Assembly (NCBI GenBank): GCA_025059045.1
Contig: JANXEA010000002.1
Coordinates: 10,798-74,797 of the forward strand
From: Candidatus Bathyarchaeota archaeon
GTDB lineage: Archaea > Thermoproteota > Bathyarchaeia > Bathyarchaeales > DTEX01
Reading direction: 5' to 3'
Length of the DNA stretch: 64,000 nucleotides
The notes under the pieces were generated by a model. That model was not told the DNA's origin. It ran no database searches and worked only from the letters and a program-made list of their open reading frames with translations. Positions within the stretch are counted from its first letter, which is position 1, and each line of letters opens with the position of its first letter. The translations under genes and the position numbers were made by a program. This document shows positions 1 through 64,000 of the stretch, piece after piece.

Positions 1-2
1 GT

Positions 3-1064
3 GATTCCCCGATAGTTTATGGCGAAGACTTGGATGAAGTGGAGAGAATAGAAAGGAAGGCGGCGCTGGCGGGTCTCAAGCTCATAAGACAGAAGATTAG
101 GCACCTGGGAACCGAAAAGTGCGGGGAGATCCTTCAGAGAATACGCCAAGACCTGGACAACCGAGTCGAAGTGAGGATGAGAACAGAGGTTAAGAGCTTA
201 CTAGTCGAAGATAAAAAGGCAAAGGGCGTCGAGACAGCGGATGGAGAAAAGATCTATGGAAGATACGTGGTGGTAGCTCCAGGGAGAAGCGGAGCGGAGT
301 GGCTTAAATGTGAGGCTCAGTCTCTTGGCCTGAAGACATTGAACAATCCTGTCGATGTGGGGGTACGAGTAGAGGTTTTGGCATCCGTCATGGAGGAGCT
401 AACTAATGTCCTCTACGAGCCCAAATTCATCTACTACTCGAGAGCATTCGACGATCAGGTGAGAACATTCTGCGTCAACCCCTACGGAGAAGTTATAACC
501 GAGTCCTATGGCGGGGTAATCAGCGTTAACGGACAGAGCTATGCGGAGAGAAAGACGGAAAACACAAACTTCGCGATACTCGTCAGCACGGCATTCACCT
601 ACCCATTCAGGGAGCCAATTGCGTACGGAGAGTACATTGCCAGGCTTGCTAACCTGCTCAGCGGCTGTGTAATAATCCAGAGACTTGGAGATTTAGAAGC
701 CGGTAGAAGATCGACGGAGGATAGAATCGGGCGGAGCGTCGTTAAACCAACATTAAAGACCGCTACACCTGGAGACCTGAGCTTCGTTCTTCCATACCGT
801 TACCTGGCAGACATAAAAGAGATGCTCCAGGCATTAGACAATGTTGCGCCAGGCATCTACAGCAAACACACGCTCTTATACGGCGTGGAAGTCAAATTCT
901 ACTCCTCTAGACTCGAGCTTAGCGGAAGCTTAGAGACACGCATCCGAAACCTATTCACGATAGGAGATGGCGCTGGTGTAACTAGAAGCCTGATCCAGGC
1001 AAGCGCAAGCGGGGTGATCGTTGCGAGGGAAATAATGAGAAGGGAAGGAAAATTCAACGCATAA
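3..1064 (+). CDS. FAD-dependent oxidoreductase (COG2509-like), 5' end outside the window
   Basis: Frame 3 is open from base 3, with no stop before the TTG at 30, so the gene begins upstream. It carries a VVVAPGRSGAEWL block and the C-terminal flavoprotein signature FTIGDGAGVTRSLIQASASGVIVAREI. Confidence 0.6.
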   Translation, partial: DSPIVYGEDLDEVERIERKAALAGLKLIRQKIRHLGTEKCGEILQRIRQDLDNRVEVRMRTEVKSLLVEDKKAKGVETADGEKIYGRYVVVAPGRSGAEWLKCEAQSLGLKTLNNPVDVGVRVEVLASVMEELTNVLYEPKFIYYSRAFDDQVRTFCVNPYGEVITESYGGVISVNGQSYAERKTENTNFAILVSTAFTYPFREPIAYGEYIARLANLLSGCVIIQRLGDLEAGRRSTEDRIGRSVVKPTLKTATPGDLSFVLPYRYLADIKEMLQALDNVAPGIYSKHTLLYGVEVKFYSSRLELSGSLETRIRNLFTIGDGAGVTRSLIQASASGVIVAREIMRREGKFNA

Positions 1065-1092
1065 TGAAGGGTGAATAGAGATAACATTCCTA

Positions 1093-2292
1093 GTGGGGAT
1101 TGTGGGTAAACCAAACGTCGGAAAATCAACCTTCTTCAGCGCAGCAACACTAGCTACTGTTGAGATTGCCAACTACCCATTCACAACAATAAAACCGAAT
1201 AGGGGTATAGGCTATCTAAGGACGCAATGCGTGTGCAAAGAGTTAAATGTGGTTGACAATCCCGTTAACTCAATCTGCCTTGAAGGAATAAGGCTCATAC
1301 CAGTCGAACTAATAGACTGCGCAGGCCTCGTGCCAGGTGCATGGCAGGGCAGAGGCTTAGGAAACCAGTTCCTAGACGAGATCAGAAAGGCCGATGCATT
1401 AATCCACATAGTAGATGCTGCCGGCTCAACAGACTTAGAAGGCAAAATGGTCAGTCCAGGAGCACATGACCCTATCGAGGACGTGAAATTCCTGGAAAAA
1501 GAGCTGACAATGTGGCTTGCACAGATTTTGAATAAAGACTGGCCTAAGATTTCAAGAACGGTGGAATCAGGATCAGTTGATCTATTCTCCATACTTGAAG
1601 AGAGGCTAAGCGGACTCTCAATTAGAAGAAAGCACATCATCGAAGCGGTTAAAGAGACGGATCTAAACCCGGATAAGCCAGCCAAATGGTCTGAGGAGGA
1701 GTTTCTAAAATTCGTTAATTCGTTACGCAGGATTTCAAAGCCTATGCTCATAGCTGCAAACAAGATCGACATGCCGTCAGCCGAAGAAAATATTATAAGA
1801 CTGAAGGATCTGGGGTATATGGTTATACCGTGCAGTGCCGAGGCGGAACTTGTCCTTCGGAGAGCGGCTGAGAAGGGATTAGTAAAATATAGGCCTGGCG
1901 ACATGGACTTCGAGGTTTTAAAGCCGGAAAGCCTGACAGATAAGCAAAAGAAAGCACTGAGCATCATTAAAGAAAAAGTTTTAAGACAATACTCGACAAC
2001 TGGGGTGCAAGAAGCGATAAATGCGGCCTTCTTTAAGCTCCTGAACATGATAGTCGTATACACCGTGGAGGATCCGGAGAAATTGACCGACCATAACGGC
2101 AGAGTTCTACCCGATGCTAGGCTTGTCCCATATGGAACAAAAGCTAGGGAGCTAGCGTACCTAATACATACTGAGCTGGGTGAGAGTTTCATTCACGCTA
2201 TCGATGCAAGAACAAAAATAAGAAGGGGAGAAGATTATATTCTAAGAGACAGGGACATAATATCCATAATAAGCGCGAAGAAGCGCGGATGA
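1093..2292 (+). CDS. Obg/YchF-type P-loop GTPase with C-terminal TGS-like domain
   Basis: GTG start. G1 motif GIVGKPNVGKST, G3 DCAGLV, G4 NKID. A 399-aa protein with a C-terminal beta-grasp-like region (VVYTVED...RLVPYGTKARELAYLIH). Confidence 0.85.
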   Translation: MGIVGKPNVGKSTFFSAATLATVEIANYPFTTIKPNRGIGYLRTQCVCKELNVVDNPVNSICLEGIRLIPVELIDCAGLVPGAWQGRGLGNQFLDEIRKADALIHIVDAAGSTDLEGKMVSPGAHDPIEDVKFLEKELTMWLAQILNKDWPKISRTVESGSVDLFSILEERLSGLSIRRKHIIEAVKETDLNPDKPAKWSEEEFLKFVNSLRRISKPMLIAANKIDMPSAEENIIRLKDLGYMVIPCSAEAELVLRRAAEKGLVKYRPGDMDFEVLKPESLTDKQKKALSIIKEKVLRQYSTTGVQEAINAAFFKLLNMIVVYTVEDPEKLTDHNGRVLPDARLVPYGTKARELAYLIHTELGESFIHAIDARTKIRRGEDYILRDRDIISIISAKKRG

Positions 2293-2409
2293 GCAGGCAC
2301 CCATCAACCCCCTATATTTCCCCCAGATTAAATCGTAGCTATGCGAGAAGGATGCGAAAGTTTTTTTAATTAATTACGAAATCCATTAAGGAAATGGAAA
2401 AAGTTTCAG

Positions 2410-4701
2410 GTGGCGAATAGATTGGAAGGGGGCTCAGAAAAAATCGAACACCCAAGAAGTGGGCTTACACCTAAGGTTCTAGTGATAGGCATAATACTAT
2501 CGATCTTTGCAGCGTTTTTCAACCAGTCCGAGTATGTAGACTTCTACGAGACCGTTGGGGCGTTGACCCATCTTGATAGCGCCTTCATGCTTTTCCCGGG
2601 AGCGCTACATACGACGGTACTTGGCGGAATCTTTCTAAGCCTAATCACTATTGGTCTTATCCTGCTTATCGACAGGCGGGGGAGATTCTCTAAGCAAGAG
2701 CTAGCAATGATATTCATAATAGGTGTGCTAATCACCTCCATTAACCTTTCAAAAGATGGGTTCATGTCAGGCGAGGATATCCATGAATATATGGCGCCGA
2801 TATGCTGGTATTTCGAAAGCGAGGCGCGCCAAAAGGAATTTTTAGCTCTCTATGCTGGCACTGTCTGGTGTCCAGGACAATTCTCGAATGCAAGCTATGT
2901 GCGAAGCGTACTTAAGGGAAATTTGCTGCAGGGGACGATGATGCCCATAGATTGGGGAGCATGGATGCCTCTTATCGCATACAGAGTGTTATCGCTTACG
3001 GGAATGGCATACCTTGGTGTGGCTATAGCCCTCCTGGTTAGAAGATCATTCATCGAGATCGAGGTGCTTTCCTTCCCATGGGGTGAGATAAATCTCGTCG
3101 CTTTTGAAGAAACCTTAGCTTTCATTAAGGGAGAAGATGCAGCCGGAAGGAAGATTCGAAGACCTCTCATCCTAAGCTTCCTAATCTTCTTCTTCCTCTT
3201 CTTCTCCATGTATGCGCCAAACAACATTCTCTGGCTAGCAGGCGTTAAAGGAGTATCATTCAAAACATGGATGCCATGGTGGACTTATCCGGAAAAGAAC
3301 CCGACTGTTGGAGCGCTCCAATGGTGGACTTCAGACAACATCTTTGAGGTGGACCCCACATTGCTAGGACTATCTTTCCTTCCATGGGTGGCCCTGCTGA
3401 TTCATCTGTGGCCAGTTAACCATGCAGCCTTCTTCATTATGCCTATTGAGGTTCTAATTGGATGCTTTGTAGGTGACATCTTCTTCGAGTGGATATATCC
3501 GATGATACTCTACTCCATAGGACGCCTTCCTACATGGAAAGCCACGGACGCTGTCTATGGGGTAGCTAGAAGCGTTGCTAGCGCTTGGTATGGTGCAGGA
3601 GTATATCTTGGATTAGGTCTATTCATACCATTCGTTATAATTCCACTTTGGAAAAACAGATCGGTCTTCAGTCCAATATTCAAGGCGGCGGCAGGAAGGA
3701 AAGTGAAGAAGGAAATAGATCCCAACGCGCCCACATCATACACTAGTGTATGGATACTTGTCTTGGCCTCCATAATAATGATACTTGCTGGCTTCACGAT
3801 TGTCGGATGGCAGATTACATGGGGTCTACCCATAATACTCTTGTCCTTCGCAGTCGGGATAGGTCAGCTAAGACTAATAGCAGTTGGAGCCGCCTTCATC
3901 TTTGCAACGTACGGATTTGCAAACTTTGACCCCGGACAGTTCCCTGGATCTATGAATGCCTTCCAACGGCACATTACAGCAGCGATATTCGGGCTAGCGG
4001 ATCCTTACAGGGTCATGGATCCGGCAATGTGCACCTTTAGCGCATTCTGGGGTGGAATGACGGGATATGGCGGAACATTCGGCTTCAGAATATGGTGGCT
4101 GATAATGGGAGCCGCCTCGGTGCTCGCAGCCTTCTATATTGCGAATAGAGTGAAACTTGAGGGCAAAGATGTTCTTAAGGCCGCGCTGATATTTATACCG
4201 GTCTCATTGATACTCTTCGATGTCTGGCACATAGCCTCAATATACCTCAACGATGTTCTTTCAGGGCGCTTCTTCAGCATAAGCCTAATCCAGAAAATGG
4301 TGAGAAGGGCTCTCGTAAGGTCTGTTGGCTCTATAGGAATCACGTTGCCAAGCGGAGAAGCAGTCATGGAGATATACACGGTCAGAACAGCATTCGTGGT
4401 CTTAGGAATAGCAATAACCACAACCCTATATATTCTCAGAGATAAATTCGAATGGTTCAGGATCTCGCCTGAAGGCTTCTGGTTCGGTGTCGTTATGGGA
4501 CCGACATGGACTCTATCATTGGCGATGCTGATAATCAAGTATCTGAGTACCAGAGTTGGAGGTGCGACATTCTATGAAAAGATCGCTAAACCGATAGCCA
4601 TAGGCATAATAATAGCCTTCGGTGCTAACATCTTCATACAGCACTGGTTCCAGCTGGCATACAAGTGGCAGACGGCTTTCGGAATAAATTACGCCCCTTG
4701 A
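2410..4701 (+). CDS. Polytopic membrane protein, module A gene 1 (function unknown; one of four paralogs in this window)
   Basis: A 763-aa ORF that is hydrophobic throughout. It shares the motifs GRFSKQELAMIF and IEIEVLSFPWGE with ORFs 4790, 26100 and 28309. A T7 tract follows the stop. Confidence 0.8.
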   Translation: MANRLEGGSEKIEHPRSGLTPKVLVIGIILSIFAAFFNQSEYVDFYETVGALTHLDSAFMLFPGALHTTVLGGIFLSLITIGLILLIDRRGRFSKQELAMIFIIGVLITSINLSKDGFMSGEDIHEYMAPICWYFESEARQKEFLALYAGTVWCPGQFSNASYVRSVLKGNLLQGTMMPIDWGAWMPLIAYRVLSLTGMAYLGVAIALLVRRSFIEIEVLSFPWGEINLVAFEETLAFIKGEDAAGRKIRRPLILSFLIFFFLFFSMYAPNNILWLAGVKGVSFKTWMPWWTYPEKNPTVGALQWWTSDNIFEVDPTLLGLSFLPWVALLIHLWPVNHAAFFIMPIEVLIGCFVGDIFFEWIYPMILYSIGRLPTWKATDAVYGVARSVASAWYGAGVYLGLGLFIPFVIIPLWKNRSVFSPIFKAAAGRKVKKEIDPNAPTSYTSVWILVLASIIMILAGFTIVGWQITWGLPIILLSFAVGIGQLRLIAVGAAFIFATYGFANFDPGQFPGSMNAFQRHITAAIFGLADPYRVMDPAMCTFSAFWGGMTGYGGTFGFRIWWLIMGAASVLAAFYIANRVKLEGKDVLKAALIFIPVSLILFDVWHIASIYLNDVLSGRFFSISLIQKMVRRALVRSVGSIGITLPSGEAVMEIYTVRTAFVVLGIAITTTLYILRDKFEWFRISPEGFWFGVVMGPTWTLSLAMLIIKYLSTRVGGATFYEKIAKPIAIGIIIAFGANIFIQHWFQLAYKWQTAFGINYAP

Positions 4702-4727
4702 TAAGCCCTTAGACAACTACCCCCATA

Positions 4728-4734
4728 TTTTTTT
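4728..4734 (+). terminator. Oligo-T tract (archaeal-type termination signal) after module A gene 1
   Basis: TTTTTTT lies 27 nt after the stop codon at 4701. Confidence 0.35.
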
Positions 4735-4789
4735 AAACTGCAAAAACCTTAAAAAAAATTTATAATCATAATCCAAAAAGAGTCAAAGG

Positions 4790-6733
4790 ATGCCGCATAT
4801 GTACGAAGAGAACGAGTACAGGTCAGGACTGACAAAGTATTCTGTCCTAGCAATTCTGTATGCAATTGTAGTTTTCATACCTTCAGGTATGTACCTAGAC
4901 CTAATGCTGGGTACTGGAGGAGCGGCGAGTAGTCTATTCACACTCATCCTATTTGTCGAGCTTGGAAGGCTTTCAAAAATCGACATCTCAAAGCAGGAAG
5001 CCGCAATAATACTCATGTTTGCTGGAGGGATAGGGTTTAATGCGATGAACCTAGTTTACAGATCATGGTTTGTTAAGAGCGACTTTGCAAAAGCATTCGG
5101 TTTCGAGAAAGAGATACCGTGGTGGTATGCGCCTACATCGGACAGTCTTGCGTATGAATCGCGAAACATCTTTCATAGGGACATGATTGCGCCTTTACTG
5201 ATTTTAATATCGTTGACCTTAATCGGTCTTTTAGTGAGCTGGGGATGGAGTATGCTTGGAAAGGAAATATTCATTGAGAATGAGAACCTTCCCTTCCCAT
5301 TAGCCAAAATGAACGCTGATCTTATCCTCGTAATGACCAGCGAAAGAAGAGAATATCGAGTCAAAATCCTGAGTCTATGCGCCCTGATTGGTCTCTCATA
5401 TGGGATGATGGTTTATGTATGGCCTTTCTTTGTGCAGGTTACCACCGGGATCCCATATGAGAGAGCCTCCCCGCTTCCTTTACCCTGGATCGACCTAACA
5501 CGATATACAGAGATTATGCTGCCAGGGGCAGTAATCGGTATCTCCACAGACATTAGTTCATATCTGCTTGGTTTCATAGTTCCATTCGGGCATATAGTGC
5601 AGATATTTATAGCATCAGTTGCAATATTTATTATTGGAAATTACTTATCTATCAGACTCTCTCCCCCTTTTGGAATAAGGGACTGGTGGTTTCCAGGTTT
5701 CTCCGCTCAGACACTGGCTCAGCGCTCAATCCTCTACATGTGGGCTAGTCTCCAAATTGGTTTCTCACTTGCAGCTGGTCTACTTCCCCTAATTTCACAG
5801 CCAAAAATGCTTAGGAGGACATTCAGTCAACTCTTCACGCTTCGGGCTAGGAGCCAAGACAGGCGAACAGAGCCTATTCCAGGCGGCCTGCTCCTAGGAG
5901 CACTCATTCCAATAACGATAGGCTTCATAGTCCAGTTATGCTGTCTCCTTTATTTTGTTCCAGAATGGGTTGGGCAGAACCCATGGGTTCTAGCAGCGTT
6001 CCCATCACTTCTATTCCTAAACATGCTCACACGTTCTCGTGCCCAGGGTGAAACTGGACTTTCACCCAGTCTAGGTCAAATAGAAAACTTTATATATTAT
6101 GCGACTAATGCTCCCGTGAAGGTTTGGTTCTCGCCGAATCCCGGCTTCTCATATTCTGAGGGGCTCAGTGGAACACCATTCAGCACATGGAGTGGAAATG
6201 TCCATGCGATAAAGATAGCTGAGTTAACCAAGACGAAATCATCCTCTCTTCTGAAGACAACACTTATATTCGCGCCGGTAGCCATAATCCTCTCATTGCT
6301 CTTCACCCAAGCCTTCCTTAGCATAGCTCCCATACCCTCAGGAAGATATCCTGGAACAGTCATATACTGGCCGATATCGGCTACCTATACCTCCATTTGG
6401 GTTGGGGGAAGAGCAGCAGGCCTCTTCAACATTAGCCATGTCGGATTGGCGGTGTTGATAGTTGTGGTTCTTCACTTAACGTCAGTTTTTCTCAGAATTC
6501 CAATATCGGTGATCGCTCTTGCAGTAGGGGTAGGCACATTGCCTCCGAATGCGATAGCCTACCTAATTAGCGGACTGGCTTCTCTTCTAATACGGCGGAT
6601 ACTCGGCGAAAAGTTCTGGCAAGAGTATAGAAACATCATAGCCGCTGGTGTTACTCTCGGCTTAAGCATAGCGGTCTCCATAGCGGTCTCCCTTATGCTT
6701 GTGGACGCTTCAAAGCTCTCTCTTCCATGGTGA
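4790..6733 (+). CDS. Polytopic membrane protein, module A gene 2 (function unknown; paralog family)
   Basis: A 647-aa hydrophobic ORF with motifs SKIDISKQEAAIILMF and FIENENLPFPLAKMNADLI. These match the equivalent positions of ORF 28309 (SNLSRQEVLILYY, YVERLNYPFPYAVVDASI). It ends 6 nt before the next gene. Confidence 0.8.
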   Translation: MPHMYEENEYRSGLTKYSVLAILYAIVVFIPSGMYLDLMLGTGGAASSLFTLILFVELGRLSKIDISKQEAAIILMFAGGIGFNAMNLVYRSWFVKSDFAKAFGFEKEIPWWYAPTSDSLAYESRNIFHRDMIAPLLILISLTLIGLLVSWGWSMLGKEIFIENENLPFPLAKMNADLILVMTSERREYRVKILSLCALIGLSYGMMVYVWPFFVQVTTGIPYERASPLPLPWIDLTRYTEIMLPGAVIGISTDISSYLLGFIVPFGHIVQIFIASVAIFIIGNYLSIRLSPPFGIRDWWFPGFSAQTLAQRSILYMWASLQIGFSLAAGLLPLISQPKMLRRTFSQLFTLRARSQDRRTEPIPGGLLLGALIPITIGFIVQLCCLLYFVPEWVGQNPWVLAAFPSLLFLNMLTRSRAQGETGLSPSLGQIENFIYYATNAPVKVWFSPNPGFSYSEGLSGTPFSTWSGNVHAIKIAELTKTKSSSLLKTTLIFAPVAIILSLLFTQAFLSIAPIPSGRYPGTVIYWPISATYTSIWVGGRAAGLFNISHVGLAVLIVVVLHLTSVFLRIPISVIALAVGVGTLPPNAIAYLISGLASLLIRRILGEKFWQEYRNIIAAGVTLGLSIAVSIAVSLMLVDASKLSLPW

Positions 6734-6739
6734 AATTGG

Positions 6740-9700
6740 ATGAATATAAGTGGAGGAATAATGTCATCTAAAAGGCAAGTATGCAAATGGATCAAGATTT
6801 TATTAATGGCGAGTATAATGCTCATCAGCTTTTTCAACCTAACCCAGATTTACCGCGCAGATCAAATTTTAACAGTCACCTCAACCCCCTCAGAAATGGA
6901 CTATCTTAAACTCGCAAGTATGGTAGACATGGAACTTGTCAAGCATCATCTTTACATGTTGTCAAAAGGGATCTATGAAATATCTGGTGTGCACAGTCGC
7001 GCCACGGGGACTCTGGGAAACGAGCTTGCCGCAAGATACATTTATGAAGAATTTAATAGACTAATGGAGAATGTTTCCATTCAGAGTTTCAGAGTTCCAG
7101 TACCGAAGAGTTACGGCGCCAATATTACGTTTCCTGACGGCAGCGTCATAAAATTATATCCAGTGCTACCTAACCTAGTTTGCCCCTCAACCACGCCGCC
7201 TGAGGGGATAAGTGGCACACTTCAATACGCCCGTGAAGGGTACCTTAAAGACTTCGACGGAATGAGGATTGAAGGGTCAATAGTTATATTGGATTATGAA
7301 TCTGGAAATCGATGGCTTAATGCCATGAAGCTGGGAGCCAAAGCCGTAATTTTCCTGCCGCCCAAAGATCCATTAAACAGTTTCTCCCCATACGGGCATC
7401 ATCACACCCACCCGAAGTATCTTGAGAATTTCCCAGTCTACTTCCCCCGCTTCTATGTGAAGGAGGAAGACTTGAAGAGTCTTTTCATCAATCTAGGCAA
7501 GAATGTTACAATAAAATCAACTGTTAGATGGGAGAATGCTGAATCTTGGAATATAATTGGCTTCATTCGAGGAGAGAACCCGAATGTCATCTTCGGGATC
7601 TCCTCATATTATGACTCATACTCGTTTGCTCCTGATCTTGCGCCAGGAGCCCAGGACGCATGTGGAATTGCAGCACTACTTGCCCTTGCTAAACACTTCA
7701 ACGAACATCGGCCTAAGGCGACGATAATATTCATCGCATTTGGAGGCCACTATCAGACAGTTGCAGGTGCACTTCAATGGGCAGAGAGTAGGGAGTATGC
7801 GGAAATAAGCCAAAAGATCTGGATGATACTTAACCTAGACCTTTCCACTGGGTCAGATGCCCTTCATGTTACAAATGTGGCTCACCTCTGGACCCACGCT
7901 CAGGCTGGCCACACAGAAGCCTATATCGGGATAGGCAGGCATCTTGAGAATATGCGAAAAGCAATATCGGAAGCATATGTTCGGGCAGGCTTAGAACCGC
8001 CTACAGTTTGGACTACATACATTCAAATGAGGACTGGGGGTCCTGGAGACCCGCCTACCAACTATCATGAACCCCATCCGAATAGGGCGTTCCTGACGGA
8101 ATTAGACGCCTTCGACCCTTGGGGAAGCAGAGCGCCTGACTATTGCAACCCAGCCTTCTTCAATATCATTACGGCGAAGGATATTCGTCCATACATCTTC
8201 ACACCATTCGATACATATGACAAGTTGAATTTCGAAAACCTCGAGAAACAACTGCGATATATATATGCGTTAATTCTAACTTTGTATTCGAATGAGGACG
8301 TGCAGTGGCTTATAGAGAACCCGCTAAGATCATGCGCTCCAAGCGGGCGTGTCCAAAGAAATGGAGCATTTGTAGGGCAAACAGCCTTCTGGGACCCCAA
8401 AACGACATGGTATAAACCAGTTCCTAACCTCCTTGTAGTCGCAAGAATGTACTACAGCGTAAATAAGGCTTCAGGTTGGGACGGATGGGGAGGAACAGGC
8501 CCAACATATTACAGGTTCTTCACATACTCAGACGAGAACGGCACCTTTAGGTTCCCATATACTGTCCGAGTATCAACAAAAGCCTGGGTCGGAACAGATG
8601 ATGAAGTATACTTTGAAGCTTATGCCATAGATCCTGAAACAGGCCAGATAGTTGTGGGTCCAGATCTTGGACGGCGAAGCATGATTCCATATCCCTTCGC
8701 TAATACTGTTTGGGAGGGTAAATATGGAGATTGCTTCCTCGGATACCTCACTGTACAAAACGTTACTAGCACAATAATCGTGTCTGACAATTATGCTATT
8801 GGAGAATTTGTAAGTAGAAATCTCTATGATCGTTTTCCTCACCCATCAATCACGGTGAATACGTTCCTCTCGCATGTCCAACCTGAACACTACGCCGTCC
8901 TTTATGACCCTGCAGTCGGTCTCGCGGCGATTCTTCTCTCAACAAACGAGCCTATAGAGGTGATGATCGGGAGGGGAAGAGTGCCTTATGGTCTCATTGT
9001 TAACGCCAGCCGAGAAAATATGCTTGGGACGGGTATAACTTTTGGATATGGACAAACTATCCTAAAGTACCCATATTTAATTTACTGCGAGAATCTGAGA
9101 TGGGTTATCGAAGAAAGATTTAGGTTGGTGGAGCAGTATAAGCCCGTGGATCCCTACATTTATGGTCGCTTCATAAGGGGTGTACAAAGCCTAGAGAAAG
9201 TGTATATCGCATTAAATAATCTATCATACTCGGAAGCCTACGCCTATATGATAGATGCGTGGAGCGACTTATATTGGGCATATGCCAATCAGAGAGGCGA
9301 AATTGAGAACATCGTTTCCATCGCGCCTTATGTCGCCTTCTTTTTGGTGCCCTTCGCCTATTTGACTGAAAGGCTCATACTAAAATCAAGTGGTAGTAAA
9401 CGCATAGCATCGACAATATTAATACTAGTACTCATCTTCTGTATAATTTATACTGTAAACCCGACGTTCAAACTTTCAGGAAACCCGGTTCTAATGGTCA
9501 TAGCTTTTAGTACAGTTATCCTGTCAATCCCGATTCTTTTCATAATACTTAGTAAGGTTGTAGCATTTTTGAATGAGATAAGAATTAAGGTTTTTGGTCG
9601 CCACGAGATCCAGGTAGGCCGAGTAGAACTTGCAATTGCAGCTATTCAGCTGGGAATAGAGAATATGCGAAAGAGGAAGGGGAGGACCGCGCTTGTTCTA

Positions 9701-11356
9701 GTGTCAATAGCGCTCACCATAAGTGCGCTAGTAGCCATGACATGGTTTATTCAAGACGTGCCAGTGATTCCGCAAAGGTTCGTTCCGCCTGAAACCGGCT
9801 ATCAAACGATCCCATACAATGGTATACTTATCCATTACAATGAATGGGGGGGAGAAAGAGAAGGTCACTGGATAGGTGAGCTAGTGGAAAATTATGTGGA
9901 GATCAAGTACTCAAGCTTAGCAATGATAGCGAAGAGGGCGTGGTATTGGCCATGGTACTATGATGACGAAGCCGGAATAGACATCACACATGAAAATAAC
10001 TCAATCAAAGTATATTGCCTCTACGGGTTATCTCCAGAGGATCATCATTTCACAAGTTTCCTACCAAACTTTAACGGAAGATGGTTCCTATCCACAGATA
10101 AATATGCGTGCATACTAATGAGTTCCCACGCCCAATCACTTAAGGCAACAATAAATTCTATAATAGAAATTCAGGGAATGCCCTACAAGGTTATAGGAAT
10201 AATAAGAGATGAAGAGATCTCCTCTGCAGGAGAACTTGACGGGTACAGTGTTCTGCCAGTAGATATTCGAGCATCAAAAACTGTGGACGCGTGGGTAACA
10301 TATTATGAGCCATCTGAGGTTATTTTCATCCCGTACTGGACCGTCATTAACATTTGGGGAGCGCGTACTGGATGTATAAGCCTAAAAATCTCGAACGCAA
10401 GTCTCGCGTGGACCGTCGTGCAAGAGCTCTATGAGAGATTCGGAAGCCTATCCTTCTGGGTTTGTATGGATGGAAAAGTCTACACGCCGACACGCATTTC
10501 GCAAACGCAAGTATTCGGGCTTGAATACATGTTTCCCGCCATCGGAATAAGCATGCTTTCAATATTGAATATGATGCTCGCATCAGTCATGGAACGGAAA
10601 AAAGAAATTTCCGTATATTCAGTGCTTGGTGCCTCGCCATTAAACACCGCGCTTATGTTCCTAACCGAGCATGCAGTCCATGCGGTGATAGGCGGCGTTT
10701 GTGGTTTCATCGGAGGAAACGTGCTCTTATTGCTAATTGCGAGACAGCTAGGAATAAACTACACGTACTCAATAATCCAATTCAATGTCTCTGTGCTAGG
10801 AGCGATGCTGATGGTGATACTTGTGAGCGTATACCCGGCGACGATCATTGCAAAACTCGTCACACCGAGTTTAGAGCGAGCTTGGAAAATGCCAACAAAA
10901 CCAGTCGGCGATAACTGGGATATCCCGATGCCATTCTTCACCTCAGGGGAGGAGGTTGGAGGGGTCCTGGAATTCATGAGAGAATTTTTCTCTGGACATT
11001 ATGATTCGAACGCGCCGGTTTTCTGGGTTGAAAGCATAAAATACGTTGAAGGAGAGGCGGATGGGGTCCCATATATGGGGTATAGCATGCAAGTACACCT
11101 CTTCCCATATGAGACAGGTATCATTCAAGAAGCGAATGTAATCGCAAAGACCGAGGATGCAAGATGGAGGATCTTCCTCCTGACCAAGAGGTTAACGGGC
11201 ATGCGTGATAGGTGGATTCAGCAGAATAGAGGGTTCGCCGACGCTGTTAGAAAACAGTTGTTACTTTGGAGATCACTTAAGCCGGAAGAGAAAATGGAAT
11301 ATATCAAAAAATCAGGGGGTGTGACGTTTAACAAAGGCCATTCTGTATCAGATTAA
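6740..11356 (+). CDS. Giant chimeric envelope protein, module A gene 3: N-terminal anchor, PA/M28-peptidase-like ectodomain, 3 TM, MacB/FtsX-type permease module, conserved C-terminal cytoplasmic domain
   Basis: 1538 aa.
- PA-like: GSIVILDYESGNRWLNAMKLGAKAVIF.
- M28-like: WNIIGFIRGENPNVIFGISSYYDSYSFAPDLAPGAQDACGIAALLALAKHF.
- FtsX N-terminal TM: IENMRKRKGRTALVLVSIALTISALVAM (~nt 9657).
- FtsX core: LNMMLASVMERKKEISVYSVLGASPLNTALMFLTEHAVHAVIGGVCGFIGG (~nt 10560-10730).
- C-terminal domain from VTPSLERAWKMPTKPVGDNW (nt 10859 to the end). Confidence 0.85.
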   Translation: MNISGGIMSSKRQVCKWIKILLMASIMLISFFNLTQIYRADQILTVTSTPSEMDYLKLASMVDMELVKHHLYMLSKGIYEISGVHSRATGTLGNELAARYIYEEFNRLMENVSIQSFRVPVPKSYGANITFPDGSVIKLYPVLPNLVCPSTTPPEGISGTLQYAREGYLKDFDGMRIEGSIVILDYESGNRWLNAMKLGAKAVIFLPPKDPLNSFSPYGHHHTHPKYLENFPVYFPRFYVKEEDLKSLFINLGKNVTIKSTVRWENAESWNIIGFIRGENPNVIFGISSYYDSYSFAPDLAPGAQDACGIAALLALAKHFNEHRPKATIIFIAFGGHYQTVAGALQWAESREYAEISQKIWMILNLDLSTGSDALHVTNVAHLWTHAQAGHTEAYIGIGRHLENMRKAISEAYVRAGLEPPTVWTTYIQMRTGGPGDPPTNYHEPHPNRAFLTELDAFDPWGSRAPDYCNPAFFNIITAKDIRPYIFTPFDTYDKLNFENLEKQLRYIYALILTLYSNEDVQWLIENPLRSCAPSGRVQRNGAFVGQTAFWDPKTTWYKPVPNLLVVARMYYSVNKASGWDGWGGTGPTYYRFFTYSDENGTFRFPYTVRVSTKAWVGTDDEVYFEAYAIDPETGQIVVGPDLGRRSMIPYPFANTVWEGKYGDCFLGYLTVQNVTSTIIVSDNYAIGEFVSRNLYDRFPHPSITVNTFLSHVQPEHYAVLYDPAVGLAAILLSTNEPIEVMIGRGRVPYGLIVNASRENMLGTGITFGYGQTILKYPYLIYCENLRWVIEERFRLVEQYKPVDPYIYGRFIRGVQSLEKVYIALNNLSYSEAYAYMIDAWSDLYWAYANQRGEIENIVSIAPYVAFFLVPFAYLTERLILKSSGSKRIASTILILVLIFCIIYTVNPTFKLSGNPVLMVIAFSTVILSIPILFIILSKVVAFLNEIRIKVFGRHEIQVGRVELAIAAIQLGIENMRKRKGRTALVLVSIALTISALVAMTWFIQDVPVIPQRFVPPETGYQTIPYNGILIHYNEWGGEREGHWIGELVENYVEIKYSSLAMIAKRAWYWPWYYDDEAGIDITHENNSIKVYCLYGLSPEDHHFTSFLPNFNGRWFLSTDKYACILMSSHAQSLKATINSIIEIQGMPYKVIGIIRDEEISSAGELDGYSVLPVDIRASKTVDAWVTYYEPSEVIFIPYWTVINIWGARTGCISLKISNASLAWTVVQELYERFGSLSFWVCMDGKVYTPTRISQTQVFGLEYMFPAIGISMLSILNMMLASVMERKKEISVYSVLGASPLNTALMFLTEHAVHAVIGGVCGFIGGNVLLLLIARQLGINYTYSIIQFNVSVLGAMLMVILVSVYPATIIAKLVTPSLERAWKMPTKPVGDNWDIPMPFFTSGEEVGGVLEFMREFFSGHYDSNAPVFWVESIKYVEGEADGVPYMGYSMQVHLFPYETGIIQEANVIAKTEDARWRIFLLTKRLTGMRDRWIQQNRGFADAVRKQLLLWRSLKPEEKMEYIKKSGGVTFNKGHSVSD

Positions 11357-11377
11357 GAGTCAAGCCTGGCGAGACAT

Positions 11378-13693
11378 TTATGTCTTCCCGAACCAGATCC
11401 TCCAGCTTTTTCTCTCCTCTCCTTTCTGAAACATAATTGTAGCCTTCAAGATCGGTCCCATAATATTAGTGCTCTCTACTCCGCTAAAGCGAACTGGACT
11501 GAACCCTTCGGGTACATAAATGAAGATATTGTGGCTTGTGTCCTCCGGACTAACTGAAATCCCGTCTAGGACCAGCCTGCCCCCCTCCCACCTTAAGTCT
11601 TCAAGTTCTATCCCTCCCTGCGTAATATGCCTATCCGTCGAGATTACTGTAGGAGACTCGCTGAAATCATGTATGGAAAGAATCTTGCAGTCATTAGGCT
11701 GAATCTCGAAAGCAATCTCGCCATGTTGCACTCCAATGAAGTTTCTGTTCCAAAAGTCGAAGACGAGAACTTTTCTGTCGGCTAAACCTATCTTTCCTAG
11801 GTCAAGACGAATGGTCTTTTTCTGAGTGCAGCTCCAGTTAAATAATCCAACGACATGCCATTCGCCAAATGGCTTCTTTACGATCAGATCATAGATTTGT
11901 GGTAAATCATTCTCAAAGAGGTCGACGGGTCTCGCTCGCCCCGGATAAACTGGAAGAATTTTCTTGTATAACTCCACTCTTTCATTGGTTGCGAACTTCT
12001 GCAAATATCCGCCTGCAAACATGTTTAGGCACATGATTCCAAGTAGCGAAATCCATGATCTCGTCCTCTCAAAGGAGTATGGCTTTGGGCGTGGATAGTT
12101 TGCGGGACAGAAAGGTGTCTCCGAAACATCGAAGAATTCCGGATGATTCCAGAAGCACCTTCCATGGAGATGATACATTGCCTTAAGACCTGAAAGGACA
12201 CGGTCGGAAAGATGAGGTCTCCAGTCACGTGAGGTTCTAAATGCATCTGCAAATCCTATGACTGGGCCAAATGGAACACCGCATGCCTCTATGAAGACAT
12301 TTTTTCCAACAGCTTCACGCACTTGGCGGTATCGATCCCTAAATATCTCCATGGCGGTTCGTTCCCATGATAGATTATGTGTAAAGTCGTAATGGAAATC
12401 CAGGATCACATAGTCAATGTCCCAGTCCGCAATCTTTCCATAAATCTCCTTAACTTTTTCTTTCTCGTTGTGTTCTCCTGCCTTAACGTAAAGGAATGCG
12501 CGTGTACTTAGGCAGAGTTTATATCCTCTTCGGTGAACTAGATCCGCGAACGCTTTGATTCCGCTTGGAAAGTATTTCTCAACTCTATACCCTCTGCTGT
12601 TCTCAACCCAAATTGGGAATGAATTCATCTCATACGGATTGAATAGGTTTGGTGAACCGTGAGAAGAAAAGTCCTGCCAGAAATATTTGAGGCCATACTT
12701 TCCCAGCCCTGTATGGTCTAGATAATCCATCCACTCGATGAAGAATGATTCTCGGCCCAGGAGCGTATAAGCATTGTTTTCTTTATCGAAGGAGTATGGC
12801 ATGAATACTCCGGCAACTGGCGTCGGATGAATATTTATATAATTATATTTCATCAACATTTCAGCGTATTGGTCCATGACGCTGAAGATGTCGTCGCCCC
12901 ACATGAGCAAAGTAGCCGACATTCTGAAGGATCTTTCAGGTCTTATCCTTAGCGGTCTCCTCTCTAATGCTGGTCCATTATATTCTTCCCATGACCCGGA
13001 TCCCCATAATGGATCCAAGTAGCAGCCGCCGCTTATAATTAGGTTTAATCCCTGAATTGGTTTTCCAGAAGCCTCTTTTATGAGAACAGCGACTTCGACA
13101 TTAGCAGTTTCTAGGACTCCTGCTACCAAACCGTTTCCCCCCTCCTTGCTTTTTGCCATATGTAGCGTCCACCAACATCTTGCCCAATTTTTCCCGACAA
13201 CTCTGAGTCTCACATTTGAGAACTCAGGCGGCTCGCCTCCGGTTTTCCAGTATGGCATCCCAAAAAAGATCCTTCCAACATACTCTCTGAGACTTCCTTC
13301 TTCTTCCTCAGTTAATGCGAGTGCGTAAACTTCTCTCACATATAGGTCGTTATCCTTATCATTGAAGATTTCAGGCTGGAAAACAATGCAGCGCCCAATA
13401 GAATATACAACCCATCTAAGTTTCGGGAGATTGGCGCTTTCAGCAGTAACCTCTAACCCCTGGGCCTCACCTACTCCTGTCTTCAACGTCTTCCATGCTA
13501 CGGATCGCTTATATGAACTGTCTGTAATCTTTATTAGGTTTCCATCTCCATCGATGAACCCCATAAAACCATTCTTGAAGAGTGTCTTGTTTCGAATGGT
13601 GCAGGTCAGTTTTCCAGTTTCAACATTGAATTCAAGTTTCACATCACTTCTAGTGGACATGGAGCTCACCACTATCAATAGTTCATTCGACAA
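11378..13693 (-). CDS. Putative cytoplasmic glycoside hydrolase (clan GH-D / GH36-like alpha-galactosidase fold)
   Basis: 771 aa with no signal peptide. Blocks DWDIDYVILDFHYD and FIEACGVPFGPVIGFADAFRTSRDW resemble the K-x-D nucleophile and R-x-S-x-D acid/base regions of GH36/GH27 enzymes. Matched by eye only. Confidence 0.45.
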   Translation of the reverse strand: MSNELLIVVSSMSTRSDVKLEFNVETGKLTCTIRNKTLFKNGFMGFIDGDGNLIKITDSSYKRSVAWKTLKTGVGEAQGLEVTAESANLPKLRWVVYSIGRCIVFQPEIFNDKDNDLYVREVYALALTEEEEGSLREYVGRIFFGMPYWKTGGEPPEFSNVRLRVVGKNWARCWWTLHMAKSKEGGNGLVAGVLETANVEVAVLIKEASGKPIQGLNLIISGGCYLDPLWGSGSWEEYNGPALERRPLRIRPERSFRMSATLLMWGDDIFSVMDQYAEMLMKYNYINIHPTPVAGVFMPYSFDKENNAYTLLGRESFFIEWMDYLDHTGLGKYGLKYFWQDFSSHGSPNLFNPYEMNSFPIWVENSRGYRVEKYFPSGIKAFADLVHRRGYKLCLSTRAFLYVKAGEHNEKEKVKEIYGKIADWDIDYVILDFHYDFTHNLSWERTAMEIFRDRYRQVREAVGKNVFIEACGVPFGPVIGFADAFRTSRDWRPHLSDRVLSGLKAMYHLHGRCFWNHPEFFDVSETPFCPANYPRPKPYSFERTRSWISLLGIMCLNMFAGGYLQKFATNERVELYKKILPVYPGRARPVDLFENDLPQIYDLIVKKPFGEWHVVGLFNWSCTQKKTIRLDLGKIGLADRKVLVFDFWNRNFIGVQHGEIAFEIQPNDCKILSIHDFSESPTVISTDRHITQGGIELEDLRWEGGRLVLDGISVSPEDTSHNIFIYVPEGFSPVRFSGVESTNIMGPILKATIMFQKGEERKSWRIWFGKT

Positions 13694-13798
13694 ATCTGCC
13701 TTAACGCTTCGCAGCCTAAATATAAATTTAATGTTTCAAAAAATATTCTCAATTCAATTCGCAAATTTCCATAATTTTATAGTCAGTCAAAGCGTTTT

Positions 13799-15316
13799 CT
13801 AAGCCAAATCTAATATGAGCCCGCTTATCGAGTGTCTAGGGGCAGTGTATGTGAGTGTGTCTCCACTGATTTCCTCATATGAGCTTCTCGGTTTAACCTT
13901 GTATGGAAACTCGAACCCATTATAATCTCTGACATCTGCTGAGCCTAAAATGTATATTTTCGCTGCTTTTATTGTTTTACCTTCAATTACTTTAATTCTT
14001 ACCTCAAAATCTTCGTCCAAACTCTGATTTACAAGTGTTACCACTATCTTTTTTTTCTCTCTATCTAAAGAGGCTGATGCGTCCACCGCTCTTAACGGCT
14101 TAAGGGCTCCGGATGGTGATTTTTCCACCATCTTTTGCGTAGGGTGGCAAATAATGGGTGAATCTACATTGGCATTTAAGGCATAGTTGCCCATGTGCTC
14201 CTTATATATATCAAATAGATGGTATGTTGGGGTCAAAGTGATTTTATGCCCCTCGGTATGAATTAGGCTTTGGAGAACATTCACCGTCTGAGCTAGGTTC
14301 GCCATATCAATAATACTTGAATACCTGTTAAAAAGATTGAGAACTAATCCCGCAAGAATAGCGTCCCTAAGGGTGTTTTGTTGAAAAAGTCCAACCTTAT
14401 GTGTCGCCTGAGGATACCAGGTTCCCCATTCATCTACCACGATACCAATTCTCTTTTCTCCGACAAGATTGATTGCCCTCGATGTCTGTTGAATAAAGAA
14501 TTCCATATTCTGAACATCGAATAGTAGATTGTAGTACTCCTCATCTGTGAATTCTACATCCCCTCCGAAAGGGTTTCGGCGGCCACTAAAATAATAGTGG
14601 ATGGCGACGCCGTCTACAAGGTTCAATCGATCTCTCAAGCATTCCAAAAAAGTAGTCATCCACTGAATGTTTAGGCGGCCGCATGCAATAAGATTGATGG
14701 ATGGATCCGCCACCTTTAGAAAATTGGCGAATCTCTTATACTCCCAAGCATAGTATGTGGGGTCGAATGATCCGCCACATGCCCAACTCTCATTTCCTAC
14801 TGCCCAATATTTCACATTATAAGGTTCTGGATGACCATTTCTAGCCCTTAACTCAGTATAGAATGTTCGACCTGTAAAGTTGCAGTATTCAACCCAGTTA
14901 AACGCTTCCTGTGGGCTTCCAGTCCCGACATTTAGGCAAATATAGGGTTCAGCGCCCACAGACCTGCAGAACATTATGAACTCATCTGTTCCAAACTCAT
15001 TAGACTCCTCGCCTCCCCACCATAAATTGCGTCTTCTAGGTCTATTCTCACGTGGACCAATCCCATCCTCCCAATGATACATGTCTGCGAAGCATCCGCC
15101 AGGCCACCTGAAGACAGGTGCACGTATAGCCCTTAAGGCGTCAATAACATCTTTCCTTATACCATTAATGTTCGGTATGCTGGAATCCTCGCCAACCCAT
15201 ATGCCCGGGTATATGCATCTCCCGAGATGCTCGATGAAGTGACCATAAAGGTTCGGGTTTATGAGGCCCACGTAATCATCCAATCTAATAGAGACATCAA
15301 CAATTTTTTGATTCAT
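13799..15316 (-). CDS. abfA: GH51 alpha-L-arabinofuranosidase
   Basis: 505 aa. N-terminal NPNLYGHFIEHLGRCIYPGIWVG, acid/base motif WAVGNESWACGG and nucleophile motif IVVDEWGTWY are the canonical GH51 signatures. No signal peptide. Confidence 0.85.
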   Translation of the reverse strand: MNQKIVDVSIRLDDYVGLINPNLYGHFIEHLGRCIYPGIWVGEDSSIPNINGIRKDVIDALRAIRAPVFRWPGGCFADMYHWEDGIGPRENRPRRRNLWWGGEESNEFGTDEFIMFCRSVGAEPYICLNVGTGSPQEAFNWVEYCNFTGRTFYTELRARNGHPEPYNVKYWAVGNESWACGGSFDPTYYAWEYKRFANFLKVADPSINLIACGRLNIQWMTTFLECLRDRLNLVDGVAIHYYFSGRRNPFGGDVEFTDEEYYNLLFDVQNMEFFIQQTSRAINLVGEKRIGIVVDEWGTWYPQATHKVGLFQQNTLRDAILAGLVLNLFNRYSSIIDMANLAQTVNVLQSLIHTEGHKITLTPTYHLFDIYKEHMGNYALNANVDSPIICHPTQKMVEKSPSGALKPLRAVDASASLDREKKKIVVTLVNQSLDEDFEVRIKVIEGKTIKAAKIYILGSADVRDYNGFEFPYKVKPRSSYEEISGDTLTYTAPRHSISGLILDLA

Positions 15317-15436
15317 ATTACCATCTCCAACTAGCCTATACAGTTTTGCTGAAGCAGAGCAGGATAAAAAAATATTTTTAAGAAGAGGACATTAGCGCAC
15401 ATAGGGATTCATCAGATTTGCTGATATTACTTTTTC

Positions 15437-16534
15437 TCAATCCCCTACGTCCGGCTCCCTTTCTGTGGCCTGCACTTCCATAAGCCACTCTTCGTTAAAC
15501 CAGCAGTGTTTGATGCTTCTTCGCAAGTATGTATACACTATATGGATAATGCCATCGTCTGTTTGTAGAAGTTGAGGATAAGAGAATTGTCCAAAAGCAT
15601 CTTCCAAAACTCTCTCATATGGCCATGTTTGCCCCTCATCAATGGAGAAAGCAACGTTAAGGGGAGTGCGCCCTATATGAGTGTCATTGAATGCTAGAAC
15701 AAAATGACCATTTTTAAGCCTTATCAGGGAAATGCCGCTGTTAGGATTTGGGAATTGGGTCTCAACTGCTTCACTCCATGTCCTTCCACGGTCATTCGAT
15801 ATGGATTTCCAGATAAATCCCCCAATATTGAGGAGTTCCTTCTTCTCAGCGATCTTTCCTGTTGAGTCTTGGACTGTTCTCCGAACTGTTGCCTTCAAAA
15901 AGCCGTGCAATGGATGGCTTCGAGTCCTCATATACATTAATAGAGAACCATCAGAGAGTTGAACAATGTTTCCCTGAACGCATCCAGTAACACTTGTTAC
16001 TGGGCCGTAGGTGTCCCAGACTTCTCCCATGTCCTCAGATATCATAACATAACAACAATTAGGCTTCGCTTTACTATCATATATTGGGAGGACTATGTCG
16101 CCGTTATCGAGGACTATAGGGTTATTTCTCACCCATAAGCCTCTCCTAGGACGGAAGATTTTATCTTCACTCCAAGTATTCCCGCCGTCAAAACTTTTTT
16201 TGTACATTATTATGCTTGAGGGTCCGCCTTGATCGTGGCTGACATACCAAAGCCACACAACACCATTTGGATCTACGAATAGCACTGGGTTTTGATCTGA
16301 TTTTCCAGGGACGTCTGCCAAAACCTCAGGATCACTCCAAGAATCACCGGAAAACCTTGAGCAGTAAATAGCAACATCACTAGCTCCCTCCCTCGATCCG
16401 GCGAACCACGCTGCAAGCAAATCTCCGCCTGGCAGTTGAGCGATTGTAGGAGCGTGGCAATCAGGGAACCTTCCCTCCTCAAATATGAGCTCTGAACCAA
16501 ATATTTGGGCCATACTCCCACCTAAAGAAGACAA
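15437..16534 (-). CDS. BNR/Asp-box repeat sialidase-like (GH33-like) beta-propeller protein
   Basis: 365 aa with Asp-box repeats SFDGGNTWS, SNDRGRTWS and SIDEGQTWP. No signal peptide. Confidence 0.65.
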   Translation of the reverse strand: MSSLGGSMAQIFGSELIFEEGRFPDCHAPTIAQLPGGDLLAAWFAGSREGASDVAIYCSRFSGDSWSDPEVLADVPGKSDQNPVLFVDPNGVVWLWYVSHDQGGPSSIIMYKKSFDGGNTWSEDKIFRPRRGLWVRNNPIVLDNGDIVLPIYDSKAKPNCCYVMISEDMGEVWDTYGPVTSVTGCVQGNIVQLSDGSLLMYMRTRSHPLHGFLKATVRRTVQDSTGKIAEKKELLNIGGFIWKSISNDRGRTWSEAVETQFPNPNSGISLIRLKNGHFVLAFNDTHIGRTPLNVAFSIDEGQTWPYERVLEDAFGQFSYPQLLQTDDGIIHIVYTYLRRSIKHCWFNEEWLMEVQATEREPDVGD

Positions 16535-16662
16535 AGATTGTTAATGCTATTTATTTTTAATTGCCAATTGCAAAAACAACGTATAGCAATTAAACGTGAT
16601 GAGTAGTAAACAATTTATTATGGATGTTAAGGAGGTAAAGATAGTGTTGGCGGGGATCTTAT

Positions 16663-19600
16663 ATGCATGGGTCCCGGAAGCTCTATGGATGGAAAGAGGC
16701 CGCTACATACATCCTTGCAGTCATACTTTTGGTGAACGCTCAAATTATTTCATCCGCATGTGAGCAGACCCCACGATCGATAGGCCGCATCTACATAAAA
16801 GTTACAGACGCAAACACAGGGGAACCTATCTCAAACGCAACTTTAATAATACTTGACATTACCACAGGGCTTGAGGAGTCAAAGATAAGGTCAACAGGTC
16901 AAAGCGGAGAGTACGTTTATGAGGAAGCGGTCCCTGAAGGGAAATATTGGATATACGCCTATAAGGGGAACTTGACTAGCGGTTATATGGAATATGCGCC
17001 TGCCGGACCATTTTTAATACATTTCTCAATCTTTGACACCGTGAAGAATCTGACGGTCCGGCTTGTTCCATGCGGAACCATCAGGCTTAAAGGTCCAATA
17101 TGGATGGCTGGCATATCTGAGCTACTAGAGAATTTTGCGGTGACGATTATTGACCCAGCCTGTGGAAAGCCTCCTATGTTAAATGGAGACTATATCAGCC
17201 AGTACAATTCTACAACAAGATTTTATCTTGCGGAGAAAGACTTGCTAAATAAGAGTCTCGTCTTCGTTCCTGCAGACGTTAACCTAGATCTGTTGGTGGA
17301 GGCCACATTCTATAGAAGAGAGGTGGGATTTAGATCCTTCTCGTTCAGGATTGAGAATGTCTCAGTCCGCAAGTCAGAGGAAGCCGCCTATGAACTCTCA
17401 TATTACAGTTTACGTGAGAGCATTAAAGATGTGAATAGTGTTGTCCAATCGGTCATGGAGGAGTTATCTTTTCTCCAGAGTATCGGTTTCTACTTTGTGC
17501 AAGAACGGTCAAATCTAGTGGAGCAGATCAGCACGATAAATGATGCGAGGAGAGAATTGGATAGGCGGGACTATTATGAATGTTGGAAGGCCCTTAGCAA
17601 AGCTTACAGTGAAAGTCTAAGTGTTAGAGAAACCCTGCGTTATTATGTTGGGGTGAGTACTCAGAGTGCGGTTTACCTTCCTACATTCCTAGCCGTTTAT
17701 AGCGTAATACTTGCTTTCTTCCTCTTTGAGGATGACCGGAAAAAAGTTGCTGCCAGCCTCATATTTTATATAGTATTTCTCGTGGCCCTATTCCAAATTT
17801 ATCCTGGTACAAGAACCATAATTAACCCAGAGACTGGAAACATTCGTTTATTTTTGTCAGCCTCTATTCTATCCATAGTCTGTGTAATGGTGCTAGTATT
17901 TTTCCTGCAGCGCCGACCGAGGCTTGGAATTGAAGGTTTAACGACGTTCAGGGATGTACTGGCCACGTTCTTCTCAATGGGGAAACGCCAGATAAGAGTA
18001 AGAAGATCTAGAGGGATCCTCACATTATCATCTGTGATCCTTCTGATCCTAGCATTCACCTCACTAACTTCTATGGGATATATTTATGGGCTAACATACG
18101 AGAAGATACCATACACATCGAACGTTGAGGGGATATTGATAAGGTCGACAGGAAATGAAACATTCATTTATGGACAGAATGTTTATAGGCTTTTTATTCC
18201 ATTCGGATCCAGCCTTGTGTACGCTCTTTCTCAAGATCCCGCAGTCGAGCATGTCGCTCCAAAGATAGAATCATATCCCAGCACAGAACCTATTGGAAGG
18301 CTCTTCTCAAATAGATCATCATTATCGATTTACGGTTTGATCGGCATAGTGCCAAGTGATGAGGCGCAATTTACAAGACTGAACAATGCGATCGTGAATG
18401 GCGAATACCTAAAAGACGGAGACCTTGAAGGATTACTCATAAGCAGCGAAGCGGCTTCAGAATTAGGAGTAAACAGTGGTGATAAGGTTATATTCTCGAT
18501 TGGAGGAATTGTCTCAAACTTTACAGTCCGAGGGATTTTCGGCAGCACATCCTACCAGCAGTTAAGGGATATAGATGGGCAGCCGTTTGGACCTAAGAAG
18601 GCTGCATTTTCCAACGGCACCATCTCATACTCATTATGTGAGCCGAAAGAAGTCATAATATTAAACTTTGAAGCGGCGCTGGAACTTCAGGCAAAGATAA
18701 ACGTTCAGAATAAAAGGGCTCCTGAAGAACCAGGCCCCCTCAATCAGCTCTCCAGAATATCAATAAAGCCTAAGCCAGCTGCGGACATAAAAGGTATGGT
18801 CGAGACCATTGTGAAAAGCTTCGGCAAAGACGCTTATGTCTCTAAAGATGGTGCAGTATACCATTATTACATTGGGTTTGCTTATGAGGCAAAGGGAGCT
18901 CTTGAAATCCTTGTTCCACTGGTGATGGCCCTCATAAACGTCGGCGCCGTCATGCTCAACGCAGTTTACGAGAGAAGCAAGGAGATGAAGATTCTGACGA
19001 CAATGGGATCAAATCCCATGCAGCTCGCTTCATTATTCATTGCGGAGGCAATGACGCTTGGAATGGTTGGTGGTGGGCTCGGATACATTTTCGGCCTAGG
19101 ATTCTACCGTATAATGCTCTTGACTGGAACTGGAATCGAAGTTAGAGAAAAAGTGGAATGGTATTGGAGCGCCATATGTCTATGTCTGGCAGTCTTGGCT
19201 TGTGTTCTCTCTACACTAAGACCAGCTCTACTCGCGATAAAGATGTACACACCATCAATGGTTCGGAAGGCGAAGATCTCTGAAGAGGAGAAGGAGACGA
19301 GAATGGAGGAGATTTTCAAAGTATATCAGGAGAGAAGCATGTCCATGCCAGTAAAAGTGAAGGAAGCGGAGATACTCATATTCACGACTTTCATAAAGTC
19401 AAGAATGGAGGAGATGAGATCAGGAATCTACGAGAGGATTGAAGACGTGGTGGATGAACCTGAAGTACAAACGCCCACTGGTAGGGTCGTACGCAAAGTA
19501 AAGTTCAGATACAATTGCCCACAGGAAAACCTAAAGATAAATAATGAATTAGTATGCAGCAAAGACAAAGGAGAAGACAAGTATAGGGTCCATCTAGTAC

Positions 19601-19713
19601 TTAATACTGACCGAATAGAGATATCGGAAAAGTGGATCTACAGAATCACTGATCTAATCCGCGACATTCTAATGGAATGGGTTCAAAACAAGGACAAAAT
19701 ATTAGGCAGATAA
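16663..19713 (+). CDS. CarboxypepD_reg-like ectodomain fused to a MacB/FtsX-type permease and the same class of C-terminal cytoplasmic domain
   Basis: 1016 aa.
- N-terminal anchor, then IYIKVTDANTGEPISNATLIILDITTG (carboxypeptidase-regulatory-like beta-sandwich).
- FtsX N-terminal TM: KRQIRVRRSRGILTLSSVILLILAFTSL.
- FtsX core: LNAVYERSKEMKILTTMGSNPMQLASLFIAEAMTLGMVGGGLGYIFG.
- Tail YTPSMVRKAK...MPVKVKEAE resembles VTPSLER.WK...IPLKVEHFE of the giant proteins. Confidence 0.8.
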   Translation: MHGSRKLYGWKEAATYILAVILLVNAQIISSACEQTPRSIGRIYIKVTDANTGEPISNATLIILDITTGLEESKIRSTGQSGEYVYEEAVPEGKYWIYAYKGNLTSGYMEYAPAGPFLIHFSIFDTVKNLTVRLVPCGTIRLKGPIWMAGISELLENFAVTIIDPACGKPPMLNGDYISQYNSTTRFYLAEKDLLNKSLVFVPADVNLDLLVEATFYRREVGFRSFSFRIENVSVRKSEEAAYELSYYSLRESIKDVNSVVQSVMEELSFLQSIGFYFVQERSNLVEQISTINDARRELDRRDYYECWKALSKAYSESLSVRETLRYYVGVSTQSAVYLPTFLAVYSVILAFFLFEDDRKKVAASLIFYIVFLVALFQIYPGTRTIINPETGNIRLFLSASILSIVCVMVLVFFLQRRPRLGIEGLTTFRDVLATFFSMGKRQIRVRRSRGILTLSSVILLILAFTSLTSMGYIYGLTYEKIPYTSNVEGILIRSTGNETFIYGQNVYRLFIPFGSSLVYALSQDPAVEHVAPKIESYPSTEPIGRLFSNRSSLSIYGLIGIVPSDEAQFTRLNNAIVNGEYLKDGDLEGLLISSEAASELGVNSGDKVIFSIGGIVSNFTVRGIFGSTSYQQLRDIDGQPFGPKKAAFSNGTISYSLCEPKEVIILNFEAALELQAKINVQNKRAPEEPGPLNQLSRISIKPKPAADIKGMVETIVKSFGKDAYVSKDGAVYHYYIGFAYEAKGALEILVPLVMALINVGAVMLNAVYERSKEMKILTTMGSNPMQLASLFIAEAMTLGMVGGGLGYIFGLGFYRIMLLTGTGIEVREKVEWYWSAICLCLAVLACVLSTLRPALLAIKMYTPSMVRKAKISEEEKETRMEEIFKVYQERSMSMPVKVKEAEILIFTTFIKSRMEEMRSGIYERIEDVVDEPEVQTPTGRVVRKVKFRYNCPQENLKINNELVCSKDKGEDKYRVHLVLNTDRIEISEKWIYRITDLIRDILMEWVQNKDKILGR

Positions 19714-19859
19714 GATCATCCGGAACCTGCCTATATAAAATTTTTGTTTTTCTAAACACGTCTAGCTCCGCCTATCCTACTTTGAACAGGAAAGACGAAA
19801 AACTTAATAACACACAACCTATAGTTCAAGATGAATTAAATTAAGCGGAGAGTAAGATA

Positions 19860-22800
19860 ATGAGATACCATGCCTTAATTCTAGCATTATTCATCTTATT
19901 AGCATCATCAATTTCGCATGTAGGAGCTACAGCTGTAAAAGAGAGGGTAATGGGTCAAAGTACGGAGAGAGCTACTCTAGATTGGAGTTACCGGGGATAT
20001 TCCGTTGCAAGCTTACTGGCTGAGCGGGAAGGTTTCGCCAAGGATGTCACTGGCGGGTTAAACGGTAGAGTATACCGTGTGACTTCGCTCTCCCCAGCGA
20101 GTGGTCCTGGAACGTTAAGAGAGGCAGTTTCATTGCCTGAGCCATTATGGATTGTGTTCGATGTGAATGGAACCATAGACCTTGGAAACGAGGAACCTTT
20201 GTACATTAGATCAAATAAGACGATTGATGGAAGAGGCGCAGAAATCGTGATTGCAAGGAAGGGGGTTAGAATAGATTTTCAACAGAACATCATAATAACT
20301 AACATACGCTTCGAGAATGTCGGCGGCGATATTATAGAGATCAGAGGAGAATCCACACTGATCTGGATCCATCACTGCGACTTCATGAATGGGAACGATG
20401 GAGCAATAGACATAGTGAAGACCGCTGGACCAAGTGTAGATGTAACGGTCTCATGGTGTAGATTCTGGTGTCACAAGAAAACTATGCTCATAGGTGGAGA
20501 TGCATGGGAACAAGAGGTGAAGAATGTTCGCTTAACACTTCACCATAACTACTTCTTCATCACCGATCAGCGCAACCCAAGGATCAGATGGGGAAAAGTT
20601 GACGCGTATAACAATTATCTTTATGGCTGGCGCGATTATGGAATGGGCGCAAGCATGTACGGAGAGCTACTTGTTGAGGCAAATGTCTTCGAGGCATTAG
20701 AAAACAAGGAAGCGGTGGTGGCTCCTGTGGGCTCAGGAGGCGAGCTGGACTATCCTGGATATGTGAGGCTGAAGGATAATCTATTCCTTAATGGGGCGAT
20801 AGCTAAAGTTGGCCCGGGATACTCCGGACTTGTCTTTAGACGCGAGGACTATTACACCGCCAAGATAGAACCTGCAACAGAAGGATTAAAACTTAAGATA
20901 ATGGCGCAGGCGGGAACAAATATACCATTCCAGCCGAGAATAATGGTTAACCTCAAATCTGTGGATGATCCATACCCATCAAAACATTACCTAAACAGGA
21001 CAGATATCTATGTCGGAAACACCACGGCAAGGTACTACTGCATCATCGAGCCCTATAGAACCCCCTCAGATAAGATTGTCAGATGTGATTGGGACTTCGG
21101 CGACGGAACAAAACTAACGGTAACAAATGTAGTCCTCTTCCATGATCCATCCGTCACCTACACTTACAAGCAACCAGGAACATACACAATAAAAGTTACA
21201 CTAACGACTGCGGATGGAAGAACAATAACACTAAGTGAAGAGGATGTAATATTGCCTGCAGAGACGGGTGGTGCTGGTGGTACAGGTGGAACTGGTGGGG
21301 CAGGTGGAACTGGTGGTACGGGAGGAACTGGTGGTACAGGTGGAACAGGCGGGGTAGGTGGAATAACCGCGCCCAGCGATGCTCCATGGCCAATGGGACA
21401 GCGTGATCTTTCCCGCTCAGGTTATACGAGCGATCTAGGCCCGGCGACTAATGAGTTATTATGGGTGTTCGATACGGGCACGTATGGCGAGCCTATTAGA
21501 AGCGGCGTCTCAATTGCATATGGAATAGTGTACTTCGGCTCCGACAACGATTGCGTATACGCCGTAAATGCGACTACTGGACAGATGATATGGAGGTTTA
21601 ACGTTACAGAGTTCACAGGCACCGGAAAAGCGGACGTGAGAAGCACACCAGCAATCTCCGATGGTAGAGTATACTTTGGCAGCAGAAACGGCGTCTTCTT
21701 CTGCCTAGACGCCTACACAGGCGCCGTCAAATGGTACTATATTCCAGTCGATGAGGACGGAAAGAATGTCTCTATCTTCCGCAGCTCTCCAGCGGTCGTA
21801 GAGGGCAGAGTTCTCTTCGGAACTAGGGAAAAATCCGGAAAGCTTTACTGCCTAAACGCGACGAATGGTCAAGTGATCTGGAGGTTCGCCGCGGAGAATG
21901 AGATAGACTCAAGCCCAACAGTAGTAAAGGATAGGGTGTACTTTGGCTCCGACGACGACTACGTCTACTGTGTAAACCTGTATACTGGCGAATTAATTTG
22001 GAAGACGAATGTAGGCAGCAATGTGATCAGGGCGCCAGTATACTACAATGGGCTATTATTCGCCGCGTCTCAGGGATTAGAAAGAATATTCGCCCTTAAC
22101 GCAACCACAGGCGAAAACATTAGAAACTACACGATCATGGGGTATCCGAAAGGCGGCGTCGCGGTTGGAAGCGGCAAGCTGGTTATTACAGGGGTAACAA
22201 GCGGAACCGTCTACTGCTTCGACATTGAGACGGGTCAGCGGCTTTGGAGTTACGGAACGGTTGGACTTGAAGCCTACGCAGCCATACCTGTAATCGCACG
22301 GGACATAGTCTACTTAATCGCTCCAGACGCTGCAATTCATGCGGTAGACCTGAACACCGGCCAAATGATATGGAAATATGTTACAGATCCTGCCCAGTAT
22401 TGGAGATGTGATGAGGCTTATGGTGCTATTGCGTATGGCTGCCTGTTCATCGGCGCCGGGGACGGCAAGCTATACTGCTTTGGAAGACCGCCAAACCTTC
22501 CGATGAAATTGACTGCAAAAGTAATATGGGCGAATGGCTCAGCGGTCATAGGTGCAAAAGCCACGATATCAAACGGGACGAACACGTTTACCCAGAACAT
22601 AAGCGCATCAGGGGAAGCAACATTCAGTATCTTCAGGGGCAACTACACGGTGAAAGTAGAATATGGATCCATCCCACTCTATGTGGGCACAATCGATCTT
22701 CAGCGTGACACTACAATAACAGTAACGCAATATCCAGAATTATTACAGTATGCAATCCAACTTCAAAGCCAAATAGCTAGTCTCCAAAATCAGGTCAATA

Positions 22801-22949
22801 ATCTTCAGAGCCAGGTCAATCAATTACAATCTGACAAGTCAAGTCTCCAATCACAAGCATCCAATAGCCTCTACATGGGTCTAGGAGGCGGTGCGGGAGC
22901 CGGCCTAATAATCGGCATAATCATCGCCTACATCTTGAAGAAAAGATGA
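19860..22949 (+). CDS. Secreted multidomain protein: PL1 pectate lyase, PKD-like domain, Gly/Thr linker, PQQ-like beta-propeller, coiled-coil stalk, C-terminal TM anchor
   Basis: 1029 aa with a signal peptide.
- PL1 motifs: SNKTIDGRG, LIWIHHCDFMNGNDGAIDI, RNPRIRWG.
- PKD-like: CDWDFGDGTKLT...YTYKQPGTYTIKVTLT.
- Repeated A-x-D/N-x-x-TG-x-x-x-W blades (VYAVNATTGQMIWRF, LYCLNATNGQVIWRF, VYCFDIETGQRLWSY and others).
- Coiled coil: QLQSQIASLQNQVNNLQSQVNQLQSDKSSLQSQ.
- Tail: LYMGLGGGAGAGLIIGIIIAYILKKR. Confidence 0.85.
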   Translation: MRYHALILALFILLASSISHVGATAVKERVMGQSTERATLDWSYRGYSVASLLAEREGFAKDVTGGLNGRVYRVTSLSPASGPGTLREAVSLPEPLWIVFDVNGTIDLGNEEPLYIRSNKTIDGRGAEIVIARKGVRIDFQQNIIITNIRFENVGGDIIEIRGESTLIWIHHCDFMNGNDGAIDIVKTAGPSVDVTVSWCRFWCHKKTMLIGGDAWEQEVKNVRLTLHHNYFFITDQRNPRIRWGKVDAYNNYLYGWRDYGMGASMYGELLVEANVFEALENKEAVVAPVGSGGELDYPGYVRLKDNLFLNGAIAKVGPGYSGLVFRREDYYTAKIEPATEGLKLKIMAQAGTNIPFQPRIMVNLKSVDDPYPSKHYLNRTDIYVGNTTARYYCIIEPYRTPSDKIVRCDWDFGDGTKLTVTNVVLFHDPSVTYTYKQPGTYTIKVTLTTADGRTITLSEEDVILPAETGGAGGTGGTGGAGGTGGTGGTGGTGGTGGVGGITAPSDAPWPMGQRDLSRSGYTSDLGPATNELLWVFDTGTYGEPIRSGVSIAYGIVYFGSDNDCVYAVNATTGQMIWRFNVTEFTGTGKADVRSTPAISDGRVYFGSRNGVFFCLDAYTGAVKWYYIPVDEDGKNVSIFRSSPAVVEGRVLFGTREKSGKLYCLNATNGQVIWRFAAENEIDSSPTVVKDRVYFGSDDDYVYCVNLYTGELIWKTNVGSNVIRAPVYYNGLLFAASQGLERIFALNATTGENIRNYTIMGYPKGGVAVGSGKLVITGVTSGTVYCFDIETGQRLWSYGTVGLEAYAAIPVIARDIVYLIAPDAAIHAVDLNTGQMIWKYVTDPAQYWRCDEAYGAIAYGCLFIGAGDGKLYCFGRPPNLPMKLTAKVIWANGSAVIGAKATISNGTNTFTQNISASGEATFSIFRGNYTVKVEYGSIPLYVGTIDLQRDTTITVTQYPELLQYAIQLQSQIASLQNQVNNLQSQVNQLQSDKSSLQSQASNSLYMGLGGGAGAGLIIGIIIAYILKKR
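21267..21362 (+). repeat. In-frame tandem 9-bp (GGT GGN ACN) repeat encoding a (GGT/GGA)n linker
   Basis: 96 bp reading ggtggtgct ggtggtaca ggtggaact and so on. It encodes GGAGGTGGTGGAGGTGGTGGTGGTGGTGGVGG between the PKD-like domain and the propeller. Confidence 0.9.
22404..22480 (+). repeat. 77-bp exact DNA repeat, copy 1 (inside the propeller of ORF 19860)
   Basis: agatgtgatgaggcttatggtgctattgcgtatggctgcctgttcatcggcgccggggacggcaagctatactgctt is base-for-base identical to 24223-24299. It encodes RCDEAYGAIAYGCLFIGAGDGKLYCF. Confidence 0.9.
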
Positions 22950-22960
22950 AGAACCCTTTC

Positions 22961-22966
22961 TTTTTT
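22961..22966 (+). terminator. Oligo-T tract after ORF 19860
   Basis: ccctttcTTTTTTatt begins 8 nt after the stop codon. Confidence 0.35.
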
Positions 22967-23064
22967 ATTAAGCGACTCACAAAAAAGGAATCTGGTTTGA
23001 GAAAAAGCTTAAAAGTTAAACCATATTAATTAATAAGGAACTCTTAGTTAGGAGGAGATGAAAT

Positions 23065-24684
23065 TTGAGAGCGAAGCCGAAAACTGGCTTGAGAAAAACA
23101 TCGACTCTAATGATGGCATTCGCCGTCTTTTCAATCATGCTCTCTGCCACACTTCCGATTGTCAGGGCATCAGCAAGCTCCAGTGGCACATATTACGCTT
23201 GGCCTATGGCAGGATATAATCTGCAACGAACCGGATATACGGATGAGGCGGGGCCGAAAACAAATAATACGTTATGGATATTTGACACGGGAAGCGTCGG
23301 TCAAGGAATAAGATGTGGTGTTGCTGTTGCATATGGGATCGTCCTCTTCGGATCAGATGACGATAACATCTACGCTGTTAACGCCTCGACCGGGACGCTG
23401 ATCTGGAAATTTACAGCCACGGGGTCCACGCCAGATATGAGAAGCACTCCGGCTGTGGCTGATGGAAAAGCATACTTCGGCTCAAGAAATGGGACACTAT
23501 TCTGCGTAGATGTCTTTACAGGCGCGCTGATCTGGAAGTTCGTGGTGCCGCCGACACCTGGGACAACATATATTCCCATCATGCGTAGCTCCCCGGCAGT
23601 GGCTGATGGAATGGTTGTAACGGGAGTGAAAGGTAGGGGATTCTACTGCTTAAATGCGACAACCGGGGCCGTCATATGGAACTTCACTACTGGAGATGAG
23701 GCAGACGTCAGTCCAGCCATAGCTGATGGAAAGGTATACTTTGGGTCAGATGATGATCAAGCTTATTGCCTAGACCTGAAAACCGGAGCTCTACTCTGGA
23801 ATAGGACCTTAAATAGTAATGTGCTGCGCATAGTAACCTACTATCGAGGGCTGGTTTTCGCTTCTGTGCAGGCGGCTCCTGGAGTAGCTGACGGCATAGT
23901 TTATGCCCTTAACGCGACAACGGGTGAGGTTGTAAGAAATTACACGTTAATTAATGGTGGGAACTTGAGAGGCGGCGTCGCAGTTGCAGGCGACAAACTC
24001 GTTGTATCCGGGAGCCATAATGGCATAGTATACTGCTTTGACATCGAAACTGGGCGACTGATTTGGAACTACTCCCTGGGCGTAGTAGGGGCCTGGTATA
24101 ATATACCGGCAATAGCCAAAGACACCGTCTATATCATAGGTAGGGACGCGATTATCCATGCGATAGACCTAGGCACTGGACAGGCTATCTGGAAGTATCA
24201 GACAGACGTGTTCCATGCGACCAGATGTGATGAGGCTTATGGTGCTATTGCGTATGGCTGCCTGTTCATCGGCGCCGGGGACGGCAAGCTATACTGCTTC
24301 GGAGCTCCCCGCAACGATATCTACTTAGAGATGCTTAGATACATATCTCAAATCTCGCAACTACAATCCAACATAAGCAGCCTATTGAGTGAGAGAAGTA
24401 CCCTACAAAGCCAGATTAATACTCTACAGGGTCAAGTGTCTAGCCTCCGGAACAGCGTGAATCAGCTGCAAGGACAAGTTACAAATCTTCAGAACCAAGT
24501 TAGTCAGTTACAGTCAGAGAAGGCAAGCCTCCAGAGTCAGGTCGATAAATTGCAGACTGACAAGATCAATCTCCAGAATCAGGCGACAAATAATCTTTAC
24601 ATGGGTTTAGGCGGTGGAGCAGCGGTTGGCTTGGTAATCGGAGTAGCCATACCCTCATTTTTAAGAAGAAATAGATCCAGTTAA
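23065..24684 (+). CDS. Secreted PQQ-like beta-propeller protein with long coiled-coil stalk and C-terminal TM anchor (paralog of the C-terminal half of ORF 19860)
   Basis: 539 aa with a signal peptide (TTG start). It has the same blade repeats (IYAVNASTGTLIWKF, FYCLNATTGAVIWNF, VYCFDIETGRLIWNY, IHAIDLGTGQAIWKY). It also has a ~90-aa Q/L/S heptad region and the tail LYMGLGGGAAVGLVIGVAIPSFLRRNRSS. Confidence 0.85.
   Translation: MRAKPKTGLRKTSTLMMAFAVFSIMLSATLPIVRASASSSGTYYAWPMAGYNLQRTGYTDEAGPKTNNTLWIFDTGSVGQGIRCGVAVAYGIVLFGSDDDNIYAVNASTGTLIWKFTATGSTPDMRSTPAVADGKAYFGSRNGTLFCVDVFTGALIWKFVVPPTPGTTYIPIMRSSPAVADGMVVTGVKGRGFYCLNATTGAVIWNFTTGDEADVSPAIADGKVYFGSDDDQAYCLDLKTGALLWNRTLNSNVLRIVTYYRGLVFASVQAAPGVADGIVYALNATTGEVVRNYTLINGGNLRGGVAVAGDKLVVSGSHNGIVYCFDIETGRLIWNYSLGVVGAWYNIPAIAKDTVYIIGRDAIIHAIDLGTGQAIWKYQTDVFHATRCDEAYGAIAYGCLFIGAGDGKLYCFGAPRNDIYLEMLRYISQISQLQSNISSLLSERSTLQSQINTLQGQVSSLRNSVNQLQGQVTNLQNQVSQLQSEKASLQSQVDKLQTDKINLQNQATNNLYMGLGGGAAVGLVIGVAIPSFLRRNRSS
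24223..24299 (+). repeat. 77-bp exact DNA repeat, copy 2 (inside ORF 23065)
   Basis: Identical to 22404-22480, whereas the flanking paralogous sequence is clearly diverged. Confidence 0.9.
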
Positions 24685-24701
24685 GCCTTCTTAGATCCCC
24701 A

Positions 24702-24708
24702 ATTTTTT
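24702..24708 (+). terminator. Oligo-T tract after ORF 23065
   Basis: ccccaaTTTTTTTc lies 18 nt after the stop codon. Confidence 0.35.
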
Positions 24709-24736
24709 TCTATATACCATCAATTTATTTTCGGCT

Positions 24737-25957
24737 ATGCTGTTGTTGGAGAAAAGAATAATGAGATCGCTCTGTATAAAAACGATGGCTGGTCTAGTAT
24801 ATATCTGCATTCTTTTTACGGTTTCCAATACACTAACATTGAATTCGATGGCATTGGTCTCCGACGCTACATTTTTTCACGTTTTCACAAACCCTGATTG
24901 TGAAGGCTGTATGAATGCGATTCAGCCGCTTTTAAATATTTTTCCTAGGGAAACGATAATATATGACATTAAGGACAGCAAAAATCTAGAGGTCCTAATA
25001 GGCATTCTTGAACAGACAGGTATGGAAAGCCCCATCCTTCCGCTTATACTAATTCTCAAAAATGATACTTTATTCGCTGTCGTAGAATTCCGAAGGGTCA
25101 TATTCTCGCAGGATGACTGGATCGTCGTAACCGAGACTAAATACGACAGAGTGCCAGTATATTTCGGTAAAGATGGATATGGAGTGGTTAAGCCGGAAAC
25201 ATTCCTAGAAGATATAGTTTGTCAGCGAATAGCCAAGCTGCTTACTGATAAGAGCGTTGACGAATTAGCGACTGGACTTGATTTCCAAATGTTCATACCT
25301 GCAATTGTGGCAGCGGCGTTAGCAGATGCAATCAACCCATGCGAGTTCCACGTTCTAATAATATTTCTCACACTCGTAATCTTCAATATGGGAAAGAAAG
25401 CGGTCCTAAGAGCCGGGCTAACTTACTCAGCAGCCATCTTCACTATATACTTCGCTCTTGGTTCGGGAATGAATGTTTTGCTGAGATACTCTCATCCGCT
25501 TAAGCCTATTATGGCTATGATTGTTGGAGTTGCCTCGATAATATTAGGTTTGCGGGAGATGGTTGCAGTAACGCTGGGAAAAAATATTTCACGAGTACCG
25601 ACGTCAATATCCGATAAGTTGTCCTCTCTTCTGCAAAAAAACTTTGCTACCTCCTTAGGTTCCTTCATTGTTGGAGCGGTTGCTGGAATACTACTTCTCC
25701 CTTGCACATCCGCCCCCTACTTCGTTGCTCTTTCTCTGATTTCACGAACAGAGACCATTATTCAAGGCGTAATTTTGCTCTTCATATACAACATCATTAT
25801 CATAGTGCCCTTCCTGTTGATCACATTGATGACTTACACTTTTGACCTTAAGACCAGTCAGCTTAAAAGATGGTTCAAGAAGACTGAGAGATCCACGGGT
25901 ATGACGCTTGGGCTAATTTATCTTGCGCTAGGTCTCTTATTGTTTTCCTTCATGTAG
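24737..25957 (+). CDS. Thioredoxin-like CxxC domain fused to a DsbD/CcdA-type thiol-disulfide transfer membrane domain
   Basis: 406 aa with an N-terminal anchor and an ectodomain carrying NPDCEGCMNA (CxxC). The membrane domain has the two DsbD/CcdA cysteine motifs ADAINPCEFHVLI and LLLPCTSAPYF. Confidence 0.7.
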   Translation: MLLLEKRIMRSLCIKTMAGLVYICILFTVSNTLTLNSMALVSDATFFHVFTNPDCEGCMNAIQPLLNIFPRETIIYDIKDSKNLEVLIGILEQTGMESPILPLILILKNDTLFAVVEFRRVIFSQDDWIVVTETKYDRVPVYFGKDGYGVVKPETFLEDIVCQRIAKLLTDKSVDELATGLDFQMFIPAIVAAALADAINPCEFHVLIIFLTLVIFNMGKKAVLRAGLTYSAAIFTIYFALGSGMNVLLRYSHPLKPIMAMIVGVASIILGLREMVAVTLGKNISRVPTSISDKLSSLLQKNFATSLGSFIVGAVAGILLLPCTSAPYFVALSLISRTETIIQGVILLFIYNIIIIVPFLLITLMTYTFDLKTSQLKRWFKKTERSTGMTLGLIYLALGLLLFSFM

Positions 25958-26099
25958 ATTTGGTGACCAACTGGTCTGAGCATTTGGCGAGTTTTCTCAT
26001 ATACTATAGTCCTGTTCCTACGAAGCGGTCGATTGCCAATAAAAAAGGTTCATCGCAAGTCTTTTATTCGCATTAAATAAAATTAACACTCGACCCTAA

Positions 26100-28163
26100 A
26101 TGAGCGAGGAAAGAATACATGCAAGGGTTTCCCCGATAGAGATCTTGGTGCTCATACTTCTGGCGTGGGTCTTCTTTTCTGTAGGCTACATTACAAGAAC
26201 TTTCTCACCAGCTAAATACTGGGTTGTAGACGGGATGTTCGTGCCATACATCTATGTGCTGCTCATCCTTGGGTTGATCGGTAAGCGTGGAATAAGAGGC
26301 AGAGGTGTTAGTAAAGAATTCGCGGTCTCCTTAGTCTTTGTATTAGCCATATTGACCGGAAAGTTTTTCTTCTTCGCGGGGTCGCCGGATGCCAATTTCA
26401 TAGACGTGATTGCTGGAACATACAGCAGCTGCATTGTAGCCCCCATCTTTCCATCAGGCGCTGCAGACTATGTTCGGCAACTACTGCCAGCGTGGCTGGC
26501 CCCACATTACGCAGAAGATGTCGCTAGCTACTATCGAGGAGGCGGCGGGCAGAACTGGTCTGTTCTGATAGGCCCAATAATCTCTTGGACGCTTCTGCTA
26601 ATCTCCGTCGTGCTAGTAACATGGCCCATGCTATTCCTAATACTTGGTCCATATTGGCATGACACGGAGAGGATACAGTTTCCTATGGCGCTGCCAGCGG
26701 TGTACCTCACTAATAACACATTTCCAGTTTCGGAGCATGATAATGCTGAATGGCTGTCAATCTTCAATCTTGCCAGTGCAAGAAACAAGGCTTTCTGGGC
26801 GGCTTTCTTAATCGGGTTGGTCCTTAATGTACCGTTCATAATCTCACAGGTTGCGCCACAGGTTCCACTCGGAGCGGTGGTCGGCGGAGGATACGGAACA
26901 TATCCAATCAACCTTGGCCCATACTTTAGCGGTATGCTTCCATCAGCTCATCTTTCGGGCCAGATCGTCGTATACCTAATTCTCCTATACGCTATCCTAC
27001 CATTAGACATTTCAGCTTCAATAGCTATCGTGGGAATGTTCTTCAGTCTAATCTACAGACCTCTCGTTGTAAGTTCAGGAATAGTCAGAGGCACGGATCC
27101 CGGTCAAGTCTGGCCCATTCCACATCTGGAGTTTAGGGTGGGCTCTTACATTGGTCTTGGGCTAATAGCATTCTGGGCTACTAGAGACAGATGGATAAAG
27201 GCTTTCAAGTCACTTAGCAGGGACTTCCAAGTCGACGGCGTCTCAATGAGGGCGGGAATGCTACTAATGTTTGCAGGCGTAATTATGATGCTGGGGATAC
27301 TGACAGCGGCGGGAGGAAATCTCTTCATGCAGATAATATGGTTCCTCCTCTTCACCCTTATAAACGTCGGATGCGCATACATATGGGCCAACTCGATATG
27401 GCTTGGTGGGGACTGCCATGGATACATGAGCTGGAGACTTGGACATTACATTGGCTCGAGCATCGGCGTATGGTCTGCTTCGGCGCCCCAAATGAACCAG
27501 GCTCTGGCGGTCTACAGTCTCTCATGCTCAAGCATGGGCCACTGCACCGGCGCATACCAGTCGAATAGCCCAATAGCCCCGCCCTTCATGGCAATAGCAT
27601 ACGGATATGCACGTGGCACTAACGCAAACATTAGGAAAGTCTTCCTCTACACAATAGTGCCCGTCATAGCGCTGGTTCCATTCGCATTGGTATTCAATAC
27701 ATATGTTAACAGCCACGCTGGAATAAGTAACCTTGGAGAATACAGCGGCAGCATTAGCTGGCTGGGAACGATTAGGGCTGTCCTCGACTGGGGCAACAGA
27801 AGCCTATCCTACGCGACAGGCGTAATGCCGTTCAGTCAATATTGGATAGCAACAATCATAGCGGCCGTGATAGTAATAGTGGTCGCAGCGCTCCGCTCAT
27901 TCCTTCCATGGTTCTTCCTACATCCAGTTGGCTTTGCAATCGGCTTCGCTGGGTTAGGAGGCTGGAACTTCTGGCTCAACGCCGTTGTAGGCATAGCCTT
28001 AAGGATTTCGCTAAGCAAGATTCTAGGTCCAAAGAGAACGATGGAATATCTAGTCCCGATTTTAGCTGGTCTGGCAATAGGCTTAGGTGCATTATACCTG
28101 ATCGTCGGCATCTATGTCCTCTGCACAAGTTCAATCCCGAATCTGTTGACGCTTTGGAAGTGA
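26100..28163 (+). CDS. Polytopic membrane protein, module B gene 1 (paralog of ORF 2410)
   Basis: A 687-aa hydrophobic ORF with motifs RGVSKEFAVSLVF and HDTERIQFPMALPAV at positions equivalent to ORF 2410. A T7 tract follows the stop. Confidence 0.8.
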   Translation: MSEERIHARVSPIEILVLILLAWVFFSVGYITRTFSPAKYWVVDGMFVPYIYVLLILGLIGKRGIRGRGVSKEFAVSLVFVLAILTGKFFFFAGSPDANFIDVIAGTYSSCIVAPIFPSGAADYVRQLLPAWLAPHYAEDVASYYRGGGGQNWSVLIGPIISWTLLLISVVLVTWPMLFLILGPYWHDTERIQFPMALPAVYLTNNTFPVSEHDNAEWLSIFNLASARNKAFWAAFLIGLVLNVPFIISQVAPQVPLGAVVGGGYGTYPINLGPYFSGMLPSAHLSGQIVVYLILLYAILPLDISASIAIVGMFFSLIYRPLVVSSGIVRGTDPGQVWPIPHLEFRVGSYIGLGLIAFWATRDRWIKAFKSLSRDFQVDGVSMRAGMLLMFAGVIMMLGILTAAGGNLFMQIIWFLLFTLINVGCAYIWANSIWLGGDCHGYMSWRLGHYIGSSIGVWSASAPQMNQALAVYSLSCSSMGHCTGAYQSNSPIAPPFMAIAYGYARGTNANIRKVFLYTIVPVIALVPFALVFNTYVNSHAGISNLGEYSGSISWLGTIRAVLDWGNRSLSYATGVMPFSQYWIATIIAAVIVIVVAALRSFLPWFFLHPVGFAIGFAGLGGWNFWLNAVVGIALRISLSKILGPKRTMEYLVPILAGLAIGLGALYLIVGIYVLCTSSIPNLLTLWK

Positions 28164-28183
28164 TCAATCGCTTCCACCCATTA

Positions 28184-28190
28184 TTTTTTT
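28184..28190 (+). terminator. Oligo-T tract after module B gene 1
   Basis: ccattaTTTTTTTaat lies 21 nt after the stop. It mirrors the T7 tract after module A gene 1. Confidence 0.35.
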
Positions 28191-28308
28191 AATGCCTCAA
28201 CCGTTTGAGGGTGTCCAATGAAGTTGAATAGCAAAATTCTTAAGATCCTGCAAATGATTATACCGAAGGAAGCCGCCTAGTTCCAACATACGGCTAGAGA
28301 GTGGATGA

Positions 28309-30210
28309 ATGAAGCCGAAGACGGGGCTAAGTTGGCGGATCATTCTGGCGATGGTAACATCGATCTTCCTCTTCATTCCAGTCAACATCTACTCATACTT
28401 TATTACTGGTGTTGTTCAAGGGTCCGTGGCGGTCTTCTTCATAACGCTGGTATTCTCGGAGATTGTCAGGCTTACTGGCTCAAATCTTTCAAGACAGGAG
28501 GTTCTCATACTATACTACGCAGCAGCTTGGGGAGGCACCGCGATGCCAATATACTACAACATAATTTATAGAACATTTTTTGTTAACTCGCCGCTTATCA
28601 GCTCCTACTCCATCTCCGGGAGACCGCTTATCGAGTATATTCCCACATGGCTTGTTCCTCTTCCCGGATCATACTCTGCCCGCACATTCTTTCAACCAGC
28701 TTTCTTAACGCCGCTTATCGTATGGTTCGTTTGGAGCGTCCTAATGCTGGCCATTACAATCTTCCTCTCAATAATGGCCTCCCACATCTACGTTGAGAGA
28801 CTGAATTATCCATTCCCATACGCTGTTGTAGATGCTTCGATAGCGACCTTTCTAGGCGAGAGACCGAGAGAATATGTGAAGTACTTTATTCCCGCGTTCA
28901 CCGTCGGCGTCATTTTCGGTTCGATAGCCTATCTGCCCCTTTCATTCGGCGGCGTGCTCATACCAATACCATATCTTGACCTAACAGGCATTATAGAGGA
29001 GATGCTTCCTGGAGCCCTCTTAGGGCTAGTCACCGTCTTATCATCATATTTTGGGGGGCTAATTGTACCAGTTAACCAGACAATCCCAATGCTCATCTCC
29101 TCCATCTTAATATGGATTATCATGAATTCGCTCTTCATAACAACCTTTCCTGGGGCAGCTCCAGAATGGGTTAGAGAATACTCGAAGGGAATGGGGCTTA
29201 TTGCCGTCCAGAACCGATCATATCTTCGGATATGGTTTGCACCGCAGATAGGCTTCACAATCGCCGCCTCAGCCTTCCTCATTCTCTTCGAGGCTAGGAA
29301 GCCGATAGTTGAAGCCCTAAAGGAGATGTTCCATGCAGGGGGCTCCGAGCAGCCTGGAGTAATGGTTGGGCTACCATCGCTTAGAGTGTCATTTCTTTTA
29401 TGGTTGTTATTTGGCTGCTTATCTGTAGTCTATTTCCACATTCTTGTACCCGAAGTCAGTCTCCTAATACCCATCCTCTACGTGTTCCTTTTCGGTTTCT
29501 TCATAGCAATGGTTGTAACCGCGTTTAGAGGTGAGACGGGTTTTTCTGTTCCTGGGCTTCCAGGATGGACTTGGCACACACTAATATACTTCTCACCATA
29601 TCAAGGATACGCCGGCTTCATATTAGAGCCTCCGGCAATAGACTCTGGCGGGCCAGCGTACTTTTCCCAGCAGGTTAAGGCATCGTCAAACGTGGGTGCA
29701 AGGCCCAGAGACCTTCTCATAGTATGGGTGCTTGGATACTTCCTTTCCCAGTTATCCGGTCTCATCTCGCTGGATTTCTTCTGGAGAATAGCGCCAATCC
29801 CGTCATCTGCATACCCCTTCACAGTCTACAGCGCGCTTAGCTCCGCATATAACGATGCGATGATTGTGTCTAGACAATTGAAAATAACCTTAGAGAGCAT
29901 AGGATTGCCGGCGCTAGCCCTGTTCGTGGCCTTGATAATCGGGGATCAGATCTCAAGGGTAATAGGCCTTTCTTTTCCGATTGTGGGCTTAGTTATGGGT
30001 TTATACCTTCCTCCCCACTCCGTTATCCCACTCTTCATCGGATCCCTGGTCAGCCGATACCTAGCCCCTAAACTTTTCGGCGGGGCGGAAAGATGGCGGT
30101 GTATAATGGGCTATATTGTTGCAGGAGAGCTTTCAGGAGAAGGTTTAATGCTTATGCTTAACGTTGTCCTAGCTCTCATGTATAAGTCGGCGTGGATGTG
30201 GCCATGGTGA
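28309..30210 (+). CDS. Polytopic membrane protein, module B gene 2 (paralog of ORF 4790)
   Basis: 633 aa. It aligns with ORF 4790 along its length (SRQEVLILYYAAAWGG, ERLNYPFPYAVVDASIATF, PGALLGLVTVLSSYFGGLIVP versus PGAVIGISTDISSYLLGFIVP). Its 3' end overlaps the next gene by 19 nt. Confidence 0.8.
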   Translation: MKPKTGLSWRIILAMVTSIFLFIPVNIYSYFITGVVQGSVAVFFITLVFSEIVRLTGSNLSRQEVLILYYAAAWGGTAMPIYYNIIYRTFFVNSPLISSYSISGRPLIEYIPTWLVPLPGSYSARTFFQPAFLTPLIVWFVWSVLMLAITIFLSIMASHIYVERLNYPFPYAVVDASIATFLGERPREYVKYFIPAFTVGVIFGSIAYLPLSFGGVLIPIPYLDLTGIIEEMLPGALLGLVTVLSSYFGGLIVPVNQTIPMLISSILIWIIMNSLFITTFPGAAPEWVREYSKGMGLIAVQNRSYLRIWFAPQIGFTIAASAFLILFEARKPIVEALKEMFHAGGSEQPGVMVGLPSLRVSFLLWLLFGCLSVVYFHILVPEVSLLIPILYVFLFGFFIAMVVTAFRGETGFSVPGLPGWTWHTLIYFSPYQGYAGFILEPPAIDSGGPAYFSQQVKASSNVGARPRDLLIVWVLGYFLSQLSGLISLDFFWRIAPIPSSAYPFTVYSALSSAYNDAMIVSRQLKITLESIGLPALALFVALIIGDQISRVIGLSFPIVGLVMGLYLPPHSVIPLFIGSLVSRYLAPKLFGGAERWRCIMGYIVAGELSGEGLMLMLNVVLALMYKSAWMWPW

Positions 30211-33200
30211 AGCATGCTCTAGATTGTGGAAAGATCTCGGCGTTGGCACTAGCGGTAACCTTCATTCTCTCCTGGAGCCCGGTTTGTTGCGGAGCAATCG
30301 AGGCGGGATCACGCATAGGCGGTGGTGCAGCATGGGTAATCGTCGATGACATAAGCCTTGATAATATTAAGTCGCATGTCAAATTCTTCTCTTCTCTGGG
30401 GACAAGGGTTACAGGTTATGAGGGATGCAGGCTTGCATCTGAGTATATAGAGTTGTTTTTCAGAGATCTAGGGCTCCAAGTGCTGGTTCACGATTACTGG
30501 ACGCCGATCCCAAAAGATGAGGGCTCATACATCATTGTTAATGATGGTGCTAATGCAGGTTCAAATTTCACTGCATACTCTCTCTGGCCTAACGGTGGGC
30601 TCTCATGCATCTCAGGAGGGTTCAAGGGTAAGATAATTTATTGTGGAGAAGGTACGCTCGAAGAGATGAGCGGCCTAGACGTCAATGGCTCTATAATATT
30701 ACTCGACTTTAACTCTGGAAGAAACTGGATCAATGCTGCTAAGCTGGGAGCGAAAGCAGTAATCTTCATTGAGCCTTCATTCACCACGAAATATGAGGCG
30801 CTTGCTAAGGGTTCACTTTCTCCACTTGAGTTTCCGCGACTATATGTTAAAAGGGATGTGGGGCTGAAACTTAAGGAGGTGGCTGACAGCAATGGCACGG
30901 TCACAGTACATGTAAGAATGCGATGGGTGAATGCTGAGGCAAGAAATATTGTCGGAATCCTGGAGGGTGACAGCAAAGAAGACGTTGTAATTTTCTCTGC
31001 CCATTATGACTCATGGAGCATAGTACCTGCTATTTCGCCATCATCTGAAGACTCCATAGGCATCTCCATCCTCCTTGAGATGGCAAGATACTTCAAGATG
31101 CACAAGCCCAGGGCAACAATATGGTTTGTTGCCTATTCAGGCCACTGGGAAGGAACCGTCGGAGCTGTAAAGTTCGTGGAGGATACTCTCTTGAGCTCCA
31201 ATAAGAGAATTTGGATCCAGCTGGGTCTAGATATTTCAAGCGAATCGCCAAAAATGGATTGTCTATATGTAAGTTCAGTCTACGGATCAATGGAGCCTAG
31301 CTATGCTTGGGGGGCTGGTGAAAGAAACACGATCTTCGCCCTAACGCAAACTTATGTGCAGAGATTTTACCCGCTAAGATCCTGGTTCCAGAGATTACTC
31401 GACGTGTCGATTAGAGACCTAAGATTAGAAAATTATGTTCCGGAAGATGTTAAGAAACTGGTTAATCTTGTCAATTTCGGCCTTACATATGAATCCAGAT
31501 TCGGCACCCAAGACGATTTCTACATGCTTGACACGGAACCAGCATTGTCGGCCTCGATGATGTCGGTTACATTAAAGACTCAGTATGGTAGGAGGATCTC
31601 TTGGCTCAGCCCACTTGACCAAGGTATAGACTGGACAAAGATTTGGCCACAGGTCATAACTGCCACGACACTGGCTCAAGGAATTGCTAACAGAAACTTT
31701 GATGTTGATCCTCCTTACGCCTACAGCGACGTCTCGCCTAAAAGATGGTCTCAGCTCCAATTTGGGCTGGCATCTATGGGTTATAGTACACTTTCGGGTA
31801 AGACTGTTGAATTCAGCAATTACACTGGCTGGTATGAGCCAGTGCCATGCTCCCTCGTTAGGCTGCAGATATATGAGAGCCAAGCCCTGAATGCATGGCC
31901 ATTCGCATACAGGTACACGATCAGCGGAGAGGATGGAGGATTCGTTTTTCATGGGCTGGTGCCCCTAGTCTCATGGCAGATCGATGCGTGGAAGTTTAAC
32001 CCTATAAGTGGGTCTGTCGAGTATGCTGTTGATCAGGGATTTTATGGCACCGCGCAGCAGGTTGCAGGCGGGCTCCGAACAACCGTGTTTCCTATCACGC
32101 CAAATGTAAGCGCGCTTGTTCCACTGTTCAAATGTAAGCATGTTACACTCTTCGATATGATTGACTATTTCGGCCTTACGGAGTTAATTGTGAGAGATTA
32201 TAGAAACCCAAACCACAGCTACCTGAACATGTACATATCTTCGGCGACGAGATTTGCCGCGCTTTCAGGAGGTATAGGCGTCTATGGTTTTGGATTAGGC
32301 ATCTACGCTACAGACTCAAAATCTTCACCAATCTTTTATGGCGCATTTATGGGGGCTGATGGGATAGCCAACATATACGTGAAGGAAGGAGAGAAGATAA
32401 CCGTCGCCTTTAACCCTAACTCAGATGCATACTCCTGGCCCACCATGCTAATGTCAAATAGCACGGCAGACAATCCCGAAGGAAATGGAATCACGGTCTC
32501 AGAGAATGTTGTGGTCACATTGACGGTTTACCGTGCTGCGTTGGATATGTACCGAATAGCCAAGAGCAGATATGAGAGCTTCGCCAAGTTCAATATTCGG
32601 GTAGCCTTTGCCGAGCAGATGCTTGAAAAAGCCCTCAAATATATAATTATGGCGAACAACTCATATTCGGCAAAGGATTATGAGGGCATATACGCCAATT
32701 CATACCGAGCCCTACAATACTCCTATAATGCCTACGCAAACGCCGCCATGCCCCTATACCATGAGGCTGCAAACTCTCTAATCTTCTTCTCCCTACTAAT
32801 CCTCCCATACTCCGTGCTTCTCGAAAAGATGATTATCCAGTTAAGATCATCTAAGAGGTTTATAGGGATCCTCGGCTTTGCACTCCTGACCTTCGGCATC
32901 TACTCAGCGGTTCACCCAGCGTTCTCAGTCATGACGAATTCACTGATGACCGTGATAAGCGTCGGCGTATTCATCCTGCTGGCTGCGATACTCGTTATAT
33001 TCCTAACCGAGCTGAAAGATCTGGTTGAAGCGGTCAGCGTGAGCCTCCTAGGTGAGCATATCTTCAAGACAGGTCGAGTATCAACGATAATGCATACTAT
33101 CACATACTCTGTTGAGAGTATGCGAAAAAGAAAGATGCTGTCAGCATTGGCCATGATAACCATAACATTTGTTACGGCTGCTATGACAGCTTTCACCTCA

Positions 33201-34784
33201 GCATCGCAGGGATATGCAACAGTTAAGGGGCAGAGCATCCTAAGCGCGCCGTATGATGGCGTGTTACTCAAGGTCATGTATGGGTTTCCGCCGGAGGAGA
33301 GAGGAAAAATATTTGACATAAACACGGTCAACTATTTGAAGTGGATCGCAGGCGACGACTATGAAATTTCGCCTAGGGTCTGGCTTTACCCACAAACCCA
33401 AAGCCCCGAGCTGATGCCAGTAGCGGAGATCGAAGCCTCTGGAAAAGGAGCAGTCCGGTCGCAACTCGTATTCCTAGGGCTGTCATCAAAAGAGCTGCAG
33501 CTAATATTCGGGGGATACATAAGCGGTAGCAGCATCTTTATAGGGAGATACGATTGTATAATGCCAAAGAGTCTAGCTGACCACTTAAAGATCAACGTTA
33601 AGGACTCTGTAACCATTAGGGGGCTGGACGCAAAGTTTACAGTGGTCGGGATAATGGATGTTCAGGGACAGGTGCTAGATTTTGATGGAAACCCCATCTT
33701 TCCAATAGACCCGGGCTTCTCAACCGATCTTTCCCTATCATCCACCCTATATCCGCAGACGATTCTTCCCTCACCAGTTTCGCCTGATCAGGTAGTTATA
33801 ATACCTTGGGAGACGGCATTGGAGCTAGGCGGCTTCATCTCGAGCATAGCGTTAACGCCGAAAACTGAGAGGTCTCTCCATGAACTTGAAGAGATAGCGG
33901 CCGATATTACCACCTGCACGAATCTATCCACCTATGTTGGCTATAATGGAGAATCATATGGCTTGCAGAGATTATTTGTCTTCCACTTTGCTGGATGGGA
34001 TGCAACTATAACTGTTCTTCTGGCATTGGCTCTGCTTTCACTGGTGAATTTTATGCTGGGAACATTGATCACAAGAAAAAGAGATGTTCATGTTTATTCG
34101 ACTATCGGACTGTCGCCGGGAGGGGTTATAGTTGTATTCATGACTGAAGGTGTCACATTAGCCTTCAGCGGAATACTTGCGGGTTACCTGATCGGCTATG
34201 CAATGAACACGGTCTTCATAAACATGAATCTGCTTCCTCCGGACTACACATTCAATTTCATGTCAATATCCGTGATGTTATCGATGATACTGATTATAGC
34301 GACTGTCCTATTGGCGTCGCTGTATCCCGCGCTTTTAGCATCCAAGATAGTTACGCCTTCGCTGGAGAGGAGATGGAAGATTGCTACAAAGCCTATGGGG
34401 GACGTATGGGAGGTTCCGATACCATTAAAGGTGGAGCATTTTGAGGCGTTGGGTGTACTAAGGTACCTGAGGGAGTACTATGAAGGAGCCGGAAGCGAAA
34501 AGACAGGCTTCCTCGTGCTCTCCGTCTCCGACATTAACATAAATGACCTGGAATTATCGGTCGACGTGATACTTAGTCCAGTCGAACAAGATATTACTCA
34601 GACGGCTGTCTTTAAAGCTAAGAAGGAGGAGGACAAGTATCAGTTTTTCATTATTTTGAGGCGGAAGACAGGAGATCCTAAAATGTGGCTTAATAGGACT
34701 AGGACATTCCTAGATGATGCCAGAAAACAGTTCCTGTTATGGAAAGGCCTCTTACCTGAGCAGAGAAGGAAATATGTATCATAG
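30192..34784 (+). CDS. Giant chimeric envelope protein, module B gene 3 (paralog of ORF 6740): PA/M28-like ectodomain, 3 TM, MacB/FtsX permease module, conserved C-terminal domain
   Basis: 1530 aa.
- GSIILLDFNSGRNWINAAKLGAKAVIF.
- RNIVGILEGDSKEDVVIFSAHYDSWSIVPAISPSSEDSIGISILLEMARYF.
- VESMRKRKMLSALAMITITFVTAAMTAF (~nt 33111).
- TRKRDVHVYSTIGLSPGGVIVVFMTEGVTLAFSGILAGYLIG.
- C-terminal domain VTPSLERRWKIATKPMGDVWEVPIPL (nt 34350 to the end). Confidence 0.85.
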   Translation: MDVAMVKHALDCGKISALALAVTFILSWSPVCCGAIEAGSRIGGGAAWVIVDDISLDNIKSHVKFFSSLGTRVTGYEGCRLASEYIELFFRDLGLQVLVHDYWTPIPKDEGSYIIVNDGANAGSNFTAYSLWPNGGLSCISGGFKGKIIYCGEGTLEEMSGLDVNGSIILLDFNSGRNWINAAKLGAKAVIFIEPSFTTKYEALAKGSLSPLEFPRLYVKRDVGLKLKEVADSNGTVTVHVRMRWVNAEARNIVGILEGDSKEDVVIFSAHYDSWSIVPAISPSSEDSIGISILLEMARYFKMHKPRATIWFVAYSGHWEGTVGAVKFVEDTLLSSNKRIWIQLGLDISSESPKMDCLYVSSVYGSMEPSYAWGAGERNTIFALTQTYVQRFYPLRSWFQRLLDVSIRDLRLENYVPEDVKKLVNLVNFGLTYESRFGTQDDFYMLDTEPALSASMMSVTLKTQYGRRISWLSPLDQGIDWTKIWPQVITATTLAQGIANRNFDVDPPYAYSDVSPKRWSQLQFGLASMGYSTLSGKTVEFSNYTGWYEPVPCSLVRLQIYESQALNAWPFAYRYTISGEDGGFVFHGLVPLVSWQIDAWKFNPISGSVEYAVDQGFYGTAQQVAGGLRTTVFPITPNVSALVPLFKCKHVTLFDMIDYFGLTELIVRDYRNPNHSYLNMYISSATRFAALSGGIGVYGFGLGIYATDSKSSPIFYGAFMGADGIANIYVKEGEKITVAFNPNSDAYSWPTMLMSNSTADNPEGNGITVSENVVVTLTVYRAALDMYRIAKSRYESFAKFNIRVAFAEQMLEKALKYIIMANNSYSAKDYEGIYANSYRALQYSYNAYANAAMPLYHEAANSLIFFSLLILPYSVLLEKMIIQLRSSKRFIGILGFALLTFGIYSAVHPAFSVMTNSLMTVISVGVFILLAAILVIFLTELKDLVEAVSVSLLGEHIFKTGRVSTIMHTITYSVESMRKRKMLSALAMITITFVTAAMTAFTSASQGYATVKGQSILSAPYDGVLLKVMYGFPPEERGKIFDINTVNYLKWIAGDDYEISPRVWLYPQTQSPELMPVAEIEASGKGAVRSQLVFLGLSSKELQLIFGGYISGSSIFIGRYDCIMPKSLADHLKINVKDSVTIRGLDAKFTVVGIMDVQGQVLDFDGNPIFPIDPGFSTDLSLSSTLYPQTILPSPVSPDQVVIIPWETALELGGFISSIALTPKTERSLHELEEIAADITTCTNLSTYVGYNGESYGLQRLFVFHFAGWDATITVLLALALLSLVNFMLGTLITRKRDVHVYSTIGLSPGGVIVVFMTEGVTLAFSGILAGYLIGYAMNTVFINMNLLPPDYTFNFMSISVMLSMILIIATVLLASLYPALLASKIVTPSLERRWKIATKPMGDVWEVPIPLKVEHFEALGVLRYLREYYEGAGSEKTGFLVLSVSDININDLELSVDVILSPVEQDITQTAVFKAKKEEDKYQFFIILRRKTGDPKMWLNRTRTFLDDARKQFLLWKGLLPEQRRKYVS

Positions 34785-34808
34785 ACCTACGCTTAGGGTG
34801 ATGTAAAA

Positions 34809-35591
34809 CTATTTTCCAAACCTTCTCTTGCGCTTCTGAAATGTTCTTATCGCTCTTAGAAGATCTATCTTTCTGAACTCAGGCCAGTATACGTCTAGGA
34901 AGCATAGCTCGCTGTATGCGGACTGGTAGAGCAGGAAGCCGCTCAATCTTTCTTCGCCTGATGTTCTGATTATTAGGTCTGGATCCTGTTTTGGAAGATG
35001 CGCTGTGTAAAGGTATTTCTCGAAGAGGTTTTCGTTTATTTCATCTACTGTAAGCCTATTCTCCTTCGCTTCCATCGCGATCTTCTTTGCGGCGTCGACG
35101 ATTTCCGCCCTGCCGCCGTAGGCCATTGCAATGTTCAAGAAGTGTTCGTTATAGTCCTTAGTCATCTCTTCAACCTTTCTGACTAGCTCCTGAATCTGCG
35201 GGGGAAGCATATTCAGTCTTCCTATAGCTTTGACCTTTACCCTGTGCCTATGTATGTCCTCATTCCTTAATGTCTGCTCAAGCCTCTCCTTAAAGATCCT
35301 CATTAGCTCTTCAACCTCATCCTTAGGTCGACTGAAGTTTTCGGTGGAGAAGGCGTAAAGGGTGACGGTCTTAACGCCTAGCTCTAAGCACCACCTCAGT
35401 AGATCTTCCGTCTTGTCCGCTCCGTAATGGTGGCCTATGCTAGGGTTTAGGGAATGGTTTACAGCCCATCTCCTGTTTCCATCGAGGATTATGGCTATGT
35501 GCTCAGGCATCTGCGCATCCTTTATCTGATGCCAGAGCCACCGCTCATATAGGCGGTAGACGCCAAGGATTGAGAGGAGGGTCTTAAGCAT
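34809..35591 (-). CDS. uppS: cis-prenyltransferase (undecaprenyl/polyprenyl diphosphate synthase)
   Basis: 260 aa with PEHIAIILDGNRRWA and RTSGEERLSGFLLYQSAYSELCFLDVYWPEF, the canonical UppS motifs. Confidence 0.9.
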   Translation of the reverse strand: MLKTLLSILGVYRLYERWLWHQIKDAQMPEHIAIILDGNRRWAVNHSLNPSIGHHYGADKTEDLLRWCLELGVKTVTLYAFSTENFSRPKDEVEELMRIFKERLEQTLRNEDIHRHRVKVKAIGRLNMLPPQIQELVRKVEEMTKDYNEHFLNIAMAYGGRAEIVDAAKKIAMEAKENRLTVDEINENLFEKYLYTAHLPKQDPDLIIRTSGEERLSGFLLYQSAYSELCFLDVYWPEFRKIDLLRAIRTFQKRKRRFGK

Positions 35592-35597
35592 TTCCTG

Positions 35598-36392
35598 TTA
35601 ACCTACCTTGGATCCACTTAAAGCCTCTGAGCAGAGACAGTTCCTAACATCTGAGATTCGAGATATAGCGCCTTCTATAACCTTTCTGATCTGAGGCATC
35701 ACAGATTTTGAAGCCTCTAAAACTTCATTCGAAGTAAGCCTCTCAGATATCCCCGCAGCCATATTTGAAACGAAACATAATGATGCGTAACATATCCCGA
35801 GTTCACGGGCGAGAGCCGCCTCGGGCGCCACGGTCATGCCAACCACATCGCAGCCTAGGATCCGGAGCATCCGTATCTCGGCCGGGGTCTCGAAGCGTGG
35901 GCCCTCAGTGCAGGCATAGACAGCCATGTCCCAGACTCTGGAGCCAGTTTTCTTCGCCTCTTCCGCTAGGATTCCGCGTAGATAGGGGCAGAAAGGCTCT
36001 GAAAAATCTATGTGCACAGCTGAATCATCGAAGAACGTTGATGGTCTTTGCCTTGTGAAGTCGATTAGGTCGTGAGGTATCACTAGGTCTGTAGGTTTAA
36101 GGTCTAAGTTGATTGCGCCGACAGCATTTGTTGCTATTATCCTCTTTACGCCGAGCGTATGGAGCGCGTAGATGTTGGCTCGGTAATTCACCCGATGCGG
36201 AGGGGCTGAATGTTCATGGCCGTGGCGTGGAAGAAAAATGACGCTTCTGCCTTGGGTCTCCCCTACCGATATTGGAGGCGGAAGCCCATATGGTGTTCCT
36301 ACACGTATTGTGTGGGGGGTTTTCAGTAGAGATTCTAGCCCAGTTCCACCGATTATGGCGACCCTAATCCCTCCTTTCTCACTGGGGGACAT
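35598..36392 (-). CDS. mtnP: S-methyl-5'-thioadenosine phosphorylase
   Basis: 264 aa with IIGGTGL, FLPRHGHEHSAPPHRVNYRANIYALHTLGVKRIIATNAVG and CTEGPRFETPAE. Confidence 0.85.
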   Translation of the reverse strand: MSPSEKGGIRVAIIGGTGLESLLKTPHTIRVGTPYGLPPPISVGETQGRSVIFLPRHGHEHSAPPHRVNYRANIYALHTLGVKRIIATNAVGAINLDLKPTDLVIPHDLIDFTRQRPSTFFDDSAVHIDFSEPFCPYLRGILAEEAKKTGSRVWDMAVYACTEGPRFETPAEIRMLRILGCDVVGMTVAPEAALARELGICYASLCFVSNMAAGISERLTSNEVLEASKSVMPQIRKVIEGAISRISDVRNCLCSEALSGSKVG

Positions 36393-37590
36393 TGTATTGC
36401 TTTTCCTCCGTTTTTTCGCTTCTCTCCCTAAATATATCCTTATAAATTCTTCCGAGGAAGTGGGAGATGAGCCCTGATGCCACTATAACTATTATTCCTA
36501 TGATCACTGACATGATCAGCCCCTCAGCCGGCAGGACGGGGTTAATGATTATCAGGGATACTTGGTGGAGTATCGTCCATGACCATGCGAAGATGGCGAC
36601 CAAGGCTGAGGTCCGCCAGAACCTTGAGTCCCGCTCCAGAAGATATCCGACCGATCGGCCTATGAGTATAATGCATACGCCGACTATCGCCATATCAATC
36701 GACTTGTTAATGAACCATCCGATGAGCTGAGGTAAGATCTCAAGGAGTTTTCCAACCTCAATTGGAAACTGGAATCTAAGATCAAAATTGGCGTTTATGT
36801 ACGATCCTGCCTGATATATACCTGTGACGATCAGGAGGATGCCCGTGATAAGCGAGAACCCTGAGACGAGACCTGATATCGAGTAGTGATAGATCCTTGA
36901 GAAGAAGGCAACGATCTTCTTGTCTAGGCCATAGCCTTTTCCTAGGAGGGAGCTTCCAAGGATCAGGAGGAGGACGATCCACGTCCACAGGTAAATATCA
37001 AACTGTAGGAATATGCCGAGGAGGGTCAAAACCCCCAGCGAGAGTAGAAGCAGGCCAGGCAGCCCAAGAGCGATCCTAGAGTAGCGCGGGTCCTCTACAA
37101 GCATTCTCAAATATTTGGAGAAGACTGCGGCCGTCTCCTCAACGGATTCGCTGTGTTTAACGATTACTCTGCGTAAAGATGTTACTGGAACCCTTGACTG
37201 TATTAGGGGCATGATCTCCTTATCTGAGAATCCGTCTGTGACGAGTATAAGTCCATCCGTCCTGAACTTCTCTAGTACGCTTGATAATTCGGAGACGAGC
37301 TTACGGTCGGCGGCTAACCCGCCTAACTCGGAGCCCGCTATAACAGCAACCTCGTATAGGCCGGACGTATTCTTGTCAGTCCTTAGGGAGTCATAGATTC
37401 TGATGGCTTCGAACATAGCGTTCGCGTCAGCTTCCTCTGGATCTGCAAGGACCAGTTTCAGTGCTGAATCCAAGACGTTGTCTCTTCCGATAACAGGTGT
37501 CCTTATGCCTGTCTTTCTTCCAACATCATTATCCCTATCAACGCATAAAACTAGAAGATGTTCCAAGCTTTTTTCTTGCTTCTCCGCCAT
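36379..37590 (-). CDS. DUF373-family archaeal membrane protein
   Basis: 403 aa. The N-terminal soluble domain (LLVLCVDRDNDVGRKTGIRTPVIGRDN...ADPEEADANAMFEAIRIYD) is followed by about 6 TM segments. Family recalled from memory. It overlaps mtnP by 14 nt. Confidence 0.6.
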   Translation of the reverse strand: MAEKQEKSLEHLLVLCVDRDNDVGRKTGIRTPVIGRDNVLDSALKLVLADPEEADANAMFEAIRIYDSLRTDKNTSGLYEVAVIAGSELGGLAADRKLVSELSSVLEKFRTDGLILVTDGFSDKEIMPLIQSRVPVTSLRRVIVKHSESVEETAAVFSKYLRMLVEDPRYSRIALGLPGLLLLSLGVLTLLGIFLQFDIYLWTWIVLLLILGSSLLGKGYGLDKKIVAFFSRIYHYSISGLVSGFSLITGILLIVTGIYQAGSYINANFDLRFQFPIEVGKLLEILPQLIGWFINKSIDMAIVGVCIILIGRSVGYLLERDSRFWRTSALVAIFAWSWTILHQVSLIIINPVLPAEGLIMSVIIGIIVIVASGLISHFLGRIYKDIFRERSEKTEEKQYNVPQ

Positions 37591-37648
37591 TACCCTTCTC
37601 CAAACAACCTGTTCTAAAAGTAAATTTGGGTTCTTCCCAATAAATCTT

Positions 37649-38530
37649 TTAGATCAAACCTCTCTCTGCGAGGAGTTTGAACTCTTCGAAGGATATCTTT
37701 TCCCCCCGCTTCAGCTTCTCCAATGCCTCCTGCTCAACTTTACTCCGCATCTCCATCTCCTTTCTAGCCCTCTCTGCCTCCTCACTCTCATGGATCCTCA
37801 TTTTGAGGGCTTTGATCTTTCCCTGAATCTCCCTGAATCTCTCTTCAATGAGCTGGGCTTCTTTCTTCACCTCTAGGTACCTTCTATGCATCTCATCAGC
37901 CTTACTTCGGTTCTCGTTGAGCAGTGAGGTTTTCTCCGCCAGTTCCCTCAAAATTTTTTTGCTACTCTCAAGAATCCGGGAAATACTGTCATTATAAGTG
38001 GCTATCTCATCCTTGAGCATGTCAGCCTCTTTTTGGAGGGAGGCAATCTTTTCCTTTATGCCATCTATCCTCCTATAAGATTCTATCTGCTTCTCCAGAT
38101 CTTTAACCTTCTCAATCAGCTTCCTTTCCTCATCAATTGCGTGCGGAACTGTTTGGATCCTCCATTCTATCTCTTCTATCTCTTTCCGCAAAGAATCTCT
38201 GCTTCGGGTAGGTCTGGCAGCAAGCTCCATTCTCAGTTTTTGTCTCAATGTTTTAAGATCGTCTATGATCTTCGCACGTCTATTTTTCGCCTCATCTCTG
38301 AGTGACCTCAGCTTTTGGATCTCCCCCCTCGCCTCGCCTATTCTGACCCTCAAGGCTCTGACCTCATCCCGAAGTCTCCGCGTTTCTGCGTTGAGTTCAT
38401 CGCGGATTTTGGCTATCCTCTTCAGCTCTTCTCTACGCATATCCCTGTCTGCCCTAATGGTGTTAAGTTCCCGAGCAAGATTATTTTCGAGGGAGAGGAG
38501 ATCTTCTTGAGGCATTCCAGCTTCTTCCAT
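37649..38530 (-). CDS. Archaeal coiled-coil protein (COG1340-like); start moved to the internal ATG
   Basis: Highly charged heptad-rich sequence throughout. The track start at 38629 lies inside tRNA-Tyr intron 4 and codons 3-8 overlap exon 5. The first downstream ATG (Met34, 38530-38528; TTG at 38533) gives ~293 aa. Confidence 0.65.
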   Translation of the reverse strand: MEEAGMPQEDLLSLENNLARELNTIRADRDMRREELKRIAKIRDELNAETRRLRDEVRALRVRIGEARGEIQKLRSLRDEAKNRRAKIIDDLKTLRQKLRMELAARPTRSRDSLRKEIEEIEWRIQTVPHAIDEERKLIEKVKDLEKQIESYRRIDGIKEKIASLQKEADMLKDEIATYNDSISRILESSKKILRELAEKTSLLNENRSKADEMHRRYLEVKKEAQLIEERFREIQGKIKALKMRIHESEEAERARKEMEMRSKVEQEALEKLKRGEKISFEEFKLLAERGLI

Positions 38531-38605
38531 CAACTCTCTCAGGCGGACAGATAGATTGGTAGAGGGGATTTTTAATTTTTCCTCCTCAATGTGCTTGAAG
38601 AAGAT

Positions 38606-38822
38606 TGGTCGGGCGGGCAGGATTCTCATAGGAGGCCGTTGACAGCCATCCTACTTTGAATTCGCCGAACCGCAGATCATCTGCGGCTCTCCTGCGACAA
38701 TCCGGTTTCTGTACGCTTGGCAGGCTGAGATCGCCTACCACGCTGGTAGACGACTACAGCATCTCCGCCAGCCCGCATAAAAGGGCTAGCTCGGAAGCTC
38801 TGCCAAGCTGAGCTACCGCCCG
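38606..38822 (-). tRNA. tRNA-Tyr(GUA) with four introns; encoded CCA
   Basis: Exons 38822-38792, 38760-38754, 38706-38691, 38660-38655 and 38622-38609, plus CCA at 38608-38606. They splice to CGGGCGGTAGCTCAGCTTGGCAGAGCTTCCGGCTGTAGACCGGATTGTCGCAGGTTCAAATCCTGCCCGCCCGA.
- Acceptor: 7 bp, CGGGCGG/CCGCCCG.
- D arm: GCTC/GAGC.
- Anticodon arm: TCCGG-CTGTAGA-CCGGA.
- T arm: GCAGG-TTCAAAT-CCTGC.
- C1-G72 and A73 match archaeal Tyr identity.
Each of the four junction pairs sits in 3-nt bulges 4 bp apart. Confidence 0.85.
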
Positions 38823-38849
38823 ACAATCATTCACAAAAGAAAATAGGAC

Positions 38850-38861
38850 ATATATCCTTTT
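38850..38861 (-). promoter_or_regulatory. BRE/TATA promoter of tRNA-Tyr
   Basis: The minus strand reads AAAAGG-ATATAT at -39 to -28 relative to the mature 5' end. tRNA-Arg has the same geometry. Confidence 0.55.
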
Positions 38862-39068
38862 CGTCTATCAATCCCGCTCATAAGATCTTGTCGGGAAACC
38901 TTAATTATATTCTTGTTAAAAATTCGTAAGCTGCTACATTCCACAAGAGGTAAGGAACCATATGTGAAGAGTACTATACGTAAAACGCGAAACGCTATAA
39001 GCAAAATTTCAATAACGCGGAAAACATTAATTTAAGATCTAAATGAAGACAAGCTAAAAATAGTGAAT

Positions 39069-39143
39069 GGGCCGGTAGTTCAGTCTGGTATGAATGCCGC
39101 CCTCGCACGGCGGAGGCCGCGGGTTCGAATCCCGCCCGGTCCA
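39069..39143 (+). tRNA. tRNA-Ala(CGC)
   Basis: GGGCCGG-TA-GTTC...GAAT-G-CCGCC-CTCGCAC-GGCGG-AGGCC-GCGGG-TTCGAAT-CCCGC-CCGGTCC-A. It has the G3-U70 Ala identity pair, no intron and no encoded CCA. Confidence 0.95.
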
Positions 39144-39595
39144 CTCTTTATATACTCTTGGATGAACCAGGAACACATAATTTTCTCTTCCTAAAGAACT
39201 TAAGCCCATCTTGCTCATAGATATATTCGAAGCCGCTTTCGATCAGCTGTTCTATCCACTCACGTTTTTTTCTTATTGACCCATTAATGGTTGAAGGTGA
39301 TGATCAGCATGCTAGTTAATTTAGGCACACCGCTAGAAATAATTCGGCATCCTCTATTTGAGGCGAGAATCTCCAACAGTTGCTTGCGAACCCTCAAGTT
39401 AACAAAGAGGTTATTTCGGATCTGAGCGATCTTTAAGCGGCCAATATGAAAGGATTAGTGAAAGGCTAACTTTATAATATGGGCCAATTCCTAAACACAT
39501 TGTAATTTACGGCATTTTGGGCTCACTTAATAGTCGGTTCTAATTGTTGTATTTGGGTAAAACTATATATACTTGGATGGATTATCCATCCAAGT

Positions 39596-40156
39596 ATGCG
39601 AATGGTGTCTAACAAGACAACAAAAATTGCGTTCATCAGTGTTCTTTCGGTCTTATGTCTGTCTCTTCAATTGTCACCTAGGCCTCCAAATGTGGAGTTC
39701 ACCTCGCTTCTGACATTTTTCAGTGGTTTCATTTTCGGCTCTCTTGTTGGTGGCTTGTTTGGTGGTTTCGTGATGTTTATTAATGGTTTTCTTTCGCCAT
39801 GGGGTTTCGCTGGTTTGAATATGCCCTTTCAAATGGTGGGCATGGGTCTTGTAGGTTTAGTCGGCGGACTTTATAGGAGGTTTGTGTCTAACCATTTTTC
39901 TGCTGGTTTTTGTGTTGAAGTTGCCGTACTGGGGGCCCTTCTGACCTTGATTTACGATTTGATAACTAATTTAGGGTATGCGGTCTACCAAACTTTAAGT
40001 GATATACCCTTCAATTTAGCCTTAATGATTGCTCTGGCTTATGGTACACCATTTTCCATAATTCATGTCGCTTCAAACGCGGCTCTGTTCGGAGTTGCAC
40101 TTTATCCTTTAATTAAAGTTACCAACACGATATTGGAGGTGAATAGGAGTGGTTGA
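39596..40156 (+). CDS. Small 5-6 TM membrane protein (possibly ECF-transporter S-component-like)
   Basis: 186 aa, hydrophobic and Gly-rich (FGSLVGGLFGGFVMFINGF). It overlaps the downstream DUF4430-like gene by 8 nt. The family assignment is a guess from architecture. Confidence 0.4.
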   Translation: MRMVSNKTTKIAFISVLSVLCLSLQLSPRPPNVEFTSLLTFFSGFIFGSLVGGLFGGFVMFINGFLSPWGFAGLNMPFQMVGMGLVGLVGGLYRRFVSNHFSAGFCVEVAVLGALLTLIYDLITNLGYAVYQTLSDIPFNLALMIALAYGTPFSIIHVASNAALFGVALYPLIKVTNTILEVNRSG

Positions 40157-40964
40157 GAAGAGAACTATAACCGTATTGGCTTTAGCGGCGCTTGTTTGGG
40201 CGCTGAGCACTTCAGGCCTTGCAGCATACTATCATGTGGAGATGAGCAGATTTCAGAGGTTGTCAGATGAGAGACTGCTAACGATTTCAGGGATTTCTAG
40301 AGGATACAAGAGGGCATTAGAGCAGCAGGACCTCCTCATGAGAGACTACAATGTATTACTCGGAGAATACTACATGTTCATGGAAGATGATTATTCAATG
40401 CTTGCCAGAAAATATGCCCAATTGCTCTATAATCTTGGCGGCAACTATACTGGAACGATTAACGACCTTCTAGGATTACAGGAGACATACAGAAGCCTGT
40501 TAGATGCAACTCTAAAACTTGCAGGGCGGAAAAATGTCACACGGGAAGAATTCGAATCAGTACTCAGGGAGTTCGACGAATTATTGGCAAATATTATGAC
40601 AAAGAGTCTTGAAAGCCTGCTGGGCGAAGTGACTACGATAAGGGTGAACCTCTGCATCGACTATGGAAACGGCACAAAGACATGGCATAATGTGACTGCA
40701 AGACTAGGCTGGTCACTTTTTGACTTAACCCGGCAGGTGGCCCGAATAGAATACGAGTACTACCCATCTATGGAACCCGGCCACATCTTCATGAAAACTA
40801 TTAACGGCGTTGCCCCTTCTCCCTCCGAATGGAAGTACTGGTTCTGGTATTACTGGGACGACACCACAAATAAGTGGATATCGGGTCAAGTGGGATGCGA
40901 TTCATGGACGCTATATGACAACGGAACCTATAGATGGATATACAAGACGTGGGGGGATCTCTAA
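40149..40964 (+). CDS. Membrane-anchored protein with C-terminal DUF4430-like domain
   Basis: 271 aa with an N-terminal TM and a helical region. The C-terminal pattern IFMKTINGV...WKYWFWYYWDDTTNKWISGQVGCDSWTLYDNGTYRWIY matches the remembered DUF4430 pattern (x-ING...W-x-Y...L-x-DGD-x-I-x-W-x-Y). Confidence 0.5.
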   Translation: MVEKRTITVLALAALVWALSTSGLAAYYHVEMSRFQRLSDERLLTISGISRGYKRALEQQDLLMRDYNVLLGEYYMFMEDDYSMLARKYAQLLYNLGGNYTGTINDLLGLQETYRSLLDATLKLAGRKNVTREEFESVLREFDELLANIMTKSLESLLGEVTTIRVNLCIDYGNGTKTWHNVTARLGWSLFDLTRQVARIEYEYYPSMEPGHIFMKTINGVAPSPSEWKYWFWYYWDDTTNKWISGQVGCDSWTLYDNGTYRWIYKTWGDL

Positions 40965-41203
40965 AGTGTCAAATGCCAATATTTTGGAAAAACAGAAACT
41001 CTCTTGAGAGATTAAGACAATCTGCGGTGTCTTCAAACTCCCTAAGCTTATCGGCTGTCCCAGTAATACTAGCATATGTTTATTCGACAATCAATATATG
41101 CTTAGTCGAATCTTCATAGAATTTTTTGAGGGACTAAAAAATGAGGTTGACTGGATTTTATTTTAATATTAGATTTTGCATATTATGGCTGTGTTGACCA
41201 GAA

Positions 41204-42075
41204 ATGTTGAGTGATGATGTTAAGAGAATGCTGATAGCCGCCCAAAGAAATGAGATCACAGAGCATCTCGTTTACGATAGGCTTTCCCAACTTATAAAGG
41301 ATCCTATAATAAAGAGACTTTGAAACGCATTTCATATGATGAATGGAAACATTACGGGTTTTGGAGGGAATATGCTGGCAAAGATGTGCAGCCAGACAGG
41401 CTTAAGGTATGGATTTTTCTCATGATTTCAAGAATTTTTGGAGTAACATTTGGCATAAAGCTGATGGAGAGCGGTGAGGAGGCTGCACAAGTCACCTACG
41501 AAAAAATATCGGCGTGTATCCCTCTCGCCAGAAGCATTATAGAAGATGAAGATAAGCGTGAGAAATAGCTGCTAGAGCTGATCGACGAAGAGAGGTTGAA
41601 ATATGTGGGCTCAATGGTTCTTGGCCTGAATGATGCGCTTGTAGAATTGACCGGGGCTCTTGTAGGGTTTACATTCGCTCTTCAAGACACACTTCTAGTT
41701 GCGATGGCTGGTTTGATTACTGGGGTTGCCGCGTCCCTATCTATGGCCACTTCAGAGTACCTTTCAACAAAGTCTGAGGGGAGTGGAAAGGTCCCAATTA
41801 AAGCAGCAGGGTATACAGGCGTGGCTTATATTCTGACGGTTCTGGTCCTTATATTTCCATATCTAATCCTTCCAGACTTGTACATGTGTCTGGTGCTCAC
41901 GATGATTGATGCGATAATCATCATCTTCGTCTTCACCTTCTATGTCTCTGTTGCGAAGAGTCTTCCATTCAAAAAGAGGTTTCTCGAGATGGTTTTTATA
42001 AGTCTCGGAATAGCATCACTAACATTTGCTTTAAGCTTCTTGATAAGAGCGTTCATGGGAGTCGAGATAGACTAA
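41204..42075 (+). pseudogene. VIT1/CCC1-family iron/manganese transporter with N-terminal ferritin-like domain, disrupted by a frameshift and an in-frame TAG
   Basis: Three collinear pieces.
- 41204-41323: MLSDDVKRMLIAAQRNEITEHLVYDRLSQLIKDP...
- 41320-41568 in another frame: ...NKETLKRISYDEWKHYGFW...
- After TAG at 41566-41568, the same frame continues LLELIDEERLKYVGSMVLGLNDALVELTGALVGF..., the VIT1 TM domain. Confidence 0.7.
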
Positions 42076-42183
42076 TAGAGTTTTTATCTTTTATGATCGT
42101 TATAGCCGGAACTTGAATGGTGGATTTATGGAGCATAATATTTAATCCCTTGATAATCATTTACGACTTTTGGAGGAAGGTCG

Positions 42184-43032
42184 ATGCAAACCGCTGGTAA
42201 GGTATTTCTCGTGATGCTTATCGCGCTTTGCCTTAGCTTCTCAGTAAACATTTTCCTTTATTGGCGGGTAGTTGAGTATGCTGAATGGTTACAGAGCCTT
42301 CAAGATAGGATCAACGAACTGAGCATTGAAAATCTTTCACTTAGGGAAAGTTTGGAGATTCTCAATCGCACCCTCGAATACCATCCGACCAACGCCTCTG
42401 TTACGGGAAACAATTGGATATACATGGTGGGTGTAACTACAACCAGCACGGGAGCCTATGAGGGAGAGATTCTAAGGATATACGCTAAGCTCATAGATGG
42501 GTCGGGAAACGTCTTTATTGCTACAAATCCGAAAATTGGGATCGAGCTCCAAAGGTCAGCTGAGACAGCGTTCACAGTAGCTTGCCAGATCACGAACGCC
42601 AGCGTAGCTAGCATAGATTGTATGCTCATAGTTACCGCGAACAAATCGATAGATGTTGTGGATGGCCCCTCAGCAGGCGCAGCAATAACCGTACTCCTAT
42701 CCCTGATGCTAAAGGGTAAAGAGCCTAGAAGGGATGTGGTTATAACTGGCGAGATATACAGCGATGGGACAATAGGAAGGGTTGGAGGGATAATCGAGAA
42801 GGCCATGGCGGCCGCGATGAACGGTGCAACATTATTCCTCGTTCCAGAAGGTCAATCAGTTGCGACAATCTACATACAAGAGGTTATCCAGAGGGGGCCA
42901 ATCAGAATTATACGCTACATTCCTCAGACTGTAAATGTCCAAGAATATCTTAGAGAGAAAGGATACAATATAAAGGTAGTCGAAGTCTCGAATATTATGG
43001 CTGCTCTACAATATTTCGAGGCGAAAGTTTAA
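42184..43032 (+). CDS. Membrane-anchored S16 (Lon C-terminal-like) serine protease
   Basis: 282 aa with an N-terminal TM. The catalytic Ser is in VDGPSAGAAITVLL and the catalytic Lys in GGIIEKAMAAAMNGA. Confidence 0.75.
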   Translation: MQTAGKVFLVMLIALCLSFSVNIFLYWRVVEYAEWLQSLQDRINELSIENLSLRESLEILNRTLEYHPTNASVTGNNWIYMVGVTTTSTGAYEGEILRIYAKLIDGSGNVFIATNPKIGIELQRSAETAFTVACQITNASVASIDCMLIVTANKSIDVVDGPSAGAAITVLLSLMLKGKEPRRDVVITGEIYSDGTIGRVGGIIEKAMAAAMNGATLFLVPEGQSVATIYIQEVIQRGPIRIIRYIPQTVNVQEYLREKGYNIKVVEVSNIMAALQYFEAKV

Positions 43033-43052
43033 GATTCTCAATGTTTTATGGG

Positions 43053-44309
43053 TCATCTACGCCTGCGACGTAGGATCATGGACGCGGCGGACAATGCTGC
43101 GGCTGCAAGTAATGCTGCGACGCCTATTGGTTCCTCATACCATTCACGGCTCTGCTCCATTATTATTAGGCTGAGGAACACTGTTCTAATTGTATCTCCG
43201 CATTTGCCCGTAATAGTCAAATTGTATAATCCAAACGGCGCCGTGCGACTTATCAGTATAAGTAATGTTGATGTGTAGGGGGGAGTATTTGACTGAACGC
43301 TTAAAGATATGGAAACCCCTGGAGGAAGGTCTGTAACTGAGAGCGTGACCGCTCTAGGCCAGTCAACAATCTTGCCGACACTGATAAGGGCTGTTCCATT
43401 CCCGCCTTTATTGACGCTTATGTTACTTGGATTAACGGATAAAGTGAAGTCGAAAACCTGCCTCTGCTCAACTTCGATGTAGAGGGTGTATAAAACATCC
43501 GCTACATAGTTTACGGCCTGATTCAACAATTCTCCTACACGACCCACAAACGTGGGGTTGCTCCAGTTATAGTTCCTGTCCATCCAAAGGCATGTTAATC
43601 CTCTACCGAGACGGTCAAATGTGGTGTCATAGGCAAGTTTAACGGCCGCCTCATAAGCCGATATAATTTTTAACTCTCCATCAAAGTATAGGGCTGCGCT
43701 AAACTCGGAATCGTAGCTTCCTGTTCTTGCATTCACGTAATCCTCGAAGTCGCTGTGATGAGTCTCTTCACCCCAAACTGTATTCTTCCCCATAATATGG
43801 CCGAAGACAGCCATGTCGGCAATATAATGTGTCATGGCACCTGCGTATTTCGCCGCAGCAGAAAAGTTTCCTAAGAGTAGATGGTTTAATGCCTGTTGGT
43901 ATGTTTCATTCGCCCTTCTGGCTGCAGAATCATCAATTAAGGTGCCGTTTAGACTATAGTATATGTGATGTTTTAAGGTGTCTCCTATCCCATCTGGGGC
44001 CTGACCGTTATCCGGGAGTTCAGTGCCATAGAGATATAGGTTCCTGTTTTCAGTTATCCACCATTTAGCGTAGTCTGGAAGCCAATCTAAAGCATGCTCG
44101 GCGATCCAATCATGCGTCCCATACTTTGGGCTGTGCGGATTTGAGCTGTAGCCTCCGTTGCTCCAAGCGTAAGATGGTGCGGCAACGTAGGAGAGTGCTA
44201 AGAGGCAGAAGACCGCCTCGACAAGGATGGTTTTTCTGTACCTTAAGACGTTGAATCCGCCTGAATTTATTCCAGCTTTATTTGATTCCCATCTTTCCAA
44301 TCCATTCAA
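43053..44309 (-). CDS. Secreted zinc-dependent phospholipase C / P1-nuclease-superfamily protein with Ig-like domain and C-terminal TM anchor
   Basis: 418 aa with a signal peptide (...VAAPSYAWSNGG). His-rich metal motifs are GTHDWIAEHALDWL, KHHIYYS, HYIADMAVFGH and ETHHSDFEDYV. A C-terminal beta-rich domain is followed by the tail PIGVAALLAAAALSAASMILRRRRR. Confidence 0.55.
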   Translation of the reverse strand: MNGLERWESNKAGINSGGFNVLRYRKTILVEAVFCLLALSYVAAPSYAWSNGGYSSNPHSPKYGTHDWIAEHALDWLPDYAKWWITENRNLYLYGTELPDNGQAPDGIGDTLKHHIYYSLNGTLIDDSAARRANETYQQALNHLLLGNFSAAAKYAGAMTHYIADMAVFGHIMGKNTVWGEETHHSDFEDYVNARTGSYDSEFSAALYFDGELKIISAYEAAVKLAYDTTFDRLGRGLTCLWMDRNYNWSNPTFVGRVGELLNQAVNYVADVLYTLYIEVEQRQVFDFTLSVNPSNISVNKGGNGTALISVGKIVDWPRAVTLSVTDLPPGVSISLSVQSNTPPYTSTLLILISRTAPFGLYNLTITGKCGDTIRTVFLSLIIMEQSREWYEEPIGVAALLAAAALSAASMILRRRRR

Positions 44310-44374
44310 AAATAATTGTTAATCCGCTTAAAATCCATATTGGCTTTTCACGCTGACTGTTGCTTAACAAGTTT

Positions 44375-45778
44375 TTATTGGTGCCAGTAGACCTCTATGC
44401 CCAAATAATTAGAAAGGGCTTCATAAATAGCTCTTGCCGTGTGTGACCTGTTTATGGCGACATGATGTTCAAAGCCATTTCTGCAGACATAACTTAATAG
44501 GGCTTGTAAATTTTTAACCTTAACCACCCCGAATGCGCCGAATGTTTCTGCTGGATCCGAGGTTATCTCGCCCTCGCCGATGTAGGCCTTTAACTTCCCG
44601 TTTACATCATCGGTTGTTAGTCTCGCAAATGTCATCGGGCCTTCCCGAACCCTTCCTATACACACCCCAAAAGCGTTTTCTATGCCTACAACTTTTCCAA
44701 TTATTTCTCCAAAGCCTATACTTTCTATTTGTAGCACGGATTTCGGCATGTTGCCGCAGTGGAAAATAATGCATCTGTCTTCTTCTTGCTCATAATTGTT
44801 ATTCCAGTCTACGATTGCGGAGGGTGTACCCGATGCCAGCTGTAGAATAAGCATTGATAATGTCCCCGTGATATCAACTTCACATGCTGCTGGGATCATC
44901 TTTTCACTCAGCATGCTCATCACTACACATGGCATAACCCCTAGGTTACGCTCCAGAGATGTCCAGCATTGAATGGCTACTGCTCTAATATCGTTCTTTC
45001 TTATCCATTCCTCGATGATCAAGTAGATCTTTGCAAGTGTATTCAGCTTAGATTCAGAGCAATGACTTAACTTTGCATAAGACTTAATCTCCTCAGCTTT
45101 TGCCTTGACTTTAGTGTCGGATGAGGGCAATTTGCCTACTCCTTCTATAATCTCTGATAAATCCAATGTTTCTACAGAAATTCCTAAGGACTCAAGAATT
45201 TTTTCTGAGAATCTCATAGTGTTGAAGGCAGAGGGCCTCGCCCCTATCGCTCCTAATCTAATATTTCGCAATCCCTTAACTACCTTACATACCATGGCGA
45301 ACCATTTTAGATCCTCTCTGAAAGTCTTTTCCTCGGGATCTACTGTATGCAGAGATGTCAGAGAGAACGGAATCTTGTACTGGACTAGGTTATTGCAAAC
45401 TGAGATCTTGCCGCAGAAGCTGTCCCCCCTTGAAGAAGGGTCAAGCGATGTTAATCTGTCTCTGAAAGCCTGAACCAGTATCGGGACTCTTAGCCCACTA
45501 AGCCTTATCGTATTAACTATTGCCTTTTCATCTCCGAAATTTGGTAACGAAACTATTATGCCATCAATCCTTTCCTCATTCTTCTTAAATATCTCGGCAC
45601 ATCTCTTTGCATCTTCCCATGAACCTACTACTCCAAGCCTGGTCTCATCTGGGGATGGGCAGACAACATCAAAACCCTCCTCTGCTAAAACCTTTATCAT
45701 CCTTTCCCTTCCCTGAGCTGCTAACTCCTCTGAGAAGAATTCTCTATGACCTACTATCAAACCGAAAGTTGTACTCAT
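44375..45778 (-). CDS. L-fucose/L-arabinose isomerase-family sugar isomerase (COG2407-like)
   Basis: 467 aa. Size and N-terminal layout (FGLIVGHREFFSEELAAQGRERMIKVLAEEGFDVVCP) match this family as remembered. It is the last gene of the kinase/transketolase operon. Confidence 0.45.
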   Translation of the reverse strand: MSTTFGLIVGHREFFSEELAAQGRERMIKVLAEEGFDVVCPSPDETRLGVVGSWEDAKRCAEIFKKNEERIDGIIVSLPNFGDEKAIVNTIRLSGLRVPILVQAFRDRLTSLDPSSRGDSFCGKISVCNNLVQYKIPFSLTSLHTVDPEEKTFREDLKWFAMVCKVVKGLRNIRLGAIGARPSAFNTMRFSEKILESLGISVETLDLSEIIEGVGKLPSSDTKVKAKAEEIKSYAKLSHCSESKLNTLAKIYLIIEEWIRKNDIRAVAIQCWTSLERNLGVMPCVVMSMLSEKMIPAACEVDITGTLSMLILQLASGTPSAIVDWNNNYEQEEDRCIIFHCGNMPKSVLQIESIGFGEIIGKVVGIENAFGVCIGRVREGPMTFARLTTDDVNGKLKAYIGEGEITSDPAETFGAFGVVKVKNLQALLSYVCRNGFEHHVAINRSHTARAIYEALSNYLGIEVYWHQ

Positions 45779-45816
45779 CCCGCTCCCTCCACTTCTTCAA
45801 AAATTCCTTAATGCGC

Positions 45817-47289
45817 TTATATTAGTATCCTTTGGACTATTTCCTTCCATTCTTTATAGAGTTTCTCCCTCTCCTCTAAGCGCATTTTGGGCATGAATAC
45901 ATCCGGTTCTTTCTCCTTGATTATGGATCTCACTTCTTCAAGATTTTTCCAGATTCCAAATCCAAGTCCACCCATTAAGAATGATCCTAAAGCAGAGATC
46001 TCTTCTATACGGGCACGTAGAACTGGTATGCCTAGTATGTCGGCCTGGAACTGCATGAGGAAACTGTTTCTGGTAGCTCCACCGTCAGCTCTCATCTCTC
46101 CAATCTTTACCCCTGCATGCTTCATAAGCACTTCTAAGACGTCTCTAATCTGGTAGGCTATCGCCTCCACCGCAGCTCTGACAATATGCTCTTTTCGGGT
46201 CTTAAATGTTAGACCATATATCATGCCTCTGGCGTCGGCCTTCCAGTATGGTGCACCTAGCCCGCTAAGCGCAGGAACAAAGTATACGCCCTCATTGTTG
46301 TTTAATGCAAGGCACATCTTCTCAATTTCGTCGGTCGTTTCCAAGATCTCTAAATTCTCAAGAAGCCACTTTAACGTCGCACCGGTCGCGTGTACATTTC
46401 CCTCATAAATATATGAGACTTCATTATTTACTGCCCATCCTACCGATGTAACAATGCCGTTTGGAGGCGGGAGATATTCCCCGCCTATATTCATGGCGAT
46501 GGATGATCCGGTTCCATATGTTACCTTCGTCATTCCCTTCTCAAAGCATCCTTCGCCGAAGAGCGCGGCTTGGGAGTCTCCCATAACCCCGCTTATCGGT
46601 ACTTCCCTCTTTAATAGTCCGTCGCAATCTGTATATCCAAATATGCCGTTGCATGGCATAACGTTGGGCATCATTGAAGCAGGGATGCCGAAGACTCTGA
46701 GCAATTCATCATCCCATGATAGGGTTTTTATGTTAAGAAGCATTGTCCTCGAAGCATTAGAAGGATCTGTTGCGTGGGCCGCTCCTCGAGTGAGTTTCCA
46801 AATGAGCCAGCTGTCCATCGTACCGGCTAAAGTTTTTCCTTCAGGCGGCTTCACGTTTTCCATAATCCATTTCAATTTGCTTGCTGAGAAGTAGGGATCC
46901 AGTAATAGTCCCGTTCTCTCACGCACTATGCCCTCATATCCTAATTTCCTATACTCTTCGCAGAGTTCAGCCCCTCTAAGGCACTGCCACACAATAGCGT
47001 TATACACGGGCTTACCAGACCTCTTATCCCAGACAACTATCGTCTCTCTCTGGTTTGTTATGCAGATTCCAAGGACGTCCTGTTCTTCTAGATGGCAGGT
47101 CTTAAGGAGGGAAGATATGACCCTTAAGACATTCATGTAGATTTCCTCAGGATCATGCTCCACCCATCCAGGTTTAGGGTAATACTGTGCATGAGGGTAT
47201 GAGACTTCAGAAATCTTCTCGCCTTTCAAGTTGAATAATATACCTTTGGTTGCAGATGTGCTCTGATCAATTGATACGACGTACCCCAT
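45817..47289 (-). CDS. FGGY-family carbohydrate kinase (glycerol-kinase-like)
   Basis: 490 aa. YVVSIDQSTSATKGILF...YPKPGWVEHDPEEIY and GATRNSFLMQFQADILGIPV are typical GlpK/FGGY blocks. Confidence 0.75.
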   Translation of the reverse strand: MGYVVSIDQSTSATKGILFNLKGEKISEVSYPHAQYYPKPGWVEHDPEEIYMNVLRVISSLLKTCHLEEQDVLGICITNQRETIVVWDKRSGKPVYNAIVWQCLRGAELCEEYRKLGYEGIVRERTGLLLDPYFSASKLKWIMENVKPPEGKTLAGTMDSWLIWKLTRGAAHATDPSNASRTMLLNIKTLSWDDELLRVFGIPASMMPNVMPCNGIFGYTDCDGLLKREVPISGVMGDSQAALFGEGCFEKGMTKVTYGTGSSIAMNIGGEYLPPPNGIVTSVGWAVNNEVSYIYEGNVHATGATLKWLLENLEILETTDEIEKMCLALNNNEGVYFVPALSGLGAPYWKADARGMIYGLTFKTRKEHIVRAAVEAIAYQIRDVLEVLMKHAGVKIGEMRADGGATRNSFLMQFQADILGIPVLRARIEEISALGSFLMGGLGFGIWKNLEEVRSIIKEKEPDVFMPKMRLEEREKLYKEWKEIVQRILI

Positions 47290-47300
47290 TTCTGAATCAC

Positions 47301-48242
47301 CTAATTTCTGAATCTTTCTAAAAAGTCAAGGGTTTTTTGAACTATCTTTTCACATGTGAGGCCATAATATTCGAATATTTGGGGCTGGCTCCCAGAGATT
47401 GGGAACTCGTCTGGAAGCGAGATGAATTTCACTGGAACCGGATTATTCTGTATTAGAAACTCGGCTATTGCGCTTCCTAGTCCACCGTGAATCGTATGTT
47501 CCTCTACAACGATTACTCTGCCATTCTTCTTCGATGTTTTCAGAAGAGTCTTCTCATCCAGTGGTTTAATGGTTGACATATCGATAACCTCTGCGCTTAT
47601 ACCGTGCTTTTTCAATTTTTTTCCTGCTTCAAGACAATGGTATGTTGTTTCACCCGTGCCTATAATAGTGACGTCGCTGCCATCCATCAGTATGTTCGCT
47701 TTTCCAACTTCAAAATTGGCTTCACCCTCATATACTATTGGCACCGGGTTTCTTCCCATCCTAATGTATGCGGGTCCCTCATATTCAACCATCTTTTCCG
47801 CTATCGCTTTTGTCTGGCTTGGATCCGCTGGCAGAATTACTGTCATACCTGGAAATGTTCTCATTATCGCAATATCGTTTACTGCATGGTGTGTATAGCC
47901 TAATGGGCCGTAGCTAACGCCTCCGCTTACACCTATCAACTTAACGTTGGCCTTCGAGTAGACTACGTCAACCTTTATCTGGTCGACGCATCTAGCGGTT
48001 AGAAAGCAGGCTGGCATAAAGACGAAGGGCTTTTTTCCAGCCTTAGATAGTCCAGCAGCTATTCCAATAGCGTTCTGTTCAGCTATACCCACATCAATAA
48101 ACTGTTGTGGTAATTTTTCCGCAAAATTATCCACGGCAGCTGAGAACCTGGCATCAGTCGTCAGAACTATTATTGATGGATCCGTTTTCGCCTTTACGAA
48201 TAAAGTATCGGAAAAAGTTTTTCTGCATGGCAAATCGTTCAT
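47301..48242 (-). CDS. Transketolase, C-terminal (pyrimidine-binding) subunit
   Basis: 313 aa with FIDVGIAEQNAIGIAAGLS and a HTIHGGLGSAIAE block. Its start abuts the stop of the N-terminal subunit gene. Confidence 0.85.
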   Translation of the reverse strand: MNDLPCRKTFSDTLFVKAKTDPSIIVLTTDARFSAAVDNFAEKLPQQFIDVGIAEQNAIGIAAGLSKAGKKPFVFMPACFLTARCVDQIKVDVVYSKANVKLIGVSGGVSYGPLGYTHHAVNDIAIMRTFPGMTVILPADPSQTKAIAEKMVEYEGPAYIRMGRNPVPIVYEGEANFEVGKANILMDGSDVTIIGTGETTYHCLEAGKKLKKHGISAEVIDMSTIKPLDEKTLLKTSKKNGRVIVVEEHTIHGGLGSAIAEFLIQNNPVPVKFISLPDEFPISGSQPQIFEYYGLTCEKIVQKTLDFLERFRN

Positions 48243-49043
48243 CTATTCCTCCTCCACTGGTTCACGGCTAAGTTCTTCAACTGCCTTTTGGTATTCTTCG
48301 TCGCTTAATCTGCCATGATGCCACCTAAAGTTGTTCTCGATGAAGCTGACCCCCTTCCCTTTGACGGTCTTCGCTATGACAAGATGAGGCTTCATATTGA
48401 ATGAAAGCGAGCCGATGGTCTCTATTAGCTGCTCGATGTTATGACCGTCTGTTTCCTTCACCTCCCATCCGAAAGATCTCCACCTCTCATCCAGAGGCTC
48501 AAGTTTCACAATTGCTTCTGTGCATCCTCCGATTTGAAGCATATTTCGATCTACAATCGCGACTAAATTGTCAAGGCTATGGGTAGCGGCGAACATCGCG
48601 GCTTCCCAGACTGATCCTTCCTGCAACTCTCCATCGCCCATTAGAACATAAACCCTATTAGTCTTCCCATCTGCTTTGAAAGCCCACGCCAACCCGCAGG
48701 CGATGGATAAGCCATGTCCAAGGGAGCCTGTGGCAACCTCAATGCCTGGCACGTCGATGGAAGGATGCCCGATTAGTTCCGATCCGAATTGACAGTAATC
48801 TCTCAATCTCTCTTTTGGGAAAAATCCGAGATCCGCTAATATAGAGTAATAAGTCTCAGTGCTATGCCCCTTGCTAAGGATGAATTTGTCCCCCTTTTTC
48901 ATAATAGCGTAGAATATTGCCACGAGGATATCCGTTTCTGACAGAGAGCCTCCTATATGCCCAGTCTTAGCCCGGTAGATCATCTCGATTACTTGTCTTC
49001 TTATCTCCCTACTTTTTCTTGTTAAATATCGTATGTCCAACAC
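48243..49043 (-). CDS. Transketolase, N-terminal (TPP-binding) subunit
   Basis: GHIGGSLS and GDGELQEGSVWEA motifs. The track start at 49121 adds about 26 non-conserved residues. A GTG at 49043 or TTG at 49040, just before LDIRYLTRKSREIRRQVIEMIY, fits the usual N-terminus better, but the start remains uncertain. Confidence 0.8.
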   Translation of the reverse strand: MLDIRYLTRKSREIRRQVIEMIYRAKTGHIGGSLSETDILVAIFYAIMKKGDKFILSKGHSTETYYSILADLGFFPKERLRDYCQFGSELIGHPSIDVPGIEVATGSLGHGLSIACGLAWAFKADGKTNRVYVLMGDGELQEGSVWEAAMFAATHSLDNLVAIVDRNMLQIGGCTEAIVKLEPLDERWRSFGWEVKETDGHNIEQLIETIGSLSFNMKPHLVIAKTVKGKGVSFIENNFRWHHGRLSDEEYQKAVEELSREPVEEE

Positions 49044-49319
49044 TTGCCATACCACGCCTCGAGAGTGAATCGATGCAATAATCAGATCTGGATTTCCATG
49101 GATATAGATAATAATTTTCACCTCTTAACAGGGAATTTTCAAAGTGTAAAGAGAAGCGTTGATGGATAATGTTGTGGATGCATAATAAGTTTATCTCTCC
49201 TGATGGCACACTATAACAAGAATATCATGCACCATGACGTAGGAGAATAGAAGGCTGAAAATGATAGTGTTAACCGAGAATTTAGGCCGAGGGATGGTTT
49301 AGTAAAATTTTTGGTTAGA

Positions 49320-50135
49320 TTAGAAGGGTAGGATCAATCTTATCCCCATGAGGAAAGCGGCTGAGCAAATTATCATTTTAAGAGTTTTTCCTTTTAGGCG
49401 TCTGGCGAGGCTTGAACCTACCTGGGCGCCTAGGATGGTCCCGATGGTTATGGGGAGGGCGTACTCAACCATAATGTTGCTTAACATGACATGCATGAGT
49501 ACCCCAACACCGTTGGTAAGAGCCATCGCAAATGCTGAAGATGCAACCGCGATGTGTGGTGGTACCCCTAGCAGGATCATTGTCGTCGTGTCGGTTATTC
49601 CGCCTCCTAGACCAGCCAGTCCAGTCACTAATCCGCTTGCGAGGCTACTTAATAGCGCCAGCTCGGGTCTTCTAATGACATATTCGAAGGTCTTTCCTGA
49701 GAAGTCAATCTTACTCCTTTTCCATCCTCTACCATTTTGCGTGCCACAAACTCTTGGGGTCGAATTGGATTCTTTGCGGACTATGAGTAGGATGGATATT
49801 GACATGATGAATAAGCCTACGATTGTCCTCAGCAGATTGGAGGGCAGAAGCGTGGTTAGGTAGGCGCCGATGGTAACTCCTGGCAGGTCGAGTACATCGT
49901 AGAGTAGGCCAAGCTTATAGTCAATTCTTCTCTGTTTAGCATAGGCAATTGTGGCTGAGAGTGTTGTGCCTAACATTGCCGCGACGCTGATTGCGACGGC
50001 TTTTTGGGATGACAGCTGGTGGACGAGAATGAGGATTGGAACTATTAGGAATCCCCCTCCAAGTCCAGCCATTGATGAGGGTACGGCTGCAAAGAAGCCT
50101 AATGAGAAGAGCGTCAAGATTTCAGTTATACTCAT
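49320..50135 (-). CDS. TauE/SafE (TSUP) family anion exporter
   Basis: 271 aa, about 8 TM, with duplicated GLGGGFLIVPIL and GLGGGITDTTTMILLG motifs. Confidence 0.7.
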   Translation of the reverse strand: MSITEILTLFSLGFFAAVPSSMAGLGGGFLIVPILILVHQLSSQKAVAISVAAMLGTTLSATIAYAKQRRIDYKLGLLYDVLDLPGVTIGAYLTTLLPSNLLRTIVGLFIMSISILLIVRKESNSTPRVCGTQNGRGWKRSKIDFSGKTFEYVIRRPELALLSSLASGLVTGLAGLGGGITDTTTMILLGVPPHIAVASSAFAMALTNGVGVLMHVMLSNIMVEYALPITIGTILGAQVGSSLARRLKGKTLKMIICSAAFLMGIRLILPF

Positions 50136-50210
50136 ATGTTTGAAGAGTAGATGACCCCTCTCTATTAAACATTATATGCGCGGGATCTGGTGGGCTCCTC
50201 AATTTCTTAA

Positions 50211-51152
50211 CTATTCCATAACTTCTGCATTCTTGAAGGCGTACCATGATGCTGCTAGTAGTGCTATGATGTATGCTGAGGCAACTAGGATCGATCTTGC
50301 TAAGACTATGGAGATGGGCTCAGAATAAAGAAGCTGCGGATACTGTCCCCTCAACGACATCTTATAGAACTTTACTTCTGCCGATGGGTAAAGGGCATAG
50401 TTAACCAGATTTGCAGCGATGTTGTCTGTTCCTGTGGATATAGCCAATCCAGGCGTGAAGGTTGTCTGGCCGGCTGCGCCTAGTATGTATCCGGTGACCC
50501 CGTTTCCTGGAATATAGTTAAGGATCCATGCTTGGTCTGAGAATAGTAGGATTATTGGGTGGCTTATGGATAGTGCCATGAAGATGCCGAAGGTTCCTAG
50601 GGCGGAAATTAGTGAGCTTTTAGAGATGGAGCCTATTGCGAGCACGATAGCGATCCAGACGAATGTGCTTAGGGTTGTTCCAAGCAGGGATAATGGTAGG
50701 AGATGGAGATTGTTCTGCGGACCATATATGATTATGCCGCCTATAGTCTGGTAAGCGAAGAGGACAGTGTATGCTGATAGTAGTGTTATGAACGCTGCGA
50801 AGAGCTTAGCTAGAAATATCATTGTTCTTGACACTGGCTTTGTCAACAGTGGGACTATTGATCCGCTTTCGAATTCTCCTGATATACTGTTCATGGCGAT
50901 GGCGACGGCGAAGAGGAACATGCCTAAACCTCCTATGCCCGCTCCTGTGTTTATTACGTGGTCGGGGTTCTGTTGGAGCTGCTGCCCGATAATGTTGTAG
51001 AGGATGACGGGTAGGATTAGGGAGAGGGTGGTGAGAGCGAAGGCGATGGCGACGACGCCTATAAACTTCTTCTTCCTAATGTTCCAAAGTAGCTCGTATT
51101 CGACTATTGCCCAGAAGCGGGTCATCCAGTTTCTTCTAAATCCGTTTTCCAT
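50211..51152 (-). CDS. ABC-2-type transporter permease
   Basis: 313 aa, 6 TM, immediately downstream of the ABC ATPase (3-nt gap). Confidence 0.7.
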   Translation of the reverse strand: MENGFRRNWMTRFWAIVEYELLWNIRKKKFIGVVAIAFALTTLSLILPVILYNIIGQQLQQNPDHVINTGAGIGGLGMFLFAVAIAMNSISGEFESGSIVPLLTKPVSRTMIFLAKLFAAFITLLSAYTVLFAYQTIGGIIIYGPQNNLHLLPLSLLGTTLSTFVWIAIVLAIGSISKSSLISALGTFGIFMALSISHPIILLFSDQAWILNYIPGNGVTGYILGAAGQTTFTPGLAISTGTDNIAANLVNYALYPSAEVKFYKMSLRGQYPQLLYSEPISIVLARSILVASAYIIALLAASWYAFKNAEVME

Positions 51153-51154
51153 CT

Positions 51155-52102
51155 TCAGCCTCTCTGCCCCCGCTCTGCTATAAGTTGCATGAAATACTCT
51201 TCTAGGGTCTGGCCCTTCAAACTCATTGAAACGATGACGCCTCCGGCCTTTGTGATCTGCTGCGAGACCTCCGATCTAACATCGTCTCTAGTCTTCAGCT
51301 TGATCGTCAGCATGTTTCCATCCTTTTCCACGCTTGAGATGAATGGTAGATTTTTTAGGGATTCTACAACCTCTTCTGAAGGCTTTGCAAGCTCAACCTC
51401 TAGGATCGGGTGGCCTGAAAGATTGCCTACGATGTTTTGGAGAGTGCTTGAGGCTAAGGCTACACCCTTATGGATTATTGTTACATGTGTGCAGACCTGT
51501 TCAACTTCGAATAGTAAATGCGATGACAGGAATATCGTTCTTCCCTCTTTCGCCATATTCTTAACGAGCTCTCTGACTTCAACCATGCCAACGGGGTCTA
51601 GGCCTAGGCTCGGCTCATCTAAGATCACAAGTTCTGGGTCGCCTATCATTGCTTGTGCAATGCCCAGCCGCTGCTGCATACCCTTACTATATTTGCCGAT
51701 GAGGTCCCTTTCTCTTCCCTTAAGACCAACCATCTCCAAAAGTCTCGAAATCTGCTCCTTACGCTGCTGTTCAGTCATGCCGTACATTCTCGCATAAAGA
51801 TCTAGGAGCTCCCAGCCCTTCAGATGCTTCGGGAATTTCGGGAGCTCAGGCATATAGCCCATCCTCATCCGGGTCTCAGGCATATCGCCGTGTACCTCCT
51901 GACCGAGAACTCTGACCAACCCCTCATCAGCTCTCAACAATCCCACCAGGATCTTTATCGTAGTAGTCTTCCCAGCTCCATTAGGCCCTAAAAACCCGTG
52001 TATAGCGTTCCTCTCAACTTCTAGATTAAGATTGTTAACAGCGATGATGGGGCCATACCTCTTCGTTAAGCCCACGGTCTCTATCGCCAGCTCCAAACCC
52101 AA
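51155..52102 (-). CDS. ABC transporter ATP-binding protein (ABC-2 / drug-exporter type)
   Basis: Walker A GPNGAGKTTT, signature YSKGMQQRL, Walker B VILDEPSLGLD. Confidence 0.9.
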   Translation of the reverse strand: MGLELAIETVGLTKRYGPIIAVNNLNLEVERNAIHGFLGPNGAGKTTTIKILVGLLRADEGLVRVLGQEVHGDMPETRMRMGYMPELPKFPKHLKGWELLDLYARMYGMTEQQRKEQISRLLEMVGLKGRERDLIGKYSKGMQQRLGIAQAMIGDPELVILDEPSLGLDPVGMVEVRELVKNMAKEGRTIFLSSHLLFEVEQVCTHVTIIHKGVALASSTLQNIVGNLSGHPILEVELAKPSEEVVESLKNLPFISSVEKDGNMLTIKLKTRDDVRSEVSQQITKAGGVIVSMSLKGQTLEEYFMQLIAERGQRG

Positions 52103-52598
52103 GAACTTCCCATCAAATTATCACTTGCTTCTCGTAATAATCATTCAGGGCTATTTAAGCATATTTTATAGGCCCGGTACACGGCATAATAACTTCCCAT
52201 CCGGTAGGTTAAAGATGGCTAAATATGCATTTACGAAGCATTATGAGAGCCTGCTTCTTAGCTTAACTTCCCTGACGAATTTCGCTGAGAAAGACGCCAC
52301 ATACTGCTGCATCAGCAAGCAAAAACGAAGAAGCAACAAGGATAACACCTAGGCCGTCGACAAAAGATCATTAAGCATTTTCCACATCCATACGATAAAA
52401 ATCCTCACTGAAAATATATTCTTATGTAGGAAACATGCATCGAGCCCGGTTCAGCAAACAACCTTAAATGCTAAAAACTCGCTTTACGCTCAGAAATACT
52501 TAGAAGAATTCTATTAATCGCTGTTAATTGAACTATTCAGATTGGAGAGAAGCAAAATGTTATTAGGGTGAGTTTGTACTCGTTTATTTTGGGTGTTT

Positions 52599-52945
52599 TT
52601 GAGTGAAACGGTTTTAGAGAAGGTTGAGGAAATAGGCAGGAATCTTGACGAGTTAAAGGCCTTTCTTGAAGATTTTTTCCTAACCGTTGAAAAGAGTATT
52701 TGTTGCTAAAACAGGTTGATAAGATAATCAAGAAAAGCGCTTTAACGAGTTGAAATCCCTCGATGAAGTTTAGGGTTCTTCTCCATAAAAAGGCATATGA
52801 ATTTTTAAAGAAAATCAGTCTTGAAGACAGGCAGCGCATAGTCGACAAGCTGAAACAACTGGAGAATTTTCCAGCGGTTAAATTAGACATGAGCTCAGGA
52901 ACTTGTTCTTTTTTAACACCCTTGGGAGCAAAAACCAGCGGCTAG
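52599..52945 (+). pseudogene. Decayed RelB/RelE-like type II toxin-antitoxin locus
   Basis: A short antitoxin-like frame, (L)SETVLEKVEEIGRNLDELKAFLEDFFLTVEK, ends at 52709. Further antitoxin-like text (KRFNELKSLDEV*) sits in a different frame. The toxin-like ORF at 52763, MKFRVLLHKKAYEFLKKISLEDRQRIVDKLKQLENFP, then loses the conserved RelE C-terminus (60 aa). Confidence 0.4.
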
Positions 52946-52997
52946 CGCAATCAACTTTGAAGTTGGCGAGGTCCTTTGGTTCACTTAAAATTTTAAG

Positions 52998-53071
52998 TGG
53001 GCCGGGCCGGATTTGAACCGGCGACCTTCGCCGCGTGAGGGCGACGTCCTAGCCGACTAGACTACCGGCCC
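52998..53071 (-). tRNA. tRNA-Val(CAC)
   Basis: The minus strand reads GGGCCGG-TA-GTCT-AGTCGGCTA-GGAC-G-TCGCC-CTCACGC-GGCGA-AGGTC-GCCGG-TTCAAAT-CCGGC-CCGGCCC-A. No intron. Confidence 0.95.
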
Positions 53072-53176
53072 AGTTGTGTCTACCTTGATTTAGGTTTGGT
53101 ATGCCTTTATGTTTTTCGCAGTTCGTTGAGGATGTGGATTGCGGCTATGGCTTAATTGATCTAAGTTGATGCGGAT

Positions 53177-53189
53177 AAAAGGTTTTTAA
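53177..53189 (+). promoter_or_regulatory. BRE/TATA promoter of tRNA-Arg
   Basis: AAAAGG-TTTTTAA lies at -39 to -27 relative to the mature 5' end. Confidence 0.55.
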
Positions 53190-53215
53190 TCCGTGAAGGT
53201 TTTCTTACATTTGGT

Positions 53216-53293
53216 GGGCCCGTGGCCTAGTAAGGATAGGGCGTCGGCCTCCTAAGCCGATGGTCCTGGGTTCAAATCCCAGCGGGCCCGCCA
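53216..53293 (+). tRNA. tRNA-Arg(CCU), CCA encoded
   Basis: GGGCCCG-TG-GCCT-AGTAAGGATA-GGGC-G-TCGGC-CTCCTAA-GCCGA-TGGTC-CTGGG-TTCAAAT-CCCAG-CGGGCCC-G-CCA. Confidence 0.95.
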
Positions 53294-53441
53294 GATTATA
53301 TTTTCCTCAGATTTGGCTTTTTCGCAAATTGATGGATTGGCCTGTTTGGTGAGTAATGTTTATTTAGATGTATGCTGGATCCCATTGATTTCATAGTAGT
53401 CTTTGGCGTTGATTTCCTACTAGGTGGCGGGTGCGTAATCA

Positions 53442-54782
53442 TTGTCTATTCATGGGATCGTTGCAATGCTTGCTTTTATTGTTTCAATCATCTTGACTCT
53501 TAGGCAGCCGAGTGTGAATTTTCCCTTCTTTTCGAGGAGGGTGCGGATCGATTATGGATCGGCGCCTCTTCTATGCGCTTTAGTTCTGCTTGCAATTCCC
53601 GGGATGCCTGCCTCAACCTTGTTGGCAAGCGGGCTTTTTGGCTGCTCATATATTAAGCCGTACTCTGTGATAATTTTCATCCTGTCCCTTTCTTATATCT
53701 GTATTTCATTGGATTGTACAGGCTTCTTTGAGCATGTCTCTCTAAGAGTTGTGGAGGTTGGTAGGGCTTCTGGCATTAAGCTATTCGCATATCTCTTCTT
53801 GATGACGTCGTTTCTGACAATGTTCACGAGCAACGACGTTGTGATATTGACGGTTACATACGTCATTCTTTATATGGCTGTACATGCGAAGATCGATCCT
53901 GTTCCCTTCTTGGTGGCGCAATTCTTCGCCGCAAATGTGCTTAGCATGGGGCTCTATGTTGGGAATCCGACAAACATTGTGATTGCGGATGCCTTCGGCA
54001 TAGAATTCATCGAATTTGCAAGGTGGATGCTTATTCCCTCAATCGCGGCCACCTTCACATGCCTATTTTTGCTGATGCTAATCTTTAGGAGGAGGATTCC
54101 TGGAAGGTTGGAATTGGCGGTTAATGGTTCAGCCGCACTTAAGGATAGGAGGGGCGCAATATTCGGCCTGCTTGTGCTGGGAGCAATGTTATTTGTGATA
54201 AGTCTGCCCGGAGACTATATAGATGCCCAACCATGGACTATTGCACTATCCTTCGCAACGATTATGGCACTGTACAACCTTGCATTCAATAGGTCTAGGG
54301 CGAAGACTGTTATTTTTAGGATGCCTTGGAAGATAGCGCCGTTCTTGGTAGGCTTATTCATAATTGTCGAGGCGCTAGCGGTTTCTGGGTGGACAGGCTT
54401 ATTCGCCCCAGCAATTTTGAAGATAATTTCAGAAGATGCGCTCATAACCGTGCCCAGCTTGAGCTTCCTCTCAGCACTTGCCGCAGGCCTAATGAATAAC
54501 CATCCCATGACCGTTTTCTTTGTTAAGATGATTAAGGAGAATCTTTCATCTCATCTGTCCGGTATGACCGAGATCGGCGTCATGTCGGCATTGGTCATTG
54601 GAAGCAATCTGGGCGCAAACTATATGCTGACAGGGGCGCTTGCTGGGCTCATGTGGAACAAAATATTATCGGAAAAGGGAGTAAAAATATCGTTTTCACA
54701 ATTCTCTAAGTATGGTTTCTTGGTGATGCCATTATTGACTCTGGCGACAAGTCTATCGTTTGTTGCGATGTCAACGCTTTAA
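53442..54782 (+). CDS. ArsB/NhaD-superfamily permease (arsenite-efflux-like)
   Basis: 446 aa, about 11-12 TM. FTSNDVVILTVTYVIL and VGNPTNIVIADAFG resemble the conserved ArsB blocks. TTG start. Confidence 0.65.
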   Translation: MSIHGIVAMLAFIVSIILTLRQPSVNFPFFSRRVRIDYGSAPLLCALVLLAIPGMPASTLLASGLFGCSYIKPYSVIIFILSLSYICISLDCTGFFEHVSLRVVEVGRASGIKLFAYLFLMTSFLTMFTSNDVVILTVTYVILYMAVHAKIDPVPFLVAQFFAANVLSMGLYVGNPTNIVIADAFGIEFIEFARWMLIPSIAATFTCLFLLMLIFRRRIPGRLELAVNGSAALKDRRGAIFGLLVLGAMLFVISLPGDYIDAQPWTIALSFATIMALYNLAFNRSRAKTVIFRMPWKIAPFLVGLFIIVEALAVSGWTGLFAPAILKIISEDALITVPSLSFLSALAAGLMNNHPMTVFFVKMIKENLSSHLSGMTEIGVMSALVIGSNLGANYMLTGALAGLMWNKILSEKGVKISFSQFSKYGFLVMPLLTLATSLSFVAMSTL

Positions 54783-54807
54783 CCTGGCCGCTGAACAGTC
54801 CGCCAAA

Positions 54808-56931
54808 TTAGGTTTCTAACTTGAATCTTTTCGGATTCTTTAGGAATGTTTCTTCGCAGAATTCTGAGCAGAAGTAGACTGTAACGCCTTCATACTCAAT
54901 TCTGCTGTATGCTGTTTGTGGATCTATCCTCATCCCGCAGACTGGATCCGTAACCAAGAGTCTCTTTCCCGCCCCCTCAGGCTCATATCTTCTGAGGGTT
55001 TGGCTGTTGATTGCTACTAGAACTGTGCTCAGCGACATTATTAATGCGCCTAATGAGGCTGGGAGATTTACACCTAACCATGAAAGAACGCCAGCAGCTA
55101 CTGGTATCGTAACAATATTGTAGCCGGCTGCCCACCATAGATTCTGGGCCATTTTCGAATAAGTTTTACGGGAAATCTCAATCAGCCTTGCCACGTCTCT
55201 AGGGTCATTCTTTACTAAGATTATATCTGCGCATTCTATCGTAACGTCTGTTCCAGCACCTATGGCTATACCTACATCTGCTGTGAGGAGGGATGGTGCA
55301 TCATTTACGCCGTCCCCAACCATAGCAACCATTAGGCCCTTCTCTTTAAGGAGCTTTATCCTCTCCGCCTTCTCATGTGGAAGAACCCTTGCAAAGTATG
55401 CGTCTACACCCAGTTCCTTTGCAACCCATCCTGCAACCTCCTCAGAATCCCCTGTAATCATGTAGACCTTCAAACCCATCCCCTTAAGATCTTTGATCGC
55501 CTCATATGATTCGGATCGAATGGTGTCGGTTAACGCGAAGGCTCCGGCGATTCTTCCGTCCACGACTGTGAAGACAACGGTTTCGCCGTGGCCGCTCATT
55601 CTCGTCAACTCGTTATCCTCAAGACTTATACCTAGTTCCTTAAGCAGGTTCATACTTCCAACGTAAACCTCTCTTTGCCCGACGATTCCATATGCGCCTC
55701 GTCCTGGAAAGGCCTTAAAGCCTGTGGCTTGAGGGATGCTTAAGCCCCTGCTTCTCGCATACTCGATGATAGCCCTTGCGATTACATGCTCAGAGTTCAG
55801 CTCGACGCTTGCCGTCAACTTTAAGAGTTCATCTTCAGGGATTAGGGAGATTACTTCACTCACACTGAATCTGCCAGTTGTTAATGTGCCTGTTTTATCG
55901 AAGACAACTGCATCAACATCCTTAATCATTTCAAAGGCGCGTCTATCACGTATGAGAACCCCGCTTCTCGCAGCGATGGATGTTGAGATGGCTATGACTA
56001 ATGGTATTGCCAAGCCGAGGGCATGCGGGCAGGCGATTACAAGGACTGTAACCGCTCTTTCAAGAGCGGTGTCAACGGATCCGATAAGCGACCAGGCTGT
56101 GAACGATATGGCTCCAACAGCAACCGCGACATAGAATAGAAAGGCAGCTGCCCTGTTCGCCAAGTCTTGAGTACGCGACCTGCTTTCCTGAGCCTGCCTG
56201 ACAATCTTAATCACTTGGGATAGGTAGGTCTCATCACCCGTCTTCTCCACTCTAACCTTCAAAATTCCTTCACCGTTTATGGCGCCGCCCACAACCTTGT
56301 CCCCAACTTTCTTGTATACTGGTTTTGATTCACCTGTCAATAGGGCCTCGCTGACAGACGATTCACCCTCTATAATGACCCCATCAGCCGGAATCTTCTC
56401 TCCGGGGCGAACAAGAACGATATCATATCTGCTCAGCTGCGAGGCAGGGATATCCGCAATTTCACCGTTCCTAACAACGTGGGCTATACTCGGCATTATG
56501 TGAACCAGCTCCTCCAGAGCCATGGAGGCGCCTAGAACGCTTTTAGCTTCGATCCAGTGTCCCAGAAGCATCACGTCGATGAGGGTTGCAATCTCCCAGA
56601 AAAAATCTTTCCCATCCGCCGCGGAAGCTGTTAGAGAGTAGAACATGGCCGCTGAGATCGCTGTGCCTACAAGAGTCATCATACCCGGCTGTTTATTCCT
56701 AACCTCCTGAAGTAGCCCATTAAGGAAGGGCCATCCGCCGTAAACGTAAATGATAATCGAGAAGATGGATAAAATCATTTTTTGGAAGGGAACTTGGATC
56801 CACTCAAGCCCAAACCACATCTGAACCATTCTTGATAGGAGCAGTATTGGGACGGTCAGAAAGAGCGAAACCCGGAATCTCCTCTTAAACTCTGCCAAGT
56901 GACGCACATCATGATGGCTGTGATTGTGCAA
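54808..56931 (-). CDS. copB: CopB-type (CPH) heavy-metal P1B-ATPase with His-rich N-terminus and C-terminal YHS/TRASH-like metal-binding domain
   Basis: 707 aa with [38 protein letters not shown] and [11 protein letters not shown]. The C-terminal [42 protein letters not shown] is YHS-like. Confidence 0.9.
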
Positions 56932-57132
56932 TCTCTCACCTGCTAACTCCTAGAAATTATTTTCCTGTTTAAATGATTCTTAGATTATAGCGCGGTTTTC
57001 CTTGCCTTTACACACCTAGTATTTAATGAAGTAGATGGTCGGTCTCTATGGGATAGGAAATTACGGATGATGCTGTAAGGGCAGGGCGAACCTTGAGAAA
57101 ATTGAGAACCATAGTTTTTCTTGATGTGCAAA

Positions 57133-57474
57133 CTAAATCAGAGCGTAGATATCTCCATTCTCCTCAATCTTCAGCTCTATCTTTCTTAAGGGATGTTTGG
57201 GCATTCCAAGCTGAGGTTTGCCTGTTTTAGGGTCATAGATGCCGTCATGTAGTGTGCACCAGATTTTTCCCGTGTAGCGGTTCCACTCAACCTCGGCTTG
57301 AAGATGTGTGCATAAGGCATCATAAGCCACAAATCCTTCCTCTAGATGGATTAGTATGCCAGGCCTCTCGGTTCCCTTTTCATCACCAACGGGGTATGAG
57401 AACTTTTTTGCCTCGCCAACAGGTATCCTTTTAGAGTTACCAATATATACCATTCTAACGATTTTCTCGGCCAT
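57133..57474 (-). CDS. Small Rieske [2Fe-2S] domain protein
   Basis: 113 aa with CTH...(16 aa)...CTLHDG, the C-x-H / C-x-x-H ligand pattern. Confidence 0.7.
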   Translation of the reverse strand: MAEKIVRMVYIGNSKRIPVGEAKKFSYPVGDEKGTERPGILIHLEEGFVAYDALCTHLQAEVEWNRYTGKIWCTLHDGIYDPKTGKPQLGMPKHPLRKIELKIEENGDIYALI

Positions 57475-57613
57475 TCATATCCCCACAATTCTTTGGGGCT
57501 TGAAGTATATTAACCTTGACGTGGTTGCCTGCGATTAAAGGTATTCTATGCCAGAATGCGGCATATGTGAGGAGGCAATGAAAACTTAAATCTCCATTCT
57601 CAGATACTAAGAA

Positions 57614-58000
57614 ATGGGTGCGTTCATGTCTAATGTATTGGATGTTAATGCTGAAGACTGGGAGATGGAGGTTCTAGCATCTAGCATCCTGACGGTCGTT
57701 GACTTCTGGCATGAGAGGTGCCCGTGGTGTATTAGGTTGAATCCAATCTTTGAGGAGGTTGCAGAAAAGTACGGGGACAGGGTAAAGTTTGTGAGGTTCA
57801 ATGTTCTTAAGAATCCTAATAATAGAGAGGTTGCGATAAGAAACGGCGTCTTAGGTACGCCTACGATCGCTTTTTACTGCGATGGGAAATATCTGGGTTC
57901 GGTGGTCGGCTTTTTATCAAAGACCGATCTTGAACATGCTGTCGAGGATTTTATGAGACGTTACAGAGAATGTGTCAAGCAGAGTACAGGGCTTAAGTGA
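57614..58000 (+). CDS. trxA: Thioredoxin
   Basis: 128 aa with the VVDFWHERCPWCIRLNP (CPWC) active site. Its 3' end overlaps trxB convergently by 8 nt. Confidence 0.8.
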   Translation: MGAFMSNVLDVNAEDWEMEVLASSILTVVDFWHERCPWCIRLNPIFEEVAEKYGDRVKFVRFNVLKNPNNREVAIRNGVLGTPTIAFYCDGKYLGSVVGFLSKTDLEHAVEDFMRRYRECVKQSTGLK

Positions 58001-58940
58001 TAAGAGGCCTCGACGAATCTTTCATCTTAGAAGAGATGAGGTACCGGTATGCTGAGAGCGCTGCTTTGCAGCCCTCGCCAGCCGCTATAATTATCTGCTT
58101 TTCTGGAACGCTTGTCACGTCTCCTGCTGCGAAGAGTCCAGGGTAGCTTGTTTCACATGCACAGTTTACGATTATTTCTCCCCACTTGTTCTTCTCGACG
58201 AAATCAATCATTCCAGAGTTGGGCGCGGATCCGATCTCGATGAAGACTCCTTGAACTGGTAAAATGGATGTTACTCCTCCTCTTTCAACTTTAATCCCAT
58301 TTACCGTTCTATCGCCTGTGATCTCAAGAACTCTCGTACCAAGCCAAACCTCAACCTTCCCCGTTGCTAGGGCCCTTTCAACTAGTATGGGATCGGCTTT
58401 GAGTTGAGGCATAACCTCGATTAGGTATATCTTACTTGCGATCCTTGTCAGTTGTAGGGTTGCTTCTAGGCCAGAGTTTCCTCCGCCGACTACGGCTACG
58501 TCCATATTCTCGAAGAGCGGCGCGTCACACGTTGCACAGTATGTTACCCCCCTATTTCTAAGCTCCCTCTCCCCCGGGACATTGAGCTCCCTTGGTCTCC
58601 TACCAGTTGCAACGATAACTGTTCTGCTCCTATACTCGGAACGGTCCGTCTTGACAAGGAACATGCCGTTCAGAGGCTTGACCGATTTAACTTCCTCCAT
58701 CTTCAGTTCGAAGCTGTAACGGTTCAGATGCTCGTAGAACTTTGCCGCAAGTTCCTCCCCGGTTATGTATTGGAAGCCAGTGTAGTTCTCAACCCCGGAT
58801 GAATAGGTGACCTGACCGCCAACATTCAGGGTTAGCACAACGAAGTTCATCCTCTTCCTGGCTGCGTATATGGCTGCGGTTATCCCTGCTGGGCCTGCGC
58901 CAACAATCACGAGATCATAGACTCCGTTAGAACCGCTCAT
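57993..58940 (-). CDS. trxB: Thioredoxin-disulfide reductase
   Basis: 315 aa with YDLVIVGAGPAGITAAIYAARK, redox-active CATCD, VVGGGNSGLEA and FAAGDV. Confidence 0.9.
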   Translation of the reverse strand: MSGSNGVYDLVIVGAGPAGITAAIYAARKRMNFVVLTLNVGGQVTYSSGVENYTGFQYITGEELAAKFYEHLNRYSFELKMEEVKSVKPLNGMFLVKTDRSEYRSRTVIVATGRRPRELNVPGERELRNRGVTYCATCDAPLFENMDVAVVGGGNSGLEATLQLTRIASKIYLIEVMPQLKADPILVERALATGKVEVWLGTRVLEITGDRTVNGIKVERGGVTSILPVQGVFIEIGSAPNSGMIDFVEKNKWGEIIVNCACETSYPGLFAAGDVTSVPEKQIIIAAGEGCKAALSAYRYLISSKMKDSSRPLIT

Positions 58941-58957
58941 ACTGCTTCACCCACATC

Positions 58958-59374
58958 TTATAGCATATTTTGCTTAAGCCTTTTTATAAGATCTATGACC
59001 CTCTGTTTTATTTCGTCCCTTATCTTCCTAGCCTCTCCAAGCGTCATCCTCGCAGGGTCAGGGATATTCCACTCCTCGATGTGCTTAGCATAGACTATCG
59101 GGCATAGAGCGCCACTACAAACTATGACAGCAACATCAGCATTTTCTTGGAGTTTTCTTGTAATGAGCTTCGGCTTCTTGCGGCTTATATTTATCCCATC
59201 CTCAAGCATAAGCTTAACCGCATTGGGATGAACTTTATCCGCTGGTTGAATACCTGCGCTTACAGCTCTCCAGCCTTCAGGCGCATACTTATTGAAGTAG
59301 GCTTCAGCGATCTGGCTCCTGAAACTGTTCTCTACGCAGACAAATAAGACGGTTTTCAACCAACTCAACCTCAT
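58958..59374 (-). CDS. arsC: LMW-PTP-type (thioredoxin-coupled) arsenate reductase
   Basis: 138 aa with the CX5R(S) P-loop VLFVCVENSFRSQIAEAYF and downstream Cys residues (VIVCSGALCP). Confidence 0.75.
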   Translation of the reverse strand: MRLSWLKTVLFVCVENSFRSQIAEAYFNKYAPEGWRAVSAGIQPADKVHPNAVKLMLEDGINISRKKPKLITRKLQENADVAVIVCSGALCPIVYAKHIEEWNIPDPARMTLGEARKIRDEIKQRVIDLIKRLKQNML

Positions 59375-59603
59375 AAGATAAGGTCCTTTAATTATTTTGA
59401 ACTCTGAATAAAATAAGGATTGATTATATAGTTTTTATAGGTTTATTTGGTAGGTGTGGCTAAGCCGCCGCACTGAGATTTGAGATGGTCGCGTATTTTT
59501 CCTTAAGATGTAGAGGATGAGGCTGCTGACCGCGTTTTCTTGAAAACTGGTAACGCGAGGGAAATGCTTATTAAAAAAGGTTTATTGAGAATGCTGATCT
59601 AAG

Positions 59604-60578
59604 ATGTTCGAGTGGTTGGGGCCATTTGGAAATGCGCTGATCCTATTAGTAACGCTCTTTATTCTTGATCGTTCAAGCGACTTAGCCGTTGAAAACGCCG
59701 TCAGGGTTGCAGATATTACTGGTCTGGGAAAAACTGTTGTAGGTTTTATCTTGGTTGCTATGACTACGACGCTGCCTGAACTAAGCGTGTCAGTTCTTGT
59801 TGCGGTTGGGTTGGAGGATGTTGGTGTAGCTGTTGGGAATGCTCTAGGCTCGAATATAGTTAACATATGCCTTATTTTAGGCTTGACTTTTCTAATAGTC
59901 TCCCTGATAAGGAAAAGAGGGGCACATTTAGAGGTTAAAGAGGAGGTGGAAACCCTTTACTTCGGGCTTTTCATGGCCTCAATGGTTCCTCTAATCCTGA
60001 TCTACGTGGGGTATGTGAGCAGGATAGTAGGCTGTTCTCTCATAGCGCTCTTCATATATAACCTATACAGGGTCTCAAGGAAGAGGAGAATCGAGAACGC
60101 GGATGCTCAGGATGGAAGGGATGATAAACTTGCTCGCCACGTCCTCTTAACCATAATTGGTGTGTTTATTCTAATTGTAAGCGCATCCATATTTGTGAAT
60201 TCAGCCTCATACATTGCAGAGTATATGGGGATCCCAAAAGTGGTTATTGGCGCCACAATAGTTGCCTTTGGAACAAGCCTGCCAGAGTTTGCAAACAGTT
60301 TAAAATCGTCTCTTAAGGGGCATGCGGAGCTGGCTTTAGGAAATATTGTCGGGTCATGCTTCATGAACGTAACCCTCATCTTGGGAACGGCTTTGATAGG
60401 CCAGAATTTCAGGGTAAATATGGCTGCCTTCACTGGCTTAGCTGTTTATGCGCTTATATCCTGCTTATTACTATGGTATTTCATCTCGAGTAAAAGAATA
60501 AGCTGGAAGGAGGGGGCGATCCTCCTCTCCTTATACCTGATCTTCTTGGTCGAGATCCTTGGAGGATACAGAGAATAA
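59604..60578 (+). CDS. CaCA-family sodium/calcium exchanger (YrbG-like)
   Basis: 324 aa, 10 TM, with alpha-repeats TTLPELSVSV...GNALGSNIVNI and TSLPEFANSL...GNIVGSCFMNV. Confidence 0.8.
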   Translation: MFEWLGPFGNALILLVTLFILDRSSDLAVENAVRVADITGLGKTVVGFILVAMTTTLPELSVSVLVAVGLEDVGVAVGNALGSNIVNICLILGLTFLIVSLIRKRGAHLEVKEEVETLYFGLFMASMVPLILIYVGYVSRIVGCSLIALFIYNLYRVSRKRRIENADAQDGRDDKLARHVLLTIIGVFILIVSASIFVNSASYIAEYMGIPKVVIGATIVAFGTSLPEFANSLKSSLKGHAELALGNIVGSCFMNVTLILGTALIGQNFRVNMAAFTGLAVYALISCLLLWYFISSKRISWKEGAILLSLYLIFLVEILGGYRE

Positions 60579-60779
60579 GATTGATGACAATAGAACCTAT
60601 CGTATATCATGCGCTTAAAGGTTGCCAACCTTTTGGCAAGATGTTTGTTGAAGCCAGTATTAGTGACTAAGCTTCTTAAATTGTTCTCCGTAAATGTGAG
60701 ATAGGATTGTTCAATTTCCCCTGAGATGCTTAAACATCACTTCCACGGAGCTGATGATAGTGTTATTTGCGCCTAATGA

Positions 60780-62024
60780 TCATCCTTCCCAGTCTAAAAG
60801 TCTCTTTTCGCCCTCTATCCTCTTTATATCCTTGGTTACTTCCATTGTTCCCAGATATCCGTCGTCCTTATCCCTGACTGCAAAATATCTTATATGTATT
60901 AGGCGACCGTGAGATTGGATCCATAATTCCGCAACATCCTTCTCGCCCTTTTTGAAGGCTTCCAATATCCTGTTGACTATGTGGATGCTTTTTTGTGGGT
61001 GGCAAAGCTGCACCCTTCTGCCGATGATTGATTTTGTTCTCACTAATATACGTTTGTCAGCTTTGTTAAAGTATTGTACAGCATCATCCTTATCAACAAA
61101 AGTTATGTCGAATGGTAAAGTGTTCAGGATGGCATCAATCTCCTCTTCCGTCAACGATCCAGTCTCAAACTGTAGCAGGTCTTCCCTTCCAGTCTGCCTC
61201 TCAACAACTACTCTCGGGGTGGGCGCCGCAGTCTTAGATATTAAATGCTTTGGAGTGAAGCAGCAGTAACCGATTTCATCGAAGTCAGCCATCATAGTAG
61301 ACCATTCCTGCTCATTTGTAATGACACGTAGGGCCGTGGGAAAAAGAATAGTATTCTCCTTGAATATGTGGCTTTCGAGCAAATTGCTTATGGTACTAGC
61401 CAGTTCCATGAGCCGCTTCTTAAATTCTGGAAAACTAATGCTTTCAGAGTTTTCAACAAGTTCCTTAAGCCGCCTCTTCTTCTCCCTAAGCTGATTGTGC
61501 TCTATCCACATTATCGCGGGCGGTTCGTTTACTCCATGCCTCTCTAAAGCTGGGAAAAGGGAGTTCTCCTCTCTTAAATAGTGTTTTTCAGCGTCTAAAA
61601 GATCTTCTATAATTTGTCCCAGTTGTGTTAACTCTTCTCTAGCGGCTTCAAAGTTTTCAAGGACTTACAACATCTCAGCCGATGATTTGAGATTTCTTGT
61701 AATTTTCTGAAGCATCATATGTTCCTCAATGAGTATGCCGATGGGACTTTCTGGAATAGCATCAAGCTTCTGCTTTTCCAATTGCTCCCTAAAGACTTCT
61801 AAATGCAGATCGCAAAGCTTCTGTATATCCTCCCTAGATAAACCCTCGCTTACAATCTCCTGCTCTATTTTAGCAATCTCGAGTGGACTAACACTCTCAA
61901 GAAATTGCATAAACCTATCCTTAACTTGGTTTGGGGGCACTCCGGCATGTATTAGCCCAATAATCTCTTTAAGAGCCTTTTTACGGTCTTCCTCAGTTAA
62001 TCTTCCCCTCATTATTCCTACCAT
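60780..62024 (-). pseudogene. DUF438 / hemerythrin-like / PAS-domain protein interrupted by one in-frame TAA
   Basis: ORFs 61665-62024 and 60780-61511 are in the same frame. Translating across the TAA at 61667-61665 gives ...KSSAEML*VLENFEAAREELTQLGQIIEDLLDAEKHYLREENSLFPALERHGVNEPPAIMWIEHNQLR..., which is continuous conserved-looking sequence (~414 codons). Confidence 0.7.
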
Positions 62025-62215
62025 TAAATCCCGAACGTCTGGAATCTTTCCTTCATCAACCGATTATTGATCGCTAAAGAATTTAATGGGCTGCCAATTA
62101 ATTTGGTTTTTTCTTATTATGCCTGAACCCATACCGTAGAATTCGAGAAATTGCAAAGTTTCGTTGCAATTTTGGGTTAATTGCTTTCTAACCATGGCAG
62201 GTTTGGATGCTTTAA

Positions 62216-63274
62216 CTATGCTGTAATTATTTGGTTGATGTTAAGGTTTAGGACTATCTCTGCTATGTCGCTTGCGTACTCAGCAGTTCTCCGTATACTC
62301 TCCATTATCATCCTCATGTTAGAAATATCGGTCTGCTTGACCTTGGATTGGGCCTCCCTTATTATTTTACTCTCTATTAGCGATATTGTTTTTGCTTTAG
62401 AGATTACTTGGTCGGCCATGAAATAGTCTCTCTTAAAGAGTGATTTTATCGCGTCCTCGAAAACCGTTTTTGCGAAGATGCTTACTTCCATAATTTTCTG
62501 GAAGATCTCTTCATTTGGTTCTTCCTCGAGGAGTAATACATTTCCAGCTATACTTGCTGCATGATCCGCGATTCTTTCAACCGATTTTACTATAACTCTG
62601 TAGCCGAGGCAGTCCCGCGGGCTGGAGAGTCCGATATCCCTGAGGATCTTCTCGTCTTGAGCAGCTGCCTTCAATTGTCGTATCACGTAAAGGTTAAACC
62701 TGTCTACTTCGTCGTCTAGCTGGACGACTTCTTGTGCAAGATTTCTATCCAAGCTCCTTAACGCCTTTATTGCGTCTTCATGCATGGATGCGGCTATCAG
62801 GCACATGCGTCTCAAAGCGCTTTCAACAGAGATCTCTGGATAGCCTATCAGTATTTGCATTTTAATTTCGTTCGGGGTCTCCGAAATTATTTCTGTGCCA
62901 ACTAATTTTTTACGAACTAAATCCTTTATTGCGTTTCTTTGCGCTGCGCTTATCCGTTCATCCTTGGCCAGCACCCTTATCGAGCTATATCCGACTAGGT
63001 ATAATGATATGATCTGCCTTGTTATTATGTCTGGGTCATCACTCTCCGAGATCTTTAGGGTTGCCTCAAAATTCTTTGTCTCGGTCTTCGCCACTTCTTT
63101 AGGTGTTAAGATTAGTGAGCCATTTTTTTGTGAGACGATTATCTGGCTTCCGGCGTTTAATCCATGCGAAGTTACCCATTTCTTTGGAAGGGAAATAATG
63201 TACGTGGATTTTCCAGTAAATTGTATTTTTCTTATCTCTTCAGCTGATTGATCCATCATATTTAATGATCCCAT
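62216..63274 (-). CDS. phoU: PhoU-family phosphate regulator with N-terminal AbrB/SpoVT DNA-binding domain
   Basis: 352 aa. KSTYIISLPKKWVTSHGLNAGSQIIV is AbrB-like and is followed by two PhoU-type helical repeats. Divergent from pstS. Confidence 0.75.
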   Translation of the reverse strand: MGSLNMMDQSAEEIRKIQFTGKSTYIISLPKKWVTSHGLNAGSQIIVSQKNGSLILTPKEVAKTETKNFEATLKISESDDPDIITRQIISLYLVGYSSIRVLAKDERISAAQRNAIKDLVRKKLVGTEIISETPNEIKMQILIGYPEISVESALRRMCLIAASMHEDAIKALRSLDRNLAQEVVQLDDEVDRFNLYVIRQLKAAAQDEKILRDIGLSSPRDCLGYRVIVKSVERIADHAASIAGNVLLLEEEPNEEIFQKIMEVSIFAKTVFEDAIKSLFKRDYFMADQVISKAKTISLIESKIIREAQSKVKQTDISNMRMIMESIRRTAEYASDIAEIVLNLNINQIITA

Positions 63275-63360
63275 CTATATAGTCAATCTATCACTATATT
63301 ATCTAATCAGGAAACCTATAAGTTTTTTCTGACATAAATATAGTGCCCGAGGTGAAATAA

Positions 63361-64000
63361 ATGAGCAAGGGTAAGTATAGAGGTGTTTCCAATGTTGTTT
63401 CAATAGGCGCGATGATTATATTTTTGATAGTCGGGCTAATCGCTGGATACTATATAGGCGCCAGTACAACGGCCACGCCGCAAGAACTTCTGGAGGATAG
63501 TGCTTGGCGGACATCCAAAATAACTCTCTCAGGGTCAACCACAGTTCTACCAATAGCCAATGCCTGCGCAATAGTGTTCATGAACAAGTATAACGCTACC
63601 ACGATCACTGTGCAAGGCGGAGGAAGTGGAGTCGGCTATAGCAATGTTATAGACGGGGTTGTGGATATAGGAATGGCTTCAAGGGAGCCGAAGAAAACAG
63701 AGATAGACAATGCCAGAAACAAGAGTGTTGACCTCTGGTTGCATCCCATAGCATTAGACGCCGTCTGCGTTGTCGTTCACCCCTCAGTTAGCAGTTCTCT
63801 GAATCTGACATTGCAGGAGGTGGGCAAAATATTCGCGGGCATATACACCTATTGGGACGAAGTTAGACCTGGACTGCCCCACAAAGAAATAGTCGTTGTC
63901 GTCAGGGAACCCGGTTCAGGCACAAGAGGCACTTTTGAGGAATATACAATGCAGCCATGGAAATATAATGTGACGGCAAAGGCAAGTGTGCAGCCAAGCA
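63361..64000 (+). CDS. pstS: Phosphate ABC transporter substrate-binding protein, 3' end outside the window
   Basis: ATG at 63361 preceded by GGTGA. N-terminal anchor, then ITLSGSTTVLPIANA and VQGGGSGVGY motifs. The frame is open to the window edge and is absent from the ORF track because it has no stop. Confidence 0.8.
   Translation, partial: MSKGKYRGVSNVVSIGAMIIFLIVGLIAGYYIGASTTATPQELLEDSAWRTSKITLSGSTTVLPIANACAIVFMNKYNATTITVQGGGSGVGYSNVIDGVVDIGMASREPKKTEIDNARNKSVDLWLHPIALDAVCVVVHPSVSSSLNLTLQEVGKIFAGIYTYWDEVRPGLPHKEIVVVVREPGSGTRGTFEEYTMQPWKYNVTAKASVQPS

Follow-up and report, generated by a model that had tools for sequence, protein, structure and literature searches.

Glycan utilisation clusters of the Gram-positive/archaeal type combine a secreted depolymerase and cytoplasmic exo-glycosidases with an SBP-dependent ABC importer (CUT1, CUT2 or Opp type) and a regulator. 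The RG-II/pectin PULs of Bacteroides thetaiotaomicron (GH140, GH127, GH78, GH2, GH143 and PL1; PMC13501991) use SusC/SusD and trim in the periplasm. The 64-kb stretch of DNA analysed here (the window) contains, between two membrane modules, a genuine, reduced pectin-type CAZyme islet of a hot-spring-type, Bathyarchaeia-related archaeon. The islet is like the former clusters in its secreted depolymerase, its cytoplasmic exo-glycosidases and, in relatives, a linked catabolic operon, and unlike them in that SBP, permease pair, ATPase and regulator are absent. Its family repertoire, taken over the window, a relative's CAZyme island (locus L020) and the neighbours of module homologues, matches that of the B. 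thetaiotaomicron PULs and comprises PL1, GH51, GH127, GH140-like, GH78, GH29, GH2 and GH53 enzymes and a keto-acid-glycosidase-like propeller. Unlike in those PULs, the host is an archaeon, SusC/SusD are missing and trimming would take place in the cytoplasm and not in the periplasm; just four of the PUL-type families occur in the window itself.

Positions 11378-24684 encode three signal-less enzymes and a surface-tethered PL1 lyase (Table 1), that is, every gene (GH36-like, GH51, BNR and secreted PL1) that an earlier note on this DNA had placed there, together with two that it had missed, one for an FtsX protein and one for a paralogue of the PL1 protein. The surrounding 2.4-34.8 kb forms a series of 13 contiguous ORFs with intergenic gaps of at most 150 bp, in which Pfam detects no SBP_bac, BPD_transp or sugar-type ABC_tran domain. 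The note's statement that this region has no sugar SBP, permease and ATPase set is thus borne out, and extends to the full window (64 kb of a 165-kb contig), where the sole ABC genes encode an ABC-2 permease and its ATPase (50211-52102). No recognisable regulator was found in the cluster or the window, and no convincing operator motif is common to the divergent intergenic region and other upstream regions. Four CAZymes fall within 7 consecutive genes and none in the remaining ~45 genes of the window (hypergeometric arithmetic, ~1e-4 for a fixed block and <1e-2 allowing all block positions). The clustering is non-random; a CAZyme cluster is in itself ordinary among Bathyarchaeia.

Table 1. Features of the islet, its flanking modules and the catabolic operon (positions in the window).
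Feature	Position	Strand	Details
Module A	2410..11356	+	A1 = 2410-4701; A2 = 4790-6733 (Pfam OPT); A3 = 6740-11356
GH36-fold clan GH-D retaining glycosidase, predicted cytoplasmic	11378..13693	-	771 aa (760 aa by NCBI start)
GH51 alpha-L-arabinofuranosidase, predicted cytoplasmic	13799..15316	-	505 aa; Alpha-L-AF_C E 1.5e-39
BNR_2 six-bladed-propeller protein, predicted cytoplasmic	15437..16534	-	365 aa; BNR_2 E 3.7e-61
Divergent intergenic region	16535..16662		128 bp; separates BNR/GH51/GH36-like operon from + strand series
FtsX_1016, MacB-like membrane protein	16663..19713	+	1016 aa; CarboxypepD_reg + FtsX (Pfam)
Surface-tethered PL1 lyase	19860..22949	+	1029 aa; Pectate_lyase_4 E 4e-22
Lyase-less PL1-protein paralogue	23065..24684	+	539 aa; signal peptide, propeller, coiled coil, C-terminal TM
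DsbD_TM-type thiol-disulfide membrane protein	24737..25957	+	406 aa; N-terminal CxxC region; Pfam
Module B	26100..34784	+	B1 = 26100-28163; B2 = 28309-30210; B3 = 30192-34784
Fucose_iso_C-family isomerase	44375-45778	-	Pfam and NCBIfam
GlpK-like FGGY kinase	45817-47289	-	Pfam and NCBIfam
Split transketolase	48243-49121, 47301-48242	-	Pfam and NCBIfam

Within the cytoplasmic set, the GH36-like enzyme has no signal peptide or TM segment, matches Melibiase_2 alone in Pfam and below threshold (18.8 bits, cutoff 23), and finds GH27/GH36 sequences weakly (1uas, E 2e-7). Its three-domain AlphaFold model (pLDDT 79.7) retrieves GH36 enzymes as top Foldseek matches (8x1b, E 6e-23; 3mi6; TmGalA) at ~12% identity, and D421 (YLMLDFN) and D479 (RxSxD) do not vary among 12 homologues. 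Given the weak Pfam score and the low identity to GH36 structures, the designation "GH36-like" is correct at fold and clan level only; an alpha-galactosidase or beta-L-arabinopyranosidase-like activity is likely. The note's GH51 arabinofuranosidase stands: the protein aligns with PDB 2vrk at E 2.5e-117, retains both catalytic Glu motifs (GNE, DEWG) and carries no signal peptide. The BNR_2 protein, likewise signal-less, keeps the Tyr nucleophile and two Arg of the M. viridifaciens sialidase, but has His in place of the RIP-motif Arg and Gln in place of E260, the Glu that partners the Tyr. With two catalytic residues replaced, it fits the note's label "BNR sialidase-like" without being a canonical sialidase. 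The intracellular enzymes are predicted to act on neutral side chains.

Among the islet CAZymes and propellers only the PL1 protein and its lyase-less paralogue carry a signal peptide and an anchor. The PL1 protein runs from signal peptide through PL1 beta-helix (aa 49-313), PKD domain (aa 400-457), eight-bladed BamB/PQQ-like propeller and coiled-coil stalk to a C-terminal TM segment, in agreement with the secreted lyase on propeller and stalk first proposed. The best PDB match of its PL1 domain is VexL, the Vi-antigen lyase of Achromobacter (6fi2, E 9e-42). Like VexL and PL1 pectate lyases it keeps the catalytic Arg (RNPRIR), DGAID and two acidic ligands; unlike them it is fused to PKD, propeller, coiled coil and membrane anchor, and the first Ca-ligand Asp (WIDH) is His (WIHH), a substitution shared by the PL1 homologue of L020 (42% identity). 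In view of this replacement and of VexL as best structural relative, the polymer may not be pectin. GH105, PL22 and Kdu/Kdg genes are absent nearby, leaving the PL1 product (unsaturated oligogalacturonides) without a local downstream pathway. The lyase-less paralogue is 47% identical to aa 510-1028 of the PL1 protein. FtsX_1016 consists of an N-terminal anchor, CarboxypepD_reg, about six more TM segments and the FtsX domain; a distant relationship links it to the C-terminal half of A3 and that of B3 (for B3, blastp E 2e-18), and in L002, L003/L024 and L014 a comparable FtsX giant adjoins a module or a GH.

Modules A and B are ancient paralogues (26-34% identity), and 21 bp separate the stop codon of module A from the GH36-like gene, which runs towards it. 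Each comprises two OPT-fold transporters and one giant MacB-like protein; the duplicated membrane modules that the note had singled out do hold transporters. A2 passes Pfam OPT (34.4 bits, cutoff 25.8), the B2 model (pLDDT 90.6) superposes on barley HvYS1 (7wst/7wsr), its only significant PDB match (E 8e-12, TM 0.64-0.67), and B1 (DUF6785+DUF6784, OPT-like) is a distant B2 homologue (hhalign 90%, E 2e-6). Unlike HvYS1, from which they diverge to ~14% identity, the module proteins of this OPT/YSL superfamily (TC 2.A.67) are always paired and accompanied by a giant MacB-like protein, and they make up a tiny subfamily (at E<=1e-3, 320 of 1.84 billion cluster representatives). OPT precedents transport peptides, glutathione or metal chelates, and to our knowledge no member of the family transports sugars.

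Like MacB, LolCDE and FtsEX, the proteins A3, B3 and FtsX_1016 possess an FtsX four-helix unit with an extracytoplasmic MacB_PCD. Unlike MacB-type ABC transporters, the module giant consists of two units fused covalently in tandem, has no cognate ATPase gene in the module, and has as its first extracytoplasmic domain a PA/M28-like one of ~800 aa (GH2 in L015); in B3, an N-terminal anchor precedes this ectodomain, and three TM segments and a TM-MacB_PCD-FtsX unit follow. Similarity to the M28 aminopeptidases of Aneurinibacillus (2ek8) and B. subtilis (YwaD, 6hc6) reaches E 1.6e-11 and takes in both the PA and the M28 domain, but none of the 14 compared sequences retains the catalytic Glu-Glu motif (it reads HW, HY, FW or the like), and four of them lack the first His ligand; with the motif gone, the ectodomain resembles non-catalytic M28 relatives such as the transferrin receptor. 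The module triad is kept in >60 lineages, one bacterium among them. Module B has orthologs of 52-65% identity in Bathyarchaeia MAGs, and no close A2 ortholog was retrieved (best <=31% identity). The DsbD-like protein, encoded upstream of module B, is a partner conserved with it: in L002 and L004-L010 its orthologs are immediate neighbours of the module, and L011, L018 and L028 have DsbD-like genes inside the module locus.

GH78 and/or GH140-like genes occur near the module in 8 of the 11 Bathyarchaeia-like lineages with usable flanks, in differing gene orders (L002, L024, L025, L027, L028, L033) and, for GH78, on both sides of it in L011 and L032; the distance from the module edge to the nearest GH is at most 600 bp in six lineages, 1.3 kb in L033 and 3.1 kb in L027. 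Across 96 kb of flanks the seeds detect 12 GH genes (0.125 per kb), against a genome-wide density of at most ~0.03 CAZymes per kb, a literature estimate assuming 49 per MAG (PMC8407382), in lineages that are not phylogenetically independent. Some module-adjacent GH78 enzymes are secreted and anchored, others are cytoplasmic, as are all GH140-like gene products, and by these predicted locations the outside/inside pattern recurs around the sole transporter present at module loci. L015 encodes a 2069-aa paralogue of B3 architecture with a GH2 ectodomain, beside DUF6785/6784, a GH97/GH31-like enzyme and GH53. None of the 25 most frequent module-neighbour families is a peptidase; Thermopsin, TldD/PmbA or M24 peptidases near some modules speak against glycan uptake. 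No seed-detected GH was found in the L004-L010 lineage, whose modules lie among AFOR, aminotransferase and ABC-2 genes, nor in L031, L012, L014 and most of 50 distant lineages, and bacterial module homologues bear the source label "peptide transporter". Co-occurrence of modules and CAZymes, which the note had proposed as a check, is for the most part borne out: it is seen in 8 of 11 Bathyarchaeia-like lineages and fails in L004-L010.

In GCA_038857705.1, the closest relative with both elements, CAZyme island L020 and module L009 are on separate contigs, with no module within 10 kb of the island and no CAZyme by the module. The island spans 22 kb without a transporter and carries GH42-like, isomerase, FGGY, split TK, GH140-like, BNR_2, GH51, 768-aa ortholog, GH127, GH29, GH2 and PL1+PKD genes, families that form a pectin/RG-II side-chain set (PMC13501991). 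Its orthologs of window genes share 59-74% identity and include a 59% ortholog of the GH36-like enzyme, syntenic with GH51; the syntenic BNR_2 gene, at 24% identity, is not an ortholog. The transketolase, FGGY and isomerase genes of the window form one minus-strand operon (44375..49121) 20 kb from the islet, and their orthologs (68-74%) directly adjoin the L020 island beside the GH140-like gene; the operon is probably the island's sugar-catabolic arm. At L021 a 44%-identity homologue of the GH36-like enzyme directly follows a CUT1 ABC set of canonical form (ROK, SBP_bac_1 and two BPD_transp_1), so a canonical importer may exist elsewhere in the host genome.

Our best explanation, to which as a whole we give an even chance, is a pectin-type islet with the modules as likeliest uptake route. 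Outside the cell, the membrane-tethered lyase on its propeller/coiled-coil stalk would cut an alpha-1,4-polyuronide, most likely a homogalacturonan-type pectin. Fragments would enter via the flanking three-gene modules, the islet itself encoding no importer: the two OPT-fold proteins could act as proton-driven permease, the catalytically dead PA/M28-like ectodomain of the giant tandem protein as capture or hand-over element, and the DsbD-like protein may keep the giant's disulfides. Inside, the GH51 enzyme, the GH36-fold glycosidase and the atypical BNR_2 protein would take neutral or unusual side-chain sugars off the fragments, and the isomerase/kinase/transketolase operon would pass a released sugar to central metabolism. 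The note's scheme of extracellular depolymerisation and intracellular trimming finds enzymes on both sides and no canonical importer; with the PL1 product lacking downstream genes and the inner enzymes directed at neutral side chains, it describes a shared theme rather than a demonstrated pathway. Its proposal of the modules as uptake candidates gains from the OPT-fold transporters and the GH neighbours in 8 of 11 lineages and loses from the unlinked arrangement in GCA_038857705.1, the L004-L010 context and the L021 CUT1 set, so that we regard glycan uptake by the modules as plausible, at slightly under an even chance.

The modules might instead take up peptides or other non-glycans and be mere neighbours of the islet, with oligosaccharides entering by a canonical ABC or secondary transporter encoded elsewhere in the genome. 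OPT homology, the YS1-like fold, the alignment of the ectodomain with 2ek8 and 6hc6 and the source annotation of homologues fit this, as do the separation in GCA_038857705.1, the CUT1 operon of L021, the thermopsin, TldD or M24 neighbours at some loci and the AFOR, aminotransferase and amidohydrolase genes around L004-L010, which suit amino-acid catabolism. We nonetheless consider it rather unlikely: the M28 residues are lost as described above, GH78/GH140-like adjacency persists through rearranged gene orders, a GH2 domain takes the place of the M28-like ectodomain in L015, the top neighbour families include no peptidase, and the L020 island likewise lacks a transporter.

MacB-type proteins (MacB, LolCDE, FtsEX) are known to work in the outward direction or as force transmitters, not as importers, and the modules could accordingly be machines of the envelope. 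In this reading a MacB-like exporter or mechanotransducer, with a DsbD-like oxidoreductase and accessory OPT-like proteins, would see to the assembly, anchoring or activation of surface proteins, among them the tethered PL1, the propellers and secreted GH78. The conserved DsbD-like partner agrees with this, as do FtsX giants recurring by secreted enzymes (FtsX_1016 directly upstream of PL1; L003/L024; L014) and the signal peptide and C-terminal anchor often found in module-adjacent GH78; yet of the three conserved module proteins two are secondary transporters by fold, the module encodes no ATPase, and many adjacent GHs are cytoplasmic and require an import route, which makes this reading improbable. 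More improbable still is a leftover of a larger island, rearranged between paralogous modules with no functional tie or coherent substrate. GH140, GH127, GH29 and GH2 of L020 are indeed missing from the window, the catabolic operon is shifted by 20 kb, the syntenic BNR_2 is not an ortholog and PL1 products have no downstream pathway in the window; against this, the four enzymes have intact ORFs with most catalytic residues kept, the GH operon has its divergent promoter region in common with the FtsX/PL1 series, and module-GH adjacency recurs in other lineages. Their place beside similar enzymes in related archaea makes the modules candidates, amenable to test, for a new way of taking up sugars.

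The window is most closely related to Candidatus Bathyarchaeia MAGs recovered from samples of the hot-spring type. Its 13 contiguous ORFs at 2.4–34.8 kb place a CAZyme islet (11378–24684) between two membrane-protein modules, A and B (see the table below). Searches against Pfam, NCBIfam and the PDB upheld the observation in the earlier note that this stretch holds signal-less GH enzymes and a secreted PL1 fusion and no SBP, permease or ATPase. Neither signal peptide nor TM helix is present in the 771-aa protein, the GH51 enzyme or the BNR_2 protein. A Pfam scan of all 13 ORFs and of the other window ORFs of at least about 160 aa returned no SBP, BPD_transp or sugar-type ATPase, nor any set of SBP, two permeases and ATPase of the CUT1, CUT2 or Opp type, an ABC-2 pair and an ECF S-component being the sole ABC genes in the window. 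Whereas PULs of Bacteroidota carry a SusC/SusD pair, Pfam matched no TonB-dependent receptor or SusD-like protein in 2.4–34.8 kb, and the host is archaeal. The local absence of a canonical importer is real, both in the window and in the CAZyme island of a relative (L020, MAG GCA_038857705.1). Oligo-T tracts are found 3′ of most series genes (4702–4789, 19714–19859, 22950–23064, 24685–24736 and 28164–28308) and may be archaeal terminators. With a gap of 6 bp between A2 and A3 and an overlap of 19 bp between B2 and B3, translational coupling looks limited to the OPT-like gene and the gene of the MacB-like giant. Comparison of 12 upstream regions (islet, modules and catabolic operon) for a shared operator motif gave AT-rich near-matches only.

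Coordinates of features in the window and, where so marked, in retrieved homologous loci (L-handles)
Feature	Coordinates	Strand	Content
Module A (A1–A3; A3 at 6740–11356)	2410–11356	+	
Convergent trio	11378–16534	−	771-aa protein, GH51, BNR_2
771-aa protein	11378–13693	−	GH36-like
GH51 enzyme	13799–15316	−	
BNR_2 protein	15437–16534	−	
Co-directional series	16663–34784	+	1016-aa FtsX protein, PL1 protein, propeller paralogue, DsbD-like protein, module B
1016-aa FtsX protein	16663–19713	+	membrane protein
PL1 protein	19860–22949	+	signal peptide, PL1, PKD, eight-bladed BamB/PQQ-like propeller, coiled coil, C-terminal TM helix
Lyase-less PL1 paralogue	23065–24684	+	539 aa; 47% identity; propeller, coiled-coil stalk and anchor kept; no lyase or PKD
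DsbD_TM protein	24737–25957	+	N-terminal CxxC region; frequent module neighbour in Bathyarchaeia
DsbD_TM protein, L002	5494–6714		
DsbD_TM protein, L004	8651–9877		
Module B (B1–B3; B3 at 30192–34784)	26100–34784	+	
ECF S-component	39596–40156		from Pfam scan of window
Catabolic operon	44375–49121	−	Fucose_iso_C isomerase, FGGY kinase, split transketolase
ABC-2 pair	50211–52102		
Catabolic genes, L020	1053–5848		contiguous with GH140-like apiosidase gene
PL1 homologue, L020	21158–22306		
Radical SAM protein, L011	1713–4118		Zn_ribbon_HMPTM, Intein_splicing, Radical_SAM
2069-aa GH2 protein, L015	1–2990		gene runs off locus end

The GH51 gene product is a predicted α-L-arabinofuranosidase: it matches Alpha-L-AF_C at 136 bits (cutoff 27), the C-terminal β-sandwich domain included, and PDB entry 2vrk at E 2.5e-117 over aa 9–499, with the acid/base Glu (GNE) and the nucleophile Glu (DEWG) kept in AVGNESW and VVDEWGTW, which align to the 2vrk motifs. 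The secreted pectate lyase fused to a propeller and stalk is likewise as first described, having a signal peptide and a Pectate_lyase_4 match of 79.3 bits (cutoff 24) that puts a parallel β-helix lyase above the Pfam threshold. PDB matches of this domain are VexL, Jun a 1 and T. maritima PelA, and its nearest solved relative is VexL, the Vi-antigen lyase, ahead of the classical pectate lyases. The catalytic Arg (QRNPRIR) and DGAID are retained, but the Ca2+-ligand Asp of WIDH is His (WIHH, aa ~165), as in the L020 homologue. The 539-aa propeller paralogue may serve as a binding partner or scaffold at the cell surface. Two labels of the earlier note, GH36-like and BNR sialidase-like, hold in part. 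The only Pfam match of the 771-aa protein is Melibiase_2 at 18.8 bits, under the cutoff of 23, NCBIfam gives no match, and sequence matches to GH27/GH36 structures are weak (~12% identity to GH36). Its AlphaFold (AF2) model, built from a 12-sequence alignment (pLDDT 79.7, pTM 0.84), comprises an N-terminal β-supersandwich, a (β/α)8 barrel and a C-terminal β-sandwich, as in GH36, and Foldseek places GH36 structures on top (8x1b at E 6e-23, 3mi6 and TmGalA; E 6e-23 to 1e-18, TM 0.52–0.59), with GH97 and GH27 (β-L-arabinopyranosidases) ranking below. The label is right for fold and clan (GH-D) only; by sequence, the protein does not fall into the GH36 family. D421 (YLMLDFN) and D479 (RxSxD), invariant in the 12-sequence alignment, resemble the GH27 motifs YLKYDNC and RTTGD and, judged by motif comparison, may be equivalent to the catalytic Asp nucleophile and Asp acid/base. 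The BNR_2 protein is a six-bladed BNR/Asp-box propeller (207 bits over the full profile) in which the Tyr nucleophile and two Arg of GH33 align, but His replaces the RIP Arg (CHAP) and Gln replaces the Glu that pairs with the Tyr (E260 equivalent); with these two catalytic residues missing, a true GH33 sialidase is ruled out. The window holds no unsaturated-galacturonide pathway, so that what connects the PL1 lyase to the enzymes of the cytoplasm is a common theme and not a demonstrated pathway.

The 771-aa protein has a 59% ortholog in the 22-kb island L020, which runs GH42-like, Fucose_iso_C isomerase, FGGY kinase, split transketolase, GH140-like apiosidase, BNR_2, GH51, the 771-aa ortholog, an unknown 358-aa protein, GH127, racemase, GH29, GH2 and PL1+PKD. 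Identity to the window is 62% for GH51, 42% for PL1 and 68–74% for the four catabolic genes; the two BNR_2 genes occupy the same position at 24% identity and are not orthologous. By this orthology the window islet is a cut-down form of a larger island, and the families of the larger island correspond to the toolbox for pectin, RG-I and RG-II side chains (PMC13501991). The catabolic genes, contiguous with the apiosidase gene in L020, lie 20 kb from the islet in the window. An arabinose pathway (isomerase, ribulokinase, transketolase) was rejected for this operon, its FGGY kinase scoring 615 bits against GlpK versus 81 bits against ribulokinase in NCBIfam, in agreement with the PDB. A D-apiose-type transketolase pathway is possible from the 38%, 43% and 35% identity to aplK, aptA and aptB of E. 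coli SE15 (PMC13001218), a likeness that is compatible yet non-discriminating since the kinase resembles true GlpK more closely and many archaea have split transketolases. Both CAZyme-rich thermal Bathyarchaeia (PMC8407382) and membrane-associated proteins that combine an extracellular pectin-lyase domain with PQQ-like propellers (PMC11697101) are known at the level of gene content, so the islet alone is not new; it belongs to a known kind and is ordinary within it.

Modules A and B are ancient paralogues, with 27% identity between A2 and B2, 26–34% between A3 and B3, and barely detectable similarity between A1 and B1. A2 matches Pfam OPT (PF03169) at 34.4 bits (cutoff 25.8) and B1 is DUF6785 plus DUF6784. 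The model of B2, made from 41 homologues (pLDDT 90.6), has the OPT/YSL transporter HvYS1 as its sole PDB match (E 8e-12, TM 0.64–0.67), and profile comparison relates B1 to B2 over 284 colinear columns (hhalign 90%, E 2e-6). Both modelling and profiles predict that the modules contain OPT-fold permeases. The B2 family is small: of 1.84 billion cluster representatives, 320 match it at E ≤ 1e-3. Literature searches found no paper mentioning DUF6785 or DUF6784 and none connecting OPT transporters with archaeal glycoside hydrolases.

The third module protein, A3 or B3, is a tandem MacB-like giant composed of an N-terminal anchor, an ectodomain of ~800 aa, three TM helices, a TM, MacB_PCD and FtsX; Pfam matches FtsX and MacB_PCD in both, and FtsX in the 1016-aa protein. 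Sequence alignment relates the ectodomain to two PA+M28 aminopeptidases, 2ek8 and 6hc6. In all 14 family members aligned, however, the M28 catalytic/ligand Glu-Glu is replaced (HW, HY, FW etc.; aa ~250–330 in B3), and four of them (A3 and the giants of loci L012, L013 and L019) also lack the first His ligand. Judged by the catalytic residues (ligands H, D, E, D/E, H plus Glu), a canonical active M28 aminopeptidase is ruled out, and the domain looks like a pseudo-peptidase ectodomain. No cognate ABC_tran gene for the giants occurs in 2.4–34.8 kb or inside the module in L004–L019, and small FtsX+ABC_tran pairs 2–8 kb from the module are found in L018 and L019 only. The three module proteins (DUF6785/6784, OPT-fold and giant) form a triad that is kept in nearly all of the 80 metagenomic loci retrieved and in a Latescibacteria contig (L019); it spans more than 60 lineages, among them Bathyarchaeia, Thermoprotei, Thermofilaceae and that bacterium (L001–L019, L023–L102), and no function has been published for it. 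The adjoining DsbD_TM protein suggests that disulfide maintenance of large ectodomains belongs to the module system. Locus L015 encodes a 2069-aa paralogue of B3 architecture with a GH2 (mannosidase-like) ectodomain before MacB_PCD+FtsX, next to a DUF6785/6784 gene, an anchored GH97/GH31-like enzyme and GH53; such a fusion of a glycosidase to a MacB-like membrane scaffold appears previously undescribed.

Clustering of the module loci at 85% identity gave 63 lineages, whose flanks were searched with seed GH sequences, the co-occurrence statistics being based on the metagenome scan (the genome-contig scan yielded 3 loci). More than 1.5 kb of flank is available for 11 lineages of the Bathyarchaeia-like clade (B2 identity of 43% or more). 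GH78 and/or GH140-like genes lie near the module in eight of the 11 (L002, L011, L024, L025, L027, L028, L032 and L033), within 600 bp of the module edge in six of these (gaps 18–569 bp), at 1.3 kb in L033 and at 3.1 kb in L027. GH78 occurs on both sides of the module in L011 and L032, and gene order varies among the eight. The 12 GH genes in 96 kb of flank correspond to 0.125 per kb, against a genome-wide upper bound of ~0.03 CAZymes per kb that is a rough literature-based estimate. Some module-adjacent GH78 enzymes carry a signal peptide and C-terminal anchor, other GH78 and all GH140-like enzymes carry neither, and through this mixed localisation the outside/inside pattern recurs around the sole transporter in these loci. 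In the first module loci, tblastn found no islet homologues (GH51, BNR, PL1, GH36-like); the association concerns other GH families. The GH signal is weaker in the 50 more distant lineages (7 by seeds), where an unbiased Pfam count of 143 neighbours added NamZ (three), GH4 (three) and GH57 (two). Frequent there also are URO-D (MtaA-like), MTTB-family methyltransferase, B12-binding and radical SAM proteins (3–6 of 143 and 4 of 86 representative neighbours), which hints at a link to corrinoid-dependent (O-)demethylation of methoxylated plant compounds. These families recur at L013, L017, L027 and many of L034–L102. An intein-containing radical SAM protein lies near the module of L011, and intein-less versions near those of L017 and L003.

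The earlier note had named the duplicated modules as candidates for the missing importer and co-occurrence with CAZymes as one check. OPT-fold permeases and the recurrent GH neighbours of the clade speak for this, but the linkage is not obligatory. The lineage L004–L010 (65% identity to B1, 18 contigs) has AFOR, aminotransferase, amidohydrolase and ABC-2 neighbours and no CAZyme within 10 kb, and the module contig L009 shares one MAG with L020, an island with neither a module nor another transporter in the surrounding 10 kb. Some modules have thermopsin, TldD/PmbA or M24 genes as neighbours. In L021, a 44% homologue of the 771-aa enzyme directly follows ROK, SBP_bac_1 and two BPD_transp_1 genes; a canonical importer thus exists for this enzyme family and could be elsewhere in this genome. 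All this would suit modules that import peptides or something else unrelated to the islet, as does the precedent of OPT homology, which is for peptides or metal chelates. We nevertheless hold such an importer to be unlikely: no peptidase is among the 25 most frequent neighbour families, and the genomic surroundings of the modules favour glycosidases over peptidases. A role of the modules in surface-protein maturation or export we regard as quite improbable. Import of glycans or glycosides by the modules has, in our estimation, a little under an even chance. The broader reading, which we put forward tentatively and with some doubt, is that the triad constitutes an unrecognised uptake class for glycans or plant glycosides, replacing SBP-dependent ABC importers in PUL-like loci of CAZyme-rich Bathyarchaeia and some Thermoproteota. 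In such a class the giant would expose an inactive PA/M28 ectodomain, replaced in one lineage by a GH2 glycosidase. Its substrates might be fragments that carry rhamnose, apiose or arabinose, or possibly glycopeptides or glycosides of phenolics, the latter two being considered on account of the recurrent URO-D/MTTB/corrinoid neighbours.

Few uncultured archaea of anoxic sediments and hot springs are as abundant as the Bathyarchaeia, and to our knowledge the entry of plant-polymer products into their cells has not been addressed so far. Their degradation of plant polymers has been credited from CAZyme counts alone (PMC8407382, PMC11697101). If the modules are not the entry route, what is left is an ordinary CAZyme islet with its importer elsewhere. 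If they are, the substrate range of the OPT superfamily would extend to glycans or glycosides, DUF6785/DUF6784 would gain a function, as would a small family of membrane giants conserved in archaea and in one bacterial lineage or more, and archaeal PUL-like loci would gain a genomic marker. The worth of the finding lies mainly in that plant-sugar uptake by Bathyarchaeia becomes directly testable.

Follow-up and report, generated by a model that had tools for sequence, protein, structure and literature searches.

A reusable C-terminal tail with a glycine-zipper helix on stalked beta-propeller proteins and unrelated surface proteins of Bathyarchaeia

Two neighboring genes in a 64-kb stretch of DNA (the window, meaning the whole stretch that was analyzed) from an uncultured, Bathyarchaeia-like sediment archaeon, labeled a Nitrososphaerota MAG at NCBI, encode secreted beta-propeller proteins, here called A and B, that end in the same short tail. 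This tail is a reusable surface-protein module for which none of the databases searched has a description. With a probability of roughly 60%, we favor that it is a retained type-I membrane anchor in which a coiled-coil stalk runs into an oligomerizing glycine-zipper helix. The original prediction, made from the window alone, is supported in part: its architecture of the two proteins stands, and two of its analogies hold only to the extent described below.

Two paralogs with a propeller on a helical stalk

Both open reading frames are present in the ORF list of the window (Table 1), and a protein identical to B is on record from an NCBI MAG. A and B align from propeller to tail with 47% identity over 533 columns (BLASTP, E=6e-152). 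ORFs, Pfam and BLASTP agree with the predicted pair of secreted paralogs, in which a coiled-coil stalk bears the propeller and one copy has additional PL1 and PKD domains.

Table 1. Location of features in the window and the evidence for each
Feature	Position	Strand	Evidence
Protein A, 1029 aa	19860..22949	+	ORF; Pfam; paralogy to B; called gene in GCA_033581255.1
A predicted Sec signal peptide, aa 1-23, ...SHVGA/T	19860..19928	+	By inspection
A PL1 pectate-lyase domain, aa 113-277	20196..20690	+	PF00544 (Pectate_lyase_4)
A PKD domain, aa 402-456	21063..21227	+	PF18911/PF00801, E=5e-9
A Gly/Thr-rich (GGT)n linker	21263..21363	+	9/18-bp tandem repeat (TRF); translation
A 8-bladed PQQ/BamB-like beta-propeller, aa 510-875	21387..22484	+	Pfam; aligned to B propeller
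A CarboxypepD_reg-like beta-sandwich spacer, aa 877-957, ~80 aa	22488..22730	+	PF13620 E=0.002, sub-threshold
A coiled-coil stalk, aa 958-1001, 6 heptads, xLQxQ[VI]x	22731..22862	+	Heptad phase test
A tail N-S-LYMGLGGGAGAGLIIGIIIAYIL-KKR + stop	22863..22949	+	Six-frame motif search; tail alignment; tail-profile match for paralogs
Protein B, 539 aa: signal peptide, propeller, long stalk, tail	23065..24684	+	ORF; AF2 pLDDT 85.7
B predicted Sec signal peptide, aa 1-35, ...IVRA/S	23065..23169	+	By inspection
B 8-bladed beta-propeller, aa 46-415	23200..24309	+	Pfam; AF2 strands 69-412
B coiled-coil stalk, aa 418-508, 12 uninterrupted heptads	24316..24588	+	Heptad test; AF2
B tail N-N-LYMGLGGGAAVGLVIGVAIPSFL-RRNRSS + stop	24589..24684	+	Six-frame motif search; tail alignment; tail profile
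1016-aa FtsX-type permease directly upstream of A	16663..19713	+	PF02687 E=1e-10
DsbD_TM-like membrane protein, N-terminal CxxC region, 52 bp downstream of B	24737..25957	+	PF02683 E=1e-8
Cassette copy 1: 763-aa polytopic, 647-aa OPT-like, 1538-aa M28-MacB_PCD-FtsX giant	2410..11356	+	Pfam
Cassette copy 2: DUF6785/6784 (687 aa), 633-aa polytopic, 1530-aa M28-MacB_PCD-FtsX giant	26100..34784	+	Pfam; paralogy to copy 1

Protein A consists, in this order, of signal peptide, PL1, PKD, (GGT)n linker, propeller, beta-sandwich, stalk and tail. Its N-terminus shows a basic n-region, a hydrophobic core and small residues at -3/-1 on inspection, and the PL1 domain scores 79.3 bits against a Pfam cutoff of 24 (PF00544, E=4e-22). 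The first ~422 residues are 49% identical to a stand-alone PL1+PKD gene at another locus, L037 (422 aa, E=4e-129). Because L037 carries both halves of A as separate genes, the (GGT)n linker probably marks the junction where PL1+PKD and the propeller were fused. The propeller itself is matched strongly in Pfam (PF13360, 138 bits; PF13570, 144 bits; PQQ_2/Beta-prop_ACSF4, E=1e-40 to 1e-42). B lacks the beta-sandwich that separates propeller and stalk in A, and most tail-bearing proteins other than ABC solute-binding proteins (SBPs) also carry such a domain, with significant PF13620 matches in P0131 (E=4e-15) and in a 947-aa protein of locus L041 (E=2e-10). Linker and beta-sandwich are two parts of A that the original prediction lacked.

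For protein B, the propeller is the sole Pfam domain. Its best Foldseek matches are the designed 8-bladed Cake8, tetrathionate hydrolase and BamB (E ~1e-24 to 1e-26), with YxaL scoring lower (E ~1e-21), and the AlphaFold2 model shows an N-terminal helix (residues 13-28) followed by a disordered segment. N-glycosylation sequons are enriched in both proteins, with 14 in A (6.7 expected) and 11 in B (4.4 expected), the latter being the highest density in the window, which supports surface exposure.

The stalks, predicted at about 40 and 90 residues, span ~44 aa in A and ~91 aa in B, and their heptads lie far beyond chance: the periodicity is matched by 18/5000 shuffles for A and by 0/5000 for B, where Leu occupies position d in 11 of 12 heptads and Ile/Val position a in 8 of 12. 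In the AlphaFold2 model of B, which is a monomer, residues 418-535 form a single continuous helix with pLDDT 77-91 along the stalk and <50 in the transmembrane (TM) part. At 0.15 nm per residue, the B stalk would measure ~13-14 nm if fully helical. The heptad register shifts by one residue at the NNLY motif that opens the tail, so one continuous stalk/TM coiled coil is not required, which counts against the favored reading.

The suggested likeness to S-layer-spanning stalk proteins is a fair analogy of architecture. SlaB, the S-layer membrane anchor of the Sulfolobales (PMC6911244), likewise starts with a Sec signal, has ectodomains rich in beta structure and ends in a long coiled coil followed by one TM helix, and such a stalk sets the distance from the membrane. 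There is no homology, however, as the SlaB model NF040788 reaches just 31.9 bits where its cutoff is 700 and matches the coiled coil only, and the ectodomains of the tail family are propellers, lyase and other enzymes rather than S-layer-binding beta-sandwiches. Tetrabrachion of Staphylothermus shows the same architectural likeness.

A tail module on unrelated passengers

As predicted, both proteins carry a tripartite tail (...QASNSLYMGLGGGAGAGLIIGIIIAYILKKR and ...QATNNLYMGLGGGAAVGLVIGVAIPSFLRRNRSS), and six-frame translation of the window contains the motif exactly twice. Its parts, as seen in A, are a juxtamembrane NxLY, a GxxxGxxxGxxxG helix and a basic cluster; B scores 73.6 bits against the tail profile (E=7e-16, 1.84e9 proteins). 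Among 30 unique tails, L0, Y1, G3, G7, G11 and G15 are invariant, N-1 is present in 29, and the R/K cluster keeps a fixed distance of +23 to +26. The glycines are thus spaced G-x3-G-x3-G-x3-G and, since they are invariant up to G15, the constraint spans the membrane helix and not just a short pre-helix signature. The N-x-LYMGLGGGA codons of A and B differ synonymously at 6 of 11 positions, so that conservation reflects purifying selection on the peptide rather than recent gene conversion.

The tail is found mainly in Bathyarchaeia, as judged from 1.84 billion proteins, GTDB genomes and metagenomes. Its profile matches only 21 of 1.84e9 representative proteins, each match ending ~10 residues or less from the C-terminus, and matches to the corresponding DNA pattern are nearly all real ORFs of Bathyarchaeia, the few chance matches being obvious non-ORFs. 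At least five unrelated passenger types carry it in Bathyarchaeia and one Njordarchaeota MAG, including SBPs as the most frequent carriers, a DUF4350-like protein, a nitrilase-like hydrolase and PKD or cohesin-like proteins. The source MAG holds a third copy (P0003) on a different contig, and L041 has three in a row. The tail is at least as well conserved as the passengers, and tails of unrelated passengers still share ~50% identity. It therefore extends well beyond the two paralogs, and the third copy and unrelated passengers mark it as a real selected module that is more than a plain hydrophobic anchor. That the similarity is trivial, a functionless product of low complexity, composition, recent duplication or gene conversion, might be suspected from the tandem paralogy of A and B and from the compositional simplicity of glycine- and hydrophobic-rich helices, but this is exceedingly improbable and was rejected given the rare and strictly C-terminal profile matches, the positional invariance among unrelated proteins, the synonymous divergence and the real ORFs.

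In every family member a helical segment lies directly upstream of the tail, with a ~ten-fold variation in stalk length, and none has the Ser/Thr/Pro-rich linker that precedes PEF-type tails of the same protein family. Of the propeller homologs, 36 terminate in a TM helix plus basic residues, and the four-fold glycine zipper occurs in just two of these, the ones with NNLY, while the propeller paralog that adjoins P0003 in the same genome has a plain TM-RRKK tail and no stalk; stalk and NNLY tail therefore travel together. Behind the basic cluster, the SBP subgroup has a conserved cytoplasmic extension, (R/K)(R/K)E[IV]AAV.., which is kept across SBPs of just 33-60% identity.

The tail falls outside all Pfam and NCBIfam models, -CTERM sorting models included, although the positive control worked. 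The -CTERM models give zero tail matches at E<=10, whereas they do detect PEF, GG_III and MYXO-type tails in this data set, among them the PEF-type and GG_III-type tails of paralogous propellers. The curated model NF041738 ("GGIII-like transmembrane region", GG_III-CTERM) also describes a C-terminal Gly-containing TM region and recognizes the 529-aa paralogous propeller adjoining P0003 (24.5 bits, cutoff 22). It does not match A or B and gives 6.5 bits for family member P0126; unlike NNLY tails, GG_III tails come without stalk, NLY motif and period-4 glycines.

Anchor, sorting signal or docking device

Four invariant glycines of period 4, the obligatory helical stalk upstream and the cytoplasmic extension of SBPs point to a retained, self-associating anchor; a conserved extension would be hard to explain if the tail were discarded. 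The glycines at i, i+4, i+8 and i+12 share one helix face, as in the glycine-zipper/GxxxG class. The tail's sole resemblances in curated libraries are weak and seem to involve mainly membrane helices that are retained: ElaB (E=0.1), YtxH (E=5e-4), TIGR04211 "SH3_and_anchor" (43.9 bits, cutoff 65) and the ErbB4 TM domain (PDB, E=0.13), all of which we take to be glycine-zipper, tail-anchor or dimerizing helices. The B pattern -G-[LI]-G-x-G-A-A-V-G-L-V-[LI]-G- presumably comes close to the C-terminus of ElaB, an ElaB/YqjD-type tail anchor. However, all these similarities lie below significance or curated cutoffs and the lineages differ, and ElaB is a cytoplasmic tail-anchored protein in contrast to the exported ectodomains of A and B.

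TIGR04211, a bacterial SH3 family of the E. coli YgiM type, is the best-scoring curated match to the B stalk and tail (residues 428-538 against model positions 80-193 of 198, E=2e-11) and similarly has a coiled coil followed by a Gly-rich TM anchor and basic residues. Its score is below the cutoff, B lacks an SH3 domain and the family is bacterial; the resemblance is probably analogous, arising from composition and architecture. Some archaeal SBPs, such as the oligopeptide- and sugar-binding proteins of Sulfolobus, are likewise held by a C-terminal TM helix instead of a lipid, and SBPs are the commonest NNLY-tail carriers. To our knowledge, the anchors of these SBPs have been described after Ser/Thr-rich linkers and share no conserved motif, unlike the helical stalk and NLY/4xGly helix that the NNLY family has in common with non-SBP proteins.

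A glycine zipper alone leaves the near-invariant extracellular N-L-Y unexplained. Substrates of sortases, exosortases and archaeosortases are characterized by a C-terminal motif, hydrophobic helix and basic cluster (PMC6098224). The layout and fixed spacing of the NNLY tail coincide exactly with this definition, which counts against a retained anchor; the Haloferax S-layer glycoprotein, too, was long thought to be TM-anchored until its ArtA-dependent processing was shown (PMC6098224). The tail could thus be a cleavable sorting signal, though we consider this rather unlikely: an archaeosortase/exosortase-like or rhomboid-type "rhombosortase" enzyme would read N-N-L-Y/G-L-G-G-G at the outer membrane boundary, remove helix and basic cluster and join the stalk end to a lipid or the envelope. 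Like the PGF-CTERM, PEF-CTERM and PEP-CTERM signals of archaeosortases and exosortases (Haft et al. 2012, summarized in PMC6098224), the tail is an extreme C-terminal element of Sec substrates that is modular on unrelated surface proteins of one lineage. Its several copies per genome or locus and its conservation, at least equal to that of the passengers, also speak for a sorting signal. Paralogous propellers of related archaea moreover end in PEF/PEFG-CTERM-like tails, so this lineage may use sortase-type signals, and the two types of ending are interchangeable on the propeller family. The glycine-rich start of the helix is also reminiscent of GlyGly-CTERM signals.

The proposed archaeosortase analogy is limited to the tripartite layout; none of the curated -CTERM models recognizes the tail. 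The NNLY tail lacks a Pro-containing signature, its invariant residues reach 12 positions into the helix with a strict period of 4, a helical stalk invariably takes the place of a flexible linker, and the cytoplasmic extension of SBPs fits poorly with cleavage. Neither the window nor the 22.7-kb L035 locus, which together cover ~87 kb of the source genome, contains a sortase-like or rhomboid-like gene, and none recurs near at least 30 tail loci. The strict motif occurs just once per matched GTDB genome, a weak argument because the pattern is strict and the genomes are MAGs.

Alternatively, tail and stalk may dock the protein onto one particular membrane machine, a reading that we regard as distinctly unlikely. 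The glycine-zipper helix would then pack on TM domains of a transporter encoded alongside: the orphan M28-MacB_PCD-FtsX giant and DUF6785/OPT-like proteins for the propeller, PKD and lyase proteins, and ABC permeases for the SBPs. Coiled-coil partners of FtsX-type proteins are an established precedent, and an FtsX-type extracytoplasmic domain could grip the stalk as FtsEX grips EnvC, PcsB and CwlO. A DUF6785/6784 gene indeed adjoins non-SBP tail genes in 5 of 7 loci examined, and the full cassette with the M28-FtsX giant is present at four (window, L035, L037 and L041; the ~630-aa gene is optional), while on the short contig L036 the DUF6785/6784 gene alone adjoins the tail gene. SBP tail genes lie inside ABC operons, and the DUF4350/ABC_transp_aux-like version adjoins ABC genes. 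Both cassette copies of the window are probably associated with the tail proteins. In copy 1, the 763-aa polytopic protein is a homolog of DUF6785/6784 proteins that follow tail genes elsewhere (2410-4701, 66% identity to the gene following P0006), and the giant (6740-11356) is the best match of those at L035, L037 and L041; the FtsX-type permease upstream of A is 23-24% identical to the two giants. But a single tail would have to suit ABC importer permeases, ABC-2 systems and FtsX giants alike, P0135 and P0136 have the tail with none of these transporter neighbors at their loci, copy 1 has no adjoining tail gene, and the giants at L035, L037 and L041 have no accompanying ATPase. Adjacency may also just mirror a common substrate-utilization locus.

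A proposed portable anchor for ectodomains

Under the retained-anchor reading, A and B would be exported by Sec, N-glycosylated and inserted with type-I topology, and the C-terminal ~35 residues would stay on the mature protein as a portable anchoring module of juxtamembrane N-N-L-Y, four-fold glycine-zipper TM helix and, fixed at +24, a basic stop-transfer cluster. The alpha-helical stalk, usually a heptad coiled coil, would always feed this module and form with it a parallel homo-oligomeric rod that fixes the ectodomain in the membrane and lifts it by ~7-14 nm or more. We infer that domains which bind and cleave polysaccharides, possibly pectin, would thereby sit outside the cell beside co-encoded transporters; these ectodomains are PL1 pectate lyase, PKD and propeller in A and the propeller alone in B. 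The module may serve ABC solute-binding proteins and other ectoenzymes of the lineage in the same role.

Architecture and probable surface location of the two stalked propellers

The two genes that the original prediction had assigned to paralogous surface proteins are present as ORFs at the expected positions and encode proteins that we call A and B (see the table). Both also appear as genes in the NCBI annotation of JAVQTO010000003.1 (GCA_033581255.1, "MAG: Nitrososphaerota archaeon"), and the nearest relatives of A, B, and their neighbouring genes come from Bathyarchaeia/Bathyarchaeota MAGs. The proteins share 47% identity over 533 aligned columns (E=6e-152), confirming their paralogy, and Pfam likewise places the PL1 and PKD domains in A alone and finds in B only the propeller. 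The PL1 domain of A, in which an R-N-P-R-I-R motif is readable, is a predicted lyase. Both proteins belong to the 8-bladed PQQ-like/BamB-like propellers, with PF13360/PF13570 scores of 138/144 bits for A and 148/151 bits for B (cutoffs 27.6/133). They do not belong to the PQQ-dependent dehydrogenase family (TIGR03075, 84 bits each against a curated cutoff of 480), and the curated cutoff for BamB equivalogs is not reached either. An AlphaFold2 model of B (mean pLDDT 85.7) consists of a propeller at residues 46-415 and a single unbroken helix at 418-535, and the nearest solved folds of this propeller are the designed 8-bladed Cake8, tetrathionate hydrolase, BamB, and YxaL (Foldseek, E ~1e-21 to 1e-26). 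Two elements of A had not been described before, a Gly/Thr linker and a CarboxypepD_reg-like beta-sandwich, and the latter domain is clearly significant in another stalked propeller (P0131, locus L037) and in a 947-aa protein of locus L041. Length variation is likely at the 9/18-bp repeat that encodes the linker.

The stalks directly upstream of the C-terminal tail proved to be coiled coils as originally proposed. In B, 12 heptads of the pattern x-L-Q-x-Q-[VI]-x follow one another without a break. Leucine occupies position d in 11 of 12 and isoleucine or valine position a in 8 of 12, a regularity that none of 5000 shuffled sequences matches; the 6 heptads of A are matched by 18 of 5000. An origin of the stalk from tandem DNA repeats is rejected, since TRF finds a repeat solely in the (GGT)n linker. 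Taking a rise of 0.15 nm per residue, the 91 residues of the B stalk would span about 13-14 nm and the 44 residues of the A stalk about 6.6 nm, to which the beta-sandwich would add. Sec-type signal peptides, judged by inspection, are present at both N-termini, and N-x-S/T sequons are enriched in B, where they are denser than in any other protein of the window (11 versus 4.4 expected), and in A (14 versus 6.7), which together fits exported, glycosylated archaeal surface proteins. Very high sequon densities are also seen in two further small exported proteins of the window, one of which has a Lon_C (S16) protease domain after an N-terminal TM helix.

The suggested resemblance to S-layer stalk proteins holds for the architecture, which A and B share with the S-layer stalk/anchor protein SlaB (Sec signal, beta-rich ectodomain(s), coiled coil, and a single C-terminal TM helix; PMC6911244), but not for sequence membership: B reaches 31.9 bits in NF040788 over the coiled coil alone against a cutoff of 700, and A has no match. 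Similarly, the SH3_and_anchor model TIGR04211 covers only stalk and anchor (43.9 bits for B and 26.8 for A, cutoff 65), and neither protein has an SH3 domain or belongs to this family.

Coordinates of the features discussed (window coordinates unless a locus, L0xx, or protein residues are named)
Feature	Position	Strand	Detail
Protein A	19860-22949	+	1029 aa
A, PL1 pectate lyase	aa 113-277		PF00544 (Pectate_lyase_4), 79.3 bits, above Pfam cutoff of 24
A, PKD domain	aa 402-456		Pfam
A, propeller			PQQ_2/Beta-prop_ACSF4 (Pfam)
A, (GGT)n Gly/Thr linker	21263-21363		9/18-bp tandem repeat, ~5-8 copies, 73-85% matches; encodes GGAGGTGGTGG...
A, CarboxypepD_reg-like beta-sandwich	between propeller and stalk		~80 residues, sub-threshold match
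A, N-terminal PL1+PKD part, compared with L037 lyase	19860-21363		49% identity to the lyase over the first 422 residues
Protein B	23065-24684	+	539 aa
DsbD_TM-like membrane protein	24737-25957	+	N-terminal CEGC (CxxC) thioredoxin-like motif
Cassette copies 1 and 2 of the window	2410-11356, 26100-34784
Third FtsX protein of the window	16663-19713
Cassettes at other loci	L035 1-8153; L037 13442-20087; L041 8634-17340
DUF6785/6784 gene	L036 2170-4428
Polysaccharide genes of the window	11378-16534, 44375-49121	-	GH51 arabinofuranosidase, BNR_2 sialidase/arabinanase-like, fucose-isomerase-like, FGGY kinase; also a 771-aa protein with weak Melibiase_2 match and a split transketolase
Small exported protein	40149-40964	+	18.5 sequons per 1000
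Small exported protein, Lon_C (S16)	42184-43032	+	17.7 sequons per 1000
Zn-dependent phospholipase C-like protein	43053-44309	-	418 aa; different C-terminal TM+Arg5 tail ...EEPIGVAALLAAAALSAASMILRRRRR
Solute-binding protein (SBP), Njordarchaeota	L007 5103-6749		tail ..AQRNLYMGLGGGFIIGLIIGIIGAAVYYRRK..
SBPs with cytoplasmic extension	C-termini at L002, L003, L005, L008, L010, L012, L014-L018, L020, L022-L024, L026, L027, L029-L031
Propeller+PKD paralog	L035 8266-9855	-	529 aa, divergent neighbour of P0003; stalk-less plain tail DPYLIAGIGVVAVIAVTVIFAVVRRKK
GH28, GH95, GH42-like genes	L037 1-9690
Stand-alone PL1+PKD gene	L037 11909-13351		own plain TM tail
PKDx5 protein	L041 470-3313		degenerate tail ..NTRFYMGIGGGLIIGLVVGVA..WKK
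Cohesin-like protein	L041 3902-5104		degenerate tail ..AVINLFGGGIVGLVIGVILAFIGLRKKG

Distribution and conservation of the NNLY tail

Both proteins end in what we call the NNLY tail, composed of N-x-LYMGLGGG, a hydrophobic helix, and a basic cluster. Our inventory of this tail is based on an exhaustive HMMER search and two back-translated DNA-pattern scans. In a word-indexed protein search, a tail-only profile returned mostly tiny fragments, and a profile extended over the stalk gave a single match, probably because composition filtering removed even the query proteins. Six-frame translation finds the motif exactly twice in the window. However, confinement of the tail to these two paralogs, one half of the outcome that the original prediction had set against itself, is contradicted by a third copy and by unrelated carriers elsewhere. 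The third copy, P0003, lies on contig 8 of this MAG, so that the genome has at least three tails, all of them on propeller paralogs. Against 1.84 billion representative proteins, the tail-only profile matches 21 at E<=0.001, each match ending about 10 residues or less from the C-terminus. The DNA pattern for N-L-Y-M-G-L-G-G-G, searched in the GTDB species representatives (GCA_033581255.1 is not among them and its own copies are therefore absent), occurs at 8 loci, once per genome matched: 5 in Bathyarchaeota/Bathyarchaeia, 1 in an "uncultured archaeon", 1 in Njordarchaeota, and 1 as a bacterial chance match outside any ORF. The same pattern is found at 25 loci in metagenomes, 4 of which are chance matches. 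The Njordarchaeota case, a solute-binding protein of a Candidatus Njordarchaeota MAG (Asgard lineage), is the sole clear tail outside Bathyarchaeia; the gene may have been acquired horizontally, or its contig may have been binned wrongly.

The proteins that carry the tail are mutually unrelated. ABC solute-binding proteins of the SBP_bac_8/6 type are the commonest carriers, and the others comprise PQQ-like propellers (A, B, P0003, P0006, P0131, and P0135), a 378-aa DUF4350/ABC_transp_aux-like protein, a nitrilase-like CN_hydrolase protein, and PKD-rich and cohesin-like proteins. PKD and cohesin-like passengers are found at L041, where three stalk-plus-tail genes stand side by side just upstream of a membrane-protein cassette (described below) and include the degenerate tail variants TRFYMGIGGGLIIGLVVG and INLFGGGIVGLVIG. 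The family is thus broader than the strict NLYMGLGGG motif, and our tail counts are lower bounds.

Across 30 unique tails, numbered from the leucine of N-x-L-Y as L0, the residues L0, Y1, G3, G7, G11, and G15 are invariant, N-1 is conserved in 29, and the R/K cluster lies at a fixed distance of +23 to +26. The consensus reads L..AQA(Q/S/T)NNLYMGLGGG(L/V)VVGLIIG.AIAY...RRK and qualifies as a glycine zipper, a pattern that requires three or more glycines (or other small residues) spaced i, i+4, and i+8 along a membrane-spanning helix. Tail identity between unrelated passengers is about 50%, the same as inside a passenger group. Of the 11 codons of N-x-LYMGLGGGA, 6 differ synonymously between A and B, which indicates purifying selection on the peptide and excludes gene conversion between the two tails. 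Of the propeller homologs, 36 end in a TM segment and basic residues; within this set, four glycines of period 4 are found only in the two NNLY-tailed proteins, ten have PEF, and nine have PEG/S motifs. The tail-bearing SBPs, only 33-60% identical to each other, additionally conserve residues on the cytoplasmic side of the basic cluster, an extension of the form (R/K)(R/K)E[IV]AAV(E/K/R)A that the other carriers lack.

Retained anchor, sorting signal, or docking element

We favour the view, with a probability of roughly 60%, that the tail is a retained type-I membrane anchor. Its invariant positions recur strictly every four residues along the helix rather than being limited to a pre-helix signature, and it always directly follows a helical segment, whereas the sequence ahead of PEF-type tails in this protein family is not helical. 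Furthermore, a paralog from the same genome, the 529-aa propeller next to P0003, has a plain TM tail and no stalk, the extension of the SBPs is conserved past the basic cluster as would be unexpected for a discarded peptide, and no processing enzyme is encoded nearby. Under this model, the stalked protein would be exported via Sec, the C-terminal helix and basic cluster would stop transfer, and oligomerisation through the coiled coil would be carried on in the membrane by the glycine-zipper face, resulting in a rigid rod that shows the ectodomain at a set height. In the AlphaFold2 model of monomeric B, the TM segment has a pLDDT below 50. The tail's weak likenesses to ElaB (E=0.1), YtxH (E=5e-4), and the ErbB4 TM domain, the best hit of a PDB sequence profile search without significant matches (E=0.13), as well as the TIGR04211 match of stalk and anchor, all involve what we take to be glycine-rich anchor or dimerisation helices.

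Among the arguments against a retained anchor are a shift of the heptad register by one residue at NNLY and the invariant extracellular N-L-Y, which the model leaves without explanation. A broader alternative, which we consider doubtful, is that the tail with its obligatory stalk forms the address label of an unrecognised surface-protein system of the Bathyarchaeia (with an outlier in Njordarchaeota), either as a new enzyme-processed sorting signal or as a docking element. Given the points against the anchor, a cleavable sorting signal specifically stays a live rival, albeit an unlikely one. By definition, such signals place a conserved motif, a hydrophobic helix, and a charged cluster at the very end of a Sec or Tat substrate, and the S-layer glycoprotein of Haloferax for a long time passed, wrongly, for a TM-anchored protein (PMC6098224). 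The archaeosortase analogy of the original prediction stands as far as this tripartite layout on Sec-type substrates, a textbook hallmark of sortase and archaeosortase substrates, is concerned, but the tail does not match a described -CTERM class. No Pfam or NCBIfam model covers it, and four tails and five full proteins matched none of the -CTERM models (PGF-, PEF-, PEFG-, VPXXXP-, PEP-, MYXO-, Loki-, Heimdall-, GlyGly-CTERM, and others in NCBIfam) at E<=10, except for the tail-bearing protein P0126 with 6.5 bits to GG_III. As positive controls, paralogous propeller tails of the form ..[VI]PEF[PS]T.. match PEF-CTERM/PEFG-CTERM below cutoff, and the plain tail of the 529-aa paralog passes GG_III-CTERM with 24.5 versus 22 bits. 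Moreover, no archaeosortase, exosortase, or rhombosortase is found among the window ORFs (Pfam) and the genes of the P0003 locus L035, together ~87 kb of the source MAG, or beside about 30 tail genes, though a sortase may well be encoded apart from the proteins it processes. All-against-all clustering of ORFs at the ~30 tail loci recovered no recurrent processing enzyme; what recurred were genes for ABC ATPases and permeases, along with spurious antisense ORFs. The Arg5 tail of the phospholipase C-like protein, also a positive control, passes the generic TIGR03382 (MYXO-CTERM/GC_trans_RRR) with 20 versus 15.85 bits and weakly resembles Loki-CTERM, suggesting that the genome may also use another class of sortase-type signal.

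The docking version is more improbable still. It draws on a cassette that encodes a DUF6785/6784 polytopic protein (~690-760 aa), an M28-peptidase-MacB_PCD-FtsX giant (~1490-1540 aa), and usually an OPT-like polytopic protein (~625-650 aa). The DUF6785/6784 gene adjoins tail genes at 5 of 7 non-SBP loci (the window, L035 of the same MAG, L036, L037, and L041), and the giant is present at 4 of these 5, the short L036 contig stopping just past the DUF6785/6784 gene. By analogy to bacterial FtsEX and its coiled-coil partners, tail and stalk would recruit ectoenzymes, propellers, and binding proteins to this neighbouring, uncharacterised machine. However, a single kind of tail would then need to suit highly dissimilar partners, and the tail-bearing proteins P0135 and P0136 have no such neighbour. 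The SBP tail genes reside in ordinary ABC operons, no ATPase gene adjoins the cassettes, and the two copies in the window have diverged to 26-34% identity. Our literature search found no mention of DUF6785. A GPI-like or asparaginyl-endopeptidase signal, finally, seems unlikely, as a cytoplasmic basic cluster closes the tail and the residues at omega+1 and omega+2 are not small.

The propellers, rich in cysteine (many YC.., CDEAYGAIAYGC), might be clients of the DsbD_TM-like membrane protein that is encoded 52 bp downstream of B and whose gene is not conserved beside the tail genes of other loci.

C-terminal TM anchors, coiled-coil stalks (SlaB; PMC6911244), and glycine zippers are each already known. 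What is new is that the three are joined in a single portable module, strongly conserved and restricted to one lineage, that lies outside any curated family, and our literature search found no paper that joins glycine zipper, archaea, and solute-binding protein.

Polysaccharide context and implications for Bathyarchaeia

The genes around A and B place them in a context of plant-polysaccharide utilisation. At L037, a stand-alone PL1+PKD gene adjoins the stalked propeller P0131, and its product is 49% identical to the N-terminal part of A. Comparison with these separate genes, from which A differs by gene fusion or fission, indicates that A joins a PL1+PKD lyase, via the (GGT)n linker, to a P0006-like unit that comprises propeller, beta-sandwich, stalk, and tail. 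The BNR_2, fucose-isomerase-like, and FGGY kinase genes of the window also have 63-72% identical counterparts at L037. Together with GH51 and BNR_2 in the window and GH28, GH95, and GH42-like genes at L037, the fusion points to a surface-tethered role in pectin or arabinan degradation, with the propeller probably as a binding or scaffolding partner. It further suggests that the widespread, functionally obscure "PQQ-like" propellers of archaea act with polysaccharide-degrading enzymes.

Bathyarchaeia are among the most abundant archaea of anoxic sediments; to our knowledge, few cultures of them exist, and hardly anything has been described of their envelope and surface proteome. The NNLY signature, whose named carrier genomes are nearly all Bathyarchaeota, offers a handle for enumerating part of this surface proteome in metagenomes and is a candidate for a curated family model. 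It also leads to a testable model in which ectoenzymes like the PL1 pectate lyase and the binding proteins of transporters are set at defined heights above the membrane. If the tail were instead a processing or docking signal, it would be a new entry on the short list of archaeal protein-anchoring mechanisms and would give a first hint at what the cassette of DUF6785/6784 and M28-FtsX genes does.

Follow-up and report, generated by a model that had tools for sequence, protein, structure and literature searches.

To our knowledge, no characterised type VII ABC system (MacB, LolCDE, FtsEX or YbbAP-TesA) imports its substrate, and we know of none that is linked to two permeases resembling the OPT family (PF03169; TC 2.A.67). 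Such systems act on envelope substrates together with hydrolase partners, as two accounts describe (PMC12646458, PMC7668044). Here, we analysed a 64,000-nt stretch of a Candidatus Bathyarchaeota archaeon genome (the window), in which a type VII-like scaffold carrying a PA/M28-like head is encoded beside two OPT-like permeases. Our literature search found no publication on this module and no experimental data on any family member.

Layout and divergence of the two copies

Copy A (A1, A2 and A3; 2410-11356) and copy B (B1, B2 and B3; 26100-34784) share gene order and strand, and all six ORFs are intact (Table 1). A preliminary description of the window had presented them as mirror images in order, strand and size, and the ORF check agreed throughout. 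The 19-nt overlap that it gave for B2 and B3 holds with a GTG start at 30192, whereas the annotated ATG at 30204 reduces it to 7 nt. With that ATG, public annotation gives B3 as 1526 aa (100% match to P0001), under the product name 'M28 family peptidase' (MCS7119623.1 and MDW8048582.1).

Table 1. Positions of module genes, oligo-T tracts and B3 domains in the window
Feature	Position	Strand	Description
A1	2410..4701	+	763 aa; copy-A counterpart of B1, highly diverged
T7 tract after A1	4728..4734	+	27 nt past A1 stop
A2	4790..6733	+	647 aa; OPT-like permease, copy A
A3	6740..11356	+	1538 aa; copy-A giant; MCS7119613.1 / MDW8048572.1
C3	16663..19713	+	third paralogue of gene-3 membrane half; Pfam, BLASTP
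B1	26100..28163	+	687 aa; polytopic membrane protein, DUF6785/DUF6784 family
T7 tract after B1	28184..28190	+	21 nt past B1 stop
B2	28309..30210	+	633 aa; OPT-like polytopic membrane protein
B3	30192..34784	+	1530 aa; PA/M28-like ectodomain fused to FtsX/MacB-type membrane domain
B3 residues 46-500 (head)	30327..31691	+	extracellular PA + M28-like, degenerate metal/catalytic site; Foldseek
B3 residues 501-855	31692..32756	+	beta-rich extracellular domains, then long helical stalk; AF2 secondary structure
B3 residues 856-1010	32757..33221	+	three TM helices, cytoplasmic amphipathic helix, FtsX TM1; AF2, family consensus, hydropathy
B3 residues 1011-1386	33222..34349	+	MacB-like extracellular core, then FtsX TM2-TM4; Pfam, Foldseek
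B3 residues 1387-1530	34350..34781	+	cytoplasmic C-terminal alpha/beta domain, family-specific

The T7 tract reported behind gene 1 is present in both copies. Of 51 archaeal relatives, 48 have a run of T5 or longer no more than 60 nt from the gene-1 stop, as against 7% of random windows, and the tracts are therefore not due to chance. We read the T7 tract as a probable conserved archaeal oligo-T terminator parting gene 1 from genes 2 and 3. Gene 1, closed by this terminator, would form a separate transcription unit, and genes 2 and 3, being adjacent or overlapping, are probably translationally coupled.

Pairwise BLASTP aligned A3 with B3 (E 3e-73 and 2e-50, 26-34% identity) and A2 with B2 over the full length (E 6e-39, 27% identity). 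For A1 and B1 it returned just 186 aa at E 0.003 (24% identity), so the gene-1 mirror rests on profiles; A1 matched the superclade-I family-1 HMM at E 1.2e-58. Judged from these alignments, the homology of A3/B3 and A2/B2 is clear, and that of A1/B1 is marginal pairwise and secure by profile. The four pairs of peptide blocks quoted earlier were all recovered at matching positions (179/166, 973/974, 1374/1387 and 1504/1511), with identities of 19/27, 8/13, 17/26 and 10/18, respectively.

The copies share no DNA repeat of at least 30 nt and their dS is saturated, in keeping with the proposed old split; because of this saturation, dN/dS between A and B is not computable. Full-length orthologues of each copy exist at 55-66% identity (dN 0.25-0.40, dS saturated), and the six window proteins keep 74-86% of the highly conserved family columns (≥80%). 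Neither copy shows decay, whether as pseudogenisation or as relaxed selection.

C3 aligned with B3 residues 834-1420 (BLASTP, E 9e-18). It retains the stalk, three TM helices, core domain and FtsX helices, and a CarboxypepD_reg-like domain takes the place of the PA/M28 head (Pfam). C3-like genes also adjoin the module at L001, L014, L023, L035, L038, L051 and L052.

Co-divergence and age of the module

We identified more than 340 gene-3 homologues of about 1500 aa, in archaea (Bathyarchaeia, Thermoprotei, Brockarchaeota, Caldarchaeales, Tardisphaera and Asgard lineages) and in bacteria (Armatimonadota, Planctomycetota and Victivallales). For 35 gene-3 loci flanked by 5 kb or more on either side, we counted neighbours within 5 kb: gene 2 was present at 30 loci and gene 1 at 21. 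At L062, genes 3 and 2 are fused in frame. Against a strict unit, neither gene 1 nor gene 2 accompanies gene 3 in a Caldarchaeales-like clade, and L081 has a DUF6785 pair without gene 3.

In neighbour-joining trees of very divergent sequences, rooted at the midpoint (80 related loci, one tree per gene family), all three families gave the same two deep clades, with essentially the same loci split at the root. In each tree, copy A belongs to the first of these clades and copy B to the second (bootstrap 100/80/86). Furthermore, Mantel tests found the genes' distance matrices to be correlated (r 0.83, 0.77 and 0.78; 0/2000 permutations as high), and HMMs specific to each clade, from which the window sequences had been left out, assigned all six proteins in the same way. 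The component phylogenies, suggested earlier as a check on co-duplication, are thus congruent, so that A and B are old paralogous modules that diverged in concert rather than the product of a local duplication. They represent two deep module clades whose three genes diverged together long before this genome arose. The earlier interpretation, an old duplication of the whole unit, is supported. Together with the linkage and the fusion, these results make it very probable that the module is an ancient co-diverging paralogous unit whose genes act together.

Both clades span several archaeal lineages, that of copy A also holding Armatimonadota, and up to six copies occur in other genomes of the set. 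With a split so much older than the genome, duplication and later lateral transfer of one copy are inseparable. Little weight attaches to the identical gene order of A and B, since order is variable in the family: in superclade I (the copy A clade) 1-3-2 and 3-2 dominate, and copy A is the sole 1-2-3 locus among 36 members.

This fluid order, the occurrence of the family in archaea and several bacterial phyla, and an A-B distance no smaller than that to homologues from other phyla would all suit another history, in which one or both modules arrived complete by lateral transfer rather than by duplication in this lineage, the 1-2-3 order being coincidental or convergent. We consider this unlikely. 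The closest relatives of A and of B are both from Bathyarchaeia, and the two superclades coexist in other Bathyarchaeia genomes, namely JAWCEH01 (superclade II, L001 and L075; superclade I, L023, L036, L040 and L053) and JAWAXL01 (superclade II, L002; superclade I, L041 and L055), so vertical inheritance of old paralogues is sufficient. In addition, the GC content of both copies agrees with the remainder of the window, and the congruent trees would still need a whole-unit duplication somewhere.

Families and architecture of the three proteins

B1 has about 17 hydrophobic segments and matched PF20581 (E 4.6e-20) and PF20580 (E 3.7e-6); 25 of 31 gene-1 family members matched both DUF6785 and DUF6784, and A1 matched no Pfam family. 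A2 matched OPT above the gathering score (E 1.4e-8), its residues 136-629 aligning to profile positions 105-616 of 623. Gene 2 thus resembles OPT end to end, with similar size and many TM segments, but very distantly: B2 by itself had no Pfam match, and 12/32 family members matched (best E 1.2e-17). The gene-1 and gene-2 families aligned with each other in hhalign (probability 100%, E 8e-57, 606 columns) and share an E-x-E-R-L-P-F-P motif, which we take to resemble the OPT L-x-F-P-S-G motif. We assign both to the OPT superfamily, as putative polytopic permeases paralogous to each other (DUF6785/6784 and OPT-like). Unlike OPT proteins, they form an obligate-looking paralogue pair linked to an FtsX giant.

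Gene 3 comprises an N-terminal anchor or signal, a PA and M28-like head, beta-rich domains, a stalk, three TM helices, a MacB/LolC-type FtsX domain of the type VII ABC class and a C-terminal domain. B3 matched M28, FtsX and, just under the curated cut-off, MacB_PCD, and AF2 models of both halves reached pLDDT 88. The amphipathic helix in residues 856-1010 bears a conserved ENMRRRxLRT-type motif, and the FtsX N-terminal amphipathic-helix motif is kept in both A3 and B3. In Foldseek, the membrane half of B3 matched LolCDE (9rld_C, E 8e-10) and MacB (5lj7, E 2.6e-9), and its matches to type VII systems ranged from E 8e-10 to 1e-6.

Gene 3 shares with type VII systems the FtsX four-helix domain, the N-terminal amphipathic helix, a MacB-like extracellular core between TM1 and TM2, an adjacent ABC ATPase gene in some relatives and, as in FtsEX-EnvC and YbbAP-TesA, the pairing of a scaffold with a hydrolase-fold extracellular partner. 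In contrast to them, gene 3 carries the hydrolase-like head in cis, joined by the stalk and three extra TM helices, and ends in a cytoplasmic C-terminal domain specific to the family. This domain had 859 cluster representatives (50% identity clusters) at E≤1e-3, lay at the extreme C-terminus in 150/150 matches listed, and weakly resembled Bet v 1/START folds (Foldseek E ~0.015, target TM-score ~0.5); A3/B3 identity peaks here, at 39% in the per-domain comparison.

The B3 head adopts the fold of PA-domain M28 aminopeptidases and their relatives, with 2ek8 as best match (E 1e-23) and further matches to BSAP, PaAP, GCPII and the transferrin receptor (TfR; ~1e-19, as for GCPII). On 2ek8, however, the Glu-Glu pair corresponds to Gly317-His318. 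Of 74 family members, 67 have Gly in place of the catalytic Glu and 69 have His in place of the neighbouring Zn-ligand Glu. The family has also lost the last (C-terminal) His ligand, and the first, which is Tyr in A3, persists in just 43/74. The invariant Asp of H-x-D is kept, and the bridging and Asp179-equivalent positions are mostly acidic. With the catalytic Glu, its neighbour and the His ligands altered, the site is more like receptor-type pseudo-peptidases (TfR, nicastrin) than active enzymes such as BSAP, PaAP and GCPII, and the nearly invariant Gly-His pair suggests a conserved function other than peptidase activity. Weak nicalin sequence matches were also seen, as was a Nicastrin Pfam match on one relative.

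Genomic context and possible function

Genes for a mini-FtsX, an ABC ATPase and a PqqD-like protein adjoin the module in two Asgard loci, in Tardisphaera and in Armatimonadota modules with enough downstream flank. At L083 they belong to a same-strand operon in the order mini-FtsX, ATPase, gene 3, gene 1, gene 2, an unknown gene and PqqD. This ATPase differs from type VII partners in coming with a separate mini-FtsX that has no core domain. Most archaeal module loci, unlike type VII loci, have no adjacent ATPase. Among loci with long flanks, an ABC ATPase occurs within 10 kb in only 11 of 32, and the 64-kb window holds no cognate one. Its sole ABC ATPase (51155-52102) is of the DrrA/ABC-2 type.

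Copies A and B flank glycan-degradation genes (arabinofuranosidase, BNR/sialidase-like, melibiase-like and pectate-lyase), and B3 directly adjoins a gene for undecaprenyl-diphosphate synthase. Among 142 flanking ORFs, the families counted included GFO_IDH_MocA (6), URO-D (5), AP_endonuc_2 (3), GH130 (2) and GH10 (1), with no peptidase family among the 25 listed; several modules themselves contain GFO_IDH_MocA and URO-D-like genes. The family names point to peptides as substrate, and the genomic context to carbohydrate-derived compounds.

Read literally, the annotation would make gene 3 a membrane-anchored extracellular M28 aminopeptidase trimming detrital proteins, with genes 1 and 2 importing the oligopeptides, that is, protein scavenging by Bathyarchaeia. 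The degenerate site described above, a neighbourhood of sugar and oxidoreductase enzymes with no peptidase family among the 25 listed, and the glycan-degradation genes beside the window copies make this quite doubtful, despite the M28 and PA matches in Pfam, the fold, the OPT match of gene 2, the peptide-binding PqqD-like protein of the extended operons and the public product name.

We tentatively propose, at somewhat less than even odds, a capture-and-import mechanism. The gene-3 head would bind, and possibly modify, an extracellular oligomeric nutrient, and the FtsX part would relay a conformational change, driven by ATP where a mini-FtsX and ABC ATPase are encoded alongside; in this genome, the ATPase partner would be elsewhere or absent. 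The product would then cross the membrane through the two OPT-like proteins, which would probably form a heteromer. As characterised type VII systems are not known to import, such coupling to OPT-like permeases is without precedent.

An unlikely alternative is a machine for envelope maintenance, comparable to FtsEX, LolCDE or YbbAP and with its ATPase encoded elsewhere. Its FtsX domain would mechanically position or activate the head, or would pull a lipid or lipid-linked molecule out of the membrane; genes 1 and 2 would be accessories and import nothing. This reading draws on the structural matches (LolCDE, MacB, YbbAP, FtsEX), the envelope substrates and hydrolases of known systems, the lipid-/ligand-binding character of Bet v 1/START folds, the nicalin and Nicastrin matches, which recall pseudo-peptidase receptor domains, and the abutting synthase gene. 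However, substrate diversification accounts better than housekeeping for copy numbers of up to six in a genome and two or three in a window, the two permeases are closely linked to the module and co-diverge with it, catabolic enzymes are embedded in it, and archaea with proteinaceous envelopes and diderm bacteria both have it without a common envelope polymer.

Capture and import would recall, by analogy of organisation only, the polysaccharide utilisation loci of Bacteroidota, which likewise combine several diverged capture and transport copies per genome with glycoside hydrolases and sugar-processing enzymes lying between them; the module has no homology to SusC/SusD. Taken as a whole, copy B is best explained, with a probability of about 0.6, as the second of two ancient paralogous three-gene envelope modules for capture and import, belonging to a machine that is widespread in archaea and some bacteria.

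Two diverged copies of a three-gene module

Two co-directional sets of three ORFs, copies A and B, are present in the window where the preliminary description had placed them (table below; A1 denotes gene 1 of copy A, and so on). A3 and B3 are 100% identical to the NCBI proteins MCS7119613.1 and MCS7119623.1, respectively (Bathyarchaeia MAGs). The 19-nt overlap described between B2 and B3 holds only if B3 starts at GTG; from the ATG at 30204, used in the public annotation (1526 aa), the overlap is 7 nt.

Coordinates of the module genes and of other features in the window (window numbering)
Feature	Position	Strand	Length
A1	2410-4701	+	763 aa
A2	4790-6733	+	647 aa
A3	6740-11356	+	1538 aa
Glycan-degrading cluster (melibiase-like protein, arabinofuranosidase, BNR/sialidase-like protein)	11378-16534		
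C3, head-less gene-3 paralogue	16663-19713		1016 aa
PQQ-propeller/coiled-coil gene, also with pectate-lyase and PKD domains	19860-22949		
PQQ-propeller/coiled-coil gene	23065-24684		
B1	26100-28163	+	687 aa
B2	28309-30210	+	633 aa
B3	30192-34784	+	1530 aa
Fucose-isomerase-like protein, FGGY kinase and split transketolase, downstream of the copies	44375-49121		
ABC ATPase (DrrA/ABC-2 type)	51155-52102		

In pairwise BLASTP, A3/B3 aligned with E values of 3e-73 and 2e-50 (26-34% identity), A2/B2 aligned end to end (E 6e-39, 27% identity), and A1/B1 gave E 0.003 with 24% identity over 186 aa. All four peptide pairs quoted earlier were found at matching positions (19/27, 8/13, 17/26, and 10/18 identities). 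The long blocks said to be alignable by eye were confirmed for A2/B2 and A3/B3, but not for A1/B1, which is secured by profiles instead: A1 matched no Pfam family, but it did match a family-1 clade HMM built without the window sequences (E 1e-58). By BLASTP and clade HMMs, each of the three genes has a homologue in the opposite copy. At the DNA level, no repeat of ≥30 nt is common to copies A and B, and recent duplication or gene conversion between them was therefore rejected.

The preliminary description proposed an old duplication of the whole unit, to be tested by the congruence of the component phylogenies. Midpoint-rooted neighbor-joining (NJ) trees were built for each family (74, 61, and 49 members). 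Their roots gave essentially identical splits into two superclades (bootstrap 100, 80, and 86), with every gene of copy A in superclade I and every gene of copy B in superclade II; a small basal clade (loci L023, L043, L047, and L053) switched sides in the gene-2 tree. The clades were defined by this split together with clade HMMs, as average-linkage clustering merely split off one long branch. Clade HMMs from which the window sequences were excluded agreed with the assignment (A3, 1128 vs 934; B3, 1543 vs 1162; A1, 186 vs 98; B1, 559 vs 216). The distance matrices of paired genes were correlated (Mantel r = 0.83, 0.77, and 0.78), with 0 of 2000 permutations as high. The nearest relatives of B were the same four loci (L001, L026, L002, and L004) for each of the three genes, while A has an orthologous module at 59-61% identity on a metagenome contig (L084), where the order is also 1-2-3. 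The A2 orthologue on that contig (160-2097, 61.5% identity) contains a single in-frame stop and appears as two gene calls, which may reflect a sequencing error or a pseudogene.

Loss of function in one copy would have spoken against the proposal, and no pseudogenization was seen in A or B, both of which keep 74-86% of the family-conserved columns. The dS values were saturated in all comparisons, both A/B and against orthologues (NG86 undefined), and dN against orthologues was 0.25-0.40. These values imply a dN/dS that is low, though without a number, and point to purifying selection on both copies.

Conserved gene order, also offered as evidence for the duplication, is indeed identical in A and B (1-2-3), but it is poor evidence because the family shows at least 10 arrangements and A is the sole 1-2-3 among the 36 members of superclade I, which are mostly 3-2 or 1-3-2. 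The congruent trees, clade HMMs, and Mantel correlations support the view of A and B as an ancient, co-diverging duplication whose three genes would work as a unit. The A/B split is far older than the host genome, and one copy may also have been gained by lateral acquisition. The duplication event itself is ordinary biology.

A T7 tract lies 3' of both gene-1 stops (4728-4734 and 28184-28190), as had been noted. Among archaeal loci (L001-L076), 48 of 51 carried an oligo-T tract 9-44 nt past the gene-1 stop, whatever the gene order and often preceded by a C-rich run; scored as T5+ runs within 60 nt of the stop, the count was likewise 48/51, at a median of about 20 nt. Such runs followed gene 2 in 38% of cases and gene 3 in 16%, compared with 7% of random windows. 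These family-wide statistics rule out a chance origin of the T7 tracts. Since oligo-T tracts are archaeal intrinsic terminators and follow gene 1 in nearly all of these archaeal loci, gene 1 is probably a separate transcription unit in any gene order, and it may differ in expression level from genes 2 and 3, which abut or overlap.

Architecture of the encoded proteins

Gene 3 was modelled by AlphaFold2 as two halves, both confident (pLDDT 88.0 and 88.6). In the model, residues ~46-500 form a PA + M28 head, followed by beta-rich domains and a long helical stalk. The C-terminal half begins with three transmembrane helices and a cytoplasmic amphipathic helix bearing a conserved ENMRRRxLRT-type motif, continues into a MacB/LolC-type FtsX domain that includes the extracellular core domain, and ends in a modelled cytoplasmic alpha/beta domain of ~145 residues. 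Foldseek matches of the membrane half included LolC, LolE, and MacB (LolCDE 9rld_C, E 8e-10; MacB 5lj7, E 2.6e-9), and B3 matched the Pfam families FtsX (PF02687, E 4.7e-11) and PF12704 (E 7e-6, with a score of 26.9 against a cut-off of 27). The FtsX C-terminal helices and the core domain between TM1 and TM2 that characterize type VII ABC permeases are both present. A3 and B3 are most alike in the C-terminal domain (39% identity vs 11-31% in other domains). This domain matched 859 proteins among 1.84 billion cluster representatives, lying at the extreme C-terminus in all 150 of the matches listed, and bears a weak resemblance to Bet v 1/START folds (E ~0.015).

C3, the third gene-3 paralogue of the window, lies between copies A and B and corresponds to the membrane half; where gene 3 has its PA/M28 head, C3 has a CarboxypepD_reg-like domain at the N-terminus. 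C3-like genes adjoin the module in seven other loci, and C3 and gene 3 could form a heterodimer. Extra features in bacterial gene-3 relatives of 1600-1900 aa (P0187, P0236, and P0237) are an F5/8 type C (discoidin) domain, a Nicastrin Pfam match, and a fused PqqD; in P0237, PqqD is joined to the giant.

The head has an M28 alpha/beta fold with a PA insert, according to both Pfam and Foldseek. B3 matched M28 (PF04389) with E 2.8e-12 over the first ~100 of 193 profile positions, and the top structural matches were the bacterial PA-aminopeptidases 2ek8 (E 1e-23), BSAP, and PaAP, then GCPII and the transferrin receptor. To locate the catalytic positions, B3 was aligned to 2ek8 and the residues were tallied over 74 family members, using the zinc-ligand numbering of the Aeromonas aminopeptidase, transferred via the 2ek8 alignment. 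B3 reads 'sGHweG' opposite 'aEEnG' of 2ek8. The catalytic general-base Glu, the first of the Glu-Glu pair, is replaced by Gly in 67/74 members, and the adjacent zinc-ligand Glu by His in 69/74. The first His ligand is H in 43 of the 74, Y in 21 (Tyr in A3), and R in 7, while the C-terminal His ligand is Gly, Asp, Phe, or another residue. The Asp of the H-x-D motif is invariant, and the two acidic ligand positions are mostly retained (E or D in 59/74 at the bridging Asp, D or E in 63/74 at the later Asp). The full set of five co-catalytic zinc ligands (His, Asp, Glu, Asp, His) is not found in gene 3. At the level of sequence, the loss of the catalytic Glu and of zinc ligands leaves the label 'M28 peptidase' without support, and the head is not that of a canonical aminopeptidase. 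The pattern resembles that of receptor-type pseudo-peptidases such as the transferrin receptor and nicastrin/nicalin, and nicalin was among the weak sequence matches. Alternatively, the head may be an enzyme whose chemistry has changed.

Genes 1 and 2 encode polytopic proteins with about 13-18 hydrophobic segments each, and the two families are full-length homologues of one another (hhalign probability 100%, E 8e-57, 606 columns). B1 matched DUF6785 and DUF6784 (PF20581/PF20580) with 72.1 bits against a cut-off of 25 and 27.5 bits against one of 26.4, respectively; both families were also matched by 25 of 31 gene-1 relatives. A2 matched OPT (PF03169) end to end with 34.4 bits against a cut-off of 25.8, and 12/32 gene-2 relatives also matched; B2 had no OPT match itself but is a full-length homologue of A2. 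Judged by these profile matches, gene 2 appears to be a distant OPT-family homologue. A sequence search of the PDB with family 2 found no related solved structure.

Distribution, partners, and genomic surroundings

Homologues of gene 3 of ~1500 aa were found in the archaeal groups Bathyarchaeia, Thermoprotei, Thermofilaceae, Brockarchaeota, Caldarchaeales, Tardisphaera, and Asgard Hodarchaeota and Hermodarchaeota, and in the bacterial Armatimonadota, Planctomycetota, and Victivallales. We collected 80 loci from species-representative genomes and sorted their ORFs by family HMMs. Thirty-five gene-3 loci were flanked by 5 kb or more on both sides; of these, 30 had gene 2 and 21 had gene 1 no more than 5 kb away. 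The window has two module copies; several other genomes in the set have many, up to six, as in Bathyarchaeia JAWCEH01. An Armatimonadaceae MAG (L062, 9335-16801) contains a single 2488-aa ORF in which gene 3 (residues 184-1779) is in frame with gene 2 (1841-2488). This ORF may be a Rosetta-stone fusion, and could also be an assembly or stop-codon artefact of a high-GC MAG.

Variants of the arrangement were observed. In a Caldarchaeales-like clade (L006-L009, L013, and L027), gene 3 is found at about 9800-14600 with no gene 1 or 2 within 10 kb; a GFO_IDH_MocA oxidoreductase always adjoins it divergently, and conserved ORFs of 339 aa and 296 aa come after. This clade may represent a variant system with other partners. 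Loci L081 and L083 were drawn from a family-1 profile search of a 5.8-billion-protein set (at least nine matches). L081 (5141-11953) has two DUF6785/DUF6784 genes with no gene 3 nearby, so the permease pair can occur without the giant. Sulfatase, epimerase, GFO_IDH_MocA, and AP_endonuc_2 genes are among the neighbours of this pair.

No ABC ATPase lies beside copy A or B. The only one in the 64-kb window adjoins an ABC-2 permease, and this pairing rules it out as the cognate partner of the module. Elsewhere, 11 of 32 long-flank loci have an ABC ATPase within 10 kb of the module. Four more genes accompany the module in Tardisphaera, in two Asgard loci, and in those Armatimonadota loci whose downstream flank is long enough. 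They encode a ~200-aa mini-FtsX that lacks the core domain, an ABC ATPase (sometimes two), a PqqD-like protein, and a ~325-aa protein. The most complete version among those observed is a seven-gene, same-strand operon in L083 (1353-13450), comprising mini-FtsX, ATPase, gene 3 (1619 aa), gene 1 (DUF6785), a gene 2-like gene, a 298-aa ORF, and PqqD. In MacB-type systems, the N-terminal amphipathic helix of FtsX touches the ATPase. Because this helix is retained in A3 and B3 and some relatives are ATPase-linked, we infer that gene 3 uses an ATPase partner where one is available.

The family names OPT, M28, and PqqD suggest peptides as the substrate, whereas the genomic context departs from them. 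Between the copies lie genes for a melibiase-like protein, a GH51-type arabinofuranosidase, a BNR/sialidase-like protein, and a pectate-lyase/PQQ-propeller protein, and the window looks like a plant-polysaccharide/pentose utilization region without a canonical sugar ABC transporter. A Pfam census of 142 module-flanking ORFs from more than 60 loci was headed by ABC_tran (6), GFO_IDH_MocA (6), URO-D (5), AP_endonuc_2 (3), aldo-keto reductase (2), and GH130 (2), with no peptidase family among the 25 families listed; GFO_IDH_MocA and URO-D-like genes sit between module genes at several loci. On this context, we lean toward carbohydrate-derived compounds as the substrate.

The two PQQ-propeller/coiled-coil genes of the window adjoin each other and share an 81-nt stretch that is 99% identical (22404-22484/24223-24303), while their remaining repeat pairs are 71-84% identical. 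This looks like a duplication or local gene conversion much younger than the A/B split. Inside the pectate-lyase/PQQ gene, a 9-nt tandem repeat (21255-21372) of about 13 GGTGGNACN-like units encodes a Gly/Thr-rich linker.

Possible function and significance of the module

The best-supported reading of these parts is a mechanism in three steps. The surface head of gene 3 would bind an extracellular ligand, the MacB-type scaffold would move or gate the head, and the OPT-like permease pair would carry out translocation. The module might then represent an unrecognized class of hybrid uptake machine, in which a type VII ABC (MacB-like) mechanotransducer with a receptor-type pseudo-peptidase head passes captured oligomers to a heteromeric OPT-superfamily permease pair, in ATP-driven and ATPase-less versions. 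Copy expansion would then reflect substrate specialization, making the module an archaeal/Armatimonadota counterpart of polysaccharide utilization loci. We hold this reading tentatively, with a probability of roughly one in four.

The closest known systems are FtsEX-EnvC and YbbAP-TesA, type VII ABC machines with hydrolase partners (PMC12646458, PMC7668044). The module differs from them in carrying its head as a fusion in cis, in having an extra cytoplasmic domain at the C-terminus, and in its linkage to two OPT-like proteins; moreover, a mini-FtsX occurs in the ATPase-linked versions, and the ATPase is often missing from the locus. Our literature search found no publications that describe this gene combination or deal with DUF6785 or DUF6784.

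The module is a widespread, misannotated system that joins familiar parts in a new way. The labels 'M28 family peptidase' or 'FtsX-like permease' have been given to hundreds of ~1500-residue proteins from Bathyarchaeia, other Thermoproteota, Asgard archaea, Armatimonadota, and PVC bacteria. Gene 3 belongs to a conserved system of three, and up to seven, genes. Because its peptidase site is non-canonical and the protein is part of a multi-gene system, it is probably wrong to tally gene 3 as an extracellular peptidase when reconstructing the metabolism of sediment and hot-spring archaea. Copies A and B, as members of the two deepest clades of the family, form a natural pair for comparing substrate specialization. 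Should the module prove to be an uptake system, it would represent the first MacB-type scaffold cooperating with secondary-transporter-like permeases, and a major unrecognized route of organic matter into uncultured heterotrophic archaea.
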